Source: Candidatus Zhuqueibacterota bacterium (GTDB lineage Bacteria > Zhuqueibacterota > Zhuqueibacteria > Residuimicrobiales > Oceaniaggregativiventaceae). Taken from it: a stretch of DNA of 64,000 nucleotides. Where the stretch lies: contig WJME01000070.1 of NCBI GenBank assembly GCA_014728115.1, positions 2,448-66,447 on the forward strand, written 5' to 3'. Positions 1 to 64,000 of this stretch are shown here, piece by piece. The notes beneath the pieces are model-generated. The model had not been told where the DNA came from. It was given only the letters and a program-made list of their open reading frames with translations, and ran no database searches. The position numbers were made by a program, and so were the translations under genes. How positions within the stretch are numbered: position 1 is the stretch's first letter; each line of letters opens with the position of its first letter.

Positions 1-3000
1 TCCCGGAGCCTCTCCTTGGATACGGACACCGCATCGGCCATTTTGATGAATGTGATTGCCCAGGTCCGCTCTTCCGATATGCACACCGGTGGCATGGTTT
101 CGCATGAGAATGCCATCCAGGCTCGCGCCAGTGATTTCCACATTGGCGATATGCACATCTTCGACGTCATCGAGCAACAGGCCCACATCTCCACCCTGTA
201 ACAGACAATCGAATGCTGAAAAATGTTCTCCGTCATTGTCGATATAGACAGCAGCGGTCTCTTGATTGCCGAGCGTGGACCGCATTGAACCCGGGGGGTT
301 GTTGCCGGCCGTGATATGCAATCCATCCAGCATGACCTCATCCCACACTACACTTGTCGTGTGTTTTGTTTTGTCGGCCGGCACGATCTTGGGTCGATCC
401 ATATCGACAAATGAACTTAACGACAAGCTCTTGTTCACCACGACATTCTCGACAAAGACAGAAGGGCAGATCTTGATAAAGTGCTTGTCCTGTGTATCCT
501 CATCGTCGATGGCTGCCTGGATACTCTGGAACCATTCGCCGCTGTTTTCATTCCAGACTCGTCCCACCCGCAGCTCGCCTGAAATCGGGGTGGGGGGTTC
601 TTTGACGCCGCTGGAAAAATTTACAGGATCTGCACTGACCCATTCCATCTTGGTTTGTGCCTGAAACGTGCGTAACTGATCCGGGATTGGCGCCCATTTT
701 TCAGAAGCCTCAAATTCGTACACCAGCCGCAGATTCAGGGATTGCCCTTTGGGAATGATCTTGTCGACCTCCAGAACGATAAACCCGTCATCGCGCAGAT
801 AAGCACTGTTGGACAACCGTTGCTTTCCCTGATAGAGATAGATCTGGTGCAAGTCATTGTCTTCGACTCCTGTGCCGGCGGATTGGAATCCGACCTTGAG
901 AACCTGCCAGTCATCTATTCTGTCAGCGGTCAGAACAAAGGGCAAAATCGTATACTCGCAGCTGTCACACACACAGGTCGATATCGTGTCCTCTGCACCG
1001 GATTTGCCCAGGGTCAGGGTCGGCACCTGTACCGGTTTTTTCACCTTGAACGTCTGGATGGCCACGCCATAGTTCCCCGCTCCGGGCGTGGCGCCGCCGG
1101 CAGGGCTGTCGATTCCGGATTTCTGCTGTGTGCCCGAAAACGTCTCCCACGACACGCCCTCGGCCGTATACAGGGTGCCCACACCCTGATCATCGGCCGG
1201 TGTGGTGGTGATCTGCAGGCTGCCGGGAGAAGGACACTCGTCCACCTGGACCAGGGTGTTGCCCAGGTGATCCAGCACGAACCGGATCACGCTGCCGCCT
1301 TCGACCGCGGCCAGGATAGCATTGTCACGGATCTCCACATCCCAAATCTTGCCTGTCCCGGTAGCCTCGGCCAGTTGCCAGGGATCAGCGGGATTTGTGA
1401 CCAGGTAGGCCGTCAGTTTGAATTGCGTATCCGATACAATGGACCCCACAAACAGAGTATCGCTGTCCAGAAACAGACAGGTTGGTGTGCTATCGAATTC
1501 CAGGGTCGCCTGCCGGATAGGTTCGGCAGGGGTGGAGATATCGAACGCCTCCACCCCTTTTCCTTGTCCCCTGCCCCCATACGCCGACCAGAGCCAGTTG
1601 CCAGAGGCCAACACAGCCCGCGGTCGTCCGGCCAGAACGACATCTGCCACGCGTTGGATATTTTCCGGATCAGACAGATCCAGGGTGATCAGCTCTTGCG
1701 CATCGGTCTGTACGAACGCATACGAGCCGCTAAAAGAATAATCCATGATCATCCCGGATTCGATGCGGTGCTGTGCTGCAAGAGTGATCGCCCGGGCATC
1801 ATCGATATTCAGCAAGTAGAGGTCTGATATCCGGGCTCCGGTGAGTAAACCGTTATAGAGCTTGAGATGCGAGAGTCCGGCATACTCTGTGTAAAGATCC
1901 TTGACCGCGGGTTGCCGGCGGTCGGACACATCATAGACAAACAGATATTGGGTAGACGAGACATAGAGCTGTTCCTGGTGCGCCTTTAATGACTGGATGT
2001 TATGCGGCGAATTCAGTGTACGGTCTGCCTGCGGATGAGCGGCATCGCTGACATTGAGAATCTCCAGTGGATGATCCGAATTACGGCTAAACAAGACCAG
2101 AGACGAGGCATCTGCATAGACGCCGTGGTGTTCGGCAAAACGCGATCCCTGGATATCAACTCCTGCGATGATGGCCGGCGACGACGGATCTGTGATATCG
2201 GCGACCCACACGCTGTCTTTGCCCCCGAGATACGCATGGGTTTCAAAGGCCGTCACCGTATAGGTGCGATTAGAGGTGCCGGCGAATCCCGTCTCGAACA
2301 ACGCCAGAGGTTGGCTGATATCGAACACCCGCATGCCATTGACGCCGCCGTCGTATTCATTGCACGCTACCAGCGCCAGATCACCTGCCAGGGTCAGGGT
2401 ACGGCCCTTGAGAGCGTCGGCTTGAGCCCGGTAAACCGGATTCAGAGGATCGGACAGATCAAAGACCTGCAGTTTGGCCGGCGATGTGGTCGAGGTGAGC
2501 GCAAAGGCATAGCCATTGCGAATGGCGATATCCGAAGGATAAAAAGAATTGACCGTGGATGCCACAAACGGCGCTGTCGGGTCGGACACATCCACGATCT
2601 GAAACCCGCCTCGTTCGGCAGCGATATAGAGCACATTATTGCCCAGAGCCATGCCTGCTGTCCGGTAGGTCTCGACGTCACAGCGTCCCCTCTTTTGCAA
2701 AGCCTCAGGATCGCTGATATCCACCCCCTGCAAGCCTGCACTGTTGTTCAAGAGACAGTACAGCACTGCCCCGTGTTTTTGCATAGCCAGGATCTCGGCA
2801 TCGAGATTAAGAAATCCCCGTCGGGTGAGCATATCCCCGGACCTGTCGACCACTGCGAGACCGGCGCCCTGGCCCAGATAGACGAGGTCGCCCTCGACCA
2901 GTGCGGCCGTGGCCTGACCGCCGAATTGACCGGCCGGATCGACACGATAATCAACATCCTGAGCGAAAATAAATAAAGGGAAACAAAAGGTTAAACACAA

Positions 3001-3033
3001 CAAGGCAATAATGCGGCAGGAAAAGCGGCACAT
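1..3033 (-). CDS. Secreted LVIVD-repeat beta-propeller protein with a C-terminal beta-helix-like region. It is 3'-partial because it runs off the window, and it is absent from the supplied ORF track.
   Basis: My own reverse-strand translation. The ATG is the complement of 3031-3033, preceded by GGGGAG, and one frame stays open for 1011 codons down to position 1. The N-terminus MCRFSCRIIALLCLTFCFPLFIFAQD looks like a signal peptide. Repeated units carry the LVIVD-type signature: GLQGVDISDPEAL, GFQIVDVSDPTAP, LQVFDLSDPLNP, MRVFDISQPLAL, VWVADITDPSSP, LEILNVSDAAHP, LFVYDVSDRRQP, LITLDLSDPENI and VEAFDISTPAEP. The distal part (VENVVVNKS..., ITAGNN..., VHIANVEITGASLDGILMRN...) resembles parallel beta-helix repeats. 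Confidence 0.8.
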   Translation of the reverse strand, partial: MCRFSCRIIALLCLTFCFPLFIFAQDVDYRVDPAGQFGGQATAALVEGDLVYLGQGAGLAVVDRSGDMLTRRGFLNLDAEILAMQKHGAVLYCLLNNSAGLQGVDISDPEALQKRGRCDVETYRTAGMALGNNVLYIAAERGGFQIVDVSDPTAPFVASTVNSFYPSDIAIRNGYAFALTSTTSPAKLQVFDLSDPLNPVYRAQADALKGRTLTLAGDLALVACNEYDGGVNGMRVFDISQPLALFETGFAGTSNRTYTVTAFETHAYLGGKDSVWVADITDPSSPAIIAGVDIQGSRFAEHHGVYADASSLVLFSRNSDHPLEILNVSDAAHPQADRTLNSPHNIQSLKAHQEQLYVSSTQYLFVYDVSDRRQPAVKDLYTEYAGLSHLKLYNGLLTGARISDLYLLNIDDARAITLAAQHRIESGMIMDYSFSGSYAFVQTDAQELITLDLSDPENIQRVADVVLAGRPRAVLASGNWLWSAYGGRGQGKGVEAFDISTPAEPIRQATLEFDSTPTCLFLDSDTLFVGSIVSDTQFKLTAYLVTNPADPWQLAEATGTGKIWDVEIRDNAILAAVEGGSVIRFVLDHLGNTLVQVDECPSPGSLQITTTPADDQGVGTLYTAEGVSWETFSGTQQKSGIDSPAGGATPGAGNYGVAIQTFKVKKPVQVPTLTLGKSGAEDTISTCVCDSCEYTILPFVLTADRIDDWQVLKVGFQSAGTGVEDNDLHQIYLYQGKQRLSNSAYLRDDGFIVLEVDKIIPKGQSLNLRLVYEFEASEKWAPIPDQLRTFQAQTKMEWVSADPVNFSSGVKEPPTPISGELRVGRVWNENSGEWFQSIQAAIDDEDTQDKHFIKICPSVFVENVVVNKSLSLSSFVDMDRPKIVPADKTKHTTSVVWDEVMLDGLHITAGNNPPGSMRSTLGNQETAAVYIDNDGEHFSAFDCLLQGGDVGLLLDDVEDVHIANVEITGASLDGILMRNHATGVHIGRADLGNHIHQNGRCGVRIQGEAPG

Positions 3034-3165
3034 GAGATTCTCCCCTGTCATCACAGTCATGGTCATTGGTTTCGCTTGTTTCCTTTGATAGGAAAAAAAT
3101 CGCAAATAATCAATCCTACCAAAGTAGGATTTTCATAAGCGCATACCACTCCTCATGACGGAATC

Positions 3166-4140
3166 ATGCTGCTTTTTGGTTGCACCTTTGCAGAAATATA
3201 CTTACATACAATTATGACCGGGACAAGCCCTCACATCTTTTTCGGATTCTCTGTCGTGTTGCTCATTGCAGAGCTGGCCATGGCGTATCTCTTGCATAAA
3301 AAATATCAGCTGGCCGTGGTGTCGAGCTTTTTCTATTATCTCTTTTTCATCAACATCTTTGCGTTTTACGGCCTCTGGAATCTGCATCTGCTCACTCTGC
3401 TGACCGGCCAAACCTCGAGTACCCTGGATCCCATTGTCGTCCTCGTAATCAAATATTTTGCCGTGCCCTTTATGATCCTGGGCAACTATTTTTTCATCAA
3501 ATTTTTCCGCCTGTTATCCGGCAAGTCTCTTTCCCCCGGATTCATCATTTTCTTTTTCGGCTTTGAATTCCTGATCTTTACAGGCACCGGACTCTCGATT
3601 CTGCTCACCAGCGATACCCTGCCGGTACAAACCCTTGGGCAAACCCTGGAAACCCTTTTCATCCTCAACGACGGCTTTTGCATTGCGCTCGCTCTGTCGC
3701 AGGTGTTTATCCTCCGGCCGCAGGATCCTGACCAGCGCCGGCTGGCGCGCAAGATGACCTTTTATTATCTGATCCTCACCCCCCTCTATCTGACCCTGAT
3801 GGCCCTGGAAGTCAATCAGAAGGCGAGCCTGGTCAACCTCATCGTCTTTCCTCTTTTCGACCTCGTGCCCCTGCTCTGGCTGTTCCTCGCCATGCGCGCC
3901 CACGGCCCCTCCCTGTTCAGTCCCGCCATTAAATCCGGACTCGATGCCCTGGTAGCCAGCTGTAAAATCACCCCGCGCGAAAAACAGATCATCCGTCTCA
4001 TCTGCGAGGGCAAGAGCAACAAAGAGATCAGCGAGCAGCTCTACATCTCTTTGCAGACCGTCAAAGATCACAATCACAATATCTTTAGCAAAACCCACGT
4101 CAAAAGCCGTACCCAACTGATAACCCTCATCAATCAGTAG
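3166..4140 (+). CDS. Polytopic membrane protein with a C-terminal LuxR/GerE-type HTH (membrane-anchored transcription regulator)
   Basis: 324-aa ORF. The first ~250 aa are consecutive hydrophobic helices. The last ~60 aa, ITPREKQIIRLICEGKSNKEISEQLYISLQTVKDHNHNIFSKTHVKSRTQLITL, is a textbook LuxR-type HTH. The exact start is uncertain (alternative Met at 3214). Confidence 0.75.
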   Translation: MLLFGCTFAEIYLHTIMTGTSPHIFFGFSVVLLIAELAMAYLLHKKYQLAVVSSFFYYLFFINIFAFYGLWNLHLLTLLTGQTSSTLDPIVVLVIKYFAVPFMILGNYFFIKFFRLLSGKSLSPGFIIFFFGFEFLIFTGTGLSILLTSDTLPVQTLGQTLETLFILNDGFCIALALSQVFILRPQDPDQRRLARKMTFYYLILTPLYLTLMALEVNQKASLVNLIVFPLFDLVPLLWLFLAMRAHGPSLFSPAIKSGLDALVASCKITPREKQIIRLICEGKSNKEISEQLYISLQTVKDHNHNIFSKTHVKSRTQLITLINQ

Positions 4141-4154
4141 AGGCCAGAGGCGTT

Positions 4155-4286
4155 TTGAAACATGTGGGAACGTGAGAGACGTGCGGCACGTGAAAACGTG
4201 GGAACGTGCGGCACGTGAAAACGTGGGAACGTGAGAACGTGAAAACGTGGGAACGTGAAAACGTGGGAACATGAAAACGTGGGAAC
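4155..4286. repeat. Tandem array of a 16-nt unit, GTGAAAACGTGGGAAC, interleaved with 8-9-nt GTGCGGCAC / GTGAGAAC / GTGAGAGAC units
   Basis: Read directly from the sequence. Near-perfect 16-mers lie at 4190-4205, 4215-4230, 4239-4254, 4255-4270 and 4271-4286, with a degenerate copy at 4155-4171. Every unit junction creates ACGTG, giving 13 ACGTG cores by my count at 8-9-nt spacing. The array starts immediately after the stop of the LuxR-type gene. Confidence 0.9.
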
Positions 4287-4369
4287 AAAAAACTGCATTT
4301 TATGCGAGGTAAAAGCTCAAAAATATCGTCGACCTCCGGGGAGGGGCTTGTCGTATTGAAATATATAGC

Positions 4370-4467
4370 TATACCCGATTGGGTATAGAGTCAATACATT
4401 ACGAACTTTTATACCCGAAAAGGTATAAAAACAATTTTCTCCTTGCATTTATACCCGAAAAGGTATA
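4370..4467. promoter_or_regulatory. Three operator-like palindromes, TATACC-N6-GGTATA, upstream of the hipB-like gene
   Basis: TATACCCGATTGGGTATA at 4370-4387, and TATACCCGAAAAGGTATA at 4410-4427 and again at 4450-4467. The third copy sits between a TTGCAT (4443-4448) and a TATAAA/TAAATT -10-like element (4464-4471), about 25 nt before the ATG at 4493. Repeated dyads overlapping the promoter are the classic arrangement for HipB-type autorepression. Confidence 0.65.
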
Positions 4468-4492
4468 AATTAATTCAAAAAACAGTTAATAA

Positions 4493-4714
4493 ATGACCAT
4501 GAACCCTATCGCTACATTTTGTAAATCACGTCGCAAACAGCTGGGGCTCTCGCAGGTCGAGTTCGCTGATCGGGCCGGGGTAGGCCTGCGCTTTATCCGC
4601 GATCTGGAGCAGGGCAAACAATCCTTGCGCCTGGACAAGGTCAATCAGGTCCTGGCCATGTTCGGACAACAAGTAGGGCCGACTCCGATAAAAAGAGAGA
4701 ATCCCTATGGCTAG
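4493..4714 (+). CDS. hipB: Xre/Cro-type HTH protein, the HipB-like component of a tripartite Hip module
   Basis: 73-aa ORF. LGLSQVEFADRAGVGLRFIRDLEQGKQSLRLDKVNQVL is an Xre-family HTH. Its 3' end overlaps the next ORF by 8 nt (4707-4714). Confidence 0.8.
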   Translation: MTMNPIATFCKSRRKQLGLSQVEFADRAGVGLRFIRDLEQGKQSLRLDKVNQVLAMFGQQVGPTPIKRENPYG

Positions 4715-5045
4715 AACTGCTCATGTCTATGTTCATGACCGGCTGGCAGGAATTCTCCGGGAAGATGAGACCGGATTTACCTTTGTCTATACGGAAGACT
4801 ATGTAGCGGACACAAATTCCTTACCTGTCAGTCTGACCCTGCCGAAATCCGGACAGCCGTTAAAAAGCGAAATGCTTTTCCCCTTTTTTGACGGGCTTAT
4901 CCCGGAAGGCTGGCTGCTGGATATTGCGACCGACAGCTGGAAACTCGATGCCAGGGATCGGATGGGACTCTTGATGGCGTGTTGCCAGGATTGCATCGGT
5001 GCAGTCAGTATCATTCCGGTGGGGACATCCTATGCCAAAGAATAA
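4707..5045 (+). CDS. hipS: Stand-alone HipA N-terminal subdomain protein (HipS-like)
   Basis: 112-aa ORF. VYVHDRLAGILREDETGFTFVYTEDY...SLPVSLTLP...LFPFFDGLIPEGW matches the HipA N-terminal (Couple_hipA) pattern. It overlaps both neighbours. Confidence 0.75.
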   Translation: MARTAHVYVHDRLAGILREDETGFTFVYTEDYVADTNSLPVSLTLPKSGQPLKSEMLFPFFDGLIPEGWLLDIATDSWKLDARDRMGLLMACCQDCIGAVSIIPVGTSYAKE

Positions 5046-5979
5046 GTGTCTGGTTTGCATGCAACCTCTTCCTGAGAACAGGACCGACTATCATTTAAAC
5101 TGCTGCCAATCCCTCTTTGAGCAACCTTTTGCACCGGAGCTGAACTATCGCAGACACGAACTCGGCCAATTGGCCAAAAAAATCATTCGGCAGAGTGTCA
5201 CGGTTCCGGGTGTTCAAGCAAAACTATCCATGCATATCAGAAAAACCAGGGACAAAGGGACGCGTCTCACCCTGGTCGGCTTGTGGGGGAATTTTATTCT
5301 GAAACCCCCGACCGATCTATATGCTCATTTGCCGGAAAATGAAGCCCTGACCATGCAGCTGGCCACCCTTTTTGGCATCGAAACCGTACCGCACGGTTTA
5401 ATCAGACTCGCCTCCAAAGAGTTGGCCTATATTACCCGACGAATCGATCGGACTCTGAAACACAAAATCCCGATGGAGGATTTTTGCCAGCTCAGCCTTC
5501 GCATGACCGAGCACAAATATCGTGGTTCTTATGAACAGCTGGCCAAAATCATTACTGCGTATTGCCAAAATACTCTTTTTGAGATCCTGAAATTTTATGA
5601 GCTGATCCTGTTCTGCTTTCTGACCGGCAATGCAGACATGCACCTCAAAAACTTTTCCCTGATCTATGAGAATCACTCCAGTATCCGTCTGGCACCCGCC
5701 TATGATCTGCTCAACACGCGTCTGGTTCTGACGGAAAAACAGGATCCTGAAGAGACGGCGCTGACTCTGGATGGCAAAAAATCCAAATTTACCCGCTCTA
5801 ATTTTATCCGGTTTGGGCTTTCCATAGGGTTGACAAACAGGCAAATCGACAACGTCTTTCAACGCTTCGAGTCCAGTCTCGCTCACGCCCTTGATCTCTT
5901 TTCCAAGAGTTTTTTACCCGACTCGTTTGCGGGCAAATATCAAGAGATCTTTCAGGAACGATGTAATCGTTTGTTTTGA
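5032..5979 (+). CDS. hipT: HipA-family Ser/Thr kinase core lacking the N-subdomain (HipT-like toxin)
   Basis: I prefer the ATG at 5032 (MPKNKCLVC...), which overlaps the hipS-like stop by 14 nt. The track start at 4999 is further upstream. Kinase motifs present are VPGVQAKLS (Gly-rich loop), FLTGNADMHLKNFSLIY (catalytic loop) and LAPAYDLLNT (Mg-binding Asp). The N-terminal CLVCMQPL...DYHLNCCQSLF is a CxxC...HxxCC zinc-ribbon-like motif. Confidence 0.8.
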   Translation: MPKNKCLVCMQPLPENRTDYHLNCCQSLFEQPFAPELNYRRHELGQLAKKIIRQSVTVPGVQAKLSMHIRKTRDKGTRLTLVGLWGNFILKPPTDLYAHLPENEALTMQLATLFGIETVPHGLIRLASKELAYITRRIDRTLKHKIPMEDFCQLSLRMTEHKYRGSYEQLAKIITAYCQNTLFEILKFYELILFCFLTGNADMHLKNFSLIYENHSSIRLAPAYDLLNTRLVLTEKQDPEETALTLDGKKSKFTRSNFIRFGLSIGLTNRQIDNVFQRFESSLAHALDLFSKSFLPDSFAGKYQEIFQERCNRLF

Positions 5980-6040
5980 TGTTTAGAGGAAACAACTCAA
6001 GTGGAATCGATTCCGGAATTACGCGGCCGGATTGTGGAAA

Positions 6041-6362
6041 GGTGGTCGCAAAAGGAAAAAGGGACGGAGAGACAGAGGGACTCGGTGAGAGAGAGAGAGT
6101 GTGTGTGTGTGTGTGAAGATTGGGCCAAGTGACTGAGAGACGGAGGGACGGAGGGACAAAGAGAGCAAACAGATAAACAAAAGTGCTATTTTTTTAAACG
6201 GTTCTATGGTTTTGTTCTTTCCGGCGAAAGCCGGAACTACAAACAAAAGAACTTTACTCCCTCACTCTGTCTCTCCCTCACTCCCTCTCTCTCCATCTCT
6301 CTGTCTCTCCCTCTCTCCGTCCCTTCGTCTCTCCCTCCCCTCATCACTCTTTCTCACCCACC
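6041..6362. repeat. Low-complexity homopurine (GA-rich) arm and homopyrimidine (CT-rich) arm forming an imperfect inverted repeat. It contains (GA)n and (TG)8 microsatellites and a central GAAA-tetraloop hairpin.
   Basis: The + strand is almost pure G/A across 6041-6170 (gggacggagagacagagggac..., gagacggagggacggagggacaaagagag). (GA)6 lies at 6087-6099 and (TG)8 at 6100-6115. The + strand is almost pure C/T across 6256-6362 (ctctccgtcccttcgtctctccctcccc). The reverse complement of the second arm shares GGGACGGAGAGA and GAGACAGAG strings with the first. The hairpin TTCCGGC-GAAA-GCCGGAA is at 6219-6236. The block lies between the convergent hipT-like and aminotransferase genes. Confidence 0.85.
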
Positions 6363-7703
6363 CCTGGCCAGCTCCCCACTATGCGCTCGCACCTTTTCGA
6401 TGGCATTCAGAATATCATCCATATCCGATGGCTCTGCCAAAAGCAGATTCTGGGTAAAGGCGACGGTGGTTTCGCAGACCTGCTTGTTGCCGGGCAGATG
6501 GTGCAGGCTCTCTTTGTATTCTTTGAGACGCCGGGCTGAGAACAGGCGCTTGTATCCGCGGGATTCAATGGCTTCGTCCAGCAATCCGTCGAAATACTGT
6601 TCGTGGTAAACCCTCGATAGCGGTATGCCCTCGGCGCGCATGGCTTCGATAAAGCGGTCGCGCGACAGGCCGTTGAAGGCCTGATGGTCATAGCGCATGG
6701 GATAGAGATGCCAGACCGGACTGCTGCCCTCGGCCAGACGCACCGGCTGTATGCCCGGCTGGTCTGCCAGCTTTTGCGACAGATACGCGGCATTGGCCTG
6801 GCGTTTGGCGGTTTCGGTCTGCAGCTTGTCCAGTTGCTGAATGAGCATGGCTGCCTGCACCTGCTGCATGCGGCGGTTGCTGCCGCGCATGAAATACTGG
6901 TGCTCACCGGTACAGGACTGGTATGCCCGGCCACAGTTGTGAAACGAATGACAGCGGTCCAAAAGGGACTCGTCATTGCCGGTGATGGCGCCGCCTTCAC
7001 CGCTGGGCAGGTGCTTGGAATTCTGAAAACTGAAACAACCCAGATCCGCCAACACCCCGCACTTTTTGCCCTTGTATTCGGCCAGCCAGGCCTGACAGGC
7101 ATCTTCGATGACCGGCAGACCATGCCTTTTGGCAATTGCATTGATGGGATCCATATCACAAGGCAGCCCATAGATATGCACGGGCATGATAGCACGGGTA
7201 CGGTCGGTGATGCGGCTTTCGATGGTCGAGGGATCCAGGGTCAGGGTCTCGGGATCGGTATCGGCAAAGACAGGCAGACTTTTACCGATGAGTATGGCAT
7301 TATAAGTGGCGATAAAGGTAAAGGGCGACACGATCACCTCGTCTCCGGCATCCACATCCAGTACATGCAGGGCGATCATCAGGGCTGTGGTGCCGCTGGC
7401 TGTGGCCAGGCAGCATTTGGCGCCCAGCAGGTCTGCATAAGCAGTCTCGAACTCGGACACATGCTCACCGCGTCCGCGCCACCAGCGGCCGCTACGCATG
7501 ATCTCGATGATACGCGGTTCCCATTCCTGACGCCATGAAGGCCAGGACGGCCACTCTTTGGTGCGTACCGGAGATCCTCCCAGGGCGGCTGGTTTGGCCG
7601 GCGCACCGTAAACCTCTGCGGCAGAACGCAGGGTCAGACCTGCAGCAAGAGAACCCGCCGCGGTATTGCGAATAAAACGACGACGTGAATAGGTTATTTT
7701 CAT
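6354..7703 (-). CDS. DegT/DnrJ/EryC1/StrS-family PLP aminotransferase with a twin-arginine (Tat) leader
   Basis: I chose the start at 7703 (ATG, GGAG 8 nt upstream) rather than the TTG at 7724. The leader is MKITYSRRRFIRNTAAGSLAAGLTLRSAAEVYGA. Family motifs are GDEVIVSPFTFIATYNAI and CFSFQNSKHLPSGEGGAI (Schiff-base Lys context). Confidence 0.8.
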   Translation of the reverse strand: MKITYSRRRFIRNTAAGSLAAGLTLRSAAEVYGAPAKPAALGGSPVRTKEWPSWPSWRQEWEPRIIEIMRSGRWWRGRGEHVSEFETAYADLLGAKCCLATASGTTALMIALHVLDVDAGDEVIVSPFTFIATYNAILIGKSLPVFADTDPETLTLDPSTIESRITDRTRAIMPVHIYGLPCDMDPINAIAKRHGLPVIEDACQAWLAEYKGKKCGVLADLGCFSFQNSKHLPSGEGGAITGNDESLLDRCHSFHNCGRAYQSCTGEHQYFMRGSNRRMQQVQAAMLIQQLDKLQTETAKRQANAAYLSQKLADQPGIQPVRLAEGSSPVWHLYPMRYDHQAFNGLSRDRFIEAMRAEGIPLSRVYHEQYFDGLLDEAIESRGYKRLFSARRLKEYKESLHHLPGNKQVCETTVAFTQNLLLAEPSDMDDILNAIEKVRAHSGELARGG

Positions 7704-8117
7704 GATCAACTCCCGGTTGGTCAATAGGAGGTTTTATTTAATATGTCGTTTTCACAGGAAAATAGCAAGAGTAAAAGAGTCCCCCATGCTCTATGCTCCA
7801 GGCTCGTTGTCCAGCACCCTTTATTTGTTGTGATAATAATAGACCACTAAAGGGTGATGGTCCCGTGTTTTAAGCTCTTTTGGGAGAGAGCAACATTCAA
7901 GCACATTTCCCGTTCCCTTGTTAAAATCTATTCATTGTTGCTTCACGGCATTTCACCAGGTGATCGGGAAAACGCGAATTCAATTTTGCCATAGAACTCA
8001 TTTATCGTTTAAAAATATTATATTTAGCCCATCTGCAAAACTGATTTTATATGGCATTAAATTTGTCACAGCCTCTGTACATACCCTTCCAAGAATACAA
8101 AACTTCCGGAGTGCAAC

Positions 8118-11100
8118 ATGCAAAAATGGGTTCTTTTGCTTTTCATCGTTTGCAATGCCTTTTGTTGGTCGAATGATAATGATTGGCTTCAGGTGGATTA
8201 CAGTCGACAGGACGGTGGATATTATGACGTCAACCCCAATGATGCGCTGGGCGAAATCTATCAGATATATGCCATTCAACGGTTTCCTGAGGCTGATTCA
8301 ATAGTGGGATATTTGAATTCCGATTTTATCGAGAACAATCCGGTTCAAAATCAAATCCTTACCTTTACCATAGAAAACCATGTACCCCAGGTAGATTATT
8401 ATGTGTTGCATATCTGGCGCGATTTTGGAGAATGGCGTGAGGAATACTTTATCGAATTCGAGGATGGCCAAACGGTTCTAATCCACGATTCAAATGATTA
8501 TGACACCTATTTCCCAAATGGAATCGACTATAGTCATCAATTGTGGGACGGTGAGTTGGGAGAGTATTGTACCCCGGAAGTCGGCTATGATGATGATGGA
8601 GATCTGGAATATGCAATTGTAATACTGAATCGGGCCACTAGAGTGCATGATGAGCTCGATTTCCCCTTGCTAGATGCCGTTGCCCTGGATCCCACAACGA
8701 TATGTGCCCTTTGGGATGACACCCTGGAAACCGAGACCGGTTACAAACTCTTGTACAAAAAATGGAGCCACGCCACACAGGAATGGGCAACCGAAAGCAC
8801 GATTACACTGCCTGCGGATATGAGTGGATATTGTATCAATGGCGTCGATCCTTCCAGTCTTTATCTATTAAAATGTTATCCCTTGGGAGTATCGGATGCC
8901 GATACGCTGATCAATATGGTTCAGACCTTTGACCTGCAGGATCCGTCGGAAATGGAATATTTACATCATTTGCCTTGCGGGCAGGTATCGAGCATTGGGA
9001 GTCACAATGGATTGTTAGCATACGCATTCGTTTACGGGTGGCAACATGATTCTTTTACCCATTATTATGACTATTTATTGATCAAACGAGAAAACGGCAC
9101 CTTTACGCTGACTGAACTGTACCGCTCAGAGGACCCGAATCATGTTTTCATCACAGATGTGGCGGTTTCGGATCATTCGGTTTATGTCAGCCATACGCTG
9201 AATTCCATTTTAAAGGTAGACTTGCCGGATGATGCGACACTTGTCAAACAGAATCTGAGCTGCGATTTTCAGGACGGATTTGTCAAGGACATGGAAAGCC
9301 GTAACGGCGATATTTATATGGCTATCAAGTATCGGGACTATCTCCTGGGAGGGAACCGGCCCTGTCTGGGAATATTGGACCCTGCAACGGACCAGGTAAC
9401 CCTGCATACCCATCCGGATATCGCAAGTGGCTGTGATCTCGTAACCTCGGGCGAGACCATGATTTACCTTGCCGAAAATTTCATCGATAATTCGGGCAAC
9501 GCCTATAACAGCCGTGTCGTCTATTTCAGACCCAACGGTGACCCGGAATTGCCTATCGCTCCTTTACCACATCTGAGCGCGCAATCAGGCATCACGGATA
9601 TGGCGGTCAATCCGGTCACGGCTGAACTGGTCTATTTTTCTCCTGTCTATGGACTCTGGGGAGAGTATAACAATGATTACAACAATGAGCTCGTTTTGCC
9701 GGCAGGATTTTCAGGTGCCACCCCCATAAACATCCATTTTAACGAATCAGGCGTTCTGTTTATGACGCATCAAAACAAATTGAGTGTGGCCTCCACCCCG
9801 GATGCCTTTCAGACCATCACCACGGCAAGTCTTCCCAACTGGACAGAGCAGACATTTAACGCGGCCGATCTGGGAGTGAGGGGGCTGGTGGCTGCATCTG
9901 TATTGACCCTTCCCTCACCCGATGACCTGCTCTTGATCGGTGCGGCTTTGGTATTTACCGAGATTGCGGCAATCTCCTCTTCCTCATTGCATGATCTAGA
10001 GTTTTATTATCCGGACTATTATCTGGGCACGGCCAACTATTTTTTCAATAAAGAAACCGTGGTCAAAGAAGCTGTCGAGACCTATCGCGTCGGGTCGCTC
10101 AGATGGCTGCTGCGTCATTGCGATTTTCTCATGGAAGATGATCCCGAGCCCGAAGACGACCCCAAACCCTTTCCCGTTCCATGGCCGCAACCCAGGACAT
10201 ACCCTCCCCGCCTTTCTGAAAAAGAGTGCCAGATCGATGATCCGGCATTTACATCGAGCTTTTATTCGTTTGATCAATACTATAACATGGTCATCAACAG
10301 TATGCCCCCGTTTGATGCCATAACCTGTGCAAACCGGGAATGCATCGGTGCCCTTTTTAGCAGATTTATCCTTGTCGAGCTTAAAACATCCTCCACCCCA
10401 AAAACATACCAATGTTATGTGACGCATCCCCTCACCTTTGAAAACATGAATTCGATCTCGATGTCAACTATTCAGCAATTGTTTCAAAGCAAGCCGGATT
10501 GCTATACCACCAATATTTACACCGGATGGATTTCTTATGGGCCATGGCGACGATGGGATCCCCTTTCACCCCACGAAACACATTATTTTTATATGACCGA
10601 CAGTGACTGGGGTCCTGAACCCTTTGGAAAACAGACAGAATTGTTGGATTTTGAACTTTATATAAAAATGGATGAGTTCATAAAATCAAAACCCTACCTG
10701 TCATGGAATCAATTTTATATCGCTACCCCTAATCCGATGCCCGGACATGGGTCAAATACGTTTCATCCGAATATGCCGGAATCGTCCGAGCTGTTCCAGG
10801 ATGGATCTGTTGCCCTGAAAGGATTGGACAGAGGACAATGGATAACAGATAGCATTAAAAGAGAAATGTATATTTACCAATATTTTAAAGATCCGGCGCT
10901 GAGAAGAAAAGTCGAGTACAAATTCGATCCCATTTCTTCGCTTCTTGTTCATGCGATAAGCGAAACCCCTCTTAATACTTTGGCATTTTACAATGGGGTA
11001 ATGGCCTGTAACGAACAACTTTTTGCTTATGAACCCATTACAGCTGAATTTGATCCGGATCCAATATATACCCACGGTCAGCTTTTGGGCGGGGCAGCCG

Positions 11101-12650
11101 CATTATGGGCCGGGACGCTTGTGGCGCTGGATGGCAAGCCCCTTCATATCACCAACAATTCCGGTCACTATCGGCCCGGGAAACTCTATATGGACAATAT
11201 CGCTCAAGTATTTACAAAAAACGGTTGGCCGGAAATATCCAGAGAAACGACCCCCGGCAGCCCGTTTATCAAGATCCATTTCAATGATCGTCAGAGTCAC
11301 ATACAATCTGAATCCTTTTGCCATTTTGGTACAACCGGCACCAGCCTGGCAAAAACCGCTACCACCCAGGCAACAGAGAATACAACGCTTGTTTTAACCA
11401 CAAGGTTGTTCGATGCCCATGATTCCACATTTGCGACTGATCTTCAAATCCGTACGAGTGACAATACAGTGATCGATCCGATAGAGGTCACCTCTGATCA
11501 TTTTGCGTCATTTGAACTTCCCTTTTCCTCTTTAAGGGAAAGCGGGTTTCATTTTCAGGGTCAAATCGACATAGATCCGGTCTATGCATGGCCGGATATT
11601 CAAATCTATGATTACCCGGCAGCCGGTCAGGATACCGTAACGATTGTCAAGGATTACCTGCGACTGATCCTGGATCCGGGGATCTCTGCTCAGGATCAAT
11701 CGATCTGTATTTTCAAGCAAGGTCCCGAAACCTATGGTGAATCAGAGGTCGGTCGACGTTATAATTTTCTTACCCAGATCGTTGCGGAAAATGAGCTTTC
11801 CGCGACTCTGCAGTTCGCATATACGCACAATGAAGAACTGAATCCGGATGAACGCACGGGTATATTTTACAGAAATGAAACCACAGGATGGAGTGAAATC
11901 CCTTCGTCATTTGATGACACAGGAACCGTTCTTGAATCTCACATCTCACAATCAGGGACCTTTGCCATGTTCGTCGTGTCCGACGTATCGGGCGATATGC
12001 AAAACACCCTGATCTCCGTCCGTGCAATGCTTGAGGGAGCCTTTGATTCAGCGACAGGAGCAATGTCAACAGCCCTGGTGAATGGCAATAGCCTTCCCTA
12101 TGATTCACCCTATGACGAGTCCTGTGCCGGATTCGAGGGGCTCCCCGACTCGCTCGTGGATTGGGTGTACCTGGAGCTGTCAAGCGATCCCGATAACACA
12201 CCGGTATGGCAATCCAGTATGTTCATTGGTAAAAACGGCTGGCTTTGTACGCCCAATGGCAACGAGTGGTTCGTACCGGACATCCCCCCAGGGGATTACT
12301 GGCTTCAGCTACACCATCGGAACCATCTTTCCGTGTGCAGCTCGGCCCCGCTTGCTTTGAGGTCAGAAGGTTCGGTGCATTACTCATTCATCGAGAGCGG
12401 GGATCGGTATGCTCCAGATACTCCCGCAACACAAACGGCTTCGGGAGAGTGGTGTCTGATCGGCGGAGATATCGACGGCGACGGCTCTGTGACCACCCGC
12501 GATTACGTCCGCATTTATAACCAGATATTACTCGAAACAAAGCCGCCCTACACCTCAGCGGATGTAAACATGGATGGATCGGTGGATGCACAGGATATGA
12601 CGATCTGGCGAGAAAATGCCCGGGACGGTTTCAGGAACAATACTCCCTGA
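8118..12650 (+). CDS. 1510-aa secreted multidomain protein of unknown function: FN3-like, beta-propeller-like, an unassigned ~450-aa core, an Ig-like region, an HRNHL-motif domain and a dockerin-like tail
   Basis: Signal peptide MQKWVLLLFIVCNAFCWS. The FN3-like segment is LDPTTICALWDDTLETETGYKLLYKKW...YCINGVDPSSLYLLKCYPL. Blade-like repeats include ITDVAVSDHSVYVS, NGDIYMAIKY and ITDMAVNPVTAELVYFS. The C-terminal segment VRAMLEGAFDS...LVDWVYLELSS...GDYWLQLHHRNHLSVCS is followed by two Ca-binding dockerin/EF-hand-like loops, GDIDGDGSVTTRDY and ADVNMDGSVDAQDM. Confidence 0.8.
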   Translation: MQKWVLLLFIVCNAFCWSNDNDWLQVDYSRQDGGYYDVNPNDALGEIYQIYAIQRFPEADSIVGYLNSDFIENNPVQNQILTFTIENHVPQVDYYVLHIWRDFGEWREEYFIEFEDGQTVLIHDSNDYDTYFPNGIDYSHQLWDGELGEYCTPEVGYDDDGDLEYAIVILNRATRVHDELDFPLLDAVALDPTTICALWDDTLETETGYKLLYKKWSHATQEWATESTITLPADMSGYCINGVDPSSLYLLKCYPLGVSDADTLINMVQTFDLQDPSEMEYLHHLPCGQVSSIGSHNGLLAYAFVYGWQHDSFTHYYDYLLIKRENGTFTLTELYRSEDPNHVFITDVAVSDHSVYVSHTLNSILKVDLPDDATLVKQNLSCDFQDGFVKDMESRNGDIYMAIKYRDYLLGGNRPCLGILDPATDQVTLHTHPDIASGCDLVTSGETMIYLAENFIDNSGNAYNSRVVYFRPNGDPELPIAPLPHLSAQSGITDMAVNPVTAELVYFSPVYGLWGEYNNDYNNELVLPAGFSGATPINIHFNESGVLFMTHQNKLSVASTPDAFQTITTASLPNWTEQTFNAADLGVRGLVAASVLTLPSPDDLLLIGAALVFTEIAAISSSSLHDLEFYYPDYYLGTANYFFNKETVVKEAVETYRVGSLRWLLRHCDFLMEDDPEPEDDPKPFPVPWPQPRTYPPRLSEKECQIDDPAFTSSFYSFDQYYNMVINSMPPFDAITCANRECIGALFSRFILVELKTSSTPKTYQCYVTHPLTFENMNSISMSTIQQLFQSKPDCYTTNIYTGWISYGPWRRWDPLSPHETHYFYMTDSDWGPEPFGKQTELLDFELYIKMDEFIKSKPYLSWNQFYIATPNPMPGHGSNTFHPNMPESSELFQDGSVALKGLDRGQWITDSIKREMYIYQYFKDPALRRKVEYKFDPISSLLVHAISETPLNTLAFYNGVMACNEQLFAYEPITAEFDPDPIYTHGQLLGGAAALWAGTLVALDGKPLHITNNSGHYRPGKLYMDNIAQVFTKNGWPEISRETTPGSPFIKIHFNDRQSHIQSESFCHFGTTGTSLAKTATTQATENTTLVLTTRLFDAHDSTFATDLQIRTSDNTVIDPIEVTSDHFASFELPFSSLRESGFHFQGQIDIDPVYAWPDIQIYDYPAAGQDTVTIVKDYLRLILDPGISAQDQSICIFKQGPETYGESEVGRRYNFLTQIVAENELSATLQFAYTHNEELNPDERTGIFYRNETTGWSEIPSSFDDTGTVLESHISQSGTFAMFVVSDVSGDMQNTLISVRAMLEGAFDSATGAMSTALVNGNSLPYDSPYDESCAGFEGLPDSLVDWVYLELSSDPDNTPVWQSSMFIGKNGWLCTPNGNEWFVPDIPPGDYWLQLHHRNHLSVCSSAPLALRSEGSVHYSFIESGDRYAPDTPATQTASGEWCLIGGDIDGDGSVTTRDYVRIYNQILLETKPPYTSADVNMDGSVDAQDMTIWRENARDGFRNNTP

Positions 12651-12892
12651 ATAGATATTTTTACCCGTCGACGAACCATCGGGTCCTCCGACTAAACAGG
12701 TGAACTTTTTTCAATGCGGTGCAGGCAGCAGGACCGATCCTCTTGCTTGCACCGAATATCTGACCAGCTTTTCGCCTTCTTTTTGATATCATGGGCACCT
12801 TTTTGGTGGATCGTTTTACTTTTTTTCCGGGGGAAATTGTCTTATATTTAAGAGATCAGCAATTCGTCTTTTCCTAATCAGGAGGTGCGCCC

Positions 12893-14311
12893 ATGAATCG
12901 CCGACAATTTTTACACACTCTGGCCGTGACCGGAGCCGGTTCGTTTCTGTATTGCAATCCGTTTCAATCGCAAAAATCCGCAAAGCCCAATATCATCTAT
13001 ATCATGGCCGATGATCTGGGTTATGGCGACCTGAGCTGTTATGGCCAGGAAAAGATCAAAACGCCGAACATCGACAGGCTGGCACAGCAGGGCATCCGCT
13101 TTACCGACTGTTATGCCGGCGCCACGGTGTGTGCGCCGTCGCGCAGTGTGCTGATGACCGGCCAGCATACCGGCCATACCCGGGTGCGTGGCAACTTTGC
13201 CAGAGAAGGCGGGACTCTGGGCTACAAGAACGGCCAGCCCAGACGGCGGCTGAACCTGTTTGAAGAGGATACCACCGTGGCCGATGTGCTGCGATCTGCC
13301 GGATATCGCACCTGCCTGGTGGGCAAGTGGCATATCGGCGGATATAATCCAGATGCCGGCCCACTGGATCGCGGCTTTGACGAATTTTACGGCAGCCTGA
13401 CCCTGACCTCTGATCAACACAAGCCTGCCTACTGGCCGCCGGTATGGTACCACAACCGGGACATGGTCGAGATACCTCAGAATCAAGACGGACAAAAAGG
13501 CTATTACCGCACTGACATGAACACCGATCTGGCCATCCAGTTTATAGAAAAACAACAGGATCAACCGTTCTTTCTCTATCTCGCCTATTCCAATCCGCAC
13601 AGTCCCTATGATGCACCGGATCTTGGACCGTATGCGGACAAGGAGTGGCCATTGGAAGAGAAAACCTATGCCGCCATGATCCACACCCTCGATCAATGCG
13701 TAGGCCGGGTGTTGCGAACGCTGGAGGATCAACATCTCGACGAGAATACCATCGTCTTTTTCTGCTCTGATAATGGTCCGCGCTCTGAAGGCACTGAAGT
13801 ACAGACGCGTGTGGTGGAATTTTTCGATTCAAACGGATCTTTGCAGGGCTATAAACGGGACATGACCGAAGGCGGCATCCGTGTTCCCATGATCGTACGC
13901 TGGTCAGACCAGATCCCGGCCGGAAAGACCAGCACCCTGCCCTGGTATTTTGCTGATTTTCTGCCCACAGCCGCAGCACTGGCCGGAGCAGCCCCGCCCG
14001 AAAACATCGACGGTATGGATGTTACCCCCTGGTTCGAAAATCCAGCCAAAGACGAACCCGAACGTTATCTGTATTGGGAATTTTTCGGACGCGGCTTTCA
14101 ACAGGCGCTGCGCTGGAAACAGTGGAAAGCCATCCGGCTGGCTCCGGATCAGGCGTTGCAGCTGTATAATCTGTCGACAGATTTGGGCGAAGAAAACGAT
14201 ATCGCCGGGCAGTACCCGGATATCGTACAGCAGATCGAGAATTATCTGACAGCCGCAAGAACAGACTCGCCCCACTGGCCGGTCGAGTCCGTTAACCAAC
14301 CCGGTGAGTAA
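12893..14311 (+). CDS. Cys-type sulfatase (arylsulfatase A family) with a Tat-like leader
   Basis: Leader MNRRQFLHTLAVTGAGSFL. Sulfatase signature PNIIYIMADDLGYGDLSCYG and formylglycine motif CAPSRSVLMTGQ (CxPxR). Confidence 0.9.
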   Translation: MNRRQFLHTLAVTGAGSFLYCNPFQSQKSAKPNIIYIMADDLGYGDLSCYGQEKIKTPNIDRLAQQGIRFTDCYAGATVCAPSRSVLMTGQHTGHTRVRGNFAREGGTLGYKNGQPRRRLNLFEEDTTVADVLRSAGYRTCLVGKWHIGGYNPDAGPLDRGFDEFYGSLTLTSDQHKPAYWPPVWYHNRDMVEIPQNQDGQKGYYRTDMNTDLAIQFIEKQQDQPFFLYLAYSNPHSPYDAPDLGPYADKEWPLEEKTYAAMIHTLDQCVGRVLRTLEDQHLDENTIVFFCSDNGPRSEGTEVQTRVVEFFDSNGSLQGYKRDMTEGGIRVPMIVRWSDQIPAGKTSTLPWYFADFLPTAAALAGAAPPENIDGMDVTPWFENPAKDEPERYLYWEFFGRGFQQALRWKQWKAIRLAPDQALQLYNLSTDLGEENDIAGQYPDIVQQIENYLTAARTDSPHWPVESVNQPGE

Positions 14312-14391
14312 TATTCGTTAACGGACTTTTTGTCCCGGTAATTTCTGCACTGTAAACAACAGGCCCAATTTGCATTCATATTGAGGCGAAA

Positions 14392-15774
14392 ATGGCAAAC
14401 CTGTCGCGAAGACAATTTTTATATCAAGCCGCCATACTGGCAGGGAATTCTCTCCTGTCGCGACGAGCGCGCGCCGGGAGTTTTCCATCCACAAAGCCCA
14501 ATATCATCCTCTGTATGAGCGATGACCAGGGCTGGGGAGATGTGGGGTATAACGACCATCCGGAATTGCGATCGCCGAATCTCGACGATATGGCACTGCA
14601 GGGAATCCGCTTTGAGCGCTTCTACTCTGGCGCACCGGTCTGCTCGCCTACCCGTGGCAGCTGTCTGACAGGCCGGCATCCTTATCGCTATGGTATTTTT
14701 TATGCCAATTCCGGACATGTTAAACAAGCCGAAATAACTCTTGCCGAAGCGCTCAAGACACTGGGTTATCGAACCGGTCACTTTGGCAAATGGCATCTTG
14801 GTACACTCACCCACAAAATCAAAGACTCGAATCGCGGTGCCCCGGGCAATACAGAGCATTATGCTCCGCCCTGGGATCACGGGTTTGACGTATGCTTTTC
14901 AACAGAAGCCAAAATTCCCACCTACTGGCACGCAGATACCTATGAATCATATGGCACATATTACTGGACGGGTCCTGAAGAAAAAGTACCGGAAACAGAC
15001 ATCCTCGGAGATGACTCGACATTGATCATGGACCGCGCCTTGCCGTTCATCCGCGATGCAGCCCGGGACCATTTACCATTTCTCGCTGTGATCTGGTTTC
15101 ATGCCCCCCATCTGCCGGTAGCGTCGGCAGCGCCCTATACCGATGGCTATACGAAACATAAAGACTATTATGGCTGTATCACGGCTATGGACGAGCAGAT
15201 GGGACGTTTGCGCAATGATCTGCAGCAGCTGGGAATCGAGGATAATACCATGATTTGGTTCTGCAGCGATAATGGTCCGGAAGGAAACGATCAGGCGCCA
15301 GGGCTGACAAAGGGATTGAGAGGCCGTAAACGCAGTTTGTATGAAGGCGGTATCCGCGTGCCCGGTCTTTTGGTATGGCCGGCAAAAATTAAGACAAACC
15401 GGGTGGTCAGGATGCCTTGCAGCACAAATGACTATTTTCCCACGGTCATGGATATACTTGGATACAAAATACCGGAAACAGACATTCGGCCATATGACGG
15501 AGAAAGTCTCTGGCCTCTGCTAAACAGAAACATGGACGAGCGACCTCGCCCCATCGGATTTCAATCCCGGGATCAACTGGCCTTGATCGATAATCGCTAC
15601 AAACTGTATAGCCCGGACCGCGGGCAAACCTATGAACTGTATGACCTGATCAAAGATCCCGCAGAGAAAAATGATTTAATCGAGCAAGAGCCTCTTGTCG
15701 CAAAAAAGATGCAAGCCCGTTTGCAGGACTGGCTGCAATCATGCCGGGAGAGCTTGCAAGGTAAAGATTATTGA
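14392..15774 (+). CDS. Cys-type sulfatase with a Tat-like leader
   Basis: Leader MANLSRRQFLYQAAILAGNSLLSRRARA. Motifs PNIILCMSDDQGWGDVGY and CSPTRGSCLTGRHP (CxPxR). Confidence 0.9.
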   Translation: MANLSRRQFLYQAAILAGNSLLSRRARAGSFPSTKPNIILCMSDDQGWGDVGYNDHPELRSPNLDDMALQGIRFERFYSGAPVCSPTRGSCLTGRHPYRYGIFYANSGHVKQAEITLAEALKTLGYRTGHFGKWHLGTLTHKIKDSNRGAPGNTEHYAPPWDHGFDVCFSTEAKIPTYWHADTYESYGTYYWTGPEEKVPETDILGDDSTLIMDRALPFIRDAARDHLPFLAVIWFHAPHLPVASAAPYTDGYTKHKDYYGCITAMDEQMGRLRNDLQQLGIEDNTMIWFCSDNGPEGNDQAPGLTKGLRGRKRSLYEGGIRVPGLLVWPAKIKTNRVVRMPCSTNDYFPTVMDILGYKIPETDIRPYDGESLWPLLNRNMDERPRPIGFQSRDQLALIDNRYKLYSPDRGQTYELYDLIKDPAEKNDLIEQEPLVAKKMQARLQDWLQSCRESLQGKDY

Positions 15775-15907
15775 ATCGCATTTTTCTATTTTCGCCAAAA
15801 TAAAAGTTGGATATTCCCGAGCAAAAAAATCCTTTTCAAACCGTATACGGATTTGTATATTCCATTTCAGGCTCTGCATTTCCTAACACAATTAAAGAGG
15901 TAGAAAT

Positions 15908-16897
15908 ATGAAGACGTATCATCCATCTGTGAACAATCTTTCACGGCGAGAGTTTGTTGCCGGTACAGCGGCCATGGCAGCATTAAGTATGGCGCCCAAA
16001 TGGAGCCGGGCACAGGCAAAGCCCGATTCCAGGTTCGAGGGCGTTCAAATCGGTGCTATCACCTACAGTTTCCGCAGCATGCCCGGATCGGCACAGGATC
16101 TGCTCAACTATTGCATCGAATGTGGCATCAGTTCAGTAGAGCTCATGGGCGGACCAGCAGAAGCCTTTGCCGGTGCACCCGAATTTGAAGGGCTTTCCAG
16201 ACCCAGGGGCGCTCAGGCCACGGAAGAGGCGCTCGCCGCCTATAATGAAAAACGCCGTGAACAACAGGAAATCCTGAGCGAGTGGCGCCAGACGGTTTCG
16301 ATGGACAAATACGCTGAATTGCGCAAAATGTACAATGATGCAGGGGTGGGAATCCATATCGTCAAGCTCGGCGATATTAATGGCAATATGCCCACAGAAG
16401 AGATCGAATACTGTTTCAATGTCGCCCGAACCCTGGGCGCCAGGGGCATCACCACGGAAATTTCAGAGGATAAAGCCAAAGCCCTGGGCCCCCATGCGGA
16501 CAAGCATGAAATCATGATCGGGTTCCATAATCACACTCAGGTCGATGCCTCCAGCTGGGAAAAACCGTTTTCATATGGCAAATACCTGGCGATGAATTTC
16601 GATATCGGACACTATGTGGCCGGAACCAACGAATCTCCCCTGCCGATCATCGAACGATACGCAGCCGAAAACCGCATCCTGAGCCTGCACATCAAGGATC
16701 GCAAGGTCAATAACGGACCGAATATGCCGCTCGGTATGGGCGATACCCCGGTGGCGCTGGTTCTACAGTGGATGAAAAAGAACAATGCCTCTTTTCCGGC
16801 AGATATCGAACTAGAATACTCGATTCCAGAAGGCTCGAATGCCGTCAAAGAGGTCAAAAAATGTGTGTACTATTGCAAGAACGTTCTCATGGCCTAA
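15908..16897 (+). CDS. Xylose-isomerase-like TIM-barrel (sugar phosphate isomerase/epimerase family) protein with a Tat leader
   Basis: Leader LSRREFVAGTAAMAALSMAPKWSRAQA. The body carries HNH...FDIGH...LHIKD metal-ligand-like spacing typical of the AP_endonuc_2/XI-like fold. A 10-bp palindrome, CCGTATACGG, lies about 55 nt upstream (around 15841-15850). Confidence 0.7.
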   Translation: MKTYHPSVNNLSRREFVAGTAAMAALSMAPKWSRAQAKPDSRFEGVQIGAITYSFRSMPGSAQDLLNYCIECGISSVELMGGPAEAFAGAPEFEGLSRPRGAQATEEALAAYNEKRREQQEILSEWRQTVSMDKYAELRKMYNDAGVGIHIVKLGDINGNMPTEEIEYCFNVARTLGARGITTEISEDKAKALGPHADKHEIMIGFHNHTQVDASSWEKPFSYGKYLAMNFDIGHYVAGTNESPLPIIERYAAENRILSLHIKDRKVNNGPNMPLGMGDTPVALVLQWMKKNNASFPADIELEYSIPEGSNAVKEVKKCVYYCKNVLMA

Positions 16898-16948
16898 ATC
16901 ATCATAGAGAGGCTACCTGGCCTCTTTTCAAAAAAAATATCTCTTAAT

Positions 16949-19126
16949 ATGACCCTGACACCCCTTGCACTGCTTAAAAATACATTTGGTTATGCCGAAT
17001 TCCGTCCTCTGCAGAATGAGATCATCGACAGAGTATTGCAAAAGCGGGATACGCTCGTGGTCATGCCCACAGGCGGCGGCAAGTCTCTGTGCTATCAGAT
17101 CCCTGCCCTGCTGTTTGACGGCCTGACCCTTGTCATCTCTCCGTTGATCTCACTGATGCAGGACCAGGTTGCACAGCTGAAGCAATTAGAGATCCCGGCC
17201 GCATATCTCAACAGTACGCTATCGGCGCAGGAATTTCAGGACACGGCACAGGCCGTTCGGGAAAAAAAGCTCAAGATGCTATATATGGCCCCGGAAGGCC
17301 TGTTTTCCGAACGCACATTAGCATTGTTGCAACCTCTAAAGATCGACTGCATTGCCATCGATGAAGCGCACTGTATCTCGGAATGGGGTCACGACTTTCG
17401 TCCGGAATACCGGCAGCTGGTGCAGATACGCAAGACATTCGACTCTGCAGTCTGCATCGCCCTGACCGCGACAGCCACGGAACGCGTGCAAAAAGATATC
17501 ATGTCGAGCCTGGAGTTCAAGACCGACAGTGCATTTGTCGCCAGCTTTGATCGCAAAAACCTGTTTCTCCGGATGACGGAAAAACAGGATCAGACCGCGC
17601 AGCTGATCTCGTTTCTCAAACAACACCCTGAACAGTCCGGTATCATCTATTGCTTTTCGCGCCAGCAAACCAACGAGCTTTCGAGCTATCTCAAGCAAGC
17701 TGGGTATTCGGTGCTTCCCTATCATGCCGGACTGGATAATGCTACACGCAAAGAGAACCAGGAGCGGTTTGTGCGCGATGATGTACAGATCATGGTTGCC
17801 ACGATTGCCTTTGGCATGGGCATTGACAAACCCAATATCCGCTTTGTGGCGCATGTAGACCTGCCCAAGAATATCGAATCCTATTATCAGCAGATCGGAC
17901 GAGCGGGCCGGGACGGTCTGGACGCTGATTGTCTGTTGCTGTACGGGTATGGCGATATCGCCAAAAACCGCTATTTTATCGACCAAAAAGAGAACGAATC
18001 TGAACGACGCATCGCGACAATCCATTTACAGGCCATGGTGCAGCTGGCCGAAACGCATGTGTGCAGACGCATTCTGTTGCTCGATTATTTTGGGGAATCC
18101 TATGGCAAAGACCATTGTGGCAAATGCGACAACTGTCTCGAGAGCAAAGAGCTCCAGGATGTAACAGAAGCGGCTCAGAAATTCCTCTCCTGCGTCAAAC
18201 GAACCGAGGAACGATTCGGAGCCGGACATGTGATCGACGTCCTGCGAGGATCTGAAAACCGGCGTTTGCTCAATCTCGGGCATCAGCACCTGTCGACCTA
18301 TGGCATCGGCAAAGAGTTTTCCAAACAGGACTGGCAGTATCTGGCACGGCAGTTCATTTCCAAAGGATTATTGCGGGTGGATCCGGAATATGGCAGTTTG
18401 AAACTGACAGCCAGAGCACAGGAGGTTTTGTTCAAAGAGGCACCGGTAGAGGTGGTGGCCAAACCACAGCATCGTCAAAGTGAAATGGACATGCCCTCGC
18501 CGCAGGAAACAGAGTATGATCCAAAGCTGTTCGAACTGTTGCGTTCCAGACGAAAAACCCTGGCTGATGGCCAGGGGGTCCCCCCGTATGTCATCTTTCC
18601 TGACAAGACATTGATGGATATGGCCGCCAGGTATCCGCAAAACAGCAATGATATGATGAATATCTTTGGCGTGGGTGCAGTGCGAAATAAACGGTATGGT
18701 CCGATCTTTTTAAGGATTATCACGGCATATTGCCAGGAACACGAAATCGACCGGGACCGATACCGGACAAACAGAGCCCCCAAAAAGGACACCACCCCGA
18801 AAAAATCCCCTCGAACCACCCAAATCGGAGAATCCTTTGCCGGGGGCCGGTCGATCAGGGAATTGCAGGATCTGTATAAAATAAAGCGATCCACTGTCAT
18901 CCACCATTTGCAGGATTATATCATGCAGGGCAACTCGTTGCCGTGTGCGTTTTTGCAAAAAGAACTCGATCCTCAATTCGATCAAAGAGCTCTGCAAGAG
19001 GCATTCGACACCCTGGGAGCGAGATTTTTAAAACCGGTGTTCGAGCATTTCAACGGCAAAATTCCCTATGAAGAGTTGCACCTGCAACGATTGCATTATG
19101 TTTGCAAACGAAAAAGAGCGGACTAG
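16949..19126 (+). CDS. recQ: ATP-dependent DNA helicase RecQ (long form with HRDC and a C-terminal HTH-like extension)
   Basis: Motifs PTGGGKSLCYQIPA (Walker A), DEAHCISEWGHDFRPEY, ATIAFGMGIDKPNIRFV, the zinc cluster CRR...CGKCDNC and the HRDC-like LADGQGVPPYVIFPDKTLMDMA. Confidence 0.95.
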   Translation: MTLTPLALLKNTFGYAEFRPLQNEIIDRVLQKRDTLVVMPTGGGKSLCYQIPALLFDGLTLVISPLISLMQDQVAQLKQLEIPAAYLNSTLSAQEFQDTAQAVREKKLKMLYMAPEGLFSERTLALLQPLKIDCIAIDEAHCISEWGHDFRPEYRQLVQIRKTFDSAVCIALTATATERVQKDIMSSLEFKTDSAFVASFDRKNLFLRMTEKQDQTAQLISFLKQHPEQSGIIYCFSRQQTNELSSYLKQAGYSVLPYHAGLDNATRKENQERFVRDDVQIMVATIAFGMGIDKPNIRFVAHVDLPKNIESYYQQIGRAGRDGLDADCLLLYGYGDIAKNRYFIDQKENESERRIATIHLQAMVQLAETHVCRRILLLDYFGESYGKDHCGKCDNCLESKELQDVTEAAQKFLSCVKRTEERFGAGHVIDVLRGSENRRLLNLGHQHLSTYGIGKEFSKQDWQYLARQFISKGLLRVDPEYGSLKLTARAQEVLFKEAPVEVVAKPQHRQSEMDMPSPQETEYDPKLFELLRSRRKTLADGQGVPPYVIFPDKTLMDMAARYPQNSNDMMNIFGVGAVRNKRYGPIFLRIITAYCQEHEIDRDRYRTNRAPKKDTTPKKSPRTTQIGESFAGGRSIRELQDLYKIKRSTVIHHLQDYIMQGNSLPCAFLQKELDPQFDQRALQEAFDTLGARFLKPVFEHFNGKIPYEELHLQRLHYVCKRKRAD

Positions 19127-19147
19127 CATCGCTGTCCGCCCTGAACC

Positions 19148-19552
19148 TCACCATATGATTTCAACATGCCCCCATTCATGAATTTTTTTATCCCGTGTGA
19201 CCAGAGGCACCTGATATTTCAGAGCGGTTGCCGCGATAAGGCGATCCGCCGGGTCTCCATGAAAATGGCCTGGCAATCGGGTCGACAGGACAGCAATCTC
19301 GGGATCGATGGAAATCAGATTGATTCCGGGAGTCTCCAATGCTCTGTTTATCCACAACTGAACATCCAGATTCAGCTTGAGGCGTTCTTTGGCCACCAGC
19401 ATGGCGATTTCCCAACAGGAAATCACATTGACATGCATTGTTTCTGTCTTTATTATTTGCTGCAATGCATTGGGAGACAGTTCATCTAGACTATCATTTA
19501 CCCAATAGAACCAGACATGCGTGTCCAGCAGAATCACTTTTCTGCCTCCCAC
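19148..19552 (-). CDS. vapC: PIN-domain toxin (VapC-like)
   Basis: VILLDTHVWFYWV...WEIAMLV...FHGDPADRLIAATAL...PLVTRD is a PIN acidic-residue pattern. The alternative GTG start at 19537 would give a GTGA start/stop overlap with the antitoxin gene. Confidence 0.8.
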   Translation of the reverse strand: MGGRKVILLDTHVWFYWVNDSLDELSPNALQQIIKTETMHVNVISCWEIAMLVAKERLKLNLDVQLWINRALETPGINLISIDPEIAVLSTRLPGHFHGDPADRLIAATALKYQVPLVTRDKKIHEWGHVEIIW

Positions 19553-19758
19553 TCTTCATCGACAGGAGAAACAATATCCCCGATATAAATGGCAGCATTT
19601 TTCAAGGGCTTTTCCGGGCTTGTTTCGGTGGTAAAAGGCACGAGTTTGGCCACAGGTTTGCCGTGACGCGTCACGACGATATTTTCGTGTGACTGATGAA
19701 CATGCTTTATCAGGGCCAAACATTTGGCTTTGAATTCACCTGCAGGGATGGTTTTCAT
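19534..19758 (-). CDS. Phd/YefM-family antitoxin
   Basis: 74 aa. MKTIPAGEFKAKCLALIKHVHQSHENIVVTRHGKPVAKLVP is the canonical Phd/YefM N-terminus. It lies directly upstream of the PIN gene and overlaps it. Confidence 0.8.
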   Translation of the reverse strand: MKTIPAGEFKAKCLALIKHVHQSHENIVVTRHGKPVAKLVPFTTETSPEKPLKNAAIYIGDIVSPVDEEWEAEK

Positions 19759-19788
19759 AAATCACTCTCTAAATTATGACTAAAAATA

Positions 19789-19804
19789 TTTGACCATAGT
19801 CAAA
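19789..19804. promoter_or_regulatory. Palindrome TTTGAC-CATA-GTCAAA upstream of the phd/vapC pair (candidate autoregulatory operator)
   Basis: Perfect 6+4+6 dyad about 30 nt upstream of the antitoxin ATG (19758). Confidence 0.4.
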
Positions 19805-19912
19805 ATATAGTGAATCTATGTCTTGTTGTCAACAACAAAGTGTTGCAGAATGCAAATTGTTCTGGCACGTATAAAGAAATCCCGCAAGGTCTCATCTGCC
19901 TGGCATCCGCAA

Positions 19913-21631
19913 TCAGTTCTTTTCCGGCAACCGGTAGGGTAAATATTTCGGTACCCACATGGCCGCGCGGATCATATTCAAAAGCGCATCATCTTCTGCA
20001 CGAATGCCCAGGCCCGACTCTCGTGCTTCTTTAGCGACAGCCAGGGCCACCTGGGCCGAAACCATTCGGATATCTTCTATAGAAGGTAGCATCTTTCCCT
20101 CCTCGAGATCCGATTCCGGTACCATGTGACTCAATGCTTTGGAAGCGGCCATGAACATTTCATCGGTCACCTTGTGGGTATGGCAGACCAGCGCACCCAG
20201 TCCCACTCCCGGGAAAATATATAGATTGTTGCACTGTGAGGTAATGCGTGTCTGGCCATTGATCTCTACGGGTTTGAACGGACTGCCGGTAGCGATCAGG
20301 CATTTTCCATTGGTCAATGTTAAGGCAAATTCAGGAGTGCATTCGGCTTTGACTGTTGGATTAGAGAGGGGCATGATCAATGGCCGCTCGGTATTCTCTG
20401 CCATGGCCTTGACAATCTGCTCATCAAATGCACCGCTCTGACCGGTGACACCGAACAGGACCGTGGCTTTGGCGTTGCGGATGGTGTCCAGCAGCGAGAT
20501 AACGTTTGGATTTTCCAGGTCCCATTCAGAGACGTGGTTACGATCTTTGACGAACAATTCTTGCTCATCCCGGAGTTCCATACCCTCGACCAGCAAGCCC
20601 TCTTTATCGATACCGAAAATTCTCGCCCGTGCCTCTTTATCGCTGAGTCCTTCCTGACGTAAACCGGTATAGATCTGGCGTCCGATACCGACACCGGCCT
20701 GTCCCTGGCCAAACAACACAAATACCTGGTCGCTGAGCTTTTCTTTTTTGATACGCATGGCAGAGAAAAGCACAGCCATAGCGACCGAACCGGTGCCCTG
20801 AATATCGTCATTAAAAGAGAGAATGCGTTCCTTGTATCTGTCCATCAGCCGGAAGGCATTGTTCTTGCCAAAATCCTCCCATTGTAACAAGGCTGCCGGA
20901 AATTTGCGGCGAACAGCGGTCACGAAATGCTCCACCACACGATCATATGCATCGCCTGTGAGTCGTTTTTGACGCACACCGATATAGAGGGGATCATTCA
21001 AGAGGTCTTCATTATTGGTTCCCACATCCAGCAGAATCGGCAGGGTATAGGCCGGATGAAGTCCGGCAGCTGCGACATACAGACTGATCTTGCCGATCGG
21101 AATACCCATGCCACCGGCACCGAGATCCCCGAGTCCCAGGATGCGTTCACCATCGGTCACGACGATCAGGGAGACATTGGAAAAAGGGGCACAATTGAGC
21201 AGGTCATCGATCATATCGATGCGGTTGCTATTGACATAGAGCCCCCGGGGTCGGCGAAAAATATGGCTGAACCGCTGACATGCCTGGCCTACCGTCGGTG
21301 TATAGACAATAGGCAGCATTTCTGACAGGTGATCGAGAATCAAAGAATAAAAAAGCGTCTCGTTGCGATCCTGCAGGCTGACCATATAGATATACTTTTC
21401 CAGGTCATTCGCTTTGGTTGAAAAGCTCTCATAGGTGCGCTCTTTTTGATGCTCGAGCGTAAAGACAGCTTCCGGAAAGACCGAGCACAAGTTAAAGGCC
21501 AGTCTTTCTTCATGTGTAAAGGCGGTTCCTTTGTTAAAAATCGGATTGCCGGTCAGGGCCTGGCCTCTGAAAGGGATTTCGAGATATTCCTCACCGGAAA
21601 AGGGGTCCCGGTGTTTCTCGTAGGTAAGCAT
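19913..21631 (-). CDS. maeA: NAD(P)-dependent malic enzyme (single-module, MaeA/SfcA-like)
   Basis: I chose the start at 21631 (ATG with AAGGAGG 5 nt upstream) over the track start at 21685. Motifs NKGTAFTHEERLAFNL, VVTDGERILGLGDLG and SFNDDIQGTGSVAMA (malic enzyme signature). Confidence 0.9.
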   Translation of the reverse strand: MLTYEKHRDPFSGEEYLEIPFRGQALTGNPIFNKGTAFTHEERLAFNLCSVFPEAVFTLEHQKERTYESFSTKANDLEKYIYMVSLQDRNETLFYSLILDHLSEMLPIVYTPTVGQACQRFSHIFRRPRGLYVNSNRIDMIDDLLNCAPFSNVSLIVVTDGERILGLGDLGAGGMGIPIGKISLYVAAAGLHPAYTLPILLDVGTNNEDLLNDPLYIGVRQKRLTGDAYDRVVEHFVTAVRRKFPAALLQWEDFGKNNAFRLMDRYKERILSFNDDIQGTGSVAMAVLFSAMRIKKEKLSDQVFVLFGQGQAGVGIGRQIYTGLRQEGLSDKEARARIFGIDKEGLLVEGMELRDEQELFVKDRNHVSEWDLENPNVISLLDTIRNAKATVLFGVTGQSGAFDEQIVKAMAENTERPLIMPLSNPTVKAECTPEFALTLTNGKCLIATGSPFKPVEINGQTRITSQCNNLYIFPGVGLGALVCHTHKVTDEMFMAASKALSHMVPESDLEEGKMLPSIEDIRMVSAQVALAVAKEARESGLGIRAEDDALLNMIRAAMWVPKYLPYRLPEKN

Positions 21632-21776
21632 ACGACCTCCTTTTAGCATTAGCGACAAATGACTAAAAAAGAACGAATAGTTCAATATCTGAAATTAAAT
21701 GGCATGAAACAAGAAGAATCGAGGAAATTCAATAGAATAAAACACCTCTTTTCTTGCCGTTAACATGAGAGTATAG

Positions 21777-22037
21777 TTATTTACAAAAGATGGCCAGGTT
21801 CGAAGAATTGTTGAGAAAACATACCTGGTTATAAAAGGCAGCACAGGAACGAATTTCTGCAATCCCGGGTCGATTGGAGAGGGATTGCTTGAACGTTATG
21901 GTATTCCTGCCCTTGTTTATGAATTGAACGCCAACTGGTTAGCTGGTCGTCAAAAACCACCCCTTTCCTCTGACTGGCTTGAGCTGGGACAAGATTTGCG
22001 GAAGGTATTTCTTGAATATTTTAACCCGATAATTTGA
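21777..22037 (+). pseudogene. Start-less 86-codon reading frame resembling the C-terminal end of a larger enzyme, possibly M14-type carboxypeptidase-like (gene remnant)
   Basis: My own translation of the frame ending at TGA 22035-22037: ...VIKGSTGTNFCNPGSIGEGLLERYGIPALVYELNANWLAGRQKPPLSSDWLELGQDLRKVFLEYFNPII*. There is no in-frame ATG/GTG/TTG with an RBS, and a TAG lies immediately upstream at 21774-21776. The composition is protein-like, unlike typical intergenic sequence. The family guess is weak. Confidence 0.3.
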
Positions 22038-22043
22038 ATAATT

Positions 22044-23279
22044 CTAGACATCAATAACGCTGCACAGGGAAGGATGTGAATATCTCACATGATTCAGCAT
22101 CTCTTTTTTCTTTTCTCTCAAAAATGCAAATGAACAGGTCGAGTGTCTCTCCAATTTTTGTAAAGTATCGGGAGTAAAAAATTCCGGCATCAGGCCGATG
22201 CTTTGGATCAGGAGCATGTTGATGCTTTTTTGCATGAGCGGCAAAAACGCTCCGGCTGTTTTTGCCATCCTGTTCATGACTTTTGCTCCGAATACAAAGG
22301 TATGATTTACCATCTGTGCACGTCTGAGCAAATCATCATCAAAGGTAAAAATCGTGAGTTGATTTGCCTGATGATCGTGCTGCAGATCGCGGAGATCATC
22401 GACAAACTGCAAATAGGCACCATACCCGTATAGAAAGCGGATTTGCTCCGCGGAAAGCTCACCCTTGACCAACGTCCCGTCGGCAATGACCGAGGTCCCT
22501 CCTTTTTCCAGGCTGATACGTAATATATGTTCAAAGGAAACAGATGATTTGGGATCGATCAGCCGCATGCTGGTGATTTGAGCTCGATGAATCGCCTGAA
22601 TCGATGCATAGACCATTGGAAAAGAGGATCGCGGAAACTGTTCCTCGATCATGTGGATCAGCTCATAGATCCTGGATTCATGGGCACTGTTTGGCGTGAC
22701 TGGTTTTCCCGCCAAACGCAGAGCAAGTCGTTGATTGAATCCCGCCTTTTCCTCTTTAGAGATATCAGGATCATCCACATAATTATCTGTATAAGGATAG
22801 AGAAGGGAATAGGCCAGCAGTGCAGGAGTAAGTTTTACCGGTTCGTGCATCATACGCTGCAGACCATTGACAATCCAGAGATTGCGCACCGCCTGAAAGA
22901 TTTCGGATTGTCCCAGATTCGAATCAAACTCCCGGGCCATTTCAACAAACTCGAATGTTGCGGATTTGAATTCCTCTCCAAAGATGTCAAGGCTTTCGCT
23001 CTCGCTCAGATCGAGCACAATCTGCATGGCTTGTCTTAAAAATGGCATAAAGGGTTCAATTTTATCGCGCGACCACCACTCGATTATGGCAGAATCAGTC
23101 TGAATTCGTGGCATCTGTTGGAAAAGGGTTTGCAACTGGTCTTCCTTTGCGGTCTGTTCGCAACGGGAAAAGAAAGGTAAGGTGAATTCATTGCTGCAGG
23201 AAAACCAGAGATCGATATACTCTTGGTTCAAACGGTGTATGGCGGTATCAGGTGTACTGGATAGGTATTCAACGGTCAT
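22044..23279 (-). CDS. Divergent class-I isoprenoid synthase fold protein (squalene/phytoene synthase-like)
   Basis: I prefer the start at 23279 (ATG, GAGG 6 nt upstream) over the TTG at 23318. There are two Asp-rich motifs about 130 residues apart. LLYPYTDNYVDDPDISKEEK compares with the SQS motif ALDTxEDDxxISxExK. YGAYLQFVDDLRDLQHD compares with the SQS motif LQKTNIIRDYLED. The protein is all-helical by composition. Confidence 0.4.
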   Translation of the reverse strand: MTVEYLSSTPDTAIHRLNQEYIDLWFSCSNEFTLPFFSRCEQTAKEDQLQTLFQQMPRIQTDSAIIEWWSRDKIEPFMPFLRQAMQIVLDLSESESLDIFGEEFKSATFEFVEMAREFDSNLGQSEIFQAVRNLWIVNGLQRMMHEPVKLTPALLAYSLLYPYTDNYVDDPDISKEEKAGFNQRLALRLAGKPVTPNSAHESRIYELIHMIEEQFPRSSFPMVYASIQAIHRAQITSMRLIDPKSSVSFEHILRISLEKGGTSVIADGTLVKGELSAEQIRFLYGYGAYLQFVDDLRDLQHDHQANQLTIFTFDDDLLRRAQMVNHTFVFGAKVMNRMAKTAGAFLPLMQKSINMLLIQSIGLMPEFFTPDTLQKLERHSTCSFAFLREKKKEMLNHVRYSHPSLCSVIDV

Positions 23280-23606
23280 ATAGGCCTCATTTTTCGATTT
23301 AATAGACTTACGTATCAATCGACTTACGGTTACAGATTTTTCATCAGCCCTATCATAATATTTATGGCATGATGTTTGAGTGAAGGTTGTTGTTTCCAGG
23401 TATCAACTAGTCGAAAAACAGAGAATCATAATGTCTCACCCACATGGCGCCTTGAACCCAATTCTATTATAAACAGATATTTGCCACCAAGAAAATTGCA
23501 AAAAATCAAATAAACCGATGTAAACGATCGACAAAAGAGTTTGTCATGAAAAAGAGAGGTTTTTAGCATTATTGACATAAATTCATTACAACCATGGAGG
23601 CTACAC

Positions 23607-25085
23607 ATGAAATTCGCTAAAGTTTTTGCATTGCTATGCCTGACATCAAGTATGGTGTTTTCCCAATTTGTGGTCAAAGAGGGCACAACAACCTATTTAA
23701 AGGTGGATAAAACCTCCGGAGATGTCGCGATCGGAGATTTTGAACCTACAGCCAAGCTGGATGTTTCCGGCTCCATCCGCTTTCGAACGCTGGTCAAGGG
23801 CACCTTGACCAATCCCGTTCTTACTGTGGATGCAGAAGGTAATCTCGGCGTTGTGGAAGACAAGCAAGGCAGTGGTGCCGATGGCGTCGTCACCGGTGCG
23901 AGTATAAGTGGTACGGCAAACAAAACCATTACTCTGACCCGAAGCAATGGCCTGGCGAACATTACCGGCACCTGGACAGACAATGTCGATGATGCGGATG
24001 CGGTGATTGGCAACGAGTATCCCACGGCAGGAAACGGAATCGCTGTCTCCGGCAGACAGGTCAGCGCCAAGGTCGACAATTCCACGATCAAATTCAATGG
24101 CTCCGGCCAACTCTATGCCGATGTCAGCATGACCGAATCCGATCCGGTATGGACAGCCGATAAAACCGATTATTACACCAAAACCAATCTCAATTCCAGC
24201 GGCACCATCAATGCCTCCGGCAATCCGGTAGACTGGACAAAGCTCAAAAGCGTTCCTTCGGGATTTGCCGATGGAGTCGACAATGTCAATCCCGGCGATA
24301 TCACCGCAGTCAATGCCGGGTCAGGGCTTGCAGGTGGCGCGACGTCCGGTTCTGCCACTCTGAGCATTGCAACCGGTGGTGTCACCAGCGCCATGATCGC
24401 CAATGGTACAGTCTCGAGTACAGATATCGCTGATGGCACCATTACCTCGACAGACATTGCCAACGAGACCATCACCTCTGCCGATGTGGACAATAACAGC
24501 CTCACCGCAGCGGATCTCAATGTCAATGTCGTGAGCAGTGTCGACGGCGTCACCAATGACGGCGGCAATATCGATCTGGTCGCCGGCAGCAACATCACGA
24601 TCAGCCCCGATGATGGCAATAACAGAATCACGATTGCAGCGTTGGGTGACGGATTGAGTATGTCCAGAAATTCCACCGCTTTGTCGACAGCAGAGCTCTC
24701 TCTTGGCACTACATGGACGGACATCCTCCAAATCTCTGTACCTGCAGGGCATGTGCATATCGTTGGCCAGCTTATGGGAACAATTTCAAAAACATCAACT
24801 AGCGGAGTGGCTGGGATCGATATACGGTTGGTAAATCAAAGACTTGGAAGCTCGGGCACCGGAGGACGAGTCTGTAATGCCGGAGATGGCGTTCTTAATG
24901 ATGCGGGCACGGGGACGGTAACCTATACCCACTCTTCGAATGTAAATGAAACCATTATTCTGCAAGCCAAAATCTCCAAATGGCCTACCAGTGTTTCTGC
25001 GACCGGAGTAGCCCATGGTACAGCGTGGCAACCCTCAGAAGGTTACGGCGAACTCACACGATTGAGCTGGATGGCCTGGAATTAA
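23607..25085 (+). CDS. Secreted tail-fibre-like / adhesin-like repeat protein
   Basis: Signal peptide MKFAKVFALLCLTSSMVFSQ. The motif GDVAIGDFEPTAKLDVSGSIRF is the one seen at the start of many FCB tail-fibre-domain proteins. Short repeats IANGTVSSTDIADGTITSTDIANETITSADVDNNSLTAADL follow, and the composition is Thr/Gly/Ser/Asn-rich. Confidence 0.6.
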   Translation: MKFAKVFALLCLTSSMVFSQFVVKEGTTTYLKVDKTSGDVAIGDFEPTAKLDVSGSIRFRTLVKGTLTNPVLTVDAEGNLGVVEDKQGSGADGVVTGASISGTANKTITLTRSNGLANITGTWTDNVDDADAVIGNEYPTAGNGIAVSGRQVSAKVDNSTIKFNGSGQLYADVSMTESDPVWTADKTDYYTKTNLNSSGTINASGNPVDWTKLKSVPSGFADGVDNVNPGDITAVNAGSGLAGGATSGSATLSIATGGVTSAMIANGTVSSTDIADGTITSTDIANETITSADVDNNSLTAADLNVNVVSSVDGVTNDGGNIDLVAGSNITISPDDGNNRITIAALGDGLSMSRNSTALSTAELSLGTTWTDILQISVPAGHVHIVGQLMGTISKTSTSGVAGIDIRLVNQRLGSSGTGGRVCNAGDGVLNDAGTGTVTYTHSSNVNETIILQAKISKWPTSVSATGVAHGTAWQPSEGYGELTRLSWMAWN

Positions 25086-25343
25086 CCTAGTAGAAATTGA
25101 ATCGATAAATATAAACACAGAATGAAGGATTTGGAATCAAACACCTTGATTCCAGATTCTTCATTCGAGTCCGAGTCCCTATGTACCTTATAGTACATCG
25201 ACGAACCAAAAGGAACACCTACCTACCTGAGCGGACACCTTCAGACATCTAAAAAACAGTACATTAGAAAAACAACCCTGATTTGGCCCGGCTTTTGCCA
25301 GACATTGGCACAAGAATCGACTAGCATTTTGAAAGGAAGGGTC

Positions 25344-25764
25344 ATGAGAGGATTAATGTGTGTTTTGTTGTTGTTGGCCACAATGCAATCAACACTTGCA
25401 CTCCCCCAAAACGGCGTCGTCCATGTGGTATTGTTTATGCATAATAAAGATTCAGCCCTGGTCGAACTCTACAAGACCGGCAGCGTGAGTCCCGATAAAA
25501 TGCTCACTGCAGCCCTGGTAAACCATCAAAATTTCGATGCCTATTATACCCCCCGTTACAAAGCCGAGGTTCTGGATCCTCTGCTCGAGATGCAGGCCCG
25601 TGGACGAGGTCAAAGCATGGGATCGGGAGTTGAATCAGGGAGAACACACGCTGCGCTGGAACGGACAAGATCGCTATGGCCGGATCGTCCCTTCAGGTAC
25701 GTATTTTATTCAAATGACCGGGGATCAAATCCAACAGGTGATAAAGATGCAGATGATCCGATAG
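25344..25764 (+). pseudogene. Small secreted protein with an FlgD-Ig/T9SS-like C-terminal domain, split by a frameshift near 25585-25600
   Basis: Frame 1 starts at ATG 25344 (GGAAGG upstream) and reads MRGLMCVLLLLATMQSTLALPQNG...YKAEVLDPLLEMQ, then becomes Gly/Arg/Ser-rich sequence with no recognisable motif. The next frame (track ORF 25537..25764) ends VDEVKAWDRELNQGEHTLRWNGQDRYGRIVPSGTYFIQMTGDQIQQVIKMQMIR. That is the pattern of FlgD-Ig / T9SS C-terminal sorting domains (GxHxxxWdG.D..G..vpSGvYfy...). Confidence 0.6.
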
Positions 25765-25838
25765 GTCATTAAAGCAAATTGAGGCTCCAGGGAAGAATAA
25801 AGAGCAACTTTCTTGTTGGGGGCAACAGGACAAGTCCG

Positions 25839-25903
25839 GAATTGAGAATTAAGAATTGAGGAAAATCTTGGCAAGTCATTTTAAATTCTCAATTCTCAAT
25901 TTG
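25839..25903. repeat. Inverted arrays of the heptamer GAGAATT between convergent genes (probable bidirectional terminator structure)
   Basis: GAATTGAGAATTAAGAATTGAGG at 25839-25861 faces AAATTCTCAATTCTCAATTTG at 25883-25903. A second small hairpin, CTTGTTG-GGGG-CAACAGG, lies just upstream at about 25811-25828. Confidence 0.5.
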
Positions 25904-25945
25904 AACAAATATGCAATGAGAGCAGATATATGGGGTTGCTGCGGA

Positions 25946-26185
25946 TTATTGTCCTCCACAACACCCGCCACAAGCTCGGGGATCGGGTTCACAACGATCG
26001 GGTTTGCCACAGCAGGGCGCGTGGTCAGGCGTTGATGAGCCCATGAGAAATCCACTGCCACCGGTAATGAGTTTCATCACCGGCCCCTGGCATTGTGGAC
26101 ACTCTGTTACAGGGTCGGCATTGATTCCATGAAAAGACTCGAAATGGTGATGGCAATCCTGACAGCGATATTCAAATGTCGGCAT
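25946..26185 (-). CDS. FmdB-family zinc-ribbon protein (CxxC-CxxC) with a Cys-rich tail
   Basis: Start at ATG 26185. MPTFEYRCQDCHHHFESFHGINADPVTECPQCQG is the FmdB/CxxC_CxxC_SSSS signature. The tail is CCGKPDRCEPDPRACGGCCGGQ. The N-terminal 30 codons in the track ORF are unlikely to be translated. Confidence 0.8.
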   Translation of the reverse strand: MPTFEYRCQDCHHHFESFHGINADPVTECPQCQGPVMKLITGGSGFLMGSSTPDHAPCCGKPDRCEPDPRACGGCCGGQ

Positions 26186-26407
26186 AGTTTGATTCCCTTT
26201 TGATCTATTTTTTAAACGATCCAAGATAAGAAAAATCGCATAAAGAATAAACAGAAAACAATCGACCCATAGCACATATTGAAATACGCTGTTGCTCTGT
26301 AAAAGTATTTTCGGTAAAGATCTTGAAAAAAAAAAAAGACATTGTATCGCAGAATAAATTGATGTACAATAGCGAAACAGGCATTCTTTTCGAAACCAGA
26401 GGAACCA

Positions 26408-27541
26408 ATGACATCCAGAGAACGACTCGTTACGGCAATGAAAGGAGAGCTACCGGATTGTGTCCCGGTATGTCCGGATATCTCGAATATGGTGCCTTGC
26501 CGGCTGACCGGCAAACCGTTTTGGGATATCTATGTTTATAAAGACCCGCCGTTATGGAAAGCCTATATCGATGCGGTAAACTATTTTGATATCGACGGCG
26601 GGTTCGAGCTATACGAATTTGGCGATCTGTTTGGCGATACCGATGCAGCCCAATGGAACCCACACATCGTGCATCGTTATAAAAACGGATCGTTTGTGAC
26701 CCAGGACTTTAACACGCACACCGGTCTCTGGCGCCGTCACGTGGTCGTGCATACCGCAGATACCCCACCGGCCACCGATGTTTTACCGGAAAAAATCGGC
26801 CTGCCACCGGTGCCGTCGACATGGGAGCCGATTACTGGCGTCAAAGAGTGGCCTACCGGCATGGAATTATGGAAGCTGATACGCAAAGAACTGGGTCATC
26901 GTGGCATTCTCGGCATGCCCAGTGGCGCCTCGACACTGATTCTGGAAAATCCTGAGGATATTTATGCGTATATGGATGATCCGGCCCCGTTTTACAAGCG
27001 CCAACAAGAGATGATCAGAACTGTGGATCTTCGAATGCAAATCATTGCAGACCTGGATGACAAACCTGATTTTCTTTTTTGTGGTGCATCAGGGTCCCTG
27101 GTCTGGCAATCGCCGGCCATATTCCGGGATCTGGCCCTGCCGGTACTGAAACATGTCACCGCCCGTGCGCACGACCTGGGGATTCCCACACATGTACACT
27201 CTTGTGGGCCTGAAAAAGTGCTGGTCAAAATGGCTGCCATGGAGACCGATCTCACGGTGATCGATCCGCTGGAGGTTCCGCCTATGGGAGATTGTGAGTT
27301 GTCAGACCTGAAACGCCAGTATGGTGACCGGATCGTGCTCAAAGGGAATCTGCATACCACCCGAACCATGCTGCAGGGCACCCCGGGTGATGTGGTCATG
27401 GCTAGTAAAAAAGCCATCGACGATGCAGCTGCTGGAGGACGTTTTATTCTTTCAACCGGAGATCAGTGCGGCCGGGATACACCTAACGAAAACTTGTGGG
27501 CCATGGTCGAGACTGCGCGAACCTATGGCAGATACAAATAA
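26408..27541 (+). CDS. Uroporphyrinogen-decarboxylase (URO-D/MtaA-like) family protein
   Basis: 377 aa. MTSRERLVTAMKGELPDCVPVCP... at the N-terminus and ...HVHSCG...LKGNL...FILSTGDQCGRDTPNENLWAMVE at the C-terminus match the URO-D-like methyltransferase/decarboxylase TIM-barrel pattern. Confidence 0.65.
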   Translation: MTSRERLVTAMKGELPDCVPVCPDISNMVPCRLTGKPFWDIYVYKDPPLWKAYIDAVNYFDIDGGFELYEFGDLFGDTDAAQWNPHIVHRYKNGSFVTQDFNTHTGLWRRHVVVHTADTPPATDVLPEKIGLPPVPSTWEPITGVKEWPTGMELWKLIRKELGHRGILGMPSGASTLILENPEDIYAYMDDPAPFYKRQQEMIRTVDLRMQIIADLDDKPDFLFCGASGSLVWQSPAIFRDLALPVLKHVTARAHDLGIPTHVHSCGPEKVLVKMAAMETDLTVIDPLEVPPMGDCELSDLKRQYGDRIVLKGNLHTTRTMLQGTPGDVVMASKKAIDDAAAGGRFILSTGDQCGRDTPNENLWAMVETARTYGRYK

Positions 27542-27608
27542 CAAGTGACATGGATAGACCGGTGGAATGTGCAAATCCGGGTGAATCGCATTACCAGGAC
27601 CTTGTTGT

Positions 27609-30600
27609 TCACCAGATCTGATGATTCTTTTGCATGGCATGGAGAAAATGTCTGGCATTCGGAATGTATTCACTCGTGGGATGCTTGTCCAGCAACTGCT
27701 TGAAATATAGAGCGGAATCTTTGTATTGCTCGATTCTAAAATAGCACTGCCCCAGCATATAGAGTGCATCATCGGTCTTGTATGTGCTGTTTAATTCCAG
27801 CACAGTTTGGAATTTGTCAATTGCCGCGCGGTATGCGTTTTGAGCATGGTGACATTCGCCGATCCAGTAATGACAGTTTACCCACAAGGGATGAGATGGG
27901 ATTTCATCCAAAATCTGTTGCCAGAGAGTATGCGCTTCAGGATAGCGACGTTGCATAAACAGGGAAAGGGCCTGGTTATACAGATCCTGAAACAAGGTAT
28001 CAGATTTATGCGCGTAAAAAAGATCATTGCTCATGGTCTCTATCTCTGCAATTTCCCGATTCAATGCCTCCATCTCGTCTTGTAAACGGTCCAACCATTC
28101 ATCCCAATTGGGCTCACGATCCAGGACAAAATTCAACCCTTTTATGATTTCACCTTCAACAGATGGACGTACCCGCACGATCCGGTAGCGTGGTTTGGAA
28201 CGTAAATCAAGAGATTTCAATTGCAGCGGATCCGGATACACGATAAACGTGCCCGGCTTTAAGCCAAGATAGTAGATATCGCCATTGTAAGGATCACTTT
28301 TGATTTGGTATAACTGATCCCCTCCTAATTCCCGACAATACAGCGTCATCCCTCCTTTACCTTTCAGGCCGTCAAGAGTTTCAATACTGACATTGCCCTG
28401 TATTTCTGCCTGTACGATGACCGGCAAGGGTACGGATTTAAAAGCATTGGGATCCGTAAAAACAGACATAGACGTAAATCGAGGTTTCCAGGCGATATTT
28501 TCCAATCCCAGAGTATTCACTTTGAGAAAATATTCTCTATAGGGTTCAAGACCGGTGATGCGAATCAGGGTATCGGCATCACAATATTCTATACGTCCCC
28601 CGTTGAGTTCAATATCCATACCCAAAACTCTGGGTTCGTTGACATCATGGATATTATTTGCATTGATATCCAGAAAAGGCGACAAGGTGATTGCGGCTCG
28701 CCCGACAGAGCTGATATGATCATAGGTCACGTGTTTTTGCTTACTGTCCAGTCCCAGGGATCCCCTGAGAAATTGAGTATTTACGATTTGTTCTCTGAAT
28801 TGACTCATGCCGCTGCCTGCGAGCATATAGGGAAATTCGTATCGGATGCCGACCTGGGCGGTCAGTGCATCATTTTGCCTGTTTTTTTCCATCTGTAAAT
28901 AAAAATAACCCTTGTGAGCAAACTGGCGTTCAACCGAAATTCCGTATAACAGGGTTTGGTTCTTGGGCCAATTATAGCCATAAAAAGGTCGCAGCAAAAA
29001 TTGTCTCCAGGTTCTGAAAAATAGCTCGAGTCTGGTTACCGTATACTGATCCAATCCCGGGGTTTGATACGAAAATGTCGACAAATGGCTATTGGCTCCC
29101 CAAAAATAGGAAGAGATATCCCATTCCCAATGATTGATATGATACCCGGGCAACATCGAGCGCTGATACTTTAAGCGCATAGTGCTACGATAATCACCTA
29201 CATTAAAAGGCATAAAGAGGGAAAGTTTGAGTTCCTGCAAATTATTTGTGGGAATGGCCTTTTGTGCAGGATTATAGCGGACAAATTCTCCCAGCAGAGT
29301 AGTGTTGGCGCTCAAGGAAACACTGGTATTGACCGATTCCATGACCTGATCGACTTTATTTGCAGAAATAATGATATTATCTTTTATACGAGCTGACAGA
29401 TCGATAAAGGGTGCAAATCCTCCGGGCACCATGCGGCTGAATTCGTACCCTCCGCCCACAGTGAACCAGTCGGCTAGACCGATATTGGTTTGCAATTTAT
29501 AAAAGGGTTCCTCTTTTGGGTTCATAAAGCGAGCCAGAGTCAAGGCATAATTCCATTCACCTGCGGGCAAAAAATGGTAGGGAATGTGAATCCATCGTTC
29601 CAGAGAGCGTTCTTCTCCCCAGGGACCGATAAACTTTAGAGTGACGAGAGTATAGCCATAGCCAATAGGAACGTTCATTTCATAATATCCACTGGCATCC
29701 GCTTTAACAAAATCGACCAAGACCCTGTTCACATACAGTTCGACCATCCAGTTGGGTTGAGTCCGGTCACTCAGTTTAACAGAGGCAAAAGAATGCCGAT
29801 AGCGCGAAGGAGAATTGGTGACATGAACGCCCAGCATGGGTCTGGGAATCAGAGTGCGGGTGTGAATATCGAGCTTGCCCACATATAACTGCCGTAAAAG
29901 AGGATTTTCGTTATTCACATATCGCCAGCGATAACGCTGTTGATTCGACACAGAGGGTGAGCGAGACCGCTGATAGGTAAACAATTCCAGGTCTCCTCCA
30001 GCGATCTCTGCACCAACGGCCGCCTGGAGTGTCTGATCGGAAGGTTTGTCTTTGTATACAGAATTGGCCAGAGACCAGTCCAGAAACGCACCGTCTAGCC
30101 AGGAAGGATTTCGAGGGATATGGACATCCACCTGCGGGGTTCGGGCGTATTGAAGATTCTTCCGCAGCTTTTGTCGTTGCATTTGCCGGATAAGCGGCAA
30201 ATCGACATCCGGGGTCATATCGACGGACAGCGAACGAAAATCGAATTCTGTCTCAAGGCCAAATATTCTCTCCCATGGTTCGAGCGCCAGATAGAGCCGG
30301 CTATTTATGCGGATGAACTGTTGCGGAGATAATGGATAGACTTTGCTTCCCAAAGTGACAGAGCGATTGGGATAATCAATCAGATAGGAATTATTTTCAT
30401 CGATATAAAAGCCGGAAATACTATCCGCAAACACCGAGGGCCTGGCTTTTATGTGAAGGAGTTCAAAAACCTCCATGACATTCAGAAAAACCGTTTCGGA
30501 TGTCAAAATGGCATCAATATCCTGAGCCCCGATATTTTTGACATTTAGGAGCAAAAAAACGTGTTCTGGGGATTCAATTTCTGAGAGTTGCGCAAAAGAT

Positions 30601-30656
30601 GCGATCGACAAAACCCATTGAAGCAGAATCAAAAAGCGCGTGAGAGATCGGTTCAT
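27609..30656 (-). CDS. Fimbrial usher-like outer-membrane protein with a fused C-terminal coiled-coil + TPR (YbgF-like) module
   Basis: Signal peptide MNRSLTRFLILLQWVLSIASFAQ. The plug-like segment is WMVELYVNRVLVDFVKADASGYYEMNVPIGYGYTLVTLKFIGPWGEERS. A long beta-rich barrel region follows. The last 168 aa (27609-28115) read WDEWLDRLQDEMEALNREIAEIE, followed by TPR-like helices (YNQALSLFMQRRYPEAHTLWQQIL, YWIGECHHAQNAYRAAIDKFQTVL, ALYMLGQCYFRIEQYKDSALYFKQLL). The gene is last in the operon after the chaperone-like gene. Confidence 0.65.
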   Translation of the reverse strand: MNRSLTRFLILLQWVLSIASFAQLSEIESPEHVFLLLNVKNIGAQDIDAILTSETVFLNVMEVFELLHIKARPSVFADSISGFYIDENNSYLIDYPNRSVTLGSKVYPLSPQQFIRINSRLYLALEPWERIFGLETEFDFRSLSVDMTPDVDLPLIRQMQRQKLRKNLQYARTPQVDVHIPRNPSWLDGAFLDWSLANSVYKDKPSDQTLQAAVGAEIAGGDLELFTYQRSRSPSVSNQQRYRWRYVNNENPLLRQLYVGKLDIHTRTLIPRPMLGVHVTNSPSRYRHSFASVKLSDRTQPNWMVELYVNRVLVDFVKADASGYYEMNVPIGYGYTLVTLKFIGPWGEERSLERWIHIPYHFLPAGEWNYALTLARFMNPKEEPFYKLQTNIGLADWFTVGGGYEFSRMVPGGFAPFIDLSARIKDNIIISANKVDQVMESVNTSVSLSANTTLLGEFVRYNPAQKAIPTNNLQELKLSLFMPFNVGDYRSTMRLKYQRSMLPGYHINHWEWDISSYFWGANSHLSTFSYQTPGLDQYTVTRLELFFRTWRQFLLRPFYGYNWPKNQTLLYGISVERQFAHKGYFYLQMEKNRQNDALTAQVGIRYEFPYMLAGSGMSQFREQIVNTQFLRGSLGLDSKQKHVTYDHISSVGRAAITLSPFLDINANNIHDVNEPRVLGMDIELNGGRIEYCDADTLIRITGLEPYREYFLKVNTLGLENIAWKPRFTSMSVFTDPNAFKSVPLPVIVQAEIQGNVSIETLDGLKGKGGMTLYCRELGGDQLYQIKSDPYNGDIYYLGLKPGTFIVYPDPLQLKSLDLRSKPRYRIVRVRPSVEGEIIKGLNFVLDREPNWDEWLDRLQDEMEALNREIAEIETMSNDLFYAHKSDTLFQDLYNQALSLFMQRRYPEAHTLWQQILDEIPSHPLWVNCHYWIGECHHAQNAYRAAIDKFQTVLELNSTYKTDDALYMLGQCYFRIEQYKDSALYFKQLLDKHPTSEYIPNARHFLHAMQKNHQIW

Positions 30657-30701
30657 CAGCTCCCTGCACTACCCTATTGATTATGTTTTGATTTGGATCA
30701 A

Positions 30702-31523
30702 TTATGGCCACTTTACAACTGCTTTTGCCAAAATTGTCTTTTCCAGATCGGATTGACTCTTGTAAATGATTATCAATTTACCCGCTGCAGGCATTCCGGA
30801 TGGAAAATCGAGGGGGAGAACAAATTTCCGGAGTCTATTAGGCGTATAAACTGCAACACCGCGCAAATTCGATACGATTCTCTGTTCTCCGGCAAAGTTT
30901 TCATACACGATATCAATATCTCCAAAAGTCGATTTTGTGCCATTGCGATGAATGGTAAAACCGAGTCCGGGAGGCTGGTTGTTCTCTGGTGCGATATACT
31001 GTATATCTGAAATTGATAAATCCACGTTCAGGTCGCCCTTGCGGACAAGGATAGGAATAGCCCATCCAAAAACAGGCTTGAGCTGGATGCTCAGATCCTG
31101 ACTTTGCGAATGCAAAGGCCTGGCTCGTTCATTATCGATAGCTCTGAAATAGAGATGGGAGCGGTATTCTCTGTCTGGTGTAGATCGTGGCATCATCACT
31201 TGCATACGCACGGTTTGGGTTTCATCCGGGGCCAATACGACCTGGCGTGGAAAGAACCGTAAAAACTCGTCTGCGAGGTATTGGCCAGAGTCAGGTTCTT
31301 CGATCTGTTCGAATTGGCCATTTTCGTTCATGCGATAGCGTACTATGGACAAGGCATAACGGGACGTATCCGAACCGATATTCACCAAGGATATCGCCTG
31401 AGTTCGTCGGCTGCCCTCAAAAACCACTCTGGGAGGGGTGATCAACAAGTCTCCCGGAGACTGGGCAAAACTAATTGCGGTAAGAATAAACCCAAGGAAA
31501 AAATAGAGAACAGGCTTGCGCAT
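30702..31523 (-). CDS. PapD-like periplasmic pilus chaperone
   Basis: I prefer the start at ATG 31523 (MRKPVLYFFLGFILTAISFAQS). LLITPPRVVFEGSRRTQAISLVNIGSD and FLRFFPRQVVLAPDETQTVRMQVMMPRSTPDREYRSHLYFRAI mirror the PapD-family pattern (PPlfrL.pg..q.lRi......P.DREslf.l.v..I). Confidence 0.7.
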   Translation of the reverse strand: MRKPVLYFFLGFILTAISFAQSPGDLLITPPRVVFEGSRRTQAISLVNIGSDTSRYALSIVRYRMNENGQFEQIEEPDSGQYLADEFLRFFPRQVVLAPDETQTVRMQVMMPRSTPDREYRSHLYFRAIDNERARPLHSQSQDLSIQLKPVFGWAIPILVRKGDLNVDLSISDIQYIAPENNQPPGLGFTIHRNGTKSTFGDIDIVYENFAGEQRIVSNLRGVAVYTPNRLRKFVLPLDFPSGMPAAGKLIIIYKSQSDLEKTILAKAVVKWP

Positions 31524-31730
31524 AAATATTTCCAAGTGTTTCAGATTGAATGATATTTAGCCAGGGTTGGATGTCAAAACAGAGGTGCCTGGTCAAAATA
31601 TGGATTTATCTGTATAATATCAACCCTTTTCATAAAAGAGAGTGTATCAAGAGCCAATTTTAACTCTGGGTACGGCATGGCCAATAGAGCGAAGCCGTGA
31701 CCTTATCGACTCGAGATACACCCCTCGCCA

Positions 31731-32240
31731 TTAATTATAAGCAAATGTGACCGTAAAGGTACCTGAATAGGTGCCCACTGCCTGATTCGCACCGACATTC
31801 AAGGTAGCTCCTACTTGAACGGTCTGATTACCCGTCCCATCCAGGGTGCCGGTTCCGCTGGGAGTGCTGGTCCAGCTGTCCACGGTCATAGTTTCGCCGG
31901 TACCACCGGTGTTGGTGATCGTGACACTCCCCGGCAATGTGATGGCATAGGTATTGTTGGCACTTCCGCTGACATCAAAAGTGGCGGCCCGATATCCTGT
32001 GCCAAAAGGCTGGAGATCAGCACCTGTTGATGTACGCGTTCCTGACGGATCAACCGTCACCGTTCCGCCGCTCGCTCCAGCGGTCATGGACCCGAATTCC
32101 AGGGTGAGTCCTGCTGTTGCCGTGATCGAACTGGCAACGGTTGCATTTGCGGTGTTGGTCGCATCAGCGGTTGACTGTGCCCAACCGAACGAGATCGAGC
32201 ACAGTACAATAAAGATGAGAACCAACCATCGTTTCCCCAT
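31731..32240 (-). CDS. DUF4402 / spore-coat-protein-U-like secreted pilin subunit
   Basis: Start at ATG 32240 with GGAGG 6 nt upstream (the track ORF extends spuriously to 32588). MGKRWLVLIFIVLCSISFGWAQS is the signal. LTLEFGSMTAGASGGTVTVDPSG...ATFDVSGSANNTYAITLPGSVTITN...VGATLNVGANQAVGTYSGTFTVTFAYN is the DUF4402 pattern. Confidence 0.75.
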   Translation of the reverse strand: MGKRWLVLIFIVLCSISFGWAQSTADATNTANATVASSITATAGLTLEFGSMTAGASGGTVTVDPSGTRTSTGADLQPFGTGYRAATFDVSGSANNTYAITLPGSVTITNTGGTGETMTVDSWTSTPSGTGTLDGTGNQTVQVGATLNVGANQAVGTYSGTFTVTFAYN

Positions 32241-32283
32241 ATGAACCTCCTTTTGTGAGTTGAGTACGTATTCCCCCTGTTGA

Positions 32284-32787
32284 TTAGTTATAGGTAAAAG
32301 TGATGGTAAACGATCCCGAATAGGTTCCTGGCGATTGATTGGGATTGACATGCAGCGTTCCGCCGACAGAAAAATCCGCGGCCCCATTTTTATCCAGTTT
32401 TCGATGCCCATGGGCCCTGTTCCACAAGGGAAATGATGTCCAGGTATCCACTTGCATGGTTTCGGTGCCGCCTTGTCGTTGCAGCAAGACAGTGCCGGGC
32501 ATGACCACATCATAGTGTGCATTGCGCTGACCCGAAAGTTGAAAAAGGGCGGGATGGTATCCCCCCCCGATGGTATGGAGTTCTGCACCCATCACACTCC
32601 GCATTCCGGTTTCAGGATCGATCGTGATGGACCCGCCGGAATTTCCCACTGTAAAGGACCCAAAATTCAAATCCTGAGCAGCGATCGCCACGAGTGCGTT
32701 CCCGATGGTTGCACGAGATGTATTCAGAGTCTGAGCAAAAATGCAGACAGGGAGTAATAATATGTACAGCAGACGACATGCAAACAT
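32284..32787 (-). CDS. DUF4402 / SCPU-like secreted pilin subunit (paralog)
   Basis: I prefer the start at ATG 32787 (MFACRLLYILLLPVCIFAQT). DLNFGSFTVGNSGGSITIDPETG...ALFQLSGQRNAHYDVVMPGTVLLQ...VGGTLHVNPNQSPGTYSGSFTITFTYN follows. It has the same architecture as the downstream paralog. Confidence 0.7.
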   Translation of the reverse strand: MFACRLLYILLLPVCIFAQTLNTSRATIGNALVAIAAQDLNFGSFTVGNSGGSITIDPETGMRSVMGAELHTIGGGYHPALFQLSGQRNAHYDVVMPGTVLLQRQGGTETMQVDTWTSFPLWNRAHGHRKLDKNGAADFSVGGTLHVNPNQSPGTYSGSFTITFTYN

Positions 32788-33282
32788 TCCTGAACGTTCC
32801 CATTTGGGATAGGCAATATACTTTCGCGCTGATATTGGCAAATACCCTGCCACGTTTTATATAAAGACCACAAAACCAAAACAATAATAACAATGACTTA
32901 TGTTAATCTTCGTCTCAGCTAAAAAAGATCACTAAAACAGGATGTCATCATAAAATGACAGATATGGCGAGCGGTAAAAAAATTTGACAGTCAAAAAGGC
33001 ATTTAAAACCAGATATTGCGGTTTTAAAACAAATATAGGAACCTATTGCAGCATGTTCCAGTTTGGCTTTATTTCGCACCGCTTTGACCCTTTGATGATA
33101 ATCCAAGTATACCTCCCTCAATATTTTACAACGGGTCTATTCTTCTAATCTAGCCAGACAAATCGAATCATCCGGCCAAGCCATGGTTACAGGGTCTGGT
33201 CACATGGACTCATTTGCGACCAACACACACCACAAAAAAACGTAAAAAATCAAATAAAATTCGCACGAAAAGCATTATTAAA

Positions 33283-33311
33283 TTGCTATTTTAGCAAAAT
33301 AATTGTACAAT
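33283..33311 (+). promoter_or_regulatory. Sigma-70-like promoter (TTGCTA-17 nt-TACAAT) overlapped by the dyad TTGCTA-TTT-TAGCAA
   Basis: The -35 TTGCTA is at 33283-33288 and the -10 TACAAT is at 33306-33311, with exactly 17 nt between them. The dyad is at 33283-33297. The promoter lies about 70 nt upstream of the Cys-rich peptide ATG. Confidence 0.45.
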
Positions 33312-33380
33312 ACAACTGTGCTCGAGCCAAATAAAAGTTGTTCAAGAATCATGACCCATCATTTTGCTTTGGAGGATATT

Positions 33381-33638
33381 ATGAGAAAAAAAATGATAAT
33401 TGTATTACTGGCCCTTTTAATGTTAACGGCCCATATTCCCGCACTATGGGCGTGCCATTGTTGTCCCAGACTATCGAATATAACAACAGGAGACGACTAT
33501 CATATAATAGATGCCTATGATGAAGGTTTTGGTGGAGGACTAACATTTTATGCTTCAGTGACAAAAAATAGAATAAGACATTTCTGTGTTTACTCTAATA
33601 ACAAAAGATACGTCTGTGAGGTATTAGGATCTTGTTAA
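33381..33638 (+). CDS. 85-aa secreted cysteine-rich peptide
   Basis: ATG 33381 has GGAGG at 33371-33375. Sequence: MRKKMIIVLLALLMLTAHIPALWA / CHCCPRLSNITTGDDYHIIDAYDEGFGGGLTFYASVTKNRIRHFCVYSNNKRYVCEVLGSC. There is a signal peptide and then six Cys, including CHCC at the predicted mature N-terminus and a C-terminal Cys. I recognise no family. Confidence 0.6.
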   Translation: MRKKMIIVLLALLMLTAHIPALWACHCCPRLSNITTGDDYHIIDAYDEGFGGGLTFYASVTKNRIRHFCVYSNNKRYVCEVLGSC

Positions 33639-33645
33639 AATGCTT

Positions 33646-33677
33646 GGAGCCTTTTGCGTGAAACAAAAGGCTCCTTT
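33646..33677 (+). terminator. Hairpin (10-bp perfect stem) with a short T-tract immediately after the peptide gene (terminator/attenuator)
   Basis: GGAGCCTTTT (33646-33655), loop GCGTGAAAC, AAAAGGCTCC (33665-33674), then TTT. It sits between the peptide gene stop (33638) and the next start (33708). Confidence 0.55.
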
Positions 33678-33707
33678 ACCTATCAAAAACATAACAGGGA
33701 ATCCCTC

Positions 33708-34805
33708 ATGCTATTGCAATCGACCGTAAAAACCGCCCTAATATCTTGTTTTATATTAATTCTTACCATAAACTGTAAGTCTAGTAGTAAATATACACTC
33801 TTGGAAGAAAATGGAATCTATCTTTATAAACGGCAGGCTGTAATTGGTGAACTGCTAAAGGAAAGGACTGATCTTACCGGACAAGAAACCCGCCACAGCC
33901 ACAGCATAGGTAATATTACAAATTTGCAAGTTGACTCTTTTAATAACATCTATGGTATAGATACTCATTAAAATAAAATTCTTTCTTTTGACTCAACTGG
34001 TTTGTTTAGGAAGCAATTTTTAAATATCGGGCAAGGTCCGGGAGAAATGACAAAACCATTCCAAATGAGCATTTATAGCGATACGATATGGGTTTCTGAT
34101 TTGAATCAGCAAAAAGTTTGTCTTTTTTCTCTTTCAGGCGAGTTTCTGAAAGAAATTCATTTTGAGCAAAGTTCGCCAGCAACATTTGCAAAGATTGGAA
34201 ATTTTATATATTTGGGCTCTTGGGAGAAAAATAAAATCTTAACTGTATATTCTCTAAAGTCCGAAAAAGAAACGACCAAAATAAACAAGGAAATACTCAA
34301 GGCGGGTCGCGATATTTATGAGACAAGGACTTTATATTTGTCATCTTTTTATGATTCTAACAATCTGGCAATCATTCAACCTCTTTTAGGCACATTGAGG
34401 ATAATTAATCTTTCAGACTATCACACTATTTTTAATTATGATTTTTTTAAACTTGGATTGGAAGGGCTAGGTAAAAATTATATAGAATCTCAGATAAATG
34501 CCGAAATAGTAGGTAAAAATGGTCCGGTAAAACCATATTGGCAATTTATAAACGAAGCATTTACGATAGACAATGAATTTTATATCACATTTTTCATAAA
34601 AGAAAAAAGCATGAATATTCTTGCAGTAAAAATTGATTTGACTAAAGAAAAAATATTCACTCCAATTTTTTCTGACAACATTTTTTCATATGTTTCAACA
34701 TTAGTAAAATTTCATGATTCAAATTCGATTTATTTATATAATCAAAAATATCAACACTTGGAAAAATGGTCAACAATAACCAGAGAATTCAATCATGAAC
34801 AATAA
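33708..34805 (+). pseudogene. 6-bladed beta-propeller lipoprotein (BF3164-like family) interrupted by an in-frame TAA at 33969-33971
   Basis: Track ORFs 33654..33971 and 34002..34805 are in the same frame, and only one stop codon separates them. The read-through sequence is ...NNIYGIDTH*NKILSFDSTGLFRKQFLNIGQGPGEMTKPF..., which is the contiguous IYxxD-x-KIxxFDxxGxFxxxxGxxGQGPGE blade motif of this family. The N-terminus MLLQSTVKTALISCFILILTINC has a lipobox. Confidence 0.65.
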
Positions 34806-35658
34806 TTTATATCTTGCAAGATTTTATCTATATGTGAGCTTGATAATGCTTACAAGCTTTTATCATAACTTTGCACAAGCTCCGCAATATGGGAATGCCG
34901 CTGGGAAGACGCTGAAAAACATGTTTCAATCAAAGACAAACTCAAATATAAACTTAAAAATCGGATATATAAATCAAACAGAAATCAAGAATCAAGAACT
35001 AGACACTTTCTTGACAATTTTATCAAAATGGCAAAGCAATAAATTGGTCATTGCAAAATATGCCTTGTCCTACTTTGATGAATCATACGAAATTTTAAAT
35101 GTAGAACAGCTAGAAGGACTAGGCTCGTTATTGTTCACCTATCCAAAGGAATATTTTTTTTTGCTAGACGAGCAAAATATCATTCGTTATAGCGGTACTC
35201 CTCCTACTTTGAACAATCTATCAGAAATAATAAAAAAATACATCTCTCATGATTTCGCATCACTTGATAAAAAAAGATTATTTGAACTAGTCCTAAAAAA
35301 TCCTTGCAAGCGTCAAATAACTCTGAAACAACTCGTAAAAACCAAAAATGTAGTGTGTGTTTTCTATACCAATTCCTGCACGACTTGCAAAGAGGAATAT
35401 TTGGAAGAATTTTTTGCATTAGTTCAAAAAAGCCAAGCAAAGATCGAACTGGTCTTGATTGCACCAAAAGAGTTAAATAACAACTCAAATTCATTCACAA
35501 GCCTATTTATGGTATATACAATCGATCCAACTAATTATGATCTCTATTCCGCAGGTAATCCCTTGGTTGTGTTATTTAAGGGAGGTAAAATATTTAAGAT
35601 GTTCACGTCAAAACTGGAAATATATTCAGATTTGACAAAATTTCTTAATGCGCTATGA
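34795..35658 (+). CDS. Signal-anchored thioredoxin-fold protein (TlpA-like) with a CTTC active-site motif
   Basis: The N-terminal hydrophobic segment is LARFYLYVSLIMLTSFY. VVCVFYTNSCTTCKEEYLEEFFAL matches the redoxin WCxxC context. It overlaps the upstream gene by 11 nt and the downstream gene by 4 nt. Confidence 0.6.
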   Translation: MNNNLYLARFYLYVSLIMLTSFYHNFAQAPQYGNAAGKTLKNMFQSKTNSNINLKIGYINQTEIKNQELDTFLTILSKWQSNKLVIAKYALSYFDESYEILNVEQLEGLGSLLFTYPKEYFFLLDEQNIIRYSGTPPTLNNLSEIIKKYISHDFASLDKKRLFELVLKNPCKRQITLKQLVKTKNVVCVFYTNSCTTCKEEYLEEFFALVQKSQAKIELVLIAPKELNNNSNSFTSLFMVYTIDPTNYDLYSAGNPLVVLFKGGKIFKMFTSKLEIYSDLTKFLNAL

Positions 35659-36254
35659 ATTGCCAATTCGTAAATGTTATTCTATTACTAGTATTATATA
35701 TGTTTCCGGGCCAAATACAAAAAATGGACACTGAAAATCACTCGATACTAGGAAAATTATCTGGACGAACGATTAGTATTCCATTATTTCAAAAAAGATT
35801 TCGAATTAATCCAAACATAAAATTCGCGCAGGATATACTCAAGCAGAATCAAACTCTTATCATTGAATGCGCAAATAACGCAAACATTTCTCCCAAACTT
35901 CTTGCTGTTACGATTTATTGTGAATGTTATTTCAATCCACCGGAGTTACAGCTTTTAGAAAAGTGTCTCCTGGTATTAGGAGCGCAAATTAATCACTTAC
36001 CGGATTTATCCGTCGGTCCAGCCCAAATTCGCCTCAGTACGGCCTATTCATACTATCAATCCTCCCAAAAAAATCGCAGCTTTCTCGGCCATTTCATTTT
36101 GACAAAAAAAACAACCGCTCTGTTGCTGATTGATGATCAAATGAATATCGAACTCTGTGCTCGTCTTTTACAATTTTATCAGGAATGGGTGTTATTATCT
36201 GCAAAGATCCCACCATCCAAGCAAACTCTAATTGAACATTGTTCAACGTACTAA
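35655..36254 (+). CDS. Secreted protein with a possible lysozyme/lytic-transglycosylase-like core
   Basis: Hydrophobic N-terminus MNCQFVNVILLLVLYMFPG. ISPKLLAVTIYCECYFNPPE...DLSVGPAQIRLSTAY resembles the SLT pattern (catalytic E followed by GxxQI), but the match is loose. Confidence 0.4.
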   Translation: MNCQFVNVILLLVLYMFPGQIQKMDTENHSILGKLSGRTISIPLFQKRFRINPNIKFAQDILKQNQTLIIECANNANISPKLLAVTIYCECYFNPPELQLLEKCLLVLGAQINHLPDLSVGPAQIRLSTAYSYYQSSQKNRSFLGHFILTKKTTALLLIDDQMNIELCARLLQFYQEWVLLSAKIPPSKQTLIEHCSTY

Positions 36255-36417
36255 AACGCAGGAATCACTGCTGATGTGAAATCATACATCGCATATGGAC
36301 ATCTGATTTACCTGTTGTGTGAATTCGAACCGTTTATCCAACAAAACTTTTAGTTTTCCTGAATCTTTTCACACCCTATTCTATCATACTAGTGTACCCA
36401 ATTCCCCGGAGGTTATC

Positions 36418-38871
36418 GTGAAAAAAATACTGATTGTCGGAGGCGTTGCCGGTGGCGCCACCACGGCGGCACGGTTGCGCCGGCGCAATGAAAAAGCCAA
36501 AATTATCATTTTTGAACGGGGCAAATATATTTCCTATGCGAATTGCGGCCTGCCCTATTATATCGGCGGCACCATATCTGACCGCGATAAACTGTTCGTG
36601 CAAACGCCTGAAGGCTTTTCTCAACGCTTTAACCTGGATGTACGGGTACGAAATGAGGTACTGGCCATCGATCGCGAGAAAAAAAGTGTCAAAGTCAAAA
36701 ACCTCGAAACACAAGAGGTATATACGGAATCCTATGATACTCTGGTGCTGTCCCCCGGTGCTGAACCGGTCAAACCTCCGATTCCGGGAATCAACTCGAA
36801 AAACATTTTCACCCTTCGCAATGTACCCGATACCGACCGCATCAAAGAATATCTGGATACTGCCAAGCCCAGGCGGGCGGTCATTGTGGGAGCCGGATTT
36901 ATCGGACTCGAGATGGCCGAGAACCTGCATCGTCAGGGCATCTTTGTCACGATTGTCGAGATGGCCGAACAGGTCATGACGCCCCTGGATTATGAAATGG
37001 CCGCGGCCGTGCACCAGCATCTGCGTACCAAAAATGTAGAGTTTTATCTCAAGGATGCGGTCTCGTCGTTCGGACAGGAAAACGGCAAGCTGTCGGTGCG
37101 GCTGCAAAGCGGACGGGAATTACCCACGGATCTGGTCATCCTCTCTATCGGCGTCAAACCCGAAAGCAAGCTCGCCAGGGACGCCGGTCTGGAGATCGGT
37201 GAAACCGGTGGAATCAAGGTCAACAAACATCTGCAGACCTCTGATCCCCATATCTATGCCGTGGGCGATGCGATTGAATTCAAAAACCCCATCATCAAAA
37301 AACAAATGATCGCTTATCTGGCCGGGCCAAGCAATAAACAAGGCCGTATCGCTGCAGACAATATCATTGACGGCAATGAGCACACCTATCCCGGTACCAT
37401 CGCCACTGCAATTGCAAAGGTGTTCGACCTGACCGTGGCGTCTACTGGTGTTTCGGAAAAGGCGTTACGACAGCACGAGATTCCTTATATTGCTTCGATC
37501 ATTCACGCCTCTTCCCATGCCGGCTATTATCCGGATGCACAGCCAATGACCATCAAAATCCAGTTTTCGCCGAAAAAAGGCCGGCTGCTGGGTGCACAGA
37601 TCGTGGGATCAGAGGGAGTGGACAAGCGGATAGATCTTTTGGCAGCGATCATTAAACAAGACGGGACCATTTATGATCTCGAAGACCTGGAACACGCCTA
37701 TGCCCCACCCTTTTCATCAGCCAAGGACCCGGTCAATCAGGCCGGTTTTGCGGCAGAAAATATTCTGCAGGGACTGGTACACATCGTGCACTGGTACGAT
37801 ATCGTGGAGCGGGACAGTGACCGTGATGTCCTGGTGGATGTGCGAACCCCCCAGGAGATCGAGCTGGGTACAATTGAAGACTCGCTGTTGATTCCCCTTG
37901 ATGAATTACGCGATCGTTTGGAGGAAATTCCAAAAGAAAAGCGGGTGATCATCTATTGTGCGGCAGGTTTGAGAGGCTATCTGGCAGCACGTATTCTAAA
38001 GCAGAATGGATTCGAAAATGTGTTCAATCTTTCAGGCGGATACAAAACCTTTGTGCATGCCACACAAAAGCAGAGCAACGAGGATATCTATGACCGTATC
38101 TATATTCACAAAGACGATGTCATCTATTCAGCCAATCCTGAACTCACCACGAAACACAGCCAGGAATTACCCCTGATAGAGCTGGATGCCAGCGGTTTAC
38201 AGTGCCCCGGTCCGATTGTCAGGTTGCGCGAAGCCCTCACCACGGCCCAGGCATATCAGCGCATCCGCATTACCGCCACAGATCCGGGATTTCGCCACGA
38301 TGTCCAGGCCTGGTGCCATATGACAGGGAATCGATTGCTTTCTCTTGAGGAAAAAGAGGAGCGATTTATTGCTGTGGTGCAAAAATCTCCGATCAGCGAG
38401 GTCAAGAAAGCCTTTGACCAGCGCAATTTTACTCAAATCGTCTTTAGCGACGAGCCTGACAAAGCACTTGCGACCCTGATGCTCGCAAATTCGGCAGCAT
38501 CATCGGGGAAAAAAGTGACTTTGTTTTTCACCTTTTGGGGATTAAATCTTTTGCGAAAGACGTTTAAACCCCATTTTCATGCCGGACGCGACTGGTCGTC
38601 CATGCAATGGCTGCAGGATAAACAAAATGGCAAAAAACAGCTGCAACGATTGGGATTCGATGATGACCTCTCTGCCGATAAAAGAGATCGGAATCCATTG
38701 CAAATCATGTTACAAACCGCCCATAAAAATAATGTTCGATTTGTGGCCTGCCAAATGTCCATGGATATGCTCGGTATCGATCGTTCTGAACTGATCGACG
38801 ACCTCGAAATCAGTGGCATGGCAGCCTATCTCGATATGGCCGACCAGGCTCATGTCAATTTGTTTGTCTAG
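36418..38871 (+). CDS. Four-domain sulfur-trafficking fusion: CoA-disulfide/persulfide reductase + rhodanese + TusA + DsrE-like
   Basis: I chose the GTG start at 36418 (GGAGG 5 nt upstream). KILIVGGVAGGATTAARLRR...SYANCGLPYYIGG is the CoADR/Nox active-site Cys. IIYCAAGLRGYLAARILKQNGF is the rhodanese loop. LDASGLQCPGPIVRL is the TusA CPxP motif. KVTLFFTFWGLNLL...VRFVACQMSMDMLGI is the DsrE/DrsE-like motif. Confidence 0.85.
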   Translation: MKKILIVGGVAGGATTAARLRRRNEKAKIIIFERGKYISYANCGLPYYIGGTISDRDKLFVQTPEGFSQRFNLDVRVRNEVLAIDREKKSVKVKNLETQEVYTESYDTLVLSPGAEPVKPPIPGINSKNIFTLRNVPDTDRIKEYLDTAKPRRAVIVGAGFIGLEMAENLHRQGIFVTIVEMAEQVMTPLDYEMAAAVHQHLRTKNVEFYLKDAVSSFGQENGKLSVRLQSGRELPTDLVILSIGVKPESKLARDAGLEIGETGGIKVNKHLQTSDPHIYAVGDAIEFKNPIIKKQMIAYLAGPSNKQGRIAADNIIDGNEHTYPGTIATAIAKVFDLTVASTGVSEKALRQHEIPYIASIIHASSHAGYYPDAQPMTIKIQFSPKKGRLLGAQIVGSEGVDKRIDLLAAIIKQDGTIYDLEDLEHAYAPPFSSAKDPVNQAGFAAENILQGLVHIVHWYDIVERDSDRDVLVDVRTPQEIELGTIEDSLLIPLDELRDRLEEIPKEKRVIIYCAAGLRGYLAARILKQNGFENVFNLSGGYKTFVHATQKQSNEDIYDRIYIHKDDVIYSANPELTTKHSQELPLIELDASGLQCPGPIVRLREALTTAQAYQRIRITATDPGFRHDVQAWCHMTGNRLLSLEEKEERFIAVVQKSPISEVKKAFDQRNFTQIVFSDEPDKALATLMLANSAASSGKKVTLFFTFWGLNLLRKTFKPHFHAGRDWSSMQWLQDKQNGKKQLQRLGFDDDLSADKRDRNPLQIMLQTAHKNNVRFVACQMSMDMLGIDRSELIDDLEISGMAAYLDMADQAHVNLFV

Positions 38872-39094
38872 CCCGAACCAAAAAGACTCTAGGCTCTAGG
38901 CCCGATGCGCGCTGCACTTTTGTCACACACCCTGCCATATTGACGGTCGGACAATGGCAGAAAAGACAATCATAAATTTTTGCCGCTGATTTTATTATAT
39001 TTACATTCACAAAAAAACTTGCATGATTTTTGCACACCCTGATGCGATTAAAGTGCATAAATCTTACACCTCATAAATACGGAGATTTCTTACA

Positions 39095-41002
39095 ATGGCT
39101 GAACAGGCTCAATCCTATCAGTTTCAAGCAGAGATACAGCAACTGCTGGATATCTTGACGCATTCGCTGTATACCCATCGGGATATCTATATCCGCGAGT
39201 TGATTTCAAACTCGGCCGACGCATTGGATAAAGTACGCTACAAAACCGTTACCGGCCAGGAGGTGATGAATCCCGAATTGAATCTGGATATTCGCATCGA
39301 GCTGGATGACAAAAAAAATACCTTTATCATCAAAGATACAGGCATCGGCATGACCAAGGACGAGCTCATCGAAAACATCGGTACGATCGCTCGTTCAGGA
39401 ACCGGTGAATTTATCAAGCAAATGACACAGGATGATAAAAAAGATATCAACCTGATCGGGCGATTTGGGGTCGGTTTCTATTCTGTCTTTATGGTCGCCG
39501 AAAAAGTGGAAATCACCAGCAGATCTGCAACCAGCGGAGAGCCTGCGTGGAACTGGATCAGCGACGGCAAGGGCTCATTTGAGATCATCGAGGGTCCTCA
39601 GGACGCTCCACGGGGAACCACGATCAAGGTCTTTTTGAAAGAGGATGCCAAAGATTTTGCGCAAAAATGGCAAGTCGAGTCTGCGATCAAAAAATATTCC
39701 AACTTTGTCCCCTTTCCGATTCTGGTAGATAACGAACAGATCAACACCCTGAATGCGATCTGGCGTGAACCAAAGTCTTCGGTCAAAGACGAGCAATACA
39801 ATGAATTTTTTAAATTCATTGCCAACGAAAATGAAGATCCTTTGACCCGGCTTCATATCTCTGCCGATGTACCGATTCAGTTTCACGCACTGTTGTATAT
39901 TCCAAAAACCAACCGCGAAACCATGGGATTTGGCAAAGATGAAGAAGGAGTCAACCTGTTTGTACGCCGCGTGATGGTCGATTCGCATGCCAAAGATATT
40001 ATGCCCGATTATATGCGGTTTATTCGCGGCGTCGTGGACAGTGATGATCTTCCGTTGAATATCTCCCGTGAAACCCTGCAAGAAAATCCCTATCTCATCA
40101 AAATAAAGAATACGCTGGTAAGCAAAATGTTGTCTCACCTCAAAGAATTGCAGGAAAAAGATTGGGATACCTTTAAACAAATCTGGAAGGCACATGGCCG
40201 GATCCTCAAAGAAGGATACATGGATTTCAGCAACAAGGATAAACTGGCAGATATATTTGTTTTCGATTCGTCACACCGCAAAACCGATGAGCCTCTTGTT
40301 TCTCTGAAAACTTATGTCAGTCGCATGAAAGAGAACCAGGATGCGATCTATTTCCTCTCTGGACAAAATCGGGATGCTCTAGACACCAATCCCTCTGCCG
40401 AAATCTTTCGCTCAAAAGGTATTGAAGTCCTCTATTGCTACGATCCGGTAGATGAATTTGCGTTGCCTGGTCTTATGGAATATGACAAAAAGAAAATCAT
40501 TTCAACAGATCAGGCAGATATCAAGGACATCGAAAAGATCAAAGGCGATGAAAAGGAACAAGAAAAAGAGCCGGAACCAGAAAAGGCTGATAAAAAAGAA
40601 CTGAAAAATCTTGCCCGTCGCATCAAAGATATTCTCGGTGACAAGATAGAAGATGTGGTACTCTCTGAACGTCTGGTGGACAGCCCGGCTTTGCTCAAAG
40701 GCACGGCTCCGGGTATGTCCTCTCAAATGGAAAAAATTATGCGAATGTGGGATGAGAATGCCCCGCAATCCAAAAAAGTCATGGAGATCAATGGCAAGCA
40801 TCCTTTGATTCTGGATATGTTGAAAATTTATCAAAAGGATGTCAAGGATCCGTTTCTCGACAAGATTGCCTGGCGTCTCTATGACAGCGTCATGTTACTC
40901 GATGGCATGATCAATGATCCCCATGCCATGGCTACAGGATTACAGGACCTCTTGACTCAATCAACACAGTTATATACACGGGAAAATGAAGAGAATAGCT
41001 GA
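39095..41002 (+). CDS. htpG: Molecular chaperone HtpG (Hsp90)
   Basis: FQAEIQQLLDILTHSLYTHRDIYIRELISNSADALDK, IGRFGVGFYSVFMVA and the overall 635-aa length match HtpG. Confidence 0.95.
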   Translation: MAEQAQSYQFQAEIQQLLDILTHSLYTHRDIYIRELISNSADALDKVRYKTVTGQEVMNPELNLDIRIELDDKKNTFIIKDTGIGMTKDELIENIGTIARSGTGEFIKQMTQDDKKDINLIGRFGVGFYSVFMVAEKVEITSRSATSGEPAWNWISDGKGSFEIIEGPQDAPRGTTIKVFLKEDAKDFAQKWQVESAIKKYSNFVPFPILVDNEQINTLNAIWREPKSSVKDEQYNEFFKFIANENEDPLTRLHISADVPIQFHALLYIPKTNRETMGFGKDEEGVNLFVRRVMVDSHAKDIMPDYMRFIRGVVDSDDLPLNISRETLQENPYLIKIKNTLVSKMLSHLKELQEKDWDTFKQIWKAHGRILKEGYMDFSNKDKLADIFVFDSSHRKTDEPLVSLKTYVSRMKENQDAIYFLSGQNRDALDTNPSAEIFRSKGIEVLYCYDPVDEFALPGLMEYDKKKIISTDQADIKDIEKIKGDEKEQEKEPEPEKADKKELKNLARRIKDILGDKIEDVVLSERLVDSPALLKGTAPGMSSQMEKIMRMWDENAPQSKKVMEINGKHPLILDMLKIYQKDVKDPFLDKIAWRLYDSVMLLDGMINDPHAMATGLQDLLTQSTQLYTRENEENS

Positions 41003-41039
41003 TCCCCGGCAGAGCCCAAATTAAGGCTAAGAACAAAGC

Positions 41040-41062
41040 GGCCCGGCGGGCTAGGCCGGGCC
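41040..41062 (+). terminator. GC-rich hairpin after htpG
   Basis: GGCCCGGC (41040-41047), a 7-nt loop, then GCCGGGCC (41055-41062). The downstream T-tract is weak (AACTTTGTTG). Confidence 0.5.
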
Positions 41063-41261
41063 AACTTTGTTGTGCACAGTACTGTTGCACCTCAGTACTG
41101 TACGGGGCGTACCATAAGAGAAGATGAGTTATGAAACGGATGTATCATGGCGGATAACGGCGGATGAAACCGTTACCTCGCGTTGTGACTCTTGTCGCAA
41201 ATGGCGGGTGAAACCATAACCGCAAGAGTTTATTCTGACACCATGTGCCGGTGAATAATCA

Positions 41262-41277
41262 GACGCAGTCTTGCGTC
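41262..41277 (-). terminator. Small hairpin after the SusD-like gene
   Basis: GACGCA-GTCT-TGCGTC, 14 nt past the stop of the minus-strand gene. On the transcript strand it is followed by TGATTATTC. Confidence 0.35.
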
Positions 41278-41290
41278 CGACACATCTAGT

Positions 41291-42685
41291 TTAATATGGA
41301 TCGTTGGGATTCCTTACCGGCTGTGCGGACGGTACCGGAATATTCGGATTGGAATTGCGTTCCAATGATCCATAATAAAGTCTGTGCGGAATCTTGACCT
41401 GGGGATCGCCGCCCCCAAAAGGCACCAAAACCGGGCGTCCGGTACGCTTCCAGTCATTATAGACTTCGACATTCAAAAACAGGGCAATATATTTCTCTTC
41501 CATAATGATATCAAACAGAGCCGCTCCCGAAACATCATCGACTGACCCTAAAACACCCTCTTGTAAACTGTATCGCTGTTCCACACCGCGGCGAACCTCA
41601 TCGATTTTCTGCCGAGCCAGGGCCTCATCGCCCATCTCAAAAGCACACTCGGCAATAATGAGTTGAGTTTCTTCCCAGGTCAATAAATCAAAGGATTTAT
41701 CCGGTCGCAAATAATGGGTCAAACTCAGGGTAGAGGCATTGGTATTATTTTCACCAGGATCCGCTCCCACATAATCACCTTCAGCATCGGGTTCAAAATA
41801 GATGTCAAGGCGAGGATCATTACGATCTTTCAGCAGGGTTACCATATAGTTACCGGCCCGAATGTAAGAGTCACGCTGACTCTGAAAATTATACCAGCCA
41901 AATTCTTCGTTGAGATTTCCGGTATGAAAGCTTTTCACACTATTGGCCCAGTCAGAGATACCGCTTTGTGCGGCAGCTATGGCATTGGCATAGTTGCTTC
42001 CATCCACTTCGGCCCAGTGCATATGCAAACGGGCTTTGAGAGAGTAACAGGCCTGTATCCATCTCTGGGCATCGCCAGCAAAAATCACATCATTGGCTGG
42101 ACTATTGGCCATAACCGTTCCCTTTTCACCACTTTGCAAATCTGCAATCGCCTCATCCAAAAGTTGCTGAAGATGAGCATAGATCTCTTCCTGGCTATCC
42201 AGTTTGGGAGTCAACACATCACCACAGGCTTCGGAATAGGGAAAATCCCCCCAAAGGCTCGAGGCCATGCCTATATTGAACGCCTCATAGAACTTTACAA
42301 TACCGGTATAAACACGGTTCCCTGCATCAGTTGTACGACTTTTGAGTTCCTTAATATCGACGAGACCGCCCTCGATAAAGAATCCGTTCATTTCATCTGA
42401 AGTGGTGTTATCGGTAATCAGATATTTGCCATAAGCGGCGGCCTGGCGATCAACACCTGCCATCTGTTGCATCCAGATACTGGTGATACGGGATAAAAGA
42501 TTTTCCTGCTGAAAAAATGTTTTCATCTGCACAGCATTAAATAGCTGGTCAGCAGAAACTTCTACAGCCCGGTTCGGGTCTTGTTGCACCTCTGGATTTT
42601 CCATAAAATTTTTTCCGCATCTGGCATTGAATAAAAGAACCAAAAAAGCTGCAAGGATGAGGAGGATTGTGTGCTTTATCTTCAT
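41291..42685 (-). CDS. SusD/RagB-family outer-membrane lipoprotein
   Basis: 464 aa. The N-terminus MKIKHTILLILAAFLVLLFNARCG has a lipobox. The gene is directly downstream (14-nt gap) of the SusC-like TonB-dependent transporter. The composition is helical and W/Y-rich, typical of SusD-like proteins. Confidence 0.7.
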   Translation of the reverse strand: MKIKHTILLILAAFLVLLFNARCGKNFMENPEVQQDPNRAVEVSADQLFNAVQMKTFFQQENLLSRITSIWMQQMAGVDRQAAAYGKYLITDNTTSDEMNGFFIEGGLVDIKELKSRTTDAGNRVYTGIVKFYEAFNIGMASSLWGDFPYSEACGDVLTPKLDSQEEIYAHLQQLLDEAIADLQSGEKGTVMANSPANDVIFAGDAQRWIQACYSLKARLHMHWAEVDGSNYANAIAAAQSGISDWANSVKSFHTGNLNEEFGWYNFQSQRDSYIRAGNYMVTLLKDRNDPRLDIYFEPDAEGDYVGADPGENNTNASTLSLTHYLRPDKSFDLLTWEETQLIIAECAFEMGDEALARQKIDEVRRGVEQRYSLQEGVLGSVDDVSGAALFDIIMEEKYIALFLNVEVYNDWKRTGRPVLVPFGGGDPQVKIPHRLYYGSLERNSNPNIPVPSAQPVRNPNDPY

Positions 42686-42699
42686 GTCATATCTCCATC

Positions 42700-45600
42700 T
42701 TAATAGTTAAAGCGGAAGGTCAGTATGATCGAGCGCGTGTGAGGATTATTGAAATAATCCAGGCCACGCCAGTTTTCATTACCGGAAATATTGGTTTCGG
42801 GATCGATACCTGAATAATCCGTCCAGGTATAAAGATTCCTGCCGCTCAATCGAATATCGATATCTTCCAGGCCGGTATAATAACTAAGCCTTGGATGGGT
42901 AAACTTGTATGAGACAGATACTTCGCGTAATTTCACATAGCTACCATCTTCGACATAGGGACTATTCGGACCAAAAAAGGCGTTCCCCAGCCCAAAGGCA
43001 TACCAGTTATCCTGATCCAAAAACACACGTGTACCGGCACCTGGCCCTTTACCTTCAAACGTGTGGAGATTACCCCGTCGGGTGACACCTTCCAGATCAG
43101 TACCCTCGACATCGGTTTCGTTATGGATACCAAAATACCGCAGAGCACCCCGGGTGCCGTTATAGACATCGCCTCCTTGTTTGATATCAAACAGAGCCGA
43201 GATGCTGAGTTTCTTGAATAGATGAACGGTATTGCGTATACCGGCGGTCCAGTCGGGATTGGGATTTCCGGTGATTCTCTCTTCCGGATCATAAAGAGGG
43301 AATCCGTCTTCTGCGATATAGAGATCGCCCTTTTCCCATCCGCTATAGGCTTTATCTATATTGACGAGATCCCCTTCAGCGTCCTGTACAGTAGATCCAC
43401 GACCAAAGCGAATAAAATCAGGACCCCGAAAGATACTCATCGGCTGTCCGACTTGAGCATAGCAAGAGGTTTCAAAGCCTTGTAAAAAGATATACTCGGC
43501 ACCATCCAGTTCAACAACACGGTTTTTATTACGAGCCCAGTTTACGCCTACGTCCCACGTCAGAGTCTTGGTCGTCAGAGGTTGCAGATTAAGGCTCACT
43601 TCCAATCCCCGATTGGAGATGATCCCGCCATTTTTGAGCTGTTGCTGATATCCTGTTGAAGGAGCGATGGGCATGGAATAGATCACGTCTTCTGTTCTCG
43701 AGTCATAATACGTAAGGCCTAACCCGATACGATCATTCCAAAATCCCAAATCAATACCGGTTTCCCATTCTTTGGTTCTTTGGGGATTGATCTCATCATT
43801 GCCACGGATATAGCTGCTGTGAAATCCGGAATAACCCCATGCAAAAGGTGAATTTCCGGCATTCGGTGTAATATCGCTATCCGTATAGATCGTTGTACTA
43901 TACGCGGTCTGCCACAAGTAGCCACTTGGATAGGGATCAGGTTGCTGTCCGGCTTCACCATATGCAGCGCGGATTTTGGCAAAACTCAGCCAATTCTTTA
44001 TGCCATAAAAAACCGGTTGCTGGGTGATTTCCCAGGCGCCACTGACCTTGGGGTACCAGTGCCTTTTTTTGCTTTTTCCAAATGTCGATGATCCGTCATT
44101 TCGTAAGGAAGAGCTAAAGAACAACTGATTATAAAGGTCGACAGAAAATTGACCAAAAAAGGATTCATCCCGTACTTTATTCAAACTCGTCTGGTTGCAC
44201 ATTGGAGGTATTATCCAACTGATCGAATCCCGTCGAACCAATGACCTGACCAAAGACCGTAAAGTTACTCAGGCGGCGCTGATTCCATTGGTGGCCAGCG
44301 AGTAAATTGAGTCGCATATCGGCAAAATCCATAAAGCGTGTTGCCTCGGCGGTAAAATGACCATCTGTTTCCACGTAATTAAAAATCTCTCTGGCAATCC
44401 GTCCATCCGCATACATCGAGCTACCTTTAGGAAAAACCGTACGGCGTTCGTCGCTGGAATAGTCATGTCCCAGTGTATAATTGAGGTGAACCCAATCCAC
44501 AGGGTCATAATCCAGTTGCAGATTACCGAACACACGGCCGACCTGTGAGTTATTGGTTTGTTGATTGACCACAAAGAAGGGATTATCATAACCACGTGAT
44601 CCTTCTTCGGTAGTAGGATTTTGCAAGCGATAAGAACGATGAAATCCTTCAGGGGTCAAATAGGGTATATTACTAAAGTCGGGTGGGGTACGCCATGAGC
44701 CCAATAGCAATCCACTGGTATTGGAACCTTTCTGTATACGGTTGGCTGCTACATCTGAATAGGCAAAATTTCCACTTAGTTGAATTTTCTCATTGATCCT
44801 CTGCGAGGCATTCAATCGTACTGAATATTTGTCGTAATTAGAATTGCCTTTTATAAACCCATCATGCTGATAGCGGCCCAATGAGAGATAATAAGTGGTC
44901 CACTCGTTGCCTCCTGATACTGATAAATTGTTTTCGAAAACATGTCCGGTTTGAAACATTTCTTCGGCATGATCATAGACCGGCACAGAAGAGTCGAGTT
45001 TGGGCCCCCAACTCCAGGGAGCAGTGGGATCTGCTATCCCGTCGATGCCCTGTCCCCATCGTGTCTGCAGGTCCGGTAATTGACTTACTGTATCCCATGA
45101 ATAGGAGGTTTTATAAGACAGGCGAATACGTCCGGGTTGACCTTTTTTGGTCGTAATCAGGACGACACCGTTGGCCGCACGGGATCCATAAATCGCACTG
45201 GCAGCCGCCCCCTTGAGAATCTCCAGAGAAGCGATATCTTCGGGATTGAGGTCAGACATGCGATTCATTTCAGTGACGCCGGCATGGCCGATATCCCCAT
45301 CGCTCATAAAAGAAGCATTGTTCACCGGTGATCCATCGATCACAAAAAGGGGTTGCGTACCGCCGGTGATACTGTTAGCTCCGCGAATTCGGATATAAGC
45401 AGCAGCTCCGGGCTCTCCGCTCGCTGTAGAAATCTCTACATTGGCCACCTTGCCTGCCAGCGCACCGACCACATTATTATCATTGCTGTTGACAATCGCG
45501 TCTGCTGAGACTTGCGGAATGGAAACCCCCAATTTTTCCTTTTCGACACCTACGCCAAAACCTGTTACCACAACCTGTTCCATATTCAAAACATCCAGCG

Positions 45601-45907
45601 CAAGGGTAAAATCTTTTTCGATTAAATCCTCCGAGAGTTGAACGGGGATGGCTTGAGATTTGTACCCTATAAAGGTAGCCGTCAGATGAACACTTTGACC
45701 GTTGGCCTTTGAGGATGGAACCACAAAGTCGAATTTACCTTCTGCATCTGTTGCGCTACCCAGCCCCATACTCCGGATCATCACATTGGCGCCGGCTAAA
45801 GGTTCTCCATTTTCATCGTTGACTTGTCCGCGAATCACTATTGCATCTGCAGCCAATAGTGTGCTGACAAAAAAAAGCACAAGAACCGTAACGAGTTTTT
45901 TTACCAT
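42700..45907 (-). pseudogene. SusC/RagA-type TonB-dependent transporter, split into two overlapping ORFs by a frameshift near 44180-44200
   Basis: The N-terminal ORF (44177..45907) has a signal peptide, a CarboxypepD_reg-like segment (IVIRGQVNDENGEPLAGANVMI...DAEGKFDF) and a plug (ITGGTQPLFVIDGSP). The C-terminal ORF (42700..44253) continues the barrel (NKVRDESFFGQFSVDLYNQLFFSSSLRNDGSSTFG) and ends ILTFRFNY. The two parts are contiguous in sense but lie in different frames. It is functional if the shift is a sequencing error. Confidence 0.8.
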
Positions 45908-46200
45908 TTTTCCTCCACTGTCATTTCGCGATTACTCGGGGTGCCCCATTTACTCATTGGTTAAACATTTTGGCAGATCAACCTCGCCAGATCGATCTTG
46001 TCTCTCTGTCAAGCGTTATGCTCATATACTAATCTTTAATCGATCACCCGAGAAACAGGATCAACGTAAAAAGTTTAAGTGAATGCTGAATTCTGCCTAA
46101 ATTATGTGTGAAAAGATAGGACTAATATGAATACCACACAACTGCATGGAGATGTGGTTTTGGGGGTAAAAATCAGAATGAGCCTACATGATCATGCGGG

Positions 46201-46842
46201 TCATAACAACCCTTTGCGGAAAGCCTGGGCAACAGCCTCGGAAACGGTATGCACGTGTAATTTTCTATATATATTACGTATATGATAACGTACTGTATCC
46301 ACGCTTATATACAACTGCTGAGAAATACCCTGATAGGTTTTACCGTCGGCAAGGGCAGTCAAAATTTCCAGCTCCCGTTGAGTCAACAAATTCTCTGGCG
46401 GAGCCGGCCTCTTGAACAACTGATTTTGTTGATAGAGTTGAATCAGCCGGCGTGCAATATGCGAACTCATAGGTGACCCGCCTTCATATGCATCGCGAAT
46501 CGCATCGAGCAATCGAGCCGGGGGTGTTTTTTTGACCAGGTAACCGCAGGCTCCGGCCATCAGAGCCTGGAGCACGGTCTCGTTTTCCTCATAGACAGTG
46601 AGTACAATAATATCGACATTCGGATAGGACGCTTTGACTTTTTTGATTCCTTCTATACCCGACATACCAGGCAACCCGATATCCATGAGCAGTATATCAG
46701 GCGGTTGTTGCACGATTGCCTGAAGCATACTTTCACAGTCACCAAATGAACAGGGACAGCAGAATCCTTCCGTGGCATCGATGAGCATAGAGAGTCCCTG
46801 ACGAATGGTGGCATTGTCTTCAACAATCATGACATTTATCAT
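46201..46842 (-). CDS. NarL/FixJ-type response regulator (REC + LuxR HTH)
   Basis: MINVMIVEDNATIRQGL...ILLMDIGLPGMSGIE is the REC domain. LTQRELEILTALADGKTYQGISQQLYISVDTVRYHIRNIYRKL is the HTH. Its start overlaps the kinase stop. Confidence 0.9.
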   Translation of the reverse strand: MINVMIVEDNATIRQGLSMLIDATEGFCCPCSFGDCESMLQAIVQQPPDILLMDIGLPGMSGIEGIKKVKASYPNVDIIVLTVYEENETVLQALMAGACGYLVKKTPPARLLDAIRDAYEGGSPMSSHIARRLIQLYQQNQLFKRPAPPENLLTQRELEILTALADGKTYQGISQQLYISVDTVRYHIRNIYRKLHVHTVSEAVAQAFRKGLL

Positions 46843-49652
46843 TATGAACCTCCGACAAATTCAATCCGGGTACCCTTTTCCGCCTGGCTCGTGACAGACA
46901 AGGATCCTCCTATAGATTCTGCTCTCTTTTCCATATTGGTTAGACCATTTCCTTGCGGATCCCTTATAAAGGAATCGAAACCGGTTCCATCATCATCCAA
47001 AATCATCACGAGTCTCTTTCTTTTAACCAGGGCCTTTAAAGTAATAGTACGACAATGGCTATGTTTGAGGCTGTTGTGAATCGCTTCCTTAAAAAGCAGG
47101 TAAAGCTGTTGCCGATGTTCCATAGGCAAATGCATATTTTTCAAAAGCTCCAGATTTTCCAATTTCAAAATGATTCCCGAGGCAGACAATATATCGGCAT
47201 AATAATCACGCAAACGCAACATCAAGTCATAAAGTGTATCGCGTTTGGGACTGACCAGCCAGACAGTATCGCTCATAGTATCGATGAGATGACGAGCAGA
47301 ATCACTGATTCGTTTCAGGTGCTCTTGTGCTCGATGCGAGTCCTGGGGGTATAATTTACCGGTCACCTCGCTGAGGATCGAAATCTCTGTCAAACCGGCG
47401 CCTATGTTATCGTGCAGGTCAGCTGCAATTTTGCCTCTCAGTCTTTCGACAACTAATAAGGAACGCATGCGCAGATATATGGGCACGCCTATAATCGTTA
47501 CCGTTCCGAATACCAAAACGACGAGAAACCACCATGTTTTCCAAAAAGGAGGAACCACCCAAAAAGAGAGGGTTACAGGCTCGCTCCAGTCGCTCCACTC
47601 TGAACGGGCCTGAACTTTAAAGGTATAGACTCCATCCAACAGGTTTGCATAGGTAATATGATTTTCTCCTGTTTCATACCATCCCTTATCAGAACCAAAC
47701 AATCGTACCCGATATTGTATGCTTTCGGGACATCCCAGACAAAGTCCAAGATAAGTGATGCGCATATAATTATTCCGGTATTCCAGAGAAAAATCAGCGG
47801 ACTCTAGTTCTCTTGTATCAACCTCTTTATCAAAAACCGAAACAGACTGTATAATTGCTTTGGGTGCAGAGCGAACAAACCGATCTCTTACCGGCCGATA
47901 CCGTGACAATCCATTAATCGTTCCGATCCAGATATCACCGCCGGCATCGCAAAGAATAGCATTGGCATTCACCTCATTACTCGGCAAACCATCATAAACA
48001 TCGAGAACACGGGGACGAACCGGTATCCCCCATGAAATTAGAATTTGTACGCCGTGATAGGAAGTGAGATACAGTCGACCTTTCGCATCTTCACAAATGC
48101 CATTGATAAAAGTATGAACCAGCCCGTCGTCATGCTGTATCCATTCCAGTGCATGTCCGTTCCAGACACACAGTCCACGATCGGTACCGAAAAACACAGG
48201 CCCTGAACTATGCTGGTGAATAGCCTGGACGTTGCTTTGGTTAAGCAATGAATCCTGAAGAAACTCTACCCCTTTATCCTTGCGATAGCACAAGACACCT
48301 TTTTCGAGACCGGCATAGATGGTACCATCTCGACCCTTTTCAAGGGTATTCACAGCCATCTGATGTTGAGGGTCCAGGGGAGAGATTTGTCCTGCAGAGT
48401 AAATCAGAAAACCTTTTTCAGTGCCGATAAGCAGAGAATCTGATCCGATTCCGGCCAGACACGTAATCCCCGGATCAGCTGAGGGATTTATCGAGATGAG
48501 CAATTCTGCTCGGCCGTTAACAAGTCGATACAATCCCCGCAAAGTACAGAGCCATAATGTTTCCTGCCATTCGTAGATATGGAAAATACTTTGAGACTCT
48601 AAGCCTATATTCGGCAAGTAAGGCCTGCAGTGAGAGTTTTGAAACGTATAGAGTCCTCCACCAAACGTTCCAAATACGATGTCTTTGTTTTTTCGCTGGT
48701 AAAGGGAAAGGATATAATCTTTTTCGAGGCCGGAATTCTTGCAAAAACTTTCCATTCGAGCAGGTTGAAATATGCTGAGGCCACCAGCAGTCCCAAAAAA
48801 CATGTTGCCGTCTTTTCCCGCTAACAGGGCAAAAACAGCATCATGTGCCAGGCCATTATGTGTATTCAGAGAGCGCCATTGTCCGTCATAGTGCATGACC
48901 CCTCCACTCATCGTAGCGATGTAAAACTCTCCCCGATCATCAATACTTACATCACGAATTTTCTGTAATCGGGGTTCATCGCACATCCTCTGCCAGGATT
49001 CATCTTCATATCTCAGCAATCCCTGATCGTTGGTTCCCATCGACAGAGTTCCTGCGCGGTAATCCATGCTGGTGACGTCGGCATTATTCAGTTTCCGCTC
49101 TAAAGTCAAAGAGGATCCGATAACCCAGGCGCCTGAATCGGTACCGGCAACAACTCCCCACCCTGGCACATACACGAGCGAGTTGACGCAATTGCTTTTT
49201 AAACCCCTGGTTTTGTCAAAATGAACTGTGTCCGATCCGGAATGAATCCAGAGGCCTTGATTTCGTGTAGCAAAAAATAGATTTCCTTGCTCATCCTCAC
49301 AGATCGAATTGATAAAACAGTCCCGCAAACCATAGGCACGGAATGAATGGCCATTAGACACACTCGCCCCATCGTCAGAGCCGATGAATAATCGGCCATC
49401 TCTTGTCTGAAAGAGAGAAATGACAAGCGATGAGGTCAAACCATTGATGATATTGAAATTCTTAAATTCATTACCATCCCATCGACTGACACCATCATAG
49501 GTACCCACCCACAGATACCCTTGCTCGTCATTGAGGAGTGAAAAAATATGAGATTGCGCCAGGCCATCACGCGAGGTCAAATTTTTATGCAAAAGAATCT
49601 GAGCCTGGCATCCCAGTACCCAAAACATGATTAAGAGAATTATGTATCTCAT
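46842..49652 (-). CDS. Sensor histidine kinase with a periplasmic two-component-regulator beta-propeller/Y_Y_Y domain and a HisKA_3/HATPase core
   Basis: Propeller repeats include GLAQSHIFSLLNDEQGYLWVGTYDGVSRWDG. The Y_Y_Y-like segment is YRVRLFGSDKGWYETGENHITYANLLDGVYTFKVQA. A TM segment and then IAADLHDNIGAGLTEI (HisKA_3 His) follow. The architecture matches PUL-associated sensors. Confidence 0.85.
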   Translation of the reverse strand: MRYIILLIMFWVLGCQAQILLHKNLTSRDGLAQSHIFSLLNDEQGYLWVGTYDGVSRWDGNEFKNFNIINGLTSSLVISLFQTRDGRLFIGSDDGASVSNGHSFRAYGLRDCFINSICEDEQGNLFFATRNQGLWIHSGSDTVHFDKTRGLKSNCVNSLVYVPGWGVVAGTDSGAWVIGSSLTLERKLNNADVTSMDYRAGTLSMGTNDQGLLRYEDESWQRMCDEPRLQKIRDVSIDDRGEFYIATMSGGVMHYDGQWRSLNTHNGLAHDAVFALLAGKDGNMFFGTAGGLSIFQPARMESFCKNSGLEKDYILSLYQRKNKDIVFGTFGGGLYTFQNSHCRPYLPNIGLESQSIFHIYEWQETLWLCTLRGLYRLVNGRAELLISINPSADPGITCLAGIGSDSLLIGTEKGFLIYSAGQISPLDPQHQMAVNTLEKGRDGTIYAGLEKGVLCYRKDKGVEFLQDSLLNQSNVQAIHQHSSGPVFFGTDRGLCVWNGHALEWIQHDDGLVHTFINGICEDAKGRLYLTSYHGVQILISWGIPVRPRVLDVYDGLPSNEVNANAILCDAGGDIWIGTINGLSRYRPVRDRFVRSAPKAIIQSVSVFDKEVDTRELESADFSLEYRNNYMRITYLGLCLGCPESIQYRVRLFGSDKGWYETGENHITYANLLDGVYTFKVQARSEWSDWSEPVTLSFWVVPPFWKTWWFLVVLVFGTVTIIGVPIYLRMRSLLVVERLRGKIAADLHDNIGAGLTEISILSEVTGKLYPQDSHRAQEHLKRISDSARHLIDTMSDTVWLVSPKRDTLYDLMLRLRDYYADILSASGIILKLENLELLKNMHLPMEHRQQLYLLFKEAIHNSLKHSHCRTITLKALVKRKRLVMILDDDGTGFDSFIRDPQGNGLTNMEKRAESIGGSLSVTSQAEKGTRIEFVGGS

Positions 49653-49822
49653 TTATCCAGACCCTACACCGGATTAAGTAACTTTCCTCCCCTGACATCA
49701 CCGATCTATACCAATTGCCTGTTGAATAAAATATGATCCCCCACAGTCGGAAAAGAATACAAACAACATATCTGAAAATTGGATGGGATGCTCGAAAAAA
49801 ACTATTTGCCATGCAATAATGG

Positions 49823-50797
49823 CTAGTCCAGATGGACATTGACAAGCGGAAGAATTTTCAAGGGTGCAGGATTATTCCCAGCGATATTGATCAAGCCGAT
49901 TTGTACTCCCTTGAGGGCATGGGCGATATTCAGCAAGCCGATCGAAAGGCCGTTCATTTGTTCTTTTGCTCTCACATAACCGGCGATTTTGATGCCATTT
50001 AACATGCGCCCCTCGATGCCTCCGCCAGCGAGGGTCAACCCATTTACCTGATCTCCTCCGACGCCCAAAAGAGCAGCCTGCACTCCACTCAGAGTGGTGC
50101 CTCCAACGCCAAGACCGCCTATCGTCAGGCCGCGTAATCTTTCCCCTCCCATTCCCAGACCGGCGATGCCCAGTCCGGTAAAAGATTTGGTGCCAAAACC
50201 GAGTCCTGCGATCATGATTCCGCGAATGTTATCGCCGCCGGCACCGAGACCGGCAATAGTAAGGCCACTGAGATGTTGACTTGCCCCGATACCCAACCCA
50301 GCAAAGGTAAGTCCGCTTACATCATCAGCACCAATACCGAGCAAGGCCAGATTCACGCCAAAAACACGGTCCCCACCCATGCCGAGACCGGCAATATTCA
50401 CGCCGGTGATCTCTCCTCCTCCCATTCCAAGCCCGGCGATATTGAGTCCTGCGATGCGATCTCCGCCCATGCCGAGACCGGCAATATTGATACCTCGGGT
50501 ATTCCCCACGATACCAGCCACTCCGATGGCAATCCCGTTTATTTGTTTTGCAGAAGGTGCGACAAGACCCAGGGCCAGTCCGTTGATCTGTCCTCGTTCA
50601 ATGGTCTGATCAGGCTTCCAAAGGGTTAGATTGATACCATTGATACATTGAAAATATGAATCACTCCAGTTGATACGTATACCATTCACCCTGGGCACAC
50701 TGCCAATAGCGAGACCAGTATTTTGAATAGTCAGATCGAGTGATCCGGCGATACAAGGGACTGTTGCGATGAGAATAGCGAGTACGACCTGTTTCAT
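49823..50797 (-). CDS. Secreted protein made of 11 or more tandem 15-residue Gly-rich repeats (G-[LIV]-x-[IL]-A-G-L-G-[MIV]-G-G-x-x-[ILV]-x), probably a beta-solenoid
   Basis: Signal MKQVVLAILIATVPCIAG. Repeats include GINIAGLGMGGDRIA, GLNIAGLGMGGGEIT, GVNIAGLGMGGDRVF, GVNLALLGIGADDVS, GLTIAGLGAGGDNIR, GLGIAGLGMGGERLR and GLTIGGLGVGGTTLS. The C-terminus is GVQIGLINIAGNNPAPLKILPLVNVHLD. The underlying DNA has 45-bp periodicity. Confidence 0.75.
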   Translation of the reverse strand: MKQVVLAILIATVPCIAGSLDLTIQNTGLAIGSVPRVNGIRINWSDSYFQCINGINLTLWKPDQTIERGQINGLALGLVAPSAKQINGIAIGVAGIVGNTRGINIAGLGMGGDRIAGLNIAGLGMGGGEITGVNIAGLGMGGDRVFGVNLALLGIGADDVSGLTFAGLGIGASQHLSGLTIAGLGAGGDNIRGIMIAGLGFGTKSFTGLGIAGLGMGGERLRGLTIGGLGVGGTTLSGVQAALLGVGGDQVNGLTLAGGGIEGRMLNGIKIAGYVRAKEQMNGLSIGLLNIAHALKGVQIGLINIAGNNPAPLKILPLVNVHLD

Positions 50798-50861
50798 CCG
50801 AGCCTCCGTAGCAAATTCATACTTCTTTAGCTACGAAAGTGTATGAAACAAGTTACAAACT

Positions 50862-51803
50862 TTAGAGAATTTCTTGTGTCGTCTTGAAATGAATTTTTGC
50901 AACGTGGGAGAGTTTTTCCTTGCCATACTGGCGGACAATTTTGCGCCCTTGTTCGATGACGCTATCCGACACCCCCTTGCTCAGATTAAATCCAATCTTG
51001 TCAGAAAGTTCAGCCAGTCGGATTAAAAAACGCCCTCGAGCGAGAATGGAGGCTGCTGCCACAGAGATGTTTTTTTCTGCCTGAGGAAGCTGCAGCAGCT
51101 CATAGGCCTTGCCTGTTTCTTCCAACTGTTCTTCGATCAATTTTTCATCAGCAAAGCGATCCGCCAGAATCCTGTCACACGCCTTATCATGGCAGAGGGC
51201 TTTGATGACTTTGGCGTGCATGGTTGCGAGGAGGGTATTCAGATTCTTTTTGGTGTTTTGATATTGAGAATAAACCTGATTATAGCGATGCGGGGAGAGT
51301 TCAAATATTTTAAAAGAGTCGGGAAACATTTTCTCTATTGCATCGGCGATACGGATCGTCATGAGATCATCGACGAGTTTGCTGTCTCTTACGCCCATGG
51401 CCAGCATTTGGCTTGCCATTTCTTCATCCACATAAACGGCGGCACAGACAAGAGGACCAAAATAGTCCCCTTTGCCGGATTCATCTGTGCCAATGATTGG
51501 ATAGCCAAACAGTCGTTCATCGACCTGATCATGATGCTGAAAACGGTGAGCTTCAACACTTTTGATCACTTTTTGAGCCGGAGCCCCGGCGGGGAGTTGG
51601 GAATAGTCATAACGTACCTGGCCTTTTTTATTCTCAAAGACCCGTAAAACGCCTTTCCATTTACCATCCCCCAGGTGAAACTGTATCCCATAGTTTATCG
51701 GTTTGCTATCCATTACAGAGATATTGTTTTTCTTAAAACGCTCCAAGAGCTGATTTTTAATTTCGTCCAGTGCCACTTTATGCTCCATCCAGGGTAAAAA
51801 CAT
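50862..51803 (-). CDS. rnhC: Ribonuclease HIII
   Basis: An N-terminal DUF3378-like region is followed by IIGTDESGKGDYFGPLVCAAVYV (the RNase HII/HIII catalytic DESGKG motif) and a 313-aa length. Confidence 0.85.
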   Translation of the reverse strand: MFLPWMEHKVALDEIKNQLLERFKKNNISVMDSKPINYGIQFHLGDGKWKGVLRVFENKKGQVRYDYSQLPAGAPAQKVIKSVEAHRFQHHDQVDERLFGYPIIGTDESGKGDYFGPLVCAAVYVDEEMASQMLAMGVRDSKLVDDLMTIRIADAIEKMFPDSFKIFELSPHRYNQVYSQYQNTKKNLNTLLATMHAKVIKALCHDKACDRILADRFADEKLIEEQLEETGKAYELLQLPQAEKNISVAAASILARGRFLIRLAELSDKIGFNLSKGVSDSVIEQGRKIVRQYGKEKLSHVAKIHFKTTQEIL

Positions 51804-51817
51804 TCATCCATAAAAAT

Positions 51818-52588
51818 TCAAAATTTACGATCTCCTCCCAACAATCCTCCTAGGAGGTCACCACCGATTCCCCCCACGCCTTTATGTTCTCCGCGATTAA
51901 AGCGAGCCGCAGCGAAAATTCGATCGGCAAGGCGGGAAAAGGGCAAACTCTGTAAATAGACAGTGCCCGGGCCGGTCAGGGATGCCAGGAAAACACCTTC
52001 TCCTCCGAACAGAGCATTTTTAAACCCTCCAATAAACTGGATATCATAATCCACAGAAGGGCTAAAAGCGACCAAACAGCCGGTATCCACACGTAACTTT
52101 TCACCGGCTGTCAGCTGTCTCTCAATGATGGTGCCCCCGGCATGGATGAAGGCCATGCCATCACCGACAAGCCGTTGCAGGATAAAACCTTCGCCGCCGA
52201 ATAGTCCTGAGCCCAGCCTTTTACTAAAAGCGACTTCAATTTCAACCCCCTTTGCGGCACACAGAAAAGCATCTTTTTGACACAGAAACTCTCCCCCAAT
52301 CTTGTCAAGGTGCAAGGCAATAATCTTTCCCGGATAGGGTGCGCCAAAAGAAACATGTCCCTTACCTGCTCCGGAAAACAAAAAAGTGGTAATAAAGAAA
52401 CTCTCGCCAGTGATCATGCGTTTGAATCCTTTGAACACACCCCCATCTGTCGAGGTTTGCATTCGAATCCCCTCTTCCATATACATCATGGCGCCCGCCT
52501 CGGCACGAACACCTTCGCCGGGATCCAGTTCTACCTCGACGATTTGCATGTCATCGCCATGAATCTTATAATCGATCACATCAGCCAT
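51818..52588 (-). CDS. AIM24/TIGR00266-family (DUF124) protein
   Basis: Start at ATG 52588 (GGAGG 8 nt upstream). [37 protein letters not shown]...[22 protein letters not shown]...[22 protein letters not shown] is the family pattern. Confidence 0.8.
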
Positions 52589-54020
52589 TACTTTTCCCTC
52601 CAAAGGTTGCACGCGTCAAATTCATTATAAAATTGGCAACCAAATCGTCAGGTGAAATACTGCCATTTTCCATAGCCTGCACAAATGGTTTTGCCATATT
52701 TTGATTGCACCTCTTTTTTCGTTGTATAAACCGACTCCACTCTGCAAGTTCTGAAATATGTTCGACCCGGTTTTGAATATTCTGTTCAAAGTCCTGCAAA
52801 GGAATGTGCGATTCTTCAGCTATCCACGAGCTATCATCTGTGATATGGCAAAGAGTACAGAGTCGTTCCAATTCACGATTGATTTTTTTTCTGGCTTGAT
52901 CGAGGTGAATGATACTCTCTTTCAACTCGCTCATAGAGACTCGTTTCCGAACAGCTTCAATGTCCACATGCGAAAACGGAGCCCGATTAAAATGAATCAT
53001 ATGGGTGGCCCAGTCCGCAGTCATTCGCAACGCCATGACATCGGAATCGATACCTTCCCACAAAGCACCAAACAATTCGATTCCAAAAGCCTTACTCCAG
53101 GCAATCTCGTTATAAAGCGACCAAACAGGCATCAACCTCATTAATTCAGACAGGATTTCCTGGCGCTTTTTGGGTACCTCGCCACGAAACACATAGGACA
53201 ACTTTTGCTTCAAGCGTTCCCGGTTTTTATCAAACACTTTTTTTTGACCAAGAACATTTTCATAAAGAGTCCGGATATTACGGCTCAGGGCACGGCGCCG
53301 GAAGCGTTGCTCCAAATCAGGAAACTGCATATGAAAGGCCGCGACTTTATCGATCAATAAATATACATCCTGCGCCCCATTCTGCCATGCCGGATGGGCC
53401 AGGTTAGGCCGGGGTTGCGGAGGGGAATCGACGACCAGACGTAAAAAGCGGATCCAATCACCTGTGTCATGCAATGTTTGAGGAGCGCATAAAGGGATCA
53501 GGGATTGCATTTGTGACAACGATGATTGCAAATCAGTCATAGAGTCAAGTATTATCTCGAGGCTCTCACAAATTTGAGAAATTTGCGCCGATGTGAGATT
53601 TTCGGTATGACACCCCTTCCATAATCGGCTATCATACCCGGACACCTGGTTGGCGCTCGTTTGAAGATCCTTGAGAGACCGGAGTGCACTCAAAATATCC
53701 GCTTTGGAATGTGTATCGAGGTCTTTTATTTCGATCGGATAAACCTGACCTCCATTTTTGCTAAAATGTTGTTTTGCAAAGGATACCAGTTCATAAAGCT
53801 GCGAGACATTCCAGTCGCCCCATATCTGATGAAATAGCGGATGACGTGAGCCACCGTTTCGGCTAATCTGATCCGTATCTGTAATCGTATTGTCATAGAT
53901 ATCAGGAAAATATTTGAAAACCAATGCATAGAGTTCTCGGATATAGCTCGTAGAGTTGCGTTGGTTCGAATCTGCATTTACCCCGGTATCCGCTGCACTG
54001 TCCTTTTGGAATTTATCCAT
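52581..54020 (-). CDS. 479-aa hypothetical protein (all-helical by composition), translationally coupled to the AIM24-family gene
   Basis: Long ORF with coding-like composition. Its stop overlaps the next start (ATGGCTGA). I could assign no catalytic motif. Its C-terminal third faintly recalls the pre-helicase linker of DUF4011-type SF1 helicases, but no helicase motifs are present. Confidence 0.6.
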
Positions 54021-54158
54021 CTTGTTGTATCCAGGTTGTTGTACTGAGTTTTGGGGGCGTTAGATTTTAAAGTATTTAATTTATCCCAATAAATCAACCC
54101 TTTTAGATCCGGGGATCTCTGAACCCGTTGGATCGATTCTATTAAAGAATGCACTCTC

Positions 54159-55748
54159 TCAGGACCGGGTCATGTCTATAATTTCAGCACGCAATGTAAA
54201 CGGATCCTCGGCAGTTTGAATTCCCCGCACTCTTTCATTAAGAGCCCGGTAGAGTGCTTTTTGCAAACGATAAATTTCGACATTTTTCGGAATGGGATTA
54301 CACTGTTTTTCTTGTTCCAGGTCGATAAATGGTCCAACCAATTCAGATAATGACAGAGCGGTCTCTTTTTCTTTGAGATATACCCAGGCTGCATGCAAAG
54401 CGGCTCCCATGGCAGCTCCTTCTCCCCTTACAGGCACAGCCGTCGTCTCAAAAATGTCTGCAATGGTTTGAATCCATGCTCTGGATTGAGCCAAACCACC
54501 CGTCACTCGTATTTCCTGAGCCTGAACCGGCATTTTTCTAAAACCGTCATAAAGATTCTGAATGTGCCCTTCTAAAACGGCACGACATAAATTTTCCCGG
54601 CCAAAATCTCCCAGGTTAAAGCCAAAGTAGACGGGACTCGCAAGGGGAACATCAGGTGTGCGTTCACCCATATACCAGGGAATCAACAGACGTCCGGCAT
54701 TGCCTGCCGGCACAGCATCCACACTATTTATGAATTCATTATGATCAATATCATACTGATCCAGAACTGCATTATAGCCGTTGGCCAAATTTGAGACACA
54801 TAACAGGGGAAAATGACGACCCGTGCTATCACAAAACGCGGCGATTTCTCCGTCAGGATCGATATAGGCCTCATCTAAAACCGTAAACGCCGTCCCACTG
54901 GTGCCCAGACTTACGGTAACCAGACCCGGTTCTACATTTCCAGTGCCAATCGCCCCATACATATTATCTCCACAGCCTGCATCGATCAGACAATCAGAAG
55001 AAAAACCATATTCCTCGACCCAATGATTTCCAATGACCCCGATACTCTGATCCGATGGTTTGATGGGAGGTAGTTTTGACTTTAATGTGGGATGAATAGC
55101 GTTGAGCAGACGTTCTGACCACTCTCTGGTTTTGGGATTCCAGAGAGCCATACCCGAGGTATCCCCGGGTTCCATGACACGAACTCCTCCGTTAACCCCG
55201 CCGGTGAGATACCAATTGATATAGTTGTGTACCAAAAAGCATGTAGATGTTTTCTCAAAAGCCTTGGGTTCATGTCTGGCCATATGGAAAATTTTCGCAG
55301 CTGTATATCCCGTTCTCTGGCTATTCCCCACTTCTTTGATCATCTCATCGACACCTCCGACCGCCTCGGTCATGAGCTGGCATTCCTCTTCAGTGCTGAA
55401 ATCGTTCCATAGTTTGCTCCGGTCTCGTGTCAACTCGCCTGACTCATCCAGAGTGACCAGACCATGCTGTTGTCCTGAAACAGATATGGCGCGTATAGCT
55501 GACATCTCTATGTCTGTATCTTTAAGACGCTGAAATAATATTTCCAACGCCTCGAGCCACATCCTGGGATCCGATTCTGACACACCCTCCCCCAATCCTT
55601 TGGCCACGCCATTCTGGGTGCGATAATGGGGCAAATCACGGTCATAATTCACAGAATCCAAAAACACTGTCTCTTGATGATCGAGATCAATGACAAGCAA
55701 TTTAGTACTTTGTGTGGAACTATCGATACCGGCAAATAATTTTTTCAT
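54159..55748 (-). CDS. FGGY-family carbohydrate kinase (long, xylulokinase-like)
   Basis: MKKLFAGIDSSTQSTKLLVIDL is the FGGY N-terminal phosphate-1 motif. ISVSGQQHGLV and VTGGLAQSRAWIQTIADIF are also present. I prefer the start at 55748 over 55754 because of spacing to GGAAG. Confidence 0.8.
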   Translation of the reverse strand: MKKLFAGIDSSTQSTKLLVIDLDHQETVFLDSVNYDRDLPHYRTQNGVAKGLGEGVSESDPRMWLEALEILFQRLKDTDIEMSAIRAISVSGQQHGLVTLDESGELTRDRSKLWNDFSTEEECQLMTEAVGGVDEMIKEVGNSQRTGYTAAKIFHMARHEPKAFEKTSTCFLVHNYINWYLTGGVNGGVRVMEPGDTSGMALWNPKTREWSERLLNAIHPTLKSKLPPIKPSDQSIGVIGNHWVEEYGFSSDCLIDAGCGDNMYGAIGTGNVEPGLVTVSLGTSGTAFTVLDEAYIDPDGEIAAFCDSTGRHFPLLCVSNLANGYNAVLDQYDIDHNEFINSVDAVPAGNAGRLLIPWYMGERTPDVPLASPVYFGFNLGDFGRENLCRAVLEGHIQNLYDGFRKMPVQAQEIRVTGGLAQSRAWIQTIADIFETTAVPVRGEGAAMGAALHAAWVYLKEKETALSLSELVGPFIDLEQEKQCNPIPKNVEIYRLQKALYRALNERVRGIQTAEDPFTLRAEIIDMTRS

Positions 55749-55871
55749 AACCATCTTCCTCTCTTTTTCAGCCTAGCTGTCCCTAAAAATAAGACATTTT
55801 CTTTAGCTTGTAAATCACTTTTTTGATAGAAAACCCATCATCCAAAGAGAATCTGTCTACTCTACCTTGTT

Positions 55872-56783
55872 ATGAACTCTTGCAAATATGAAAATTTTGT
55901 TTTACATTACATCCTAATTTTCATTTTATCGAGAGCACCTGTGCGTCTTTTAAGAAACGTTTCTGCGATCCTTACATTTTTGGTATTCCTGGGCCGGGCA
56001 TACCAGCATCTGTTTTGGGATGTTCCTTTTCGTGCATTGTTATGGAAAGAGACACTCCTTTCCCCTCTCCTGCAGCGATGGTTCCGGATGTCCTGGCAAG
56101 ACTATCTTTCCTCATGGGGATCGGATGCCTTGATAGAAAGTGCCATGACAGGATTTGGTCTTTTCTATCTCTTTTGTGCATTGATGACATTGTTGGTTTG
56201 GAAAAACCCCAAATGGGTGCGACCGGTCTGGTTACTAGGATCGTTCTCACTCTTTGGGTTGGCAATCCTTGCCACCATGGAATACAATGCCAGTATCATT
56301 ACGCTATTCGAATACACCCTGGGATGGACAACCCCCTTGTTTGCATGGGCCCTTTGGCAAAAGAGGGTTCTGTGGCCACAGATAAAATTTGGGATTATGC
56401 TGGCCATCGCCCTCACCTTTATTAGCCATGGTCTGCTTGCAATGGGTGTTGTACCGGTGCCGGCCCATTTTATTGAAATGACCACGCTTATCCTGCCCCT
56501 GGATATGGCTGGTGCACGCATCTTTTTATTTATAGCAGGTGTTTTGGATCTGATTTGCAGTATTTTCCTGTTTATAAAGCCAACCCAGCGAGCAGCCCTT
56601 CTTTATATGGTATTTTGGGGGTTTATCACCGCCGTTGCCAGAGTATGGGCATATGTCGAGCCTTTTAATTTTTGGTGGGATATGCACATGTGGGCCTTTG
56701 AAACCTGTATTCGTCTCATTCATGGTGCCTGGCCCTTGTTGCTGTGGCTCAGTTTTCATAAAAAGTTTGAGTCAAGGATTTGA
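55872..56783 (+). CDS. Polytopic membrane protein, unknown function
   Basis: 303-aa ORF with about 8 hydrophobic helices. It ends 3 nt before the next gene. The start is uncertain. Confidence 0.55.
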   Translation: MNSCKYENFVLHYILIFILSRAPVRLLRNVSAILTFLVFLGRAYQHLFWDVPFRALLWKETLLSPLLQRWFRMSWQDYLSSWGSDALIESAMTGFGLFYLFCALMTLLVWKNPKWVRPVWLLGSFSLFGLAILATMEYNASIITLFEYTLGWTTPLFAWALWQKRVLWPQIKFGIMLAIALTFISHGLLAMGVVPVPAHFIEMTTLILPLDMAGARIFLFIAGVLDLICSIFLFIKPTQRAALLYMVFWGFITAVARVWAYVEPFNFWWDMHMWAFETCIRLIHGAWPLLLWLSFHKKFESRI

Positions 56784-56786
56784 ACC

Positions 56787-58028
56787 ATGTTTAAAAAAGT
56801 AGTGATATTCGTATTATTGACCACCACCTTTGGAGCAGCTGAAACAAGCCGTTATCGGTTGATGTGGAGGGATGATCCCAGTACCACGATGGTCATCGGC
56901 TGGGATCAGCAGGGCGGTAGCCGTGCAGAGGTTTTTTACGATACTCTGGATCATGGTCAGGACCTGGCATTCTATCGTTTTCATCGAGAACCTGATGAAA
57001 CATACCTGTATAAAGGTATGGTGAATTCTTTTGTCCGCCTGACCGATTTAAAACCCAATACTGCCTATTATTTTGTAATTCGTGACTCTGATGGCAAAAG
57101 CCCGCGCTTTTGGTTCCGCACGGCTCCTGACAGCTTACACCCTTTTACGTATATCGCAGGAGGTGATTCCCGCAATAACCGCGATGCACGCAAACGTGCC
57201 AATGCCATGGTGGCAAAACTGCGCCCTTTATTTATCGGATTTGGGGGTGATTTTACCGATGCAGATATCGACGGCCAGTGGAAAGCCTGGTTCGATGACT
57301 GGCAGGAAACGATTTCTCCTGATGGACGCATGTATCCTATCCTGGTGACAAAAGGCAATCACGAGCGAACCAACGAAGTTCTGGTACACCTCTTTGATTT
57401 CCCCCATGAAAACATTTACGGAGCCTTTTCATTTGGCGGGAATCTTTTACGATACTATATTCTTAACACCGATATTCCACGAGGCGGAGAACAGGCAGCA
57501 TGGCTTGAACGAGATCTTGTCTCACATGGCAACACAATCTATCGGGTGGTGCAATACCACAAGCCCATCAGACCCCATGTGGCACGGAAACGCGATCAGG
57601 AATCCCAATATCGGATTTGGGCACCCTTGTTTTACCATTATCAAGTCCAGCTGGCTGTTCAATGTGATTCACATTGTGCTGTACGGACCTGGCCCATACG
57701 GCCCACAAGAGCCCCCGGAAATGATGAGGGTTTTGTGCGGGATGAAATGGGCACGGTCTATGTCGGAGAAGGGTGTTGGGGTGCACCTTTGCGCGATCCC
57801 GATGATCCAAAAAGCTGGACACGAGATGTGGGAAAGTTTAATCAATTCAAGTGGATTCATGTTTATCCGGATCGAATGGAACTGAGGTCCATCAAAGTAG
57901 ATGATGTCGATGATTCAGGGTCTGTAACCGAAGATGATCTGATGGCAGTCCCCGAAGACCTCCCGATTTGGGATCCTTCGAATGGTGCCGTGGTCATTCT
58001 ACCGGCCAGACAAATGCTGACTGAATAG
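56787..58028 (+). CDS. Secreted purple-acid-phosphatase-like metallophosphoesterase
   Basis: Signal MFKKVVIFVLLTTTFGAA. The FN3-like N-domain contains LKPNTAYYFVIRDSDGKSPRFWFRTAP. Metallophosphoesterase motifs are IAGGDSRN, GGDFTD and TKGNHE. Confidence 0.8.
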   Translation: MFKKVVIFVLLTTTFGAAETSRYRLMWRDDPSTTMVIGWDQQGGSRAEVFYDTLDHGQDLAFYRFHREPDETYLYKGMVNSFVRLTDLKPNTAYYFVIRDSDGKSPRFWFRTAPDSLHPFTYIAGGDSRNNRDARKRANAMVAKLRPLFIGFGGDFTDADIDGQWKAWFDDWQETISPDGRMYPILVTKGNHERTNEVLVHLFDFPHENIYGAFSFGGNLLRYYILNTDIPRGGEQAAWLERDLVSHGNTIYRVVQYHKPIRPHVARKRDQESQYRIWAPLFYHYQVQLAVQCDSHCAVRTWPIRPTRAPGNDEGFVRDEMGTVYVGEGCWGAPLRDPDDPKSWTRDVGKFNQFKWIHVYPDRMELRSIKVDDVDDSGSVTEDDLMAVPEDLPIWDPSNGAVVILPARQMLTE

Positions 58029-58037
58029 ATCAGAGTT

Positions 58038-59396
58038 TCACTTGCCATATTTTTTCAATTTATAGCGCAAGTGGCGTTCGGTCATGCCCAATATTTCGGC
58101 TGCCCGTGTCTGCACACCGTTGGCAGCCTGAAGGGCATCACGTATCAAGGCCTGCTCAAATGCTTCGACACGTTCCTGAAATGACCCGTTAGTGGGTTCT
58201 GTAAAAGCCTTTTGCGGTGACTCTCCATGTACCGTCGGAGGCAAATCATGACTCGCCAGGACATCATCCCGACTCAATAAAACAGCGCGTTCGACGATAT
58301 TTTCCAGTTCTCTCACATTACCCGGAAAAGTGTATTTCATCAACAGATCCATGGCTTCCCTGGAAACCCCGTGTATATTTTTCTCATATTGCTCGCTGAA
58401 ACGCTGTAAAAAATAATCCACCAAGAGCGGGATGTCGGTTTTTCGCTTTCTCAAAGGAGGAAGCACGATCTTGACGACATTGAGCCTGTAATAAAAATCT
58501 TCCCGAAAGCTCCCCTGTTTGACCATCTCTTCCAAATGTCGATTCGTTGCAGCAATGACACGCACATCAATAGACAAACTCTGGCTGGATCCCACACGTT
58601 CGATGGTCTGTTCCTGTAAAACACGCAGTAGCTTTACCTGGGTATTCAGGGGTACATCTCCAACCTCATCGATGAACAAGGTTCCTCCGCTTGCACTCTC
58701 GAATCTGCCTTTGCGAAATTTATCAGCCCCGGTAAAAGCCCCTTTTTCATGGCCAAAAAGCTCACTTTCGACGAGATGATCAGAAAGGGCAGCCATATTT
58801 ACCGGCACGAAAGGGTCTTCTGAACGATCACTGGCATGGTGTATGGCCTTTGCAACGAGTTCTTTACCCGTGCCACTTTCACCCGCAATCAAAATGGTCG
58901 CTTTGCTGCGAGCCACACGACTTGCAATGCTCAGGGCCTCATCCATGGCACTGCTGGAGGCGATAATCCCCCCCAAATTTAATCGTTCACCTGCCAGCTC
59001 TTTGAGACGCCGGTTTTCCGCGATCAATTGTTTTCGTTCCAGAGCTTTGCGCATCACCAGTTCGAGTTGGGTAAGATCGATGGGTTTGGCCACAAAATCC
59101 ACAGCACCTTGTTTCATCGCCTCGGTGGCTGCCTCGATACTGCCATAGGCAGTCATGACCACCACATCGATATCCGGATTGATCTCTTTAACCCTTTTCA
59201 ATACTCCAAGACCGTCCAGGTCAGGCATACGCAGATCTGTGAGAATCATGTCAACAGGATTGTTTTCTGTTATTTTTATCGCTGCCAGGCCATTCATCGC
59301 TGTGCTGATTTCGTAACCTTTTTTTCTCAAAAATCCAGCCAGCGTATCACGCTGTGCCGCTTCATCATCGACGATCAAAATATTGTATTTCATCAC
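58038..59396 (-). CDS. Sigma-54-dependent response regulator (NtrC/AtoC/ZraR family)
   Basis: REC domain (ILIVDDEAAQRDTL...MILTDLRMPDLDG). AAA+ domain with ILIAGESGTGKELVAKAIH and the GAFTGA loop (EKGAFTGAD). C-terminal Fis-type HTH (QTRAAEILGMTERHLRYKLKKYG). Confidence 0.95.
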   Translation of the reverse strand: MMKYNILIVDDEAAQRDTLAGFLRKKGYEISTAMNGLAAIKITENNPVDMILTDLRMPDLDGLGVLKRVKEINPDIDVVVMTAYGSIEAATEAMKQGAVDFVAKPIDLTQLELVMRKALERKQLIAENRRLKELAGERLNLGGIIASSSAMDEALSIASRVARSKATILIAGESGTGKELVAKAIHHASDRSEDPFVPVNMAALSDHLVESELFGHEKGAFTGADKFRKGRFESASGGTLFIDEVGDVPLNTQVKLLRVLQEQTIERVGSSQSLSIDVRVIAATNRHLEEMVKQGSFREDFYYRLNVVKIVLPPLRKRKTDIPLLVDYFLQRFSEQYEKNIHGVSREAMDLLMKYTFPGNVRELENIVERAVLLSRDDVLASHDLPPTVHGESPQKAFTEPTNGSFQERVEAFEQALIRDALQAANGVQTRAAEILGMTERHLRYKLKKYGK

Positions 59397-61465
59397 AACT
59401 CCAATATGGGTATCTGAATTTTAACTAAAGTCCCCTCATAATCAGGCCGACTGACCACCTCGATGGTCCCATTGTGCTGTGAGACGATTTGCTGTACAAG
59501 CGAGAGACCGATGCCGGTTCCCTGATCTTTGGTGGTAAAATAAAGATTAAAAATACGCGACAGGTTCTGTTCCGGGATTCCTTTGCCCGTATCGCTGATC
59601 AAAAGGACCAGTTTGTTGCCTTTGGTTTTTACATTTATTTCGAGCCGTCCCCCCTCATCACATGCATCGATGCCATTCTGAACCAGATTTAACAGGGCTT
59701 GTAACAGTTTGGACCTGTCCATGGGGAACTTTTGATCGACCGAACAGCGGGATTGCATCTCGATATTCTTTTGCTCAGCTTGCGGACGGGTCAAAGTGAC
59801 AAGCTCGTCGATCAGCTCGCAGACATTTGTTTCCTGCAGTTGCATGGCAGAAGGTTTTGCAAATTCAAGAAATTGCTGGATGATCGTATTAATACGTTTG
59901 ATTTCACTCACCATGGTAAGGGCCATTTTATTATACTCTCGAGTGTCCTGCCTGGGTTCAAACTCGGTGCGAAATCTCTGCGCGAGCATGCTGATGGCAT
60001 TCAAAGGATTTCTGATTTCGTGTGCGACACCGGAAGCGAGATGTCCCATGGCTGCCAGTTGATCCTGGCGTTTTAGGTTTTCCTCCAGGCGTTTATGCTC
60101 TGTCAAGTCTTTGATCACGGCAAAGATGGTTTCTATATTGCCTTGCGAATCAGGTAATTGAGAAACAGAAATCGAAACGTACAACTCTTGTTCCCGCACC
60201 TTGACCCATAACTCATTATTACGTACCTCGTTCTGGCCTTGCGCTTTTCGGATCACCGTACATATATCTGCACCGATCATTTCACACGGCTTTCCAAGCA
60301 CCTTGGATGCATCCAATCTGAACAATTGTTCTGCGGCACGGTTGAATACAGTAATAAATCCGTCATTATTCATGGCAACAACAGCATCGGTCATATTGGT
60401 CAACATACTGCCGGTATAGGTCTCTATACGATGATAAGCATTTTGAAGCATCTGCATGCCAGAAGCACGAGCCAGAGCATTGACCGCGATAACACCAATG
60501 ATGAGCAACAAGACTGATATTATAATCACCCGCTGTCGCGTTTGGGCCAGCGCTGACTGCAAATGCTCTGTAGAAAGCGCGATGCGCAAGACACCGATAT
60601 TGCGGTTCTGAAGCTCAAGAGCTCTCGCGATCTCAAACACGGGCTGCCCACGGAACTCGGTCATTCGAGTCAGAGTCTCACTCAAAGTGTGTGCCCTTTG
60701 TAAAAAGGGATCCTGCTGAATGGGCGTGACGTTTTCCATGGTTTGAGAAGCTAGAATGACTTGCAAACTGTCTTGTAGCAAAACATAAACCACACCTCTC
60801 GTTTCACCGATGTCCCTCACCAGACGTCCCGCACCGATCGATCGCCTGAACTCCAGCATCTCCTGAGCATCGATGTTGAGGACAATGGCTCCTCCCTTGC
60901 GGCGGTGCTTGGCTATTGCAAATCGTTGCCCTGATCCGAACCGTCCTTGCATGAATCCCAATAACAGCTCATCATCTTTTCCGCTAAGCACCGTGGACAG
61001 TAAATGACGCTGACCTCTTTGAGGAACAAAATCATCTGAGTCATGTAACAACCATGGCGCATTGCTCATGATCCTCTTACCCTGTTCATCGAATACATTA
61101 CCGCGAAAGATTTGATTCTCTGCGCAGAGGTGCACAAATTTTTCCTGGTTCAAAATGCCTTCATAATCCATTTCCTCGAACACTCTTGCCAGACTGAGCA
61201 ATTTTTCAGCCAAAATCTCTTCCACCAGCACAAAGGAACGGGTTGCATTGACCAGACTTTTTTGCATGGACTCCATGAGCGCCCGGCCCTGTTCGTCCAG
61301 AGTGCCTGTCACTTCACGCTGTGTGTTGCGAATGTCCAGAATGGCCAACGTCAGCAAGAGTGCGCCAATGATAATCACAGAGGACAATACAATCCCTGGC
61401 CGCCAGCGACGAAAACGGGGCAATGTCTTGACAGCAATATAAAATTTCGATTCAGAATCAGACAT
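59393..61465 (-). CDS. Sensor histidine kinase (two-TM periplasmic domain, PAS, HisKA, HATPase)
   Basis: LASGVAHEIRNPLNAI is the H-box. DTGKGIPEQNLSRIFNLYFTTKDQGTGIGLSLV contains the G-boxes. The PAS-like segment is MTDAVVAMNNDGFITVFNRAAEQLF. There is a 4-nt overlap with the regulator gene. Confidence 0.9.
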   Translation of the reverse strand: MSDSESKFYIAVKTLPRFRRWRPGIVLSSVIIIGALLLTLAILDIRNTQREVTGTLDEQGRALMESMQKSLVNATRSFVLVEEILAEKLLSLARVFEEMDYEGILNQEKFVHLCAENQIFRGNVFDEQGKRIMSNAPWLLHDSDDFVPQRGQRHLLSTVLSGKDDELLLGFMQGRFGSGQRFAIAKHRRKGGAIVLNIDAQEMLEFRRSIGAGRLVRDIGETRGVVYVLLQDSLQVILASQTMENVTPIQQDPFLQRAHTLSETLTRMTEFRGQPVFEIARALELQNRNIGVLRIALSTEHLQSALAQTRQRVIIISVLLLIIGVIAVNALARASGMQMLQNAYHRIETYTGSMLTNMTDAVVAMNNDGFITVFNRAAEQLFRLDASKVLGKPCEMIGADICTVIRKAQGQNEVRNNELWVKVREQELYVSISVSQLPDSQGNIETIFAVIKDLTEHKRLEENLKRQDQLAAMGHLASGVAHEIRNPLNAISMLAQRFRTEFEPRQDTREYNKMALTMVSEIKRINTIIQQFLEFAKPSAMQLQETNVCELIDELVTLTRPQAEQKNIEMQSRCSVDQKFPMDRSKLLQALLNLVQNGIDACDEGGRLEINVKTKGNKLVLLISDTGKGIPEQNLSRIFNLYFTTKDQGTGIGLSLVQQIVSQHNGTIEVVSRPDYEGTLVKIQIPILEL

Positions 61466-61700
61466 TTTAGTTCAGGTCTCAAATTTTCCATTCAAATTTA
61501 TACATCAATATAGGGAAAACAATACGAAATTGAAACAACTTGAAGCATAATGGCCATGCAGTGCGCTTTGCTTGTCTTGCAAAAATTGTGACAAAAAACT
61601 TGGCCAAAAGCACAGGATGACCTATCATATTGTTTTTTAATAGCAAAACAGATTTTTATCAAACATCGAAAAATCGATGTGTCGACCAAAAGGGCGTATT

Positions 61701-61722
61701 TTTTCGACCAAATGGTCGAAAA
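61701..61722. promoter_or_regulatory. Perfect dyad TTTTCGACCA-AA-TGGTCGAAAA (candidate enhancer/UAS for the NtrC-type regulator)
   Basis: It has 10-bp perfect arms and is centred about 95 nt upstream of the -24 element at 61804. A half-site copy (GTCGACCAAAA) lies at 61681-61691, and a second dyad, ACATCGA-AAAA-TCGATGT, at 61663-61680. Confidence 0.5.
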
Positions 61723-61802
61723 AGGTACATATCTCAAGACTGCTATTTCCTCTAATTCATTATAAAACAGACATCCAGCTCAATCGACCCCATAAATCTA
61801 TT

Positions 61803-61818
61803 TGGTATAGCGTTTGCA
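61803..61818 (+). promoter_or_regulatory. Sigma-54 (-24/-12) promoter TGGTAT-N5-TTGCA
   Basis: In TGGTATAGCGTTTGCA, the GG (61804-61805) and GC (61816-61817) have the canonical spacing of TGGCAC-N5-TTGCW. The element lies about 32 nt upstream of the ATG at 61850 and is divergent from the sigma-54 activator operon. Confidence 0.65.
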
Positions 61819-61849
61819 TAGTATCCTGTGAAAGAAAGAGGACCCTATT

Positions 61850-62401
61850 ATGAAAAGACATCTTTATTTCAATACAGCTTTGATGATGATTTTATCAGTA
61901 ACCCTGAATGCGTTCGGGCAGGATTCAGCCGGGACCGACATCAAAGAGCCCTCTGAGGCATTAAAAGAGGAAAAAAACCTCAAAGAATCTTTGCCATCGC
62001 TGCCCTCACCTTTTAAAGAGGCAGAAAAGAAGGCACTGGCTGACTCGATCAGTCTTTCCATACCGGACAGTGTTTCTGCTGCAATGGGCCCCCAAATGCC
62101 CCGACCAGACAAAAAAGCACTCCCGTTCGACGAAATGGGCAAAGGATTACAGCACCGTCATGGACTGAAATTTATCGATGAAGATGGTGACGGTATCAAC
62201 GATCTGCTCATACCGGGCAGGGGACAAGGCCATTCCCCGATTCACTGGCAGCCGCTGGACAAGGGCATGCGCGGCCGGCCGGGACCCCATAAACCCACCC
62301 CATTCGATCGGGAAGGATCTGATCAGGAGCCCGGCAAAAACGGCCCGGGATCAGGAGGACCCGGCCAAGGCCATAATCAGGGAAGGAATGGAAACAATTA
62401 A
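61850..62401 (+). CDS. Secreted low-complexity (Gly/Pro/Lys-rich) protein
   Basis: Signal MKRHLYFNTALMMILSVTLNAFGQ. It has an acidic EF-hand-like loop, IDEDGDGINDLL, and a tail GPGSGGPGQGHNQGRNGNN. I recognise no family. Confidence 0.6.
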   Translation: MKRHLYFNTALMMILSVTLNAFGQDSAGTDIKEPSEALKEEKNLKESLPSLPSPFKEAEKKALADSISLSIPDSVSAAMGPQMPRPDKKALPFDEMGKGLQHRHGLKFIDEDGDGINDLLIPGRGQGHSPIHWQPLDKGMRGRPGPHKPTPFDREGSDQEPGKNGPGSGGPGQGHNQGRNGNN

Positions 62402-62442
62402 CGGTTCGAGCAGGGATATCGAACTAAAACAGGAGTAACAAG

Positions 62443-63573
62443 ATGAAAACGATCGTGTCCGTCATGACAGGCTTGCTCTTTATTTCCATAGCACACGCTC
62501 AATTTTCACTGGAAATAGAAAATCAAAACGGATATTCGAGCAACTCTTTTGCCAATTACAAGATACAGCCCGATACCTATTCAATATGGTCCTTGCAAGT
62601 ACGCAAGGACTGGATTCAACAAGAAAGTGGCATTCGCCTCTATTATCAAGGCAATGCCGGTCTCTATCAATCATACAATGACCGTAATTATCATCGTCAG
62701 GGCCTGGGTGTGGCCTACTATCGCTATTTGGATACCCACCAAACCAACATGCTTTATGCAGAGTGGAGCGCGAGCAAGCGTTTTCACAGCGAGGTTTATA
62801 AATGGTATGAAACCACAGATTTTGACGGATATGTGAATCTCAAATGGGCGGTTATGCCGCAGTTATATCTCTATACAGGCCTGTCTCTGAACGGCAGCCA
62901 GTTTAAAAATCTCAAAGCGTTTTCCAACTGGCAACACACCCTGTTTTTACGACTGAGCCGGTTCTTTAACTCGGGCACCACCATCATGGCAGAAATCGAT
63001 ATCATCAGCAAGAGTTACAATCCCGAATCTTTGGTGGAAACATCCGAACTGTTTCCGGATGTGGTTACGCTGGGCGAAGGCACAAGCCGGCAGATCGCAT
63101 CCATGCTCAAAGTGGCACAGTCTCTCGGTCAGAGTACCGGCCTGAGCGGCCAGGCAATGATTCGTAGGAATACCAGTAACTCTGTACGTTATCTGGGTGC
63201 ATCGAGCGGTTATTACTATACCGATGAAGAACTCTTTGATGATGTTTTTGGATATGAAAGCGAAGAATTTACGTTGCAGCTAAAAAGTCGGATATTTTGG
63301 GGCATCACTGCAATCTTGGGCAGCAATATCAGATTCAAACACTATCAAAACAGACTCGCCCTGGATCTCGAGGGCATGGCATTCGAAGACGAGCGGCTTC
63401 GCGATGATACCCGGAGCTATAGCTGGATCGAGCTCAAGCGCCCATTGGGGTTGGGAACGATTCCGCCGTTGCAAATCAGTTTGAGGTATGGGATTCTCGA
63501 TAACGAATCTAATGATCCCTATTACGATTATGGCAGCAATTATTTTTCGATTTCTCTTGGCCAGGAATTTTAA
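62443..63573 (+). CDS. Outer-membrane beta-barrel protein (unknown family)
   Basis: Signal MKTIVSVMTGLLFISIAHAQ. Alternating aromatic/hydrophilic beta-strand pattern, Tyr-rich, with a terminal ...YFSISLGQEF (C-terminal Phe signature of OMPs). Confidence 0.6.
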   Translation: MKTIVSVMTGLLFISIAHAQFSLEIENQNGYSSNSFANYKIQPDTYSIWSLQVRKDWIQQESGIRLYYQGNAGLYQSYNDRNYHRQGLGVAYYRYLDTHQTNMLYAEWSASKRFHSEVYKWYETTDFDGYVNLKWAVMPQLYLYTGLSLNGSQFKNLKAFSNWQHTLFLRLSRFFNSGTTIMAEIDIISKSYNPESLVETSELFPDVVTLGEGTSRQIASMLKVAQSLGQSTGLSGQAMIRRNTSNSVRYLGASSGYYYTDEELFDDVFGYESEEFTLQLKSRIFWGITAILGSNIRFKHYQNRLALDLEGMAFEDERLRDDTRSYSWIELKRPLGLGTIPPLQISLRYGILDNESNDPYYDYGSNYFSISLGQEF

Positions 63574-63721
63574 ATTACTGACCGACTCTTGCAGCAAAAA
63601 AGCATTAAAAAGCTTACAGCAGAGAAAAAGGGACGCCACAAAGCGCAGAGAAAAGATTTATCGAGTGAATCCCTGCACTCATCGGCATCCTTTGCATATC
63701 AGCATTAAAACAAACACCTTA

Positions 63722-64000
63722 CTATGTGGTTTTGAACAAAGGCTCGACGTCTTTTGCCAGTTTCTGCACCTCTTGATTTTCCTCTTTGGTGAGAGGTTGA
63801 TATTTTTGAGCAATCTCTAACGCTTTCCAGAAAAAGGGTGACTCTCCAGGGGGCACCGCAGCTGTGGTTCCCTGAGAAAGTGTAAAGCGCACCGACAGAT
63901 CAGCAATATGGTCATCGATAATCGGTCTGTACCAACATTTTTTATACGGCCGCGACTCTTCTTTTGCCAATCGGGTATGGGCCATTGATTTGAGCGCCAG
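63722..64000 (-). CDS. Hypothetical protein, possibly 5'-partial (the frame stays open to the window edge)
   Basis: The track ORF 63722..63985 starts at Met, but the same frame continues without a stop to position 64000 (LALKS-MAHTRLAKEE...). I recognised no motif. Confidence 0.4.
   Translation of the reverse strand: MALKSMAHTRLAKEESRPYKKCWYRPIIDDHIADLSVRFTLSQGTTAAVPPGESPFFWKALEIAQKYQPLTKEENQEVQKLAKDVEPLFKTT

Follow-up and report, generated by a model that had tools for sequence, protein, structure and literature searches.

The window analyzed here, 64,000 nucleotides from a genome of a clade of uncultured Bacteroidota from hypersaline (salt) mats, contains an AT-rich block of about 3.4 kb that we tentatively interpret as a lineage-restricted operon with alternative alleles at a fixed chromosomal site. 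Its four genes lie on one strand (+) in the order P1-P2-P3-P4, between a DUF4402 chaperone-usher-like (pilus-like) cluster and, on the other side, a CoA-disulfide-reductase/HtpG block, and their products are near-orphans among billions of sequences. Three versions were distinguished: V1 is the version in the window genome and related lineages, and V2 and V3 are divergent versions, each known from fragments only. From sequence comparisons, we read the cassette as a resident hypervariable locus that is exchanged by homologous recombination, with no mobile-element insertion. As to function, our preferred but far from settled account is that the swappable alleles provide a peptide (P1) and its oxidizing partner (P3), yielding a product for competition or signaling.

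Composition and layout of the block

GC content is 33.6% over positions 33000 to 36299, against 47.9% in the non-island 3-kb windows (standard deviation, 2.3%; minimum, 45.0%; z = -6.1), and the tetranucleotide distance of the same region has z = +10.6. At about 32.8 to 36.3 kb, 400-nt windows fall to GC fractions of 0.25 to 0.38; only three 1-kb bins in the whole window have a GC fraction below 0.40, all of them in the block. GC3 is 0.27 to 0.33 in the island genes versus 0.47 to 0.56 in the flank genes. The first-pass annotation had described a sharp drop from about 50% to about 30%; the drop is real, and the profile is not flat in sliding windows or tetranucleotides, but the island value was slightly underestimated. 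The gene layout that it described was recovered in full, namely, four packed same-strand genes with a 69-nt hairpin-containing gap between P1 and P2, an 11-nt overlap of P2 and P3, and a 4-nt overlap of P3 and P4, as were the six Cys of the peptide and the CTTC motif of the CxxC protein. It had also assigned export signals to all four products; each has an N-terminal hydrophobic segment (predicted export), and later TM-like segments are absent in all four. AlphaFold models were unusable (pLDDT, 36 to 38).

Peptide gene and thioredoxin-like partner

P1 (33381 to 33638, + strand) encodes a precursor of 85 aa, in which an N-terminal signal (MRKKM...ALWA) precedes a mature part of 61 aa that starts with CHCC; its Cys are residues 25, 27, 28, 69, 79, and 85. 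A sigma-70-type promoter is predicted at 33283 to 33311 (+; TTGCTA, 17 nt, TACAAT), with its -10 box overlapped by an imperfect palindrome, and V2 has a perfect TTGACA-17-TATAAT with TG at the same position. The -10 box, the 5' UTR, the ribosome-binding site GGAGGA (33372 to 33377), and the signal-peptide codons form a conserved 5' block (33300 to 33460, +) whose DNA is 82 to 90% identical to V2, compared to 40 to 68% for the remaining cassette. The V1 and V2 peptides are 56% identical (20 of 24 signal residues and 28 of 61 mature residues), and all six Cys and their spacing are fixed; the search for homologs with conserved Cys spacing proposed earlier thus yielded the V2 peptide. Between P1 and P2 lies a stem-loop (33646 to 33674, +) with an 11-bp stem followed by UUUACC (-21.1 kcal/mol; z = -3.7). 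The V2 hairpin occupies the same place with an unrelated sequence, and the V1 structure is probably a partial terminator or mRNA stabilizer.

P3 (34795 to 35658, +; 287 aa) is N-terminally anchored and ends in a thioredoxin-like C-terminal domain, which includes CTTC (35377 to 35388) and a cis-Pro-like AGNPLVVLF; residues ~84 to 150 are possibly a degenerate second thioredoxin-like half. The CxxC motif is kept as CTTC in V1 and CRTC in V3. Redoxin and AhpC-TSA matches (E values of 9e-4 to 4e-3) fell below the Pfam cut-offs. Of the earlier label "TlpA-like with CTTC," the motif therefore stands, but the TlpA-like fold scores below family thresholds.

In the scheme that we favor, its own sigma-70-type promoter would drive the small Sec-type precursor P1, whose 61-aa mature part would maintain a fixed six-Cys framework within an otherwise fast-diverging sequence, and the stem-loop past P1 would limit read-through into three accessory genes. 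Of these, P2 would encode a lipoprotein with an NHL propeller, P3 a thioredoxin-like CxxC protein anchored in the membrane, and P4 a protein resembling lytic transglycosylases. P3 would form or shuffle the P1 disulfides and might also act on the conserved Cys on either side of the catalytic Glu in P4, a role that would parallel that of the bacteroidetocin thiol oxidoreductase in a phylum often without general Dsb machinery; the end product would be a competition or signaling peptide. The earlier hypothesis of a cassette that makes and oxidatively folds a secreted peptide thus has a precedent in the bacteroidetocin loci, but P1 may be a lipoprotein, and P3 lacks an oxidant partner (DsbB, VKOR, or MauE) in the cassette. 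A transporter and an obvious immunity gene are likewise absent from the cassette. The propeller P2 and the SLT-like P4 have no explained part in the peptide-maturation scheme, and since the window lineage has a broken P4 (and the window genome also a broken P2) but an intact P1 and P3, the cassette may not constitute one obligatory four-gene unit.

Propeller gene and candidate lipoproteins

P2 (33708 to 34805, +) encodes an NHL/DUF5128 six-bladed beta-propeller of 365 aa in relatives. In the window, codon 88 is an in-frame TAA (33969 to 33971), where six relatives (L002, L003, L004, L006, L090, and L107) have TTA (Leu), and the window P2 is therefore a pseudogene or an assembly error; the first-pass annotation had missed this stop codon. 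P2 scored 36.4 bits against Pfam DUF5128 (cut-off, 22.9 bits), with NHL repeats at an E value of 4e-10. The BF3164 model of NCBIfam was not matched, and the earlier term "BF3164-like" was thus not confirmed. Among 5.8 billion proteins, no P2 relatives above search thresholds were found outside its own cluster. The suggested link of such propellers with NVEALA peptides found no support: P1 had no NVEALA match in Pfam and the term was not found in the literature searched; no NVEALA-type partner was found beside the P2 propeller.

In both P1 and P2, a Cys directly follows the hydrophobic region and is conserved in V1 and V2 (within the lipobox-like LWAC in P1 and INC in P2), and P1 has a weak LPAM_1 match in Pfam. 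From these motifs, P2 is probably a lipoprotein, and P1, instead of being released as a peptide, may be one as well. Both possibilities would suit an alternative that we consider unlikely but worth weighing, by analogy with methylamine dehydrogenase: the two lipoproteins would be the small subunit and the propeller of one complex, located on the cell surface or in the periplasm, which P3 would help to assemble, while P4 would remodel the peptidoglycan locally. Hypervariability would then reflect phage or predator pressure on an exposed structure and not toxin diversification, and AT-rich loci with allele replacement between conserved flanks are indeed typical of surface-structure loci. Such a complex is also favored by L102, in which a distant DUF5128 propeller overlaps a CxxC-containing MauE/DoxX protein (PF07291; E = 3.6e-24), MauE having recently been shown to be a general disulfide-forming protein (bioRxiv 10.64898/2026.03.05.709764). 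However, the lipoboxes are noncanonical (Trp at -2 in P1 and Asn at -1 in P2), lipidation at Cys25 would leave P1 with five Cys, an odd number, and mature P1 lacks Trp, which makes a TTQ-type cofactor impossible. Moreover, the strong promoter and attenuator hairpin suggest a large excess of P1 over P2, unlike a 1:1 complex.

Lysozyme-like protein and its truncation

P4 (35655 to 36254, +; 199 aa) is predicted to be exported and has the lytic-transglycosylase-like motifs IYCECYFNP (Glu at 35922 to 35924), GPAQIRLSTA, and LLIDDQMNIELCARL. The frame is cut by a TAA at 36252 to 36254, where L002 and L003 have TAT and continue to a length of 232 aa. The former 3' end (36255 to 36353, +) is still in frame and encodes NAGITADVKSYIAYGHLIYLLCEFEPFIQQNF, the tail with the AYxNxG motif, which is kept in L002, V2, and V3; this truncation just ahead of a conserved motif had been missed in the first-pass annotation. 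For the suggested muramidase-like protein, weak matches were found to SLT (PF01464; 12.9 bits against a threshold of 21.3; E = 0.08), spanning the whole profile, and to Tse3, a muramidase effector of type VI secretion (E = 0.18), but the family threshold is not reached.

These sub-threshold matches, together with the four SLT-type motifs kept in V1, V2, and V3, could also mean that P4 acts as a bacteriolysin-like effector that is exported and cleaves peptidoglycan, with P1 or P2 as inhibitor or immunity factor and P3 folding the Cys-containing partners. Toxin/immunity loci are classically hypervariable, recombining, and AT-rich, and truncation of P4 in one lineage fits the loss of a costly toxin. 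Nevertheless, we regard this as improbable: all of the P4 matches are nonsignificant, P4 has no secretion or targeting domain, and the promoter and hairpin layout centers on P1. Between V1 and V3, furthermore, P4 varies less than any other part of the cassette (66 to 93% protein identity, with flank-like DNA), the opposite of the expectation for a diversifying effector.

Alternative alleles, exchange, and constraint

The reading as a resident locus with exchangeable alleles draws on the other versions. V2, from hypersaline mat metagenomes, retains the gene order, the hairpin, and the 4-nt overlap, its fragments covering the peptide-hairpin-propeller stretch and the end of P3 to P4 with the 4-nt overlap. 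V3, in the most divergent relative (L007), occupies the same locus, with 44% protein identity in P3 versus flanks at ~85% DNA identity. The proposed co-occurrence check thus found the four families together in V2, with gene order and junction types unchanged, and partially in V3. Every contig spanning both junctions has the cassette at the same DUF4402/CoA-disulfide-reductase site; shorter contigs show one junction or none, and L007 shows the right-hand junction only. As for whether related genomes lack the island, all flank-reaching contigs carry it at this site (V1 in four lineages and V3 in L007).

A recently exchanged tract (32950 to 36540, no strand) is 96 to 100% identical to L002, whose flanks are 87 to 90% identical; its ends are approximate, the left being intergenic and the right ~120 nt into the CoA-disulfide-reductase gene. 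Island dS versus L002 is 0.011 to 0.075 (23 synonymous differences in 605 sites; ~0.04), against 0.50 to 0.58 in the flanks, and versus L006 it is ~0.02, against 0.11 to 0.15. SNP patterns recur identically across independent assemblies. On comparative grounds, whole cassettes are shown to move between lineages by homologous recombination via conserved edges, without a mobile element. DNA identity between L007 and the window is 0.48 to 0.63 up to ~35790, beyond which P4 resembles the flanks, at 0.79 to 0.90; this, and the same site in all junction-spanning contigs, indicates that the cassette has long been resident and that its alleles have been exchanged. The "horizontally acquired cassette" of the first-pass annotation accordingly survives as exchange between lineages but not as a fresh insertion.

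There is thus little chance that the block is a recent xenologous insertion from an AT-rich donor via a phage, plasmid, or integrative element. Its composition is strongly atypical, P1 is preceded by a canonical sigma-70 promoter and Shine-Dalgarno site, and V2 contigs are AT-rich beyond the cassette (L106; 30% GC downstream of P4), so that a relative may reside in an AT-rich lineage. Apart from the fixed site and the flank-like divergence of most of P4, however, no tRNA, integrase, or convincing flanking direct repeats were found in or around the block, in agreement with the first-pass annotation, and no phage, plasmid, or viral match was found for it; the identity tract also ends within a neighboring core gene, as homologous recombination leaves it.

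For the window versus L002, dN/dS is about 0.07 to 0.10 in P1 and P2; among the V1 lineages, it is raised to 0.91 in P3 and 0.43 in P4, values resting on just 9 and 13 substitutions, respectively. Between V1 and V2/V3, pN is 0.29 to 0.42, pS is 0.60 to 0.83, and dS is saturated, and ORFs of 287 and 365 codons are kept open in ~31% GC DNA. Judged by these values, the V1 to V3 ORFs are real genes under constraint. That the whole family is decaying junk DNA with ORFs persisting by chance, as the two nonsense codons in the window genome and the raised ratios might suggest, is very hard to credit, since long ORFs are intact in three versions at saturated synonymous divergence and 40 to 56% protein identity, with motifs, Cys, promoter, ribosome-binding site, and hairpin conserved. 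The window copy of the resident cassette, judging from the nonsense codons in P2 and P4, is itself decaying.

Comparison with known systems

The methylamine dehydrogenase system likewise combines a small exported Cys-rich polypeptide (the small subunit MauA), a propeller (the large subunit MauB), and a membrane-anchored CxxC thioredoxin-like helper (MauD), with MauE as a further disulfide helper. However, MauE is absent from the cassette, mature P1 lacks the Trp needed for TTQ, and no Mau sequence similarity was detected. The MauB propeller is seven-bladed, unlike the six-bladed NHL/DUF5128 propeller of P2. Among the DUF5128/NHL lipoproteins of Bacteroidota, P2 passes the DUF5128 cut-off and has NHL repeats, yet it is very remote. 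In P4, four motifs (the catalytic Glu in IYCEC-FNP, GxxQI, LxxDxxNIxxxARL, and AYxNxG) agree in order and spacing with family 1 lytic transglycosylases and the goose-type lysozyme fold, but P4 has Cys instead of the usual Ser after the Glu, and the window copy is without the last motif.

The sublancin operon of Bacillus prophage SPbeta (sunA-sunT-bdbA-sunS-bdbB) is a horizontally carried example of a disulfide-containing antimicrobial peptide encoded beside dedicated thiol-disulfide oxidoreductases. It is Gram positive and prophage borne, with an ABC transporter, a glycosyltransferase, and a DsbB-like oxidant; the cassette has none of these and no homology to it.

In the bacteroidetocin regions (class IIf bacteriocins of Bacteroidetes), full toxin activity depends on a thiol oxidoreductase, which is presumed to form the peptide disulfides because the hosts are without general Dsb machinery (PMC6671954). 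Unlike the cassette, these regions encode a 15-aa double-glycine leader, a five-TM protein, and an ABC transporter carrying a peptidase domain, and they have no counterpart of the propeller P2 or the SLT-like P4. P1 differs in its Sec-type (possibly lipoprotein) signal and its six Cys versus four, and no sequence similarity was detected. The two systems nevertheless share the phylum, a compact four-gene region with a small Cys peptide and a thiol oxidoreductase, and variable flanks or alleles. By this analogy, a bacteroidetocin-like role, an exported disulfide-rich peptide with its own thiol-disulfide oxidoreductase, is plausible as the most likely function of the cassette.

Composition and gene layout of the cassette

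The first-pass annotation had claimed a sharp drop in GC content across a block of four closely packed genes, and calculation bore this out: in 400-nt windows, GC fell from ~0.50-0.58 at 31.8-32.8 kb to 0.25-0.38 at 32.8-36.2 kb and had returned to ~0.50 by 36.4 kb. The only three 1-kb bins below 0.40 GC in the entire 64-kb window were those of this block (here called the cassette). Positions 33000-36299 had a GC content of 33.6%, compared to a mean of 47.9% (standard deviation, 2.3%; minimum, 45.0%) for all outside 3-kb windows (z = -6.1), and the tetranucleotide distance of the cassette from the window average gave a z score of +10.6. Third-position GC was 0.27-0.33 in the four genes versus 0.47-0.56 in neighboring genes.

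The gene layout and junctions that had been claimed also matched the annotation. All four genes lie on the + strand and encode, in order, P1, an 85-aa six-Cys peptide (33381-33638, with GGAGGA five bases 5' of the ATG); P2, a propeller protein (start at 33708); P3, a CxxC protein (34795-35658); and P4, a putatively lysozyme-like protein (35655-36254). The 69-nt gap between P1 and P2 contains an 11-bp stem-loop at 33646-33674 on the + strand (-21.1 kcal/mol; z = -3.7), the end of P2 is overlapped by P3 over 11 nt, and P3 and P4 overlap by 4 nt. Each product begins with an N-terminal hydrophobic segment and has no membrane-like segment further along. No Rfam family was found within the block in an Rfam scan. 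A 57-aa open reading frame at 32948-33121 on the - strand, preceded by GGAGG, was considered as a fifth gene and rejected because a 1-nt A-run indel within it separates lineages and because it is not conserved in V2, the cassette version from hypersaline-mat metagenomes.

Exchange of cassette alleles between lineages

Comparison with L002, a relative carrying the same cassette version as the window and its close lineages (V1), showed that flanking DNA was 87.8-89.5% identical, whereas a tract from ~32950 to 36350 was 98.15% identical, with identity decaying only ~120-250 nt into the downstream reductase gene. Synonymous divergence (dS) was 0.50-0.58 in four flanking genes and 0.011-0.075 in P1 to P4 (23 synonymous differences in 605 sites), or ~13 times lower in the cassette than in the flanks; against L006, a closer relative by this measure, the values were 0.11-0.15 in the flanks and ~0.02 in the cassette. 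An intrinsic rate effect was rejected as the cause of the low cassette dS because synonymous sites are saturated between versions (pS, 0.60-0.83), and assembly chimerism was rejected because the SNP set typical of each lineage was seen again in independent samples (L002, L003, and L004 on one side; the window, L006, L107, and L108 on the other). With both set aside, the low dS indicates that the common ancestor of the cassette is much more recent than that of the surrounding chromosome. The exchanged tract ends inside core sequence, which is the pattern that homologous recombination would leave.

In L007, the most divergent relative (flanks of ~85% DNA identity), the DNA ahead of the reductase gene is likewise AT rich (GC, 0.32-0.35). 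The L007 P3, which belongs to a third version (V3), has 44% protein identity and DNA identity of 0.48-0.63 to that of the window, and identity then jumps at ~35790, ~140 nt into P4, to the flank level of 0.79-0.90 and stays there. This jump indicates that P4, at least, has been at the site since before the species split of the window lineage and L007 and that the P3 side in L007 was replaced by the very different V3 allele. L007 also carries a masked N-run within P4.

V2 is known from four short contigs (29-35% GC) from Andean/Atacama hypersaline microbial mats. On three of them lies a P1 homolog that shares 20/24 signal residues, 28/61 mature residues, and the positions of all six Cys; downstream of it come a hairpin unrelated in sequence (-29.3 kcal/mol; z = -5.1) and a propeller with 48% identity over 163 aa. 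The remaining contig holds the final 30 codons of a P3-like gene in a 4-nt overlap with a 40%-identical P4, and since it continues downstream into sequence other than the reductase gene, V2 resides in another context or another host.

With regard to mobility, no integrase, no tRNA, and no convincing boundary or att-type repeats were found for the cassette, in keeping with the reported absence of an integrase, a tRNA, and flanking direct repeats. Nor was there any cassette match in PHROGs, PADLOC, or viral contigs or, by BLAST, in plasmids or phages, and none of the relatives compared showed an empty site. The acquired-island part of the original claim did not stand; the comparisons point instead to a resident hypervariable cassette that is swapped by homologous recombination without a mobile element. 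Whatever its function, the locus offers a clean natural case of allele-cassette exchange, in which an AT-rich composition persisted without a mobile element and a second allele at the slot shares only 44% protein identity.

Stop codons in the window copy

Two stop codons, one in P2 and one in P4, were overlooked in the first-pass annotation, the description of which was otherwise confirmed. The P2 frame is broken at codon 88 by an in-frame TAA at 33969-33971; this codon is TTA (Leu) in L002, L003, L004, L006, L090, and L107 and encodes Leu also in V2, so that the stop is private to the window among the compared assemblies. P4 ends at a TAA at 36252-36254, which is common to four assemblies of the window lineage (the window, L006, L107, and L108) and is TAT in L002 and L003, where 33 further codons follow that contain AYYNAG and a tail also conserved in V2 and V3. 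Stop codon recoding was rejected because both TAAs are simple T-to-A changes relative to the sense codons of relatives, one is private, and the flanking genes use standard stops. Since the P4 stop recurs in four assemblies and the P2 stop is private, the window cassette copy is partly inactivated or, for P2, possibly misassembled.

Predicted properties of the four proteins

Mature P1 is 61 aa long, starts with CHCC, and has three more Cys near its C terminus. It has no family match except a subthreshold Pfam match to the LPAM_1 lipoprotein signal (E = 0.09), and P1 may be a lipoprotein. A homology search of 5.8 billion clustered proteins returned its own cluster and one 56%-identical protein only. 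Between V1 and V2, the 160 nt at 33300-33460 (-10 box, 5' untranslated region, ribosome-binding site, and signal-peptide codons) retain 82-90% DNA identity, compared with 40-68% for the remainder, and synonymous divergence rises from a pS of 0.38 in the P1 signal codons to 0.69 in the mature codons; this conserved block may be a recombination handle or a regulatory element. The predicted P1 promoter is TTGCTA-17-TACAAT in the window and a perfect TTGACA-17-TATAAT with TG in V2. Over its -10 box lies a palindrome (33300-33316 in the window; ~268-284 in L087, a contig carrying V2), perfect in V2 as AATTGTAT-A-ATACAATT and with 6/8 arm positions matching in V1, that is a candidate operator for a repressor. 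The 5' leader showed no significant RNA fold. A tandem heptamer array, (GAGAATT)n, lies at L087 1-55, directly upstream of the conserved regulatory region of V2, and is absent in V1.

P2 passes the Pfam DUF5128 cutoff, with the intact L002 allele scoring 36.4 against 22.9 bits (E = 4.5e-9), the C-terminal part of window P2 scoring 29.3 bits, and the V2 fragment scoring 36.3 bits; among PDB sequences, it also matches NHL domains from TRIM/Thin proteins (E = 4e-10). From these matches, P2 is assigned as an NHL-type six-bladed beta-propeller. Both V1 and V2 retain a Cys (INC) immediately after the hydrophobic region, suggesting that P2 is a lipoprotein whose lipobox is noncanonical. The family assignment given earlier, BF3164, was not recovered, as the NCBIfam scan gave only ScyF (E = 0.08), and the NVEALA peptides, named in the annotation as neighbors of this propeller in Bacteroidales, found no counterpart in P1, which matched no NVEALA family in Pfam; neither NVEALA nor DUF5128 was mentioned in the literature searched. 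The DUF5128 propellers that a metagenome scan with the P2 alignment yielded were all remote (24-42% identity) and lay in unrelated contexts; none had a P1-like peptide beside it, and one had a MauE/CxxC neighbor. At 1013-3120 of L102, a distant DUF5128/NHL propeller gene overlaps by 4 nt with a gene for a 368-aa protein with a MauE/DoxX domain (E = 3.6e-24), eight Cys, and a CxxC, which forms an independent link between the DUF5128 propeller family and thiol-redox proteins.

V1 P3 scored below the Pfam cutoffs for AhpC-TSA (18.3 bits; cutoff, 26) and Redoxin (17.3 bits; cutoff, 26.6), both with E values of 2-4e-3, as did V3 P3 for Redoxin (19.5 bits; E = 8.7e-4), and P3 matched NCBIfam StoA_CxxC at an E value of 0.023. 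Its CxxC aligns between versions (CTTC in V1; CRTC in V3), and a cis-Pro-like element, AG(N/E)PL(V/I)xLF..GK, is conserved in V1 and V3; from the sequence, these fit a CxxC at the start of helix 1 and a cis-Pro loop ahead of beta-3. A single-sequence AlphaFold2 model (pLDDT, 36) was too poor to confirm the fold. Several weak but concordant signals support a probable thioredoxin-like C-terminal domain. Profile searches of P1, P3, and P4 against PDB sequences gave no match better than an E value of 0.1; one marginal P3 match (E = 0.48; residues 116-147 against the C-terminal half of a thioredoxin-like protein) hints at a possible degenerate second thioredoxin-like module. The cassette contains no DsbB, VKOR, MauE, or CcdA as a redox partner for P3.

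For P4, the V1 protein gave no SLT (PF01464) match at an E value of ≤5, and the V2 protein (P0010) scored 12.9 bits against a 21.3-bit cutoff (E = 0.08; profile positions 3-103 of 117). The P4 profile matched the type VI secretion muramidase Tse3 at an E value of 0.18 over the middle motifs. By inspection, four family 1 lytic transglycosylase motifs occur in the right order in P4 of V1 (L002), V2, and V3, namely, IYCEC(Y/F)FNP with its Glu, G(P/A)(A/G)QIRLST, L..(D/N)D..NI..CAR, and AY.N.G, the last of which (AYxNxG) is lost from window P4 to the TAA. An AlphaFold2 model of the family from a three-sequence alignment (pLDDT, 38) left the fold unconfirmed, and a motif screen among related loci for SLT proteins as a reference set for a profile-profile test found none. 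The designation of P4 as lysozyme-like is thus a lead and not a result.

Searches of the 5.8 billion clustered proteins with P2 and P3 matched only their own 90% clusters, and a full HMMER search of 1.84 billion representatives with P4 returned only itself and one 40%-identical protein (V1 and V2). Exact look-ups of the window proteins P3 and HtpG found no record. P1 to P4 are essentially orphans, and therefore any biochemical result would be new; this status and the population-genetic signature are the notable points of the locus.

Host and neighboring regions

V1 contigs came from several metagenomes and one NCBI metagenome-assembled genome, and every one that reached the flanks had the same neighbors: on one side, two DUF4402 genes and a chaperone/usher-like pair, and on the other, a CoA-disulfide-reductase/rhodanese/TusA/DsrE fusion gene and then HtpG. 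The SusC/SusD pair in the window places the host in the Bacteroidota. The nearest GTDB species representative was L007 ("uncultured Cytophagia bacterium"), with a reductase 93% identical; the next best was ~60%.

The left neighbors form a chaperone-usher-like cluster at 27609-32853 on the - strand (two DUF4402 proteins, a 273-277-aa protein without a Pfam match, and a 1015-aa TPR-containing protein); it has normal GC, is read in the direction opposite to the cassette (divergent transcription), and shows no sign of belonging to it. Immediately left of the exchanged tract, positions 32701-32949 (signal-peptide codons of a DUF4402 gene and adjoining intergenic DNA) form a separate hyperdivergent patch, 60% identical to L002 and 97% identical to L107. 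On the other side, positions 36440-36608 on the - strand gave a subthreshold Rfam match to the Vibrio antisense RNA V_AS7 (75 bits against a gathering score of 90; E = 2e-13) antisense to the FAD-binding N terminus of the CoA-disulfide-reductase gene, most likely reflecting coding-sequence conservation and not an RNA gene. At ~3108-3308 of L007 (window 38142-38912), ~770 nt of the C-terminal part of the fusion gene are missing.

Positions 41006-49822 (~8.8 kb after HtpG) hold a SusD-like gene, a SusC-like gene, a GerE response regulator, and a Y_Y_Y/Reg_prop histidine kinase and are missing from L006, L107, and L007, in which HtpG adjoins sequence that corresponds to the window from 49823 onward; in L002, the regulator pair alone is present. 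This is a second variable region, a polysaccharide-utilization-type locus. Its SusC-like TonB-dependent receptor (42700-45907, - strand) appears to be split into two overlapping open reading frames of 576 aa (CarboxypepD_reg, Plug) and 517 aa (no Pfam match), which suggests a frameshift, that is, another pseudogene or assembly error in the window.

Possible function and comparison with known systems

Between V1 and V2, the six-Cys framework of P1 stays fixed while the rest of this small protein diverges, and the hairpin between P1 and the other three genes keeps its structure and not its sequence. In the mechanism that we propose, the predicted P1 promoter would drive an operon of four exported proteins, with P1 as the abundant product and P2 to P4 made at lower levels by read-through past the hairpin; P3 would form or isomerize the P1 disulfides, and the cassette may serve in competition or recognition, a role that would explain its diversification. 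A disulfide-peptide-plus-oxidoreductase system is a plausible function for P1 and P3. The first-pass annotation had proposed such peptide folding, and this interpretation is partly supported: none of the conditions that would have refuted it was borne out, and the phylum offers a precedent. Its acquired-island part has been replaced. The cassette contains no oxidant partner, transporter, or immunity gene, which counts against the peptide-folding reading, and it is further weakened in that P1 may be a lipoprotein and that it gives no role to P2 and P4.

The strongest rival is an envelope complex with two lipoproteins, analogous to MauA/MauB with MauD/MauE helpers. The distant DUF5128 propeller at L102 is paired with a MauE-domain protein in which there is also a CxxC, and recent work shows that MauE forms disulfides as a general enzyme (bioRxiv 10.64898/2026.03.05.709764); we regard such a complex as doubtful, if worth serious consideration. 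The broadest version of the peptide proposal is conotoxin- or defensin-like evolution, in which a near-invariant promoter/5' untranslated region/signal block is joined to a fast-diversifying six-Cys mature peptide and packaged with its own foldase, propeller, and muramidase-like partner, and homologous recombination exchanges entire cassettes between species at a single slot. That hypersaline-mat Bacteroidota would thus possess an antagonism or recognition system that is transporter independent and previously undescribed is speculative and on balance unlikely. A muramidase-toxin/immunity pair is improbable because P4, its would-be toxin, varies less than any other part of the cassette. A fresh foreign insertion has comparably little in its favor, given that the cassette is at one site in all relatives with contigs reaching the flanks and that P4 in L007 has diverged to the flank level; AT richness and atypical k-mers need not equal recent foreign insertion. 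A functionless relic is very improbable, as open reading frames, motifs, and signals are conserved across saturated divergence.

For the peptide-plus-oxidoreductase reading, the closest documented system is the bacteroidetocin region, the four genes of which encode a four-Cys peptide, a thiol oxidoreductase needed for full activity, a five-transmembrane protein, and an ABC transporter/peptidase (PMC6671954). According to the same study, general disulfide machinery is missing in Bacteroides (PMC6671954). Unlike that region, the cassette has no double-glycine leader (the P1 signal is of the Sec type), no ABC transporter with a peptidase domain, and no multitransmembrane protein, and the only thing common to the two is the peptide-plus-oxidoreductase logic. 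If the proposed mechanism is true, then the principle from gut Bacteroidales, that an antagonistic peptide with disulfide bonds brings along a thiol oxidoreductase of its own because general Dsb machinery is missing from the host, would extend to an uncultured environmental lineage of Bacteroidota, in an architecture that differs from the gut case in its Sec export and its propeller and lysozyme-like partners.
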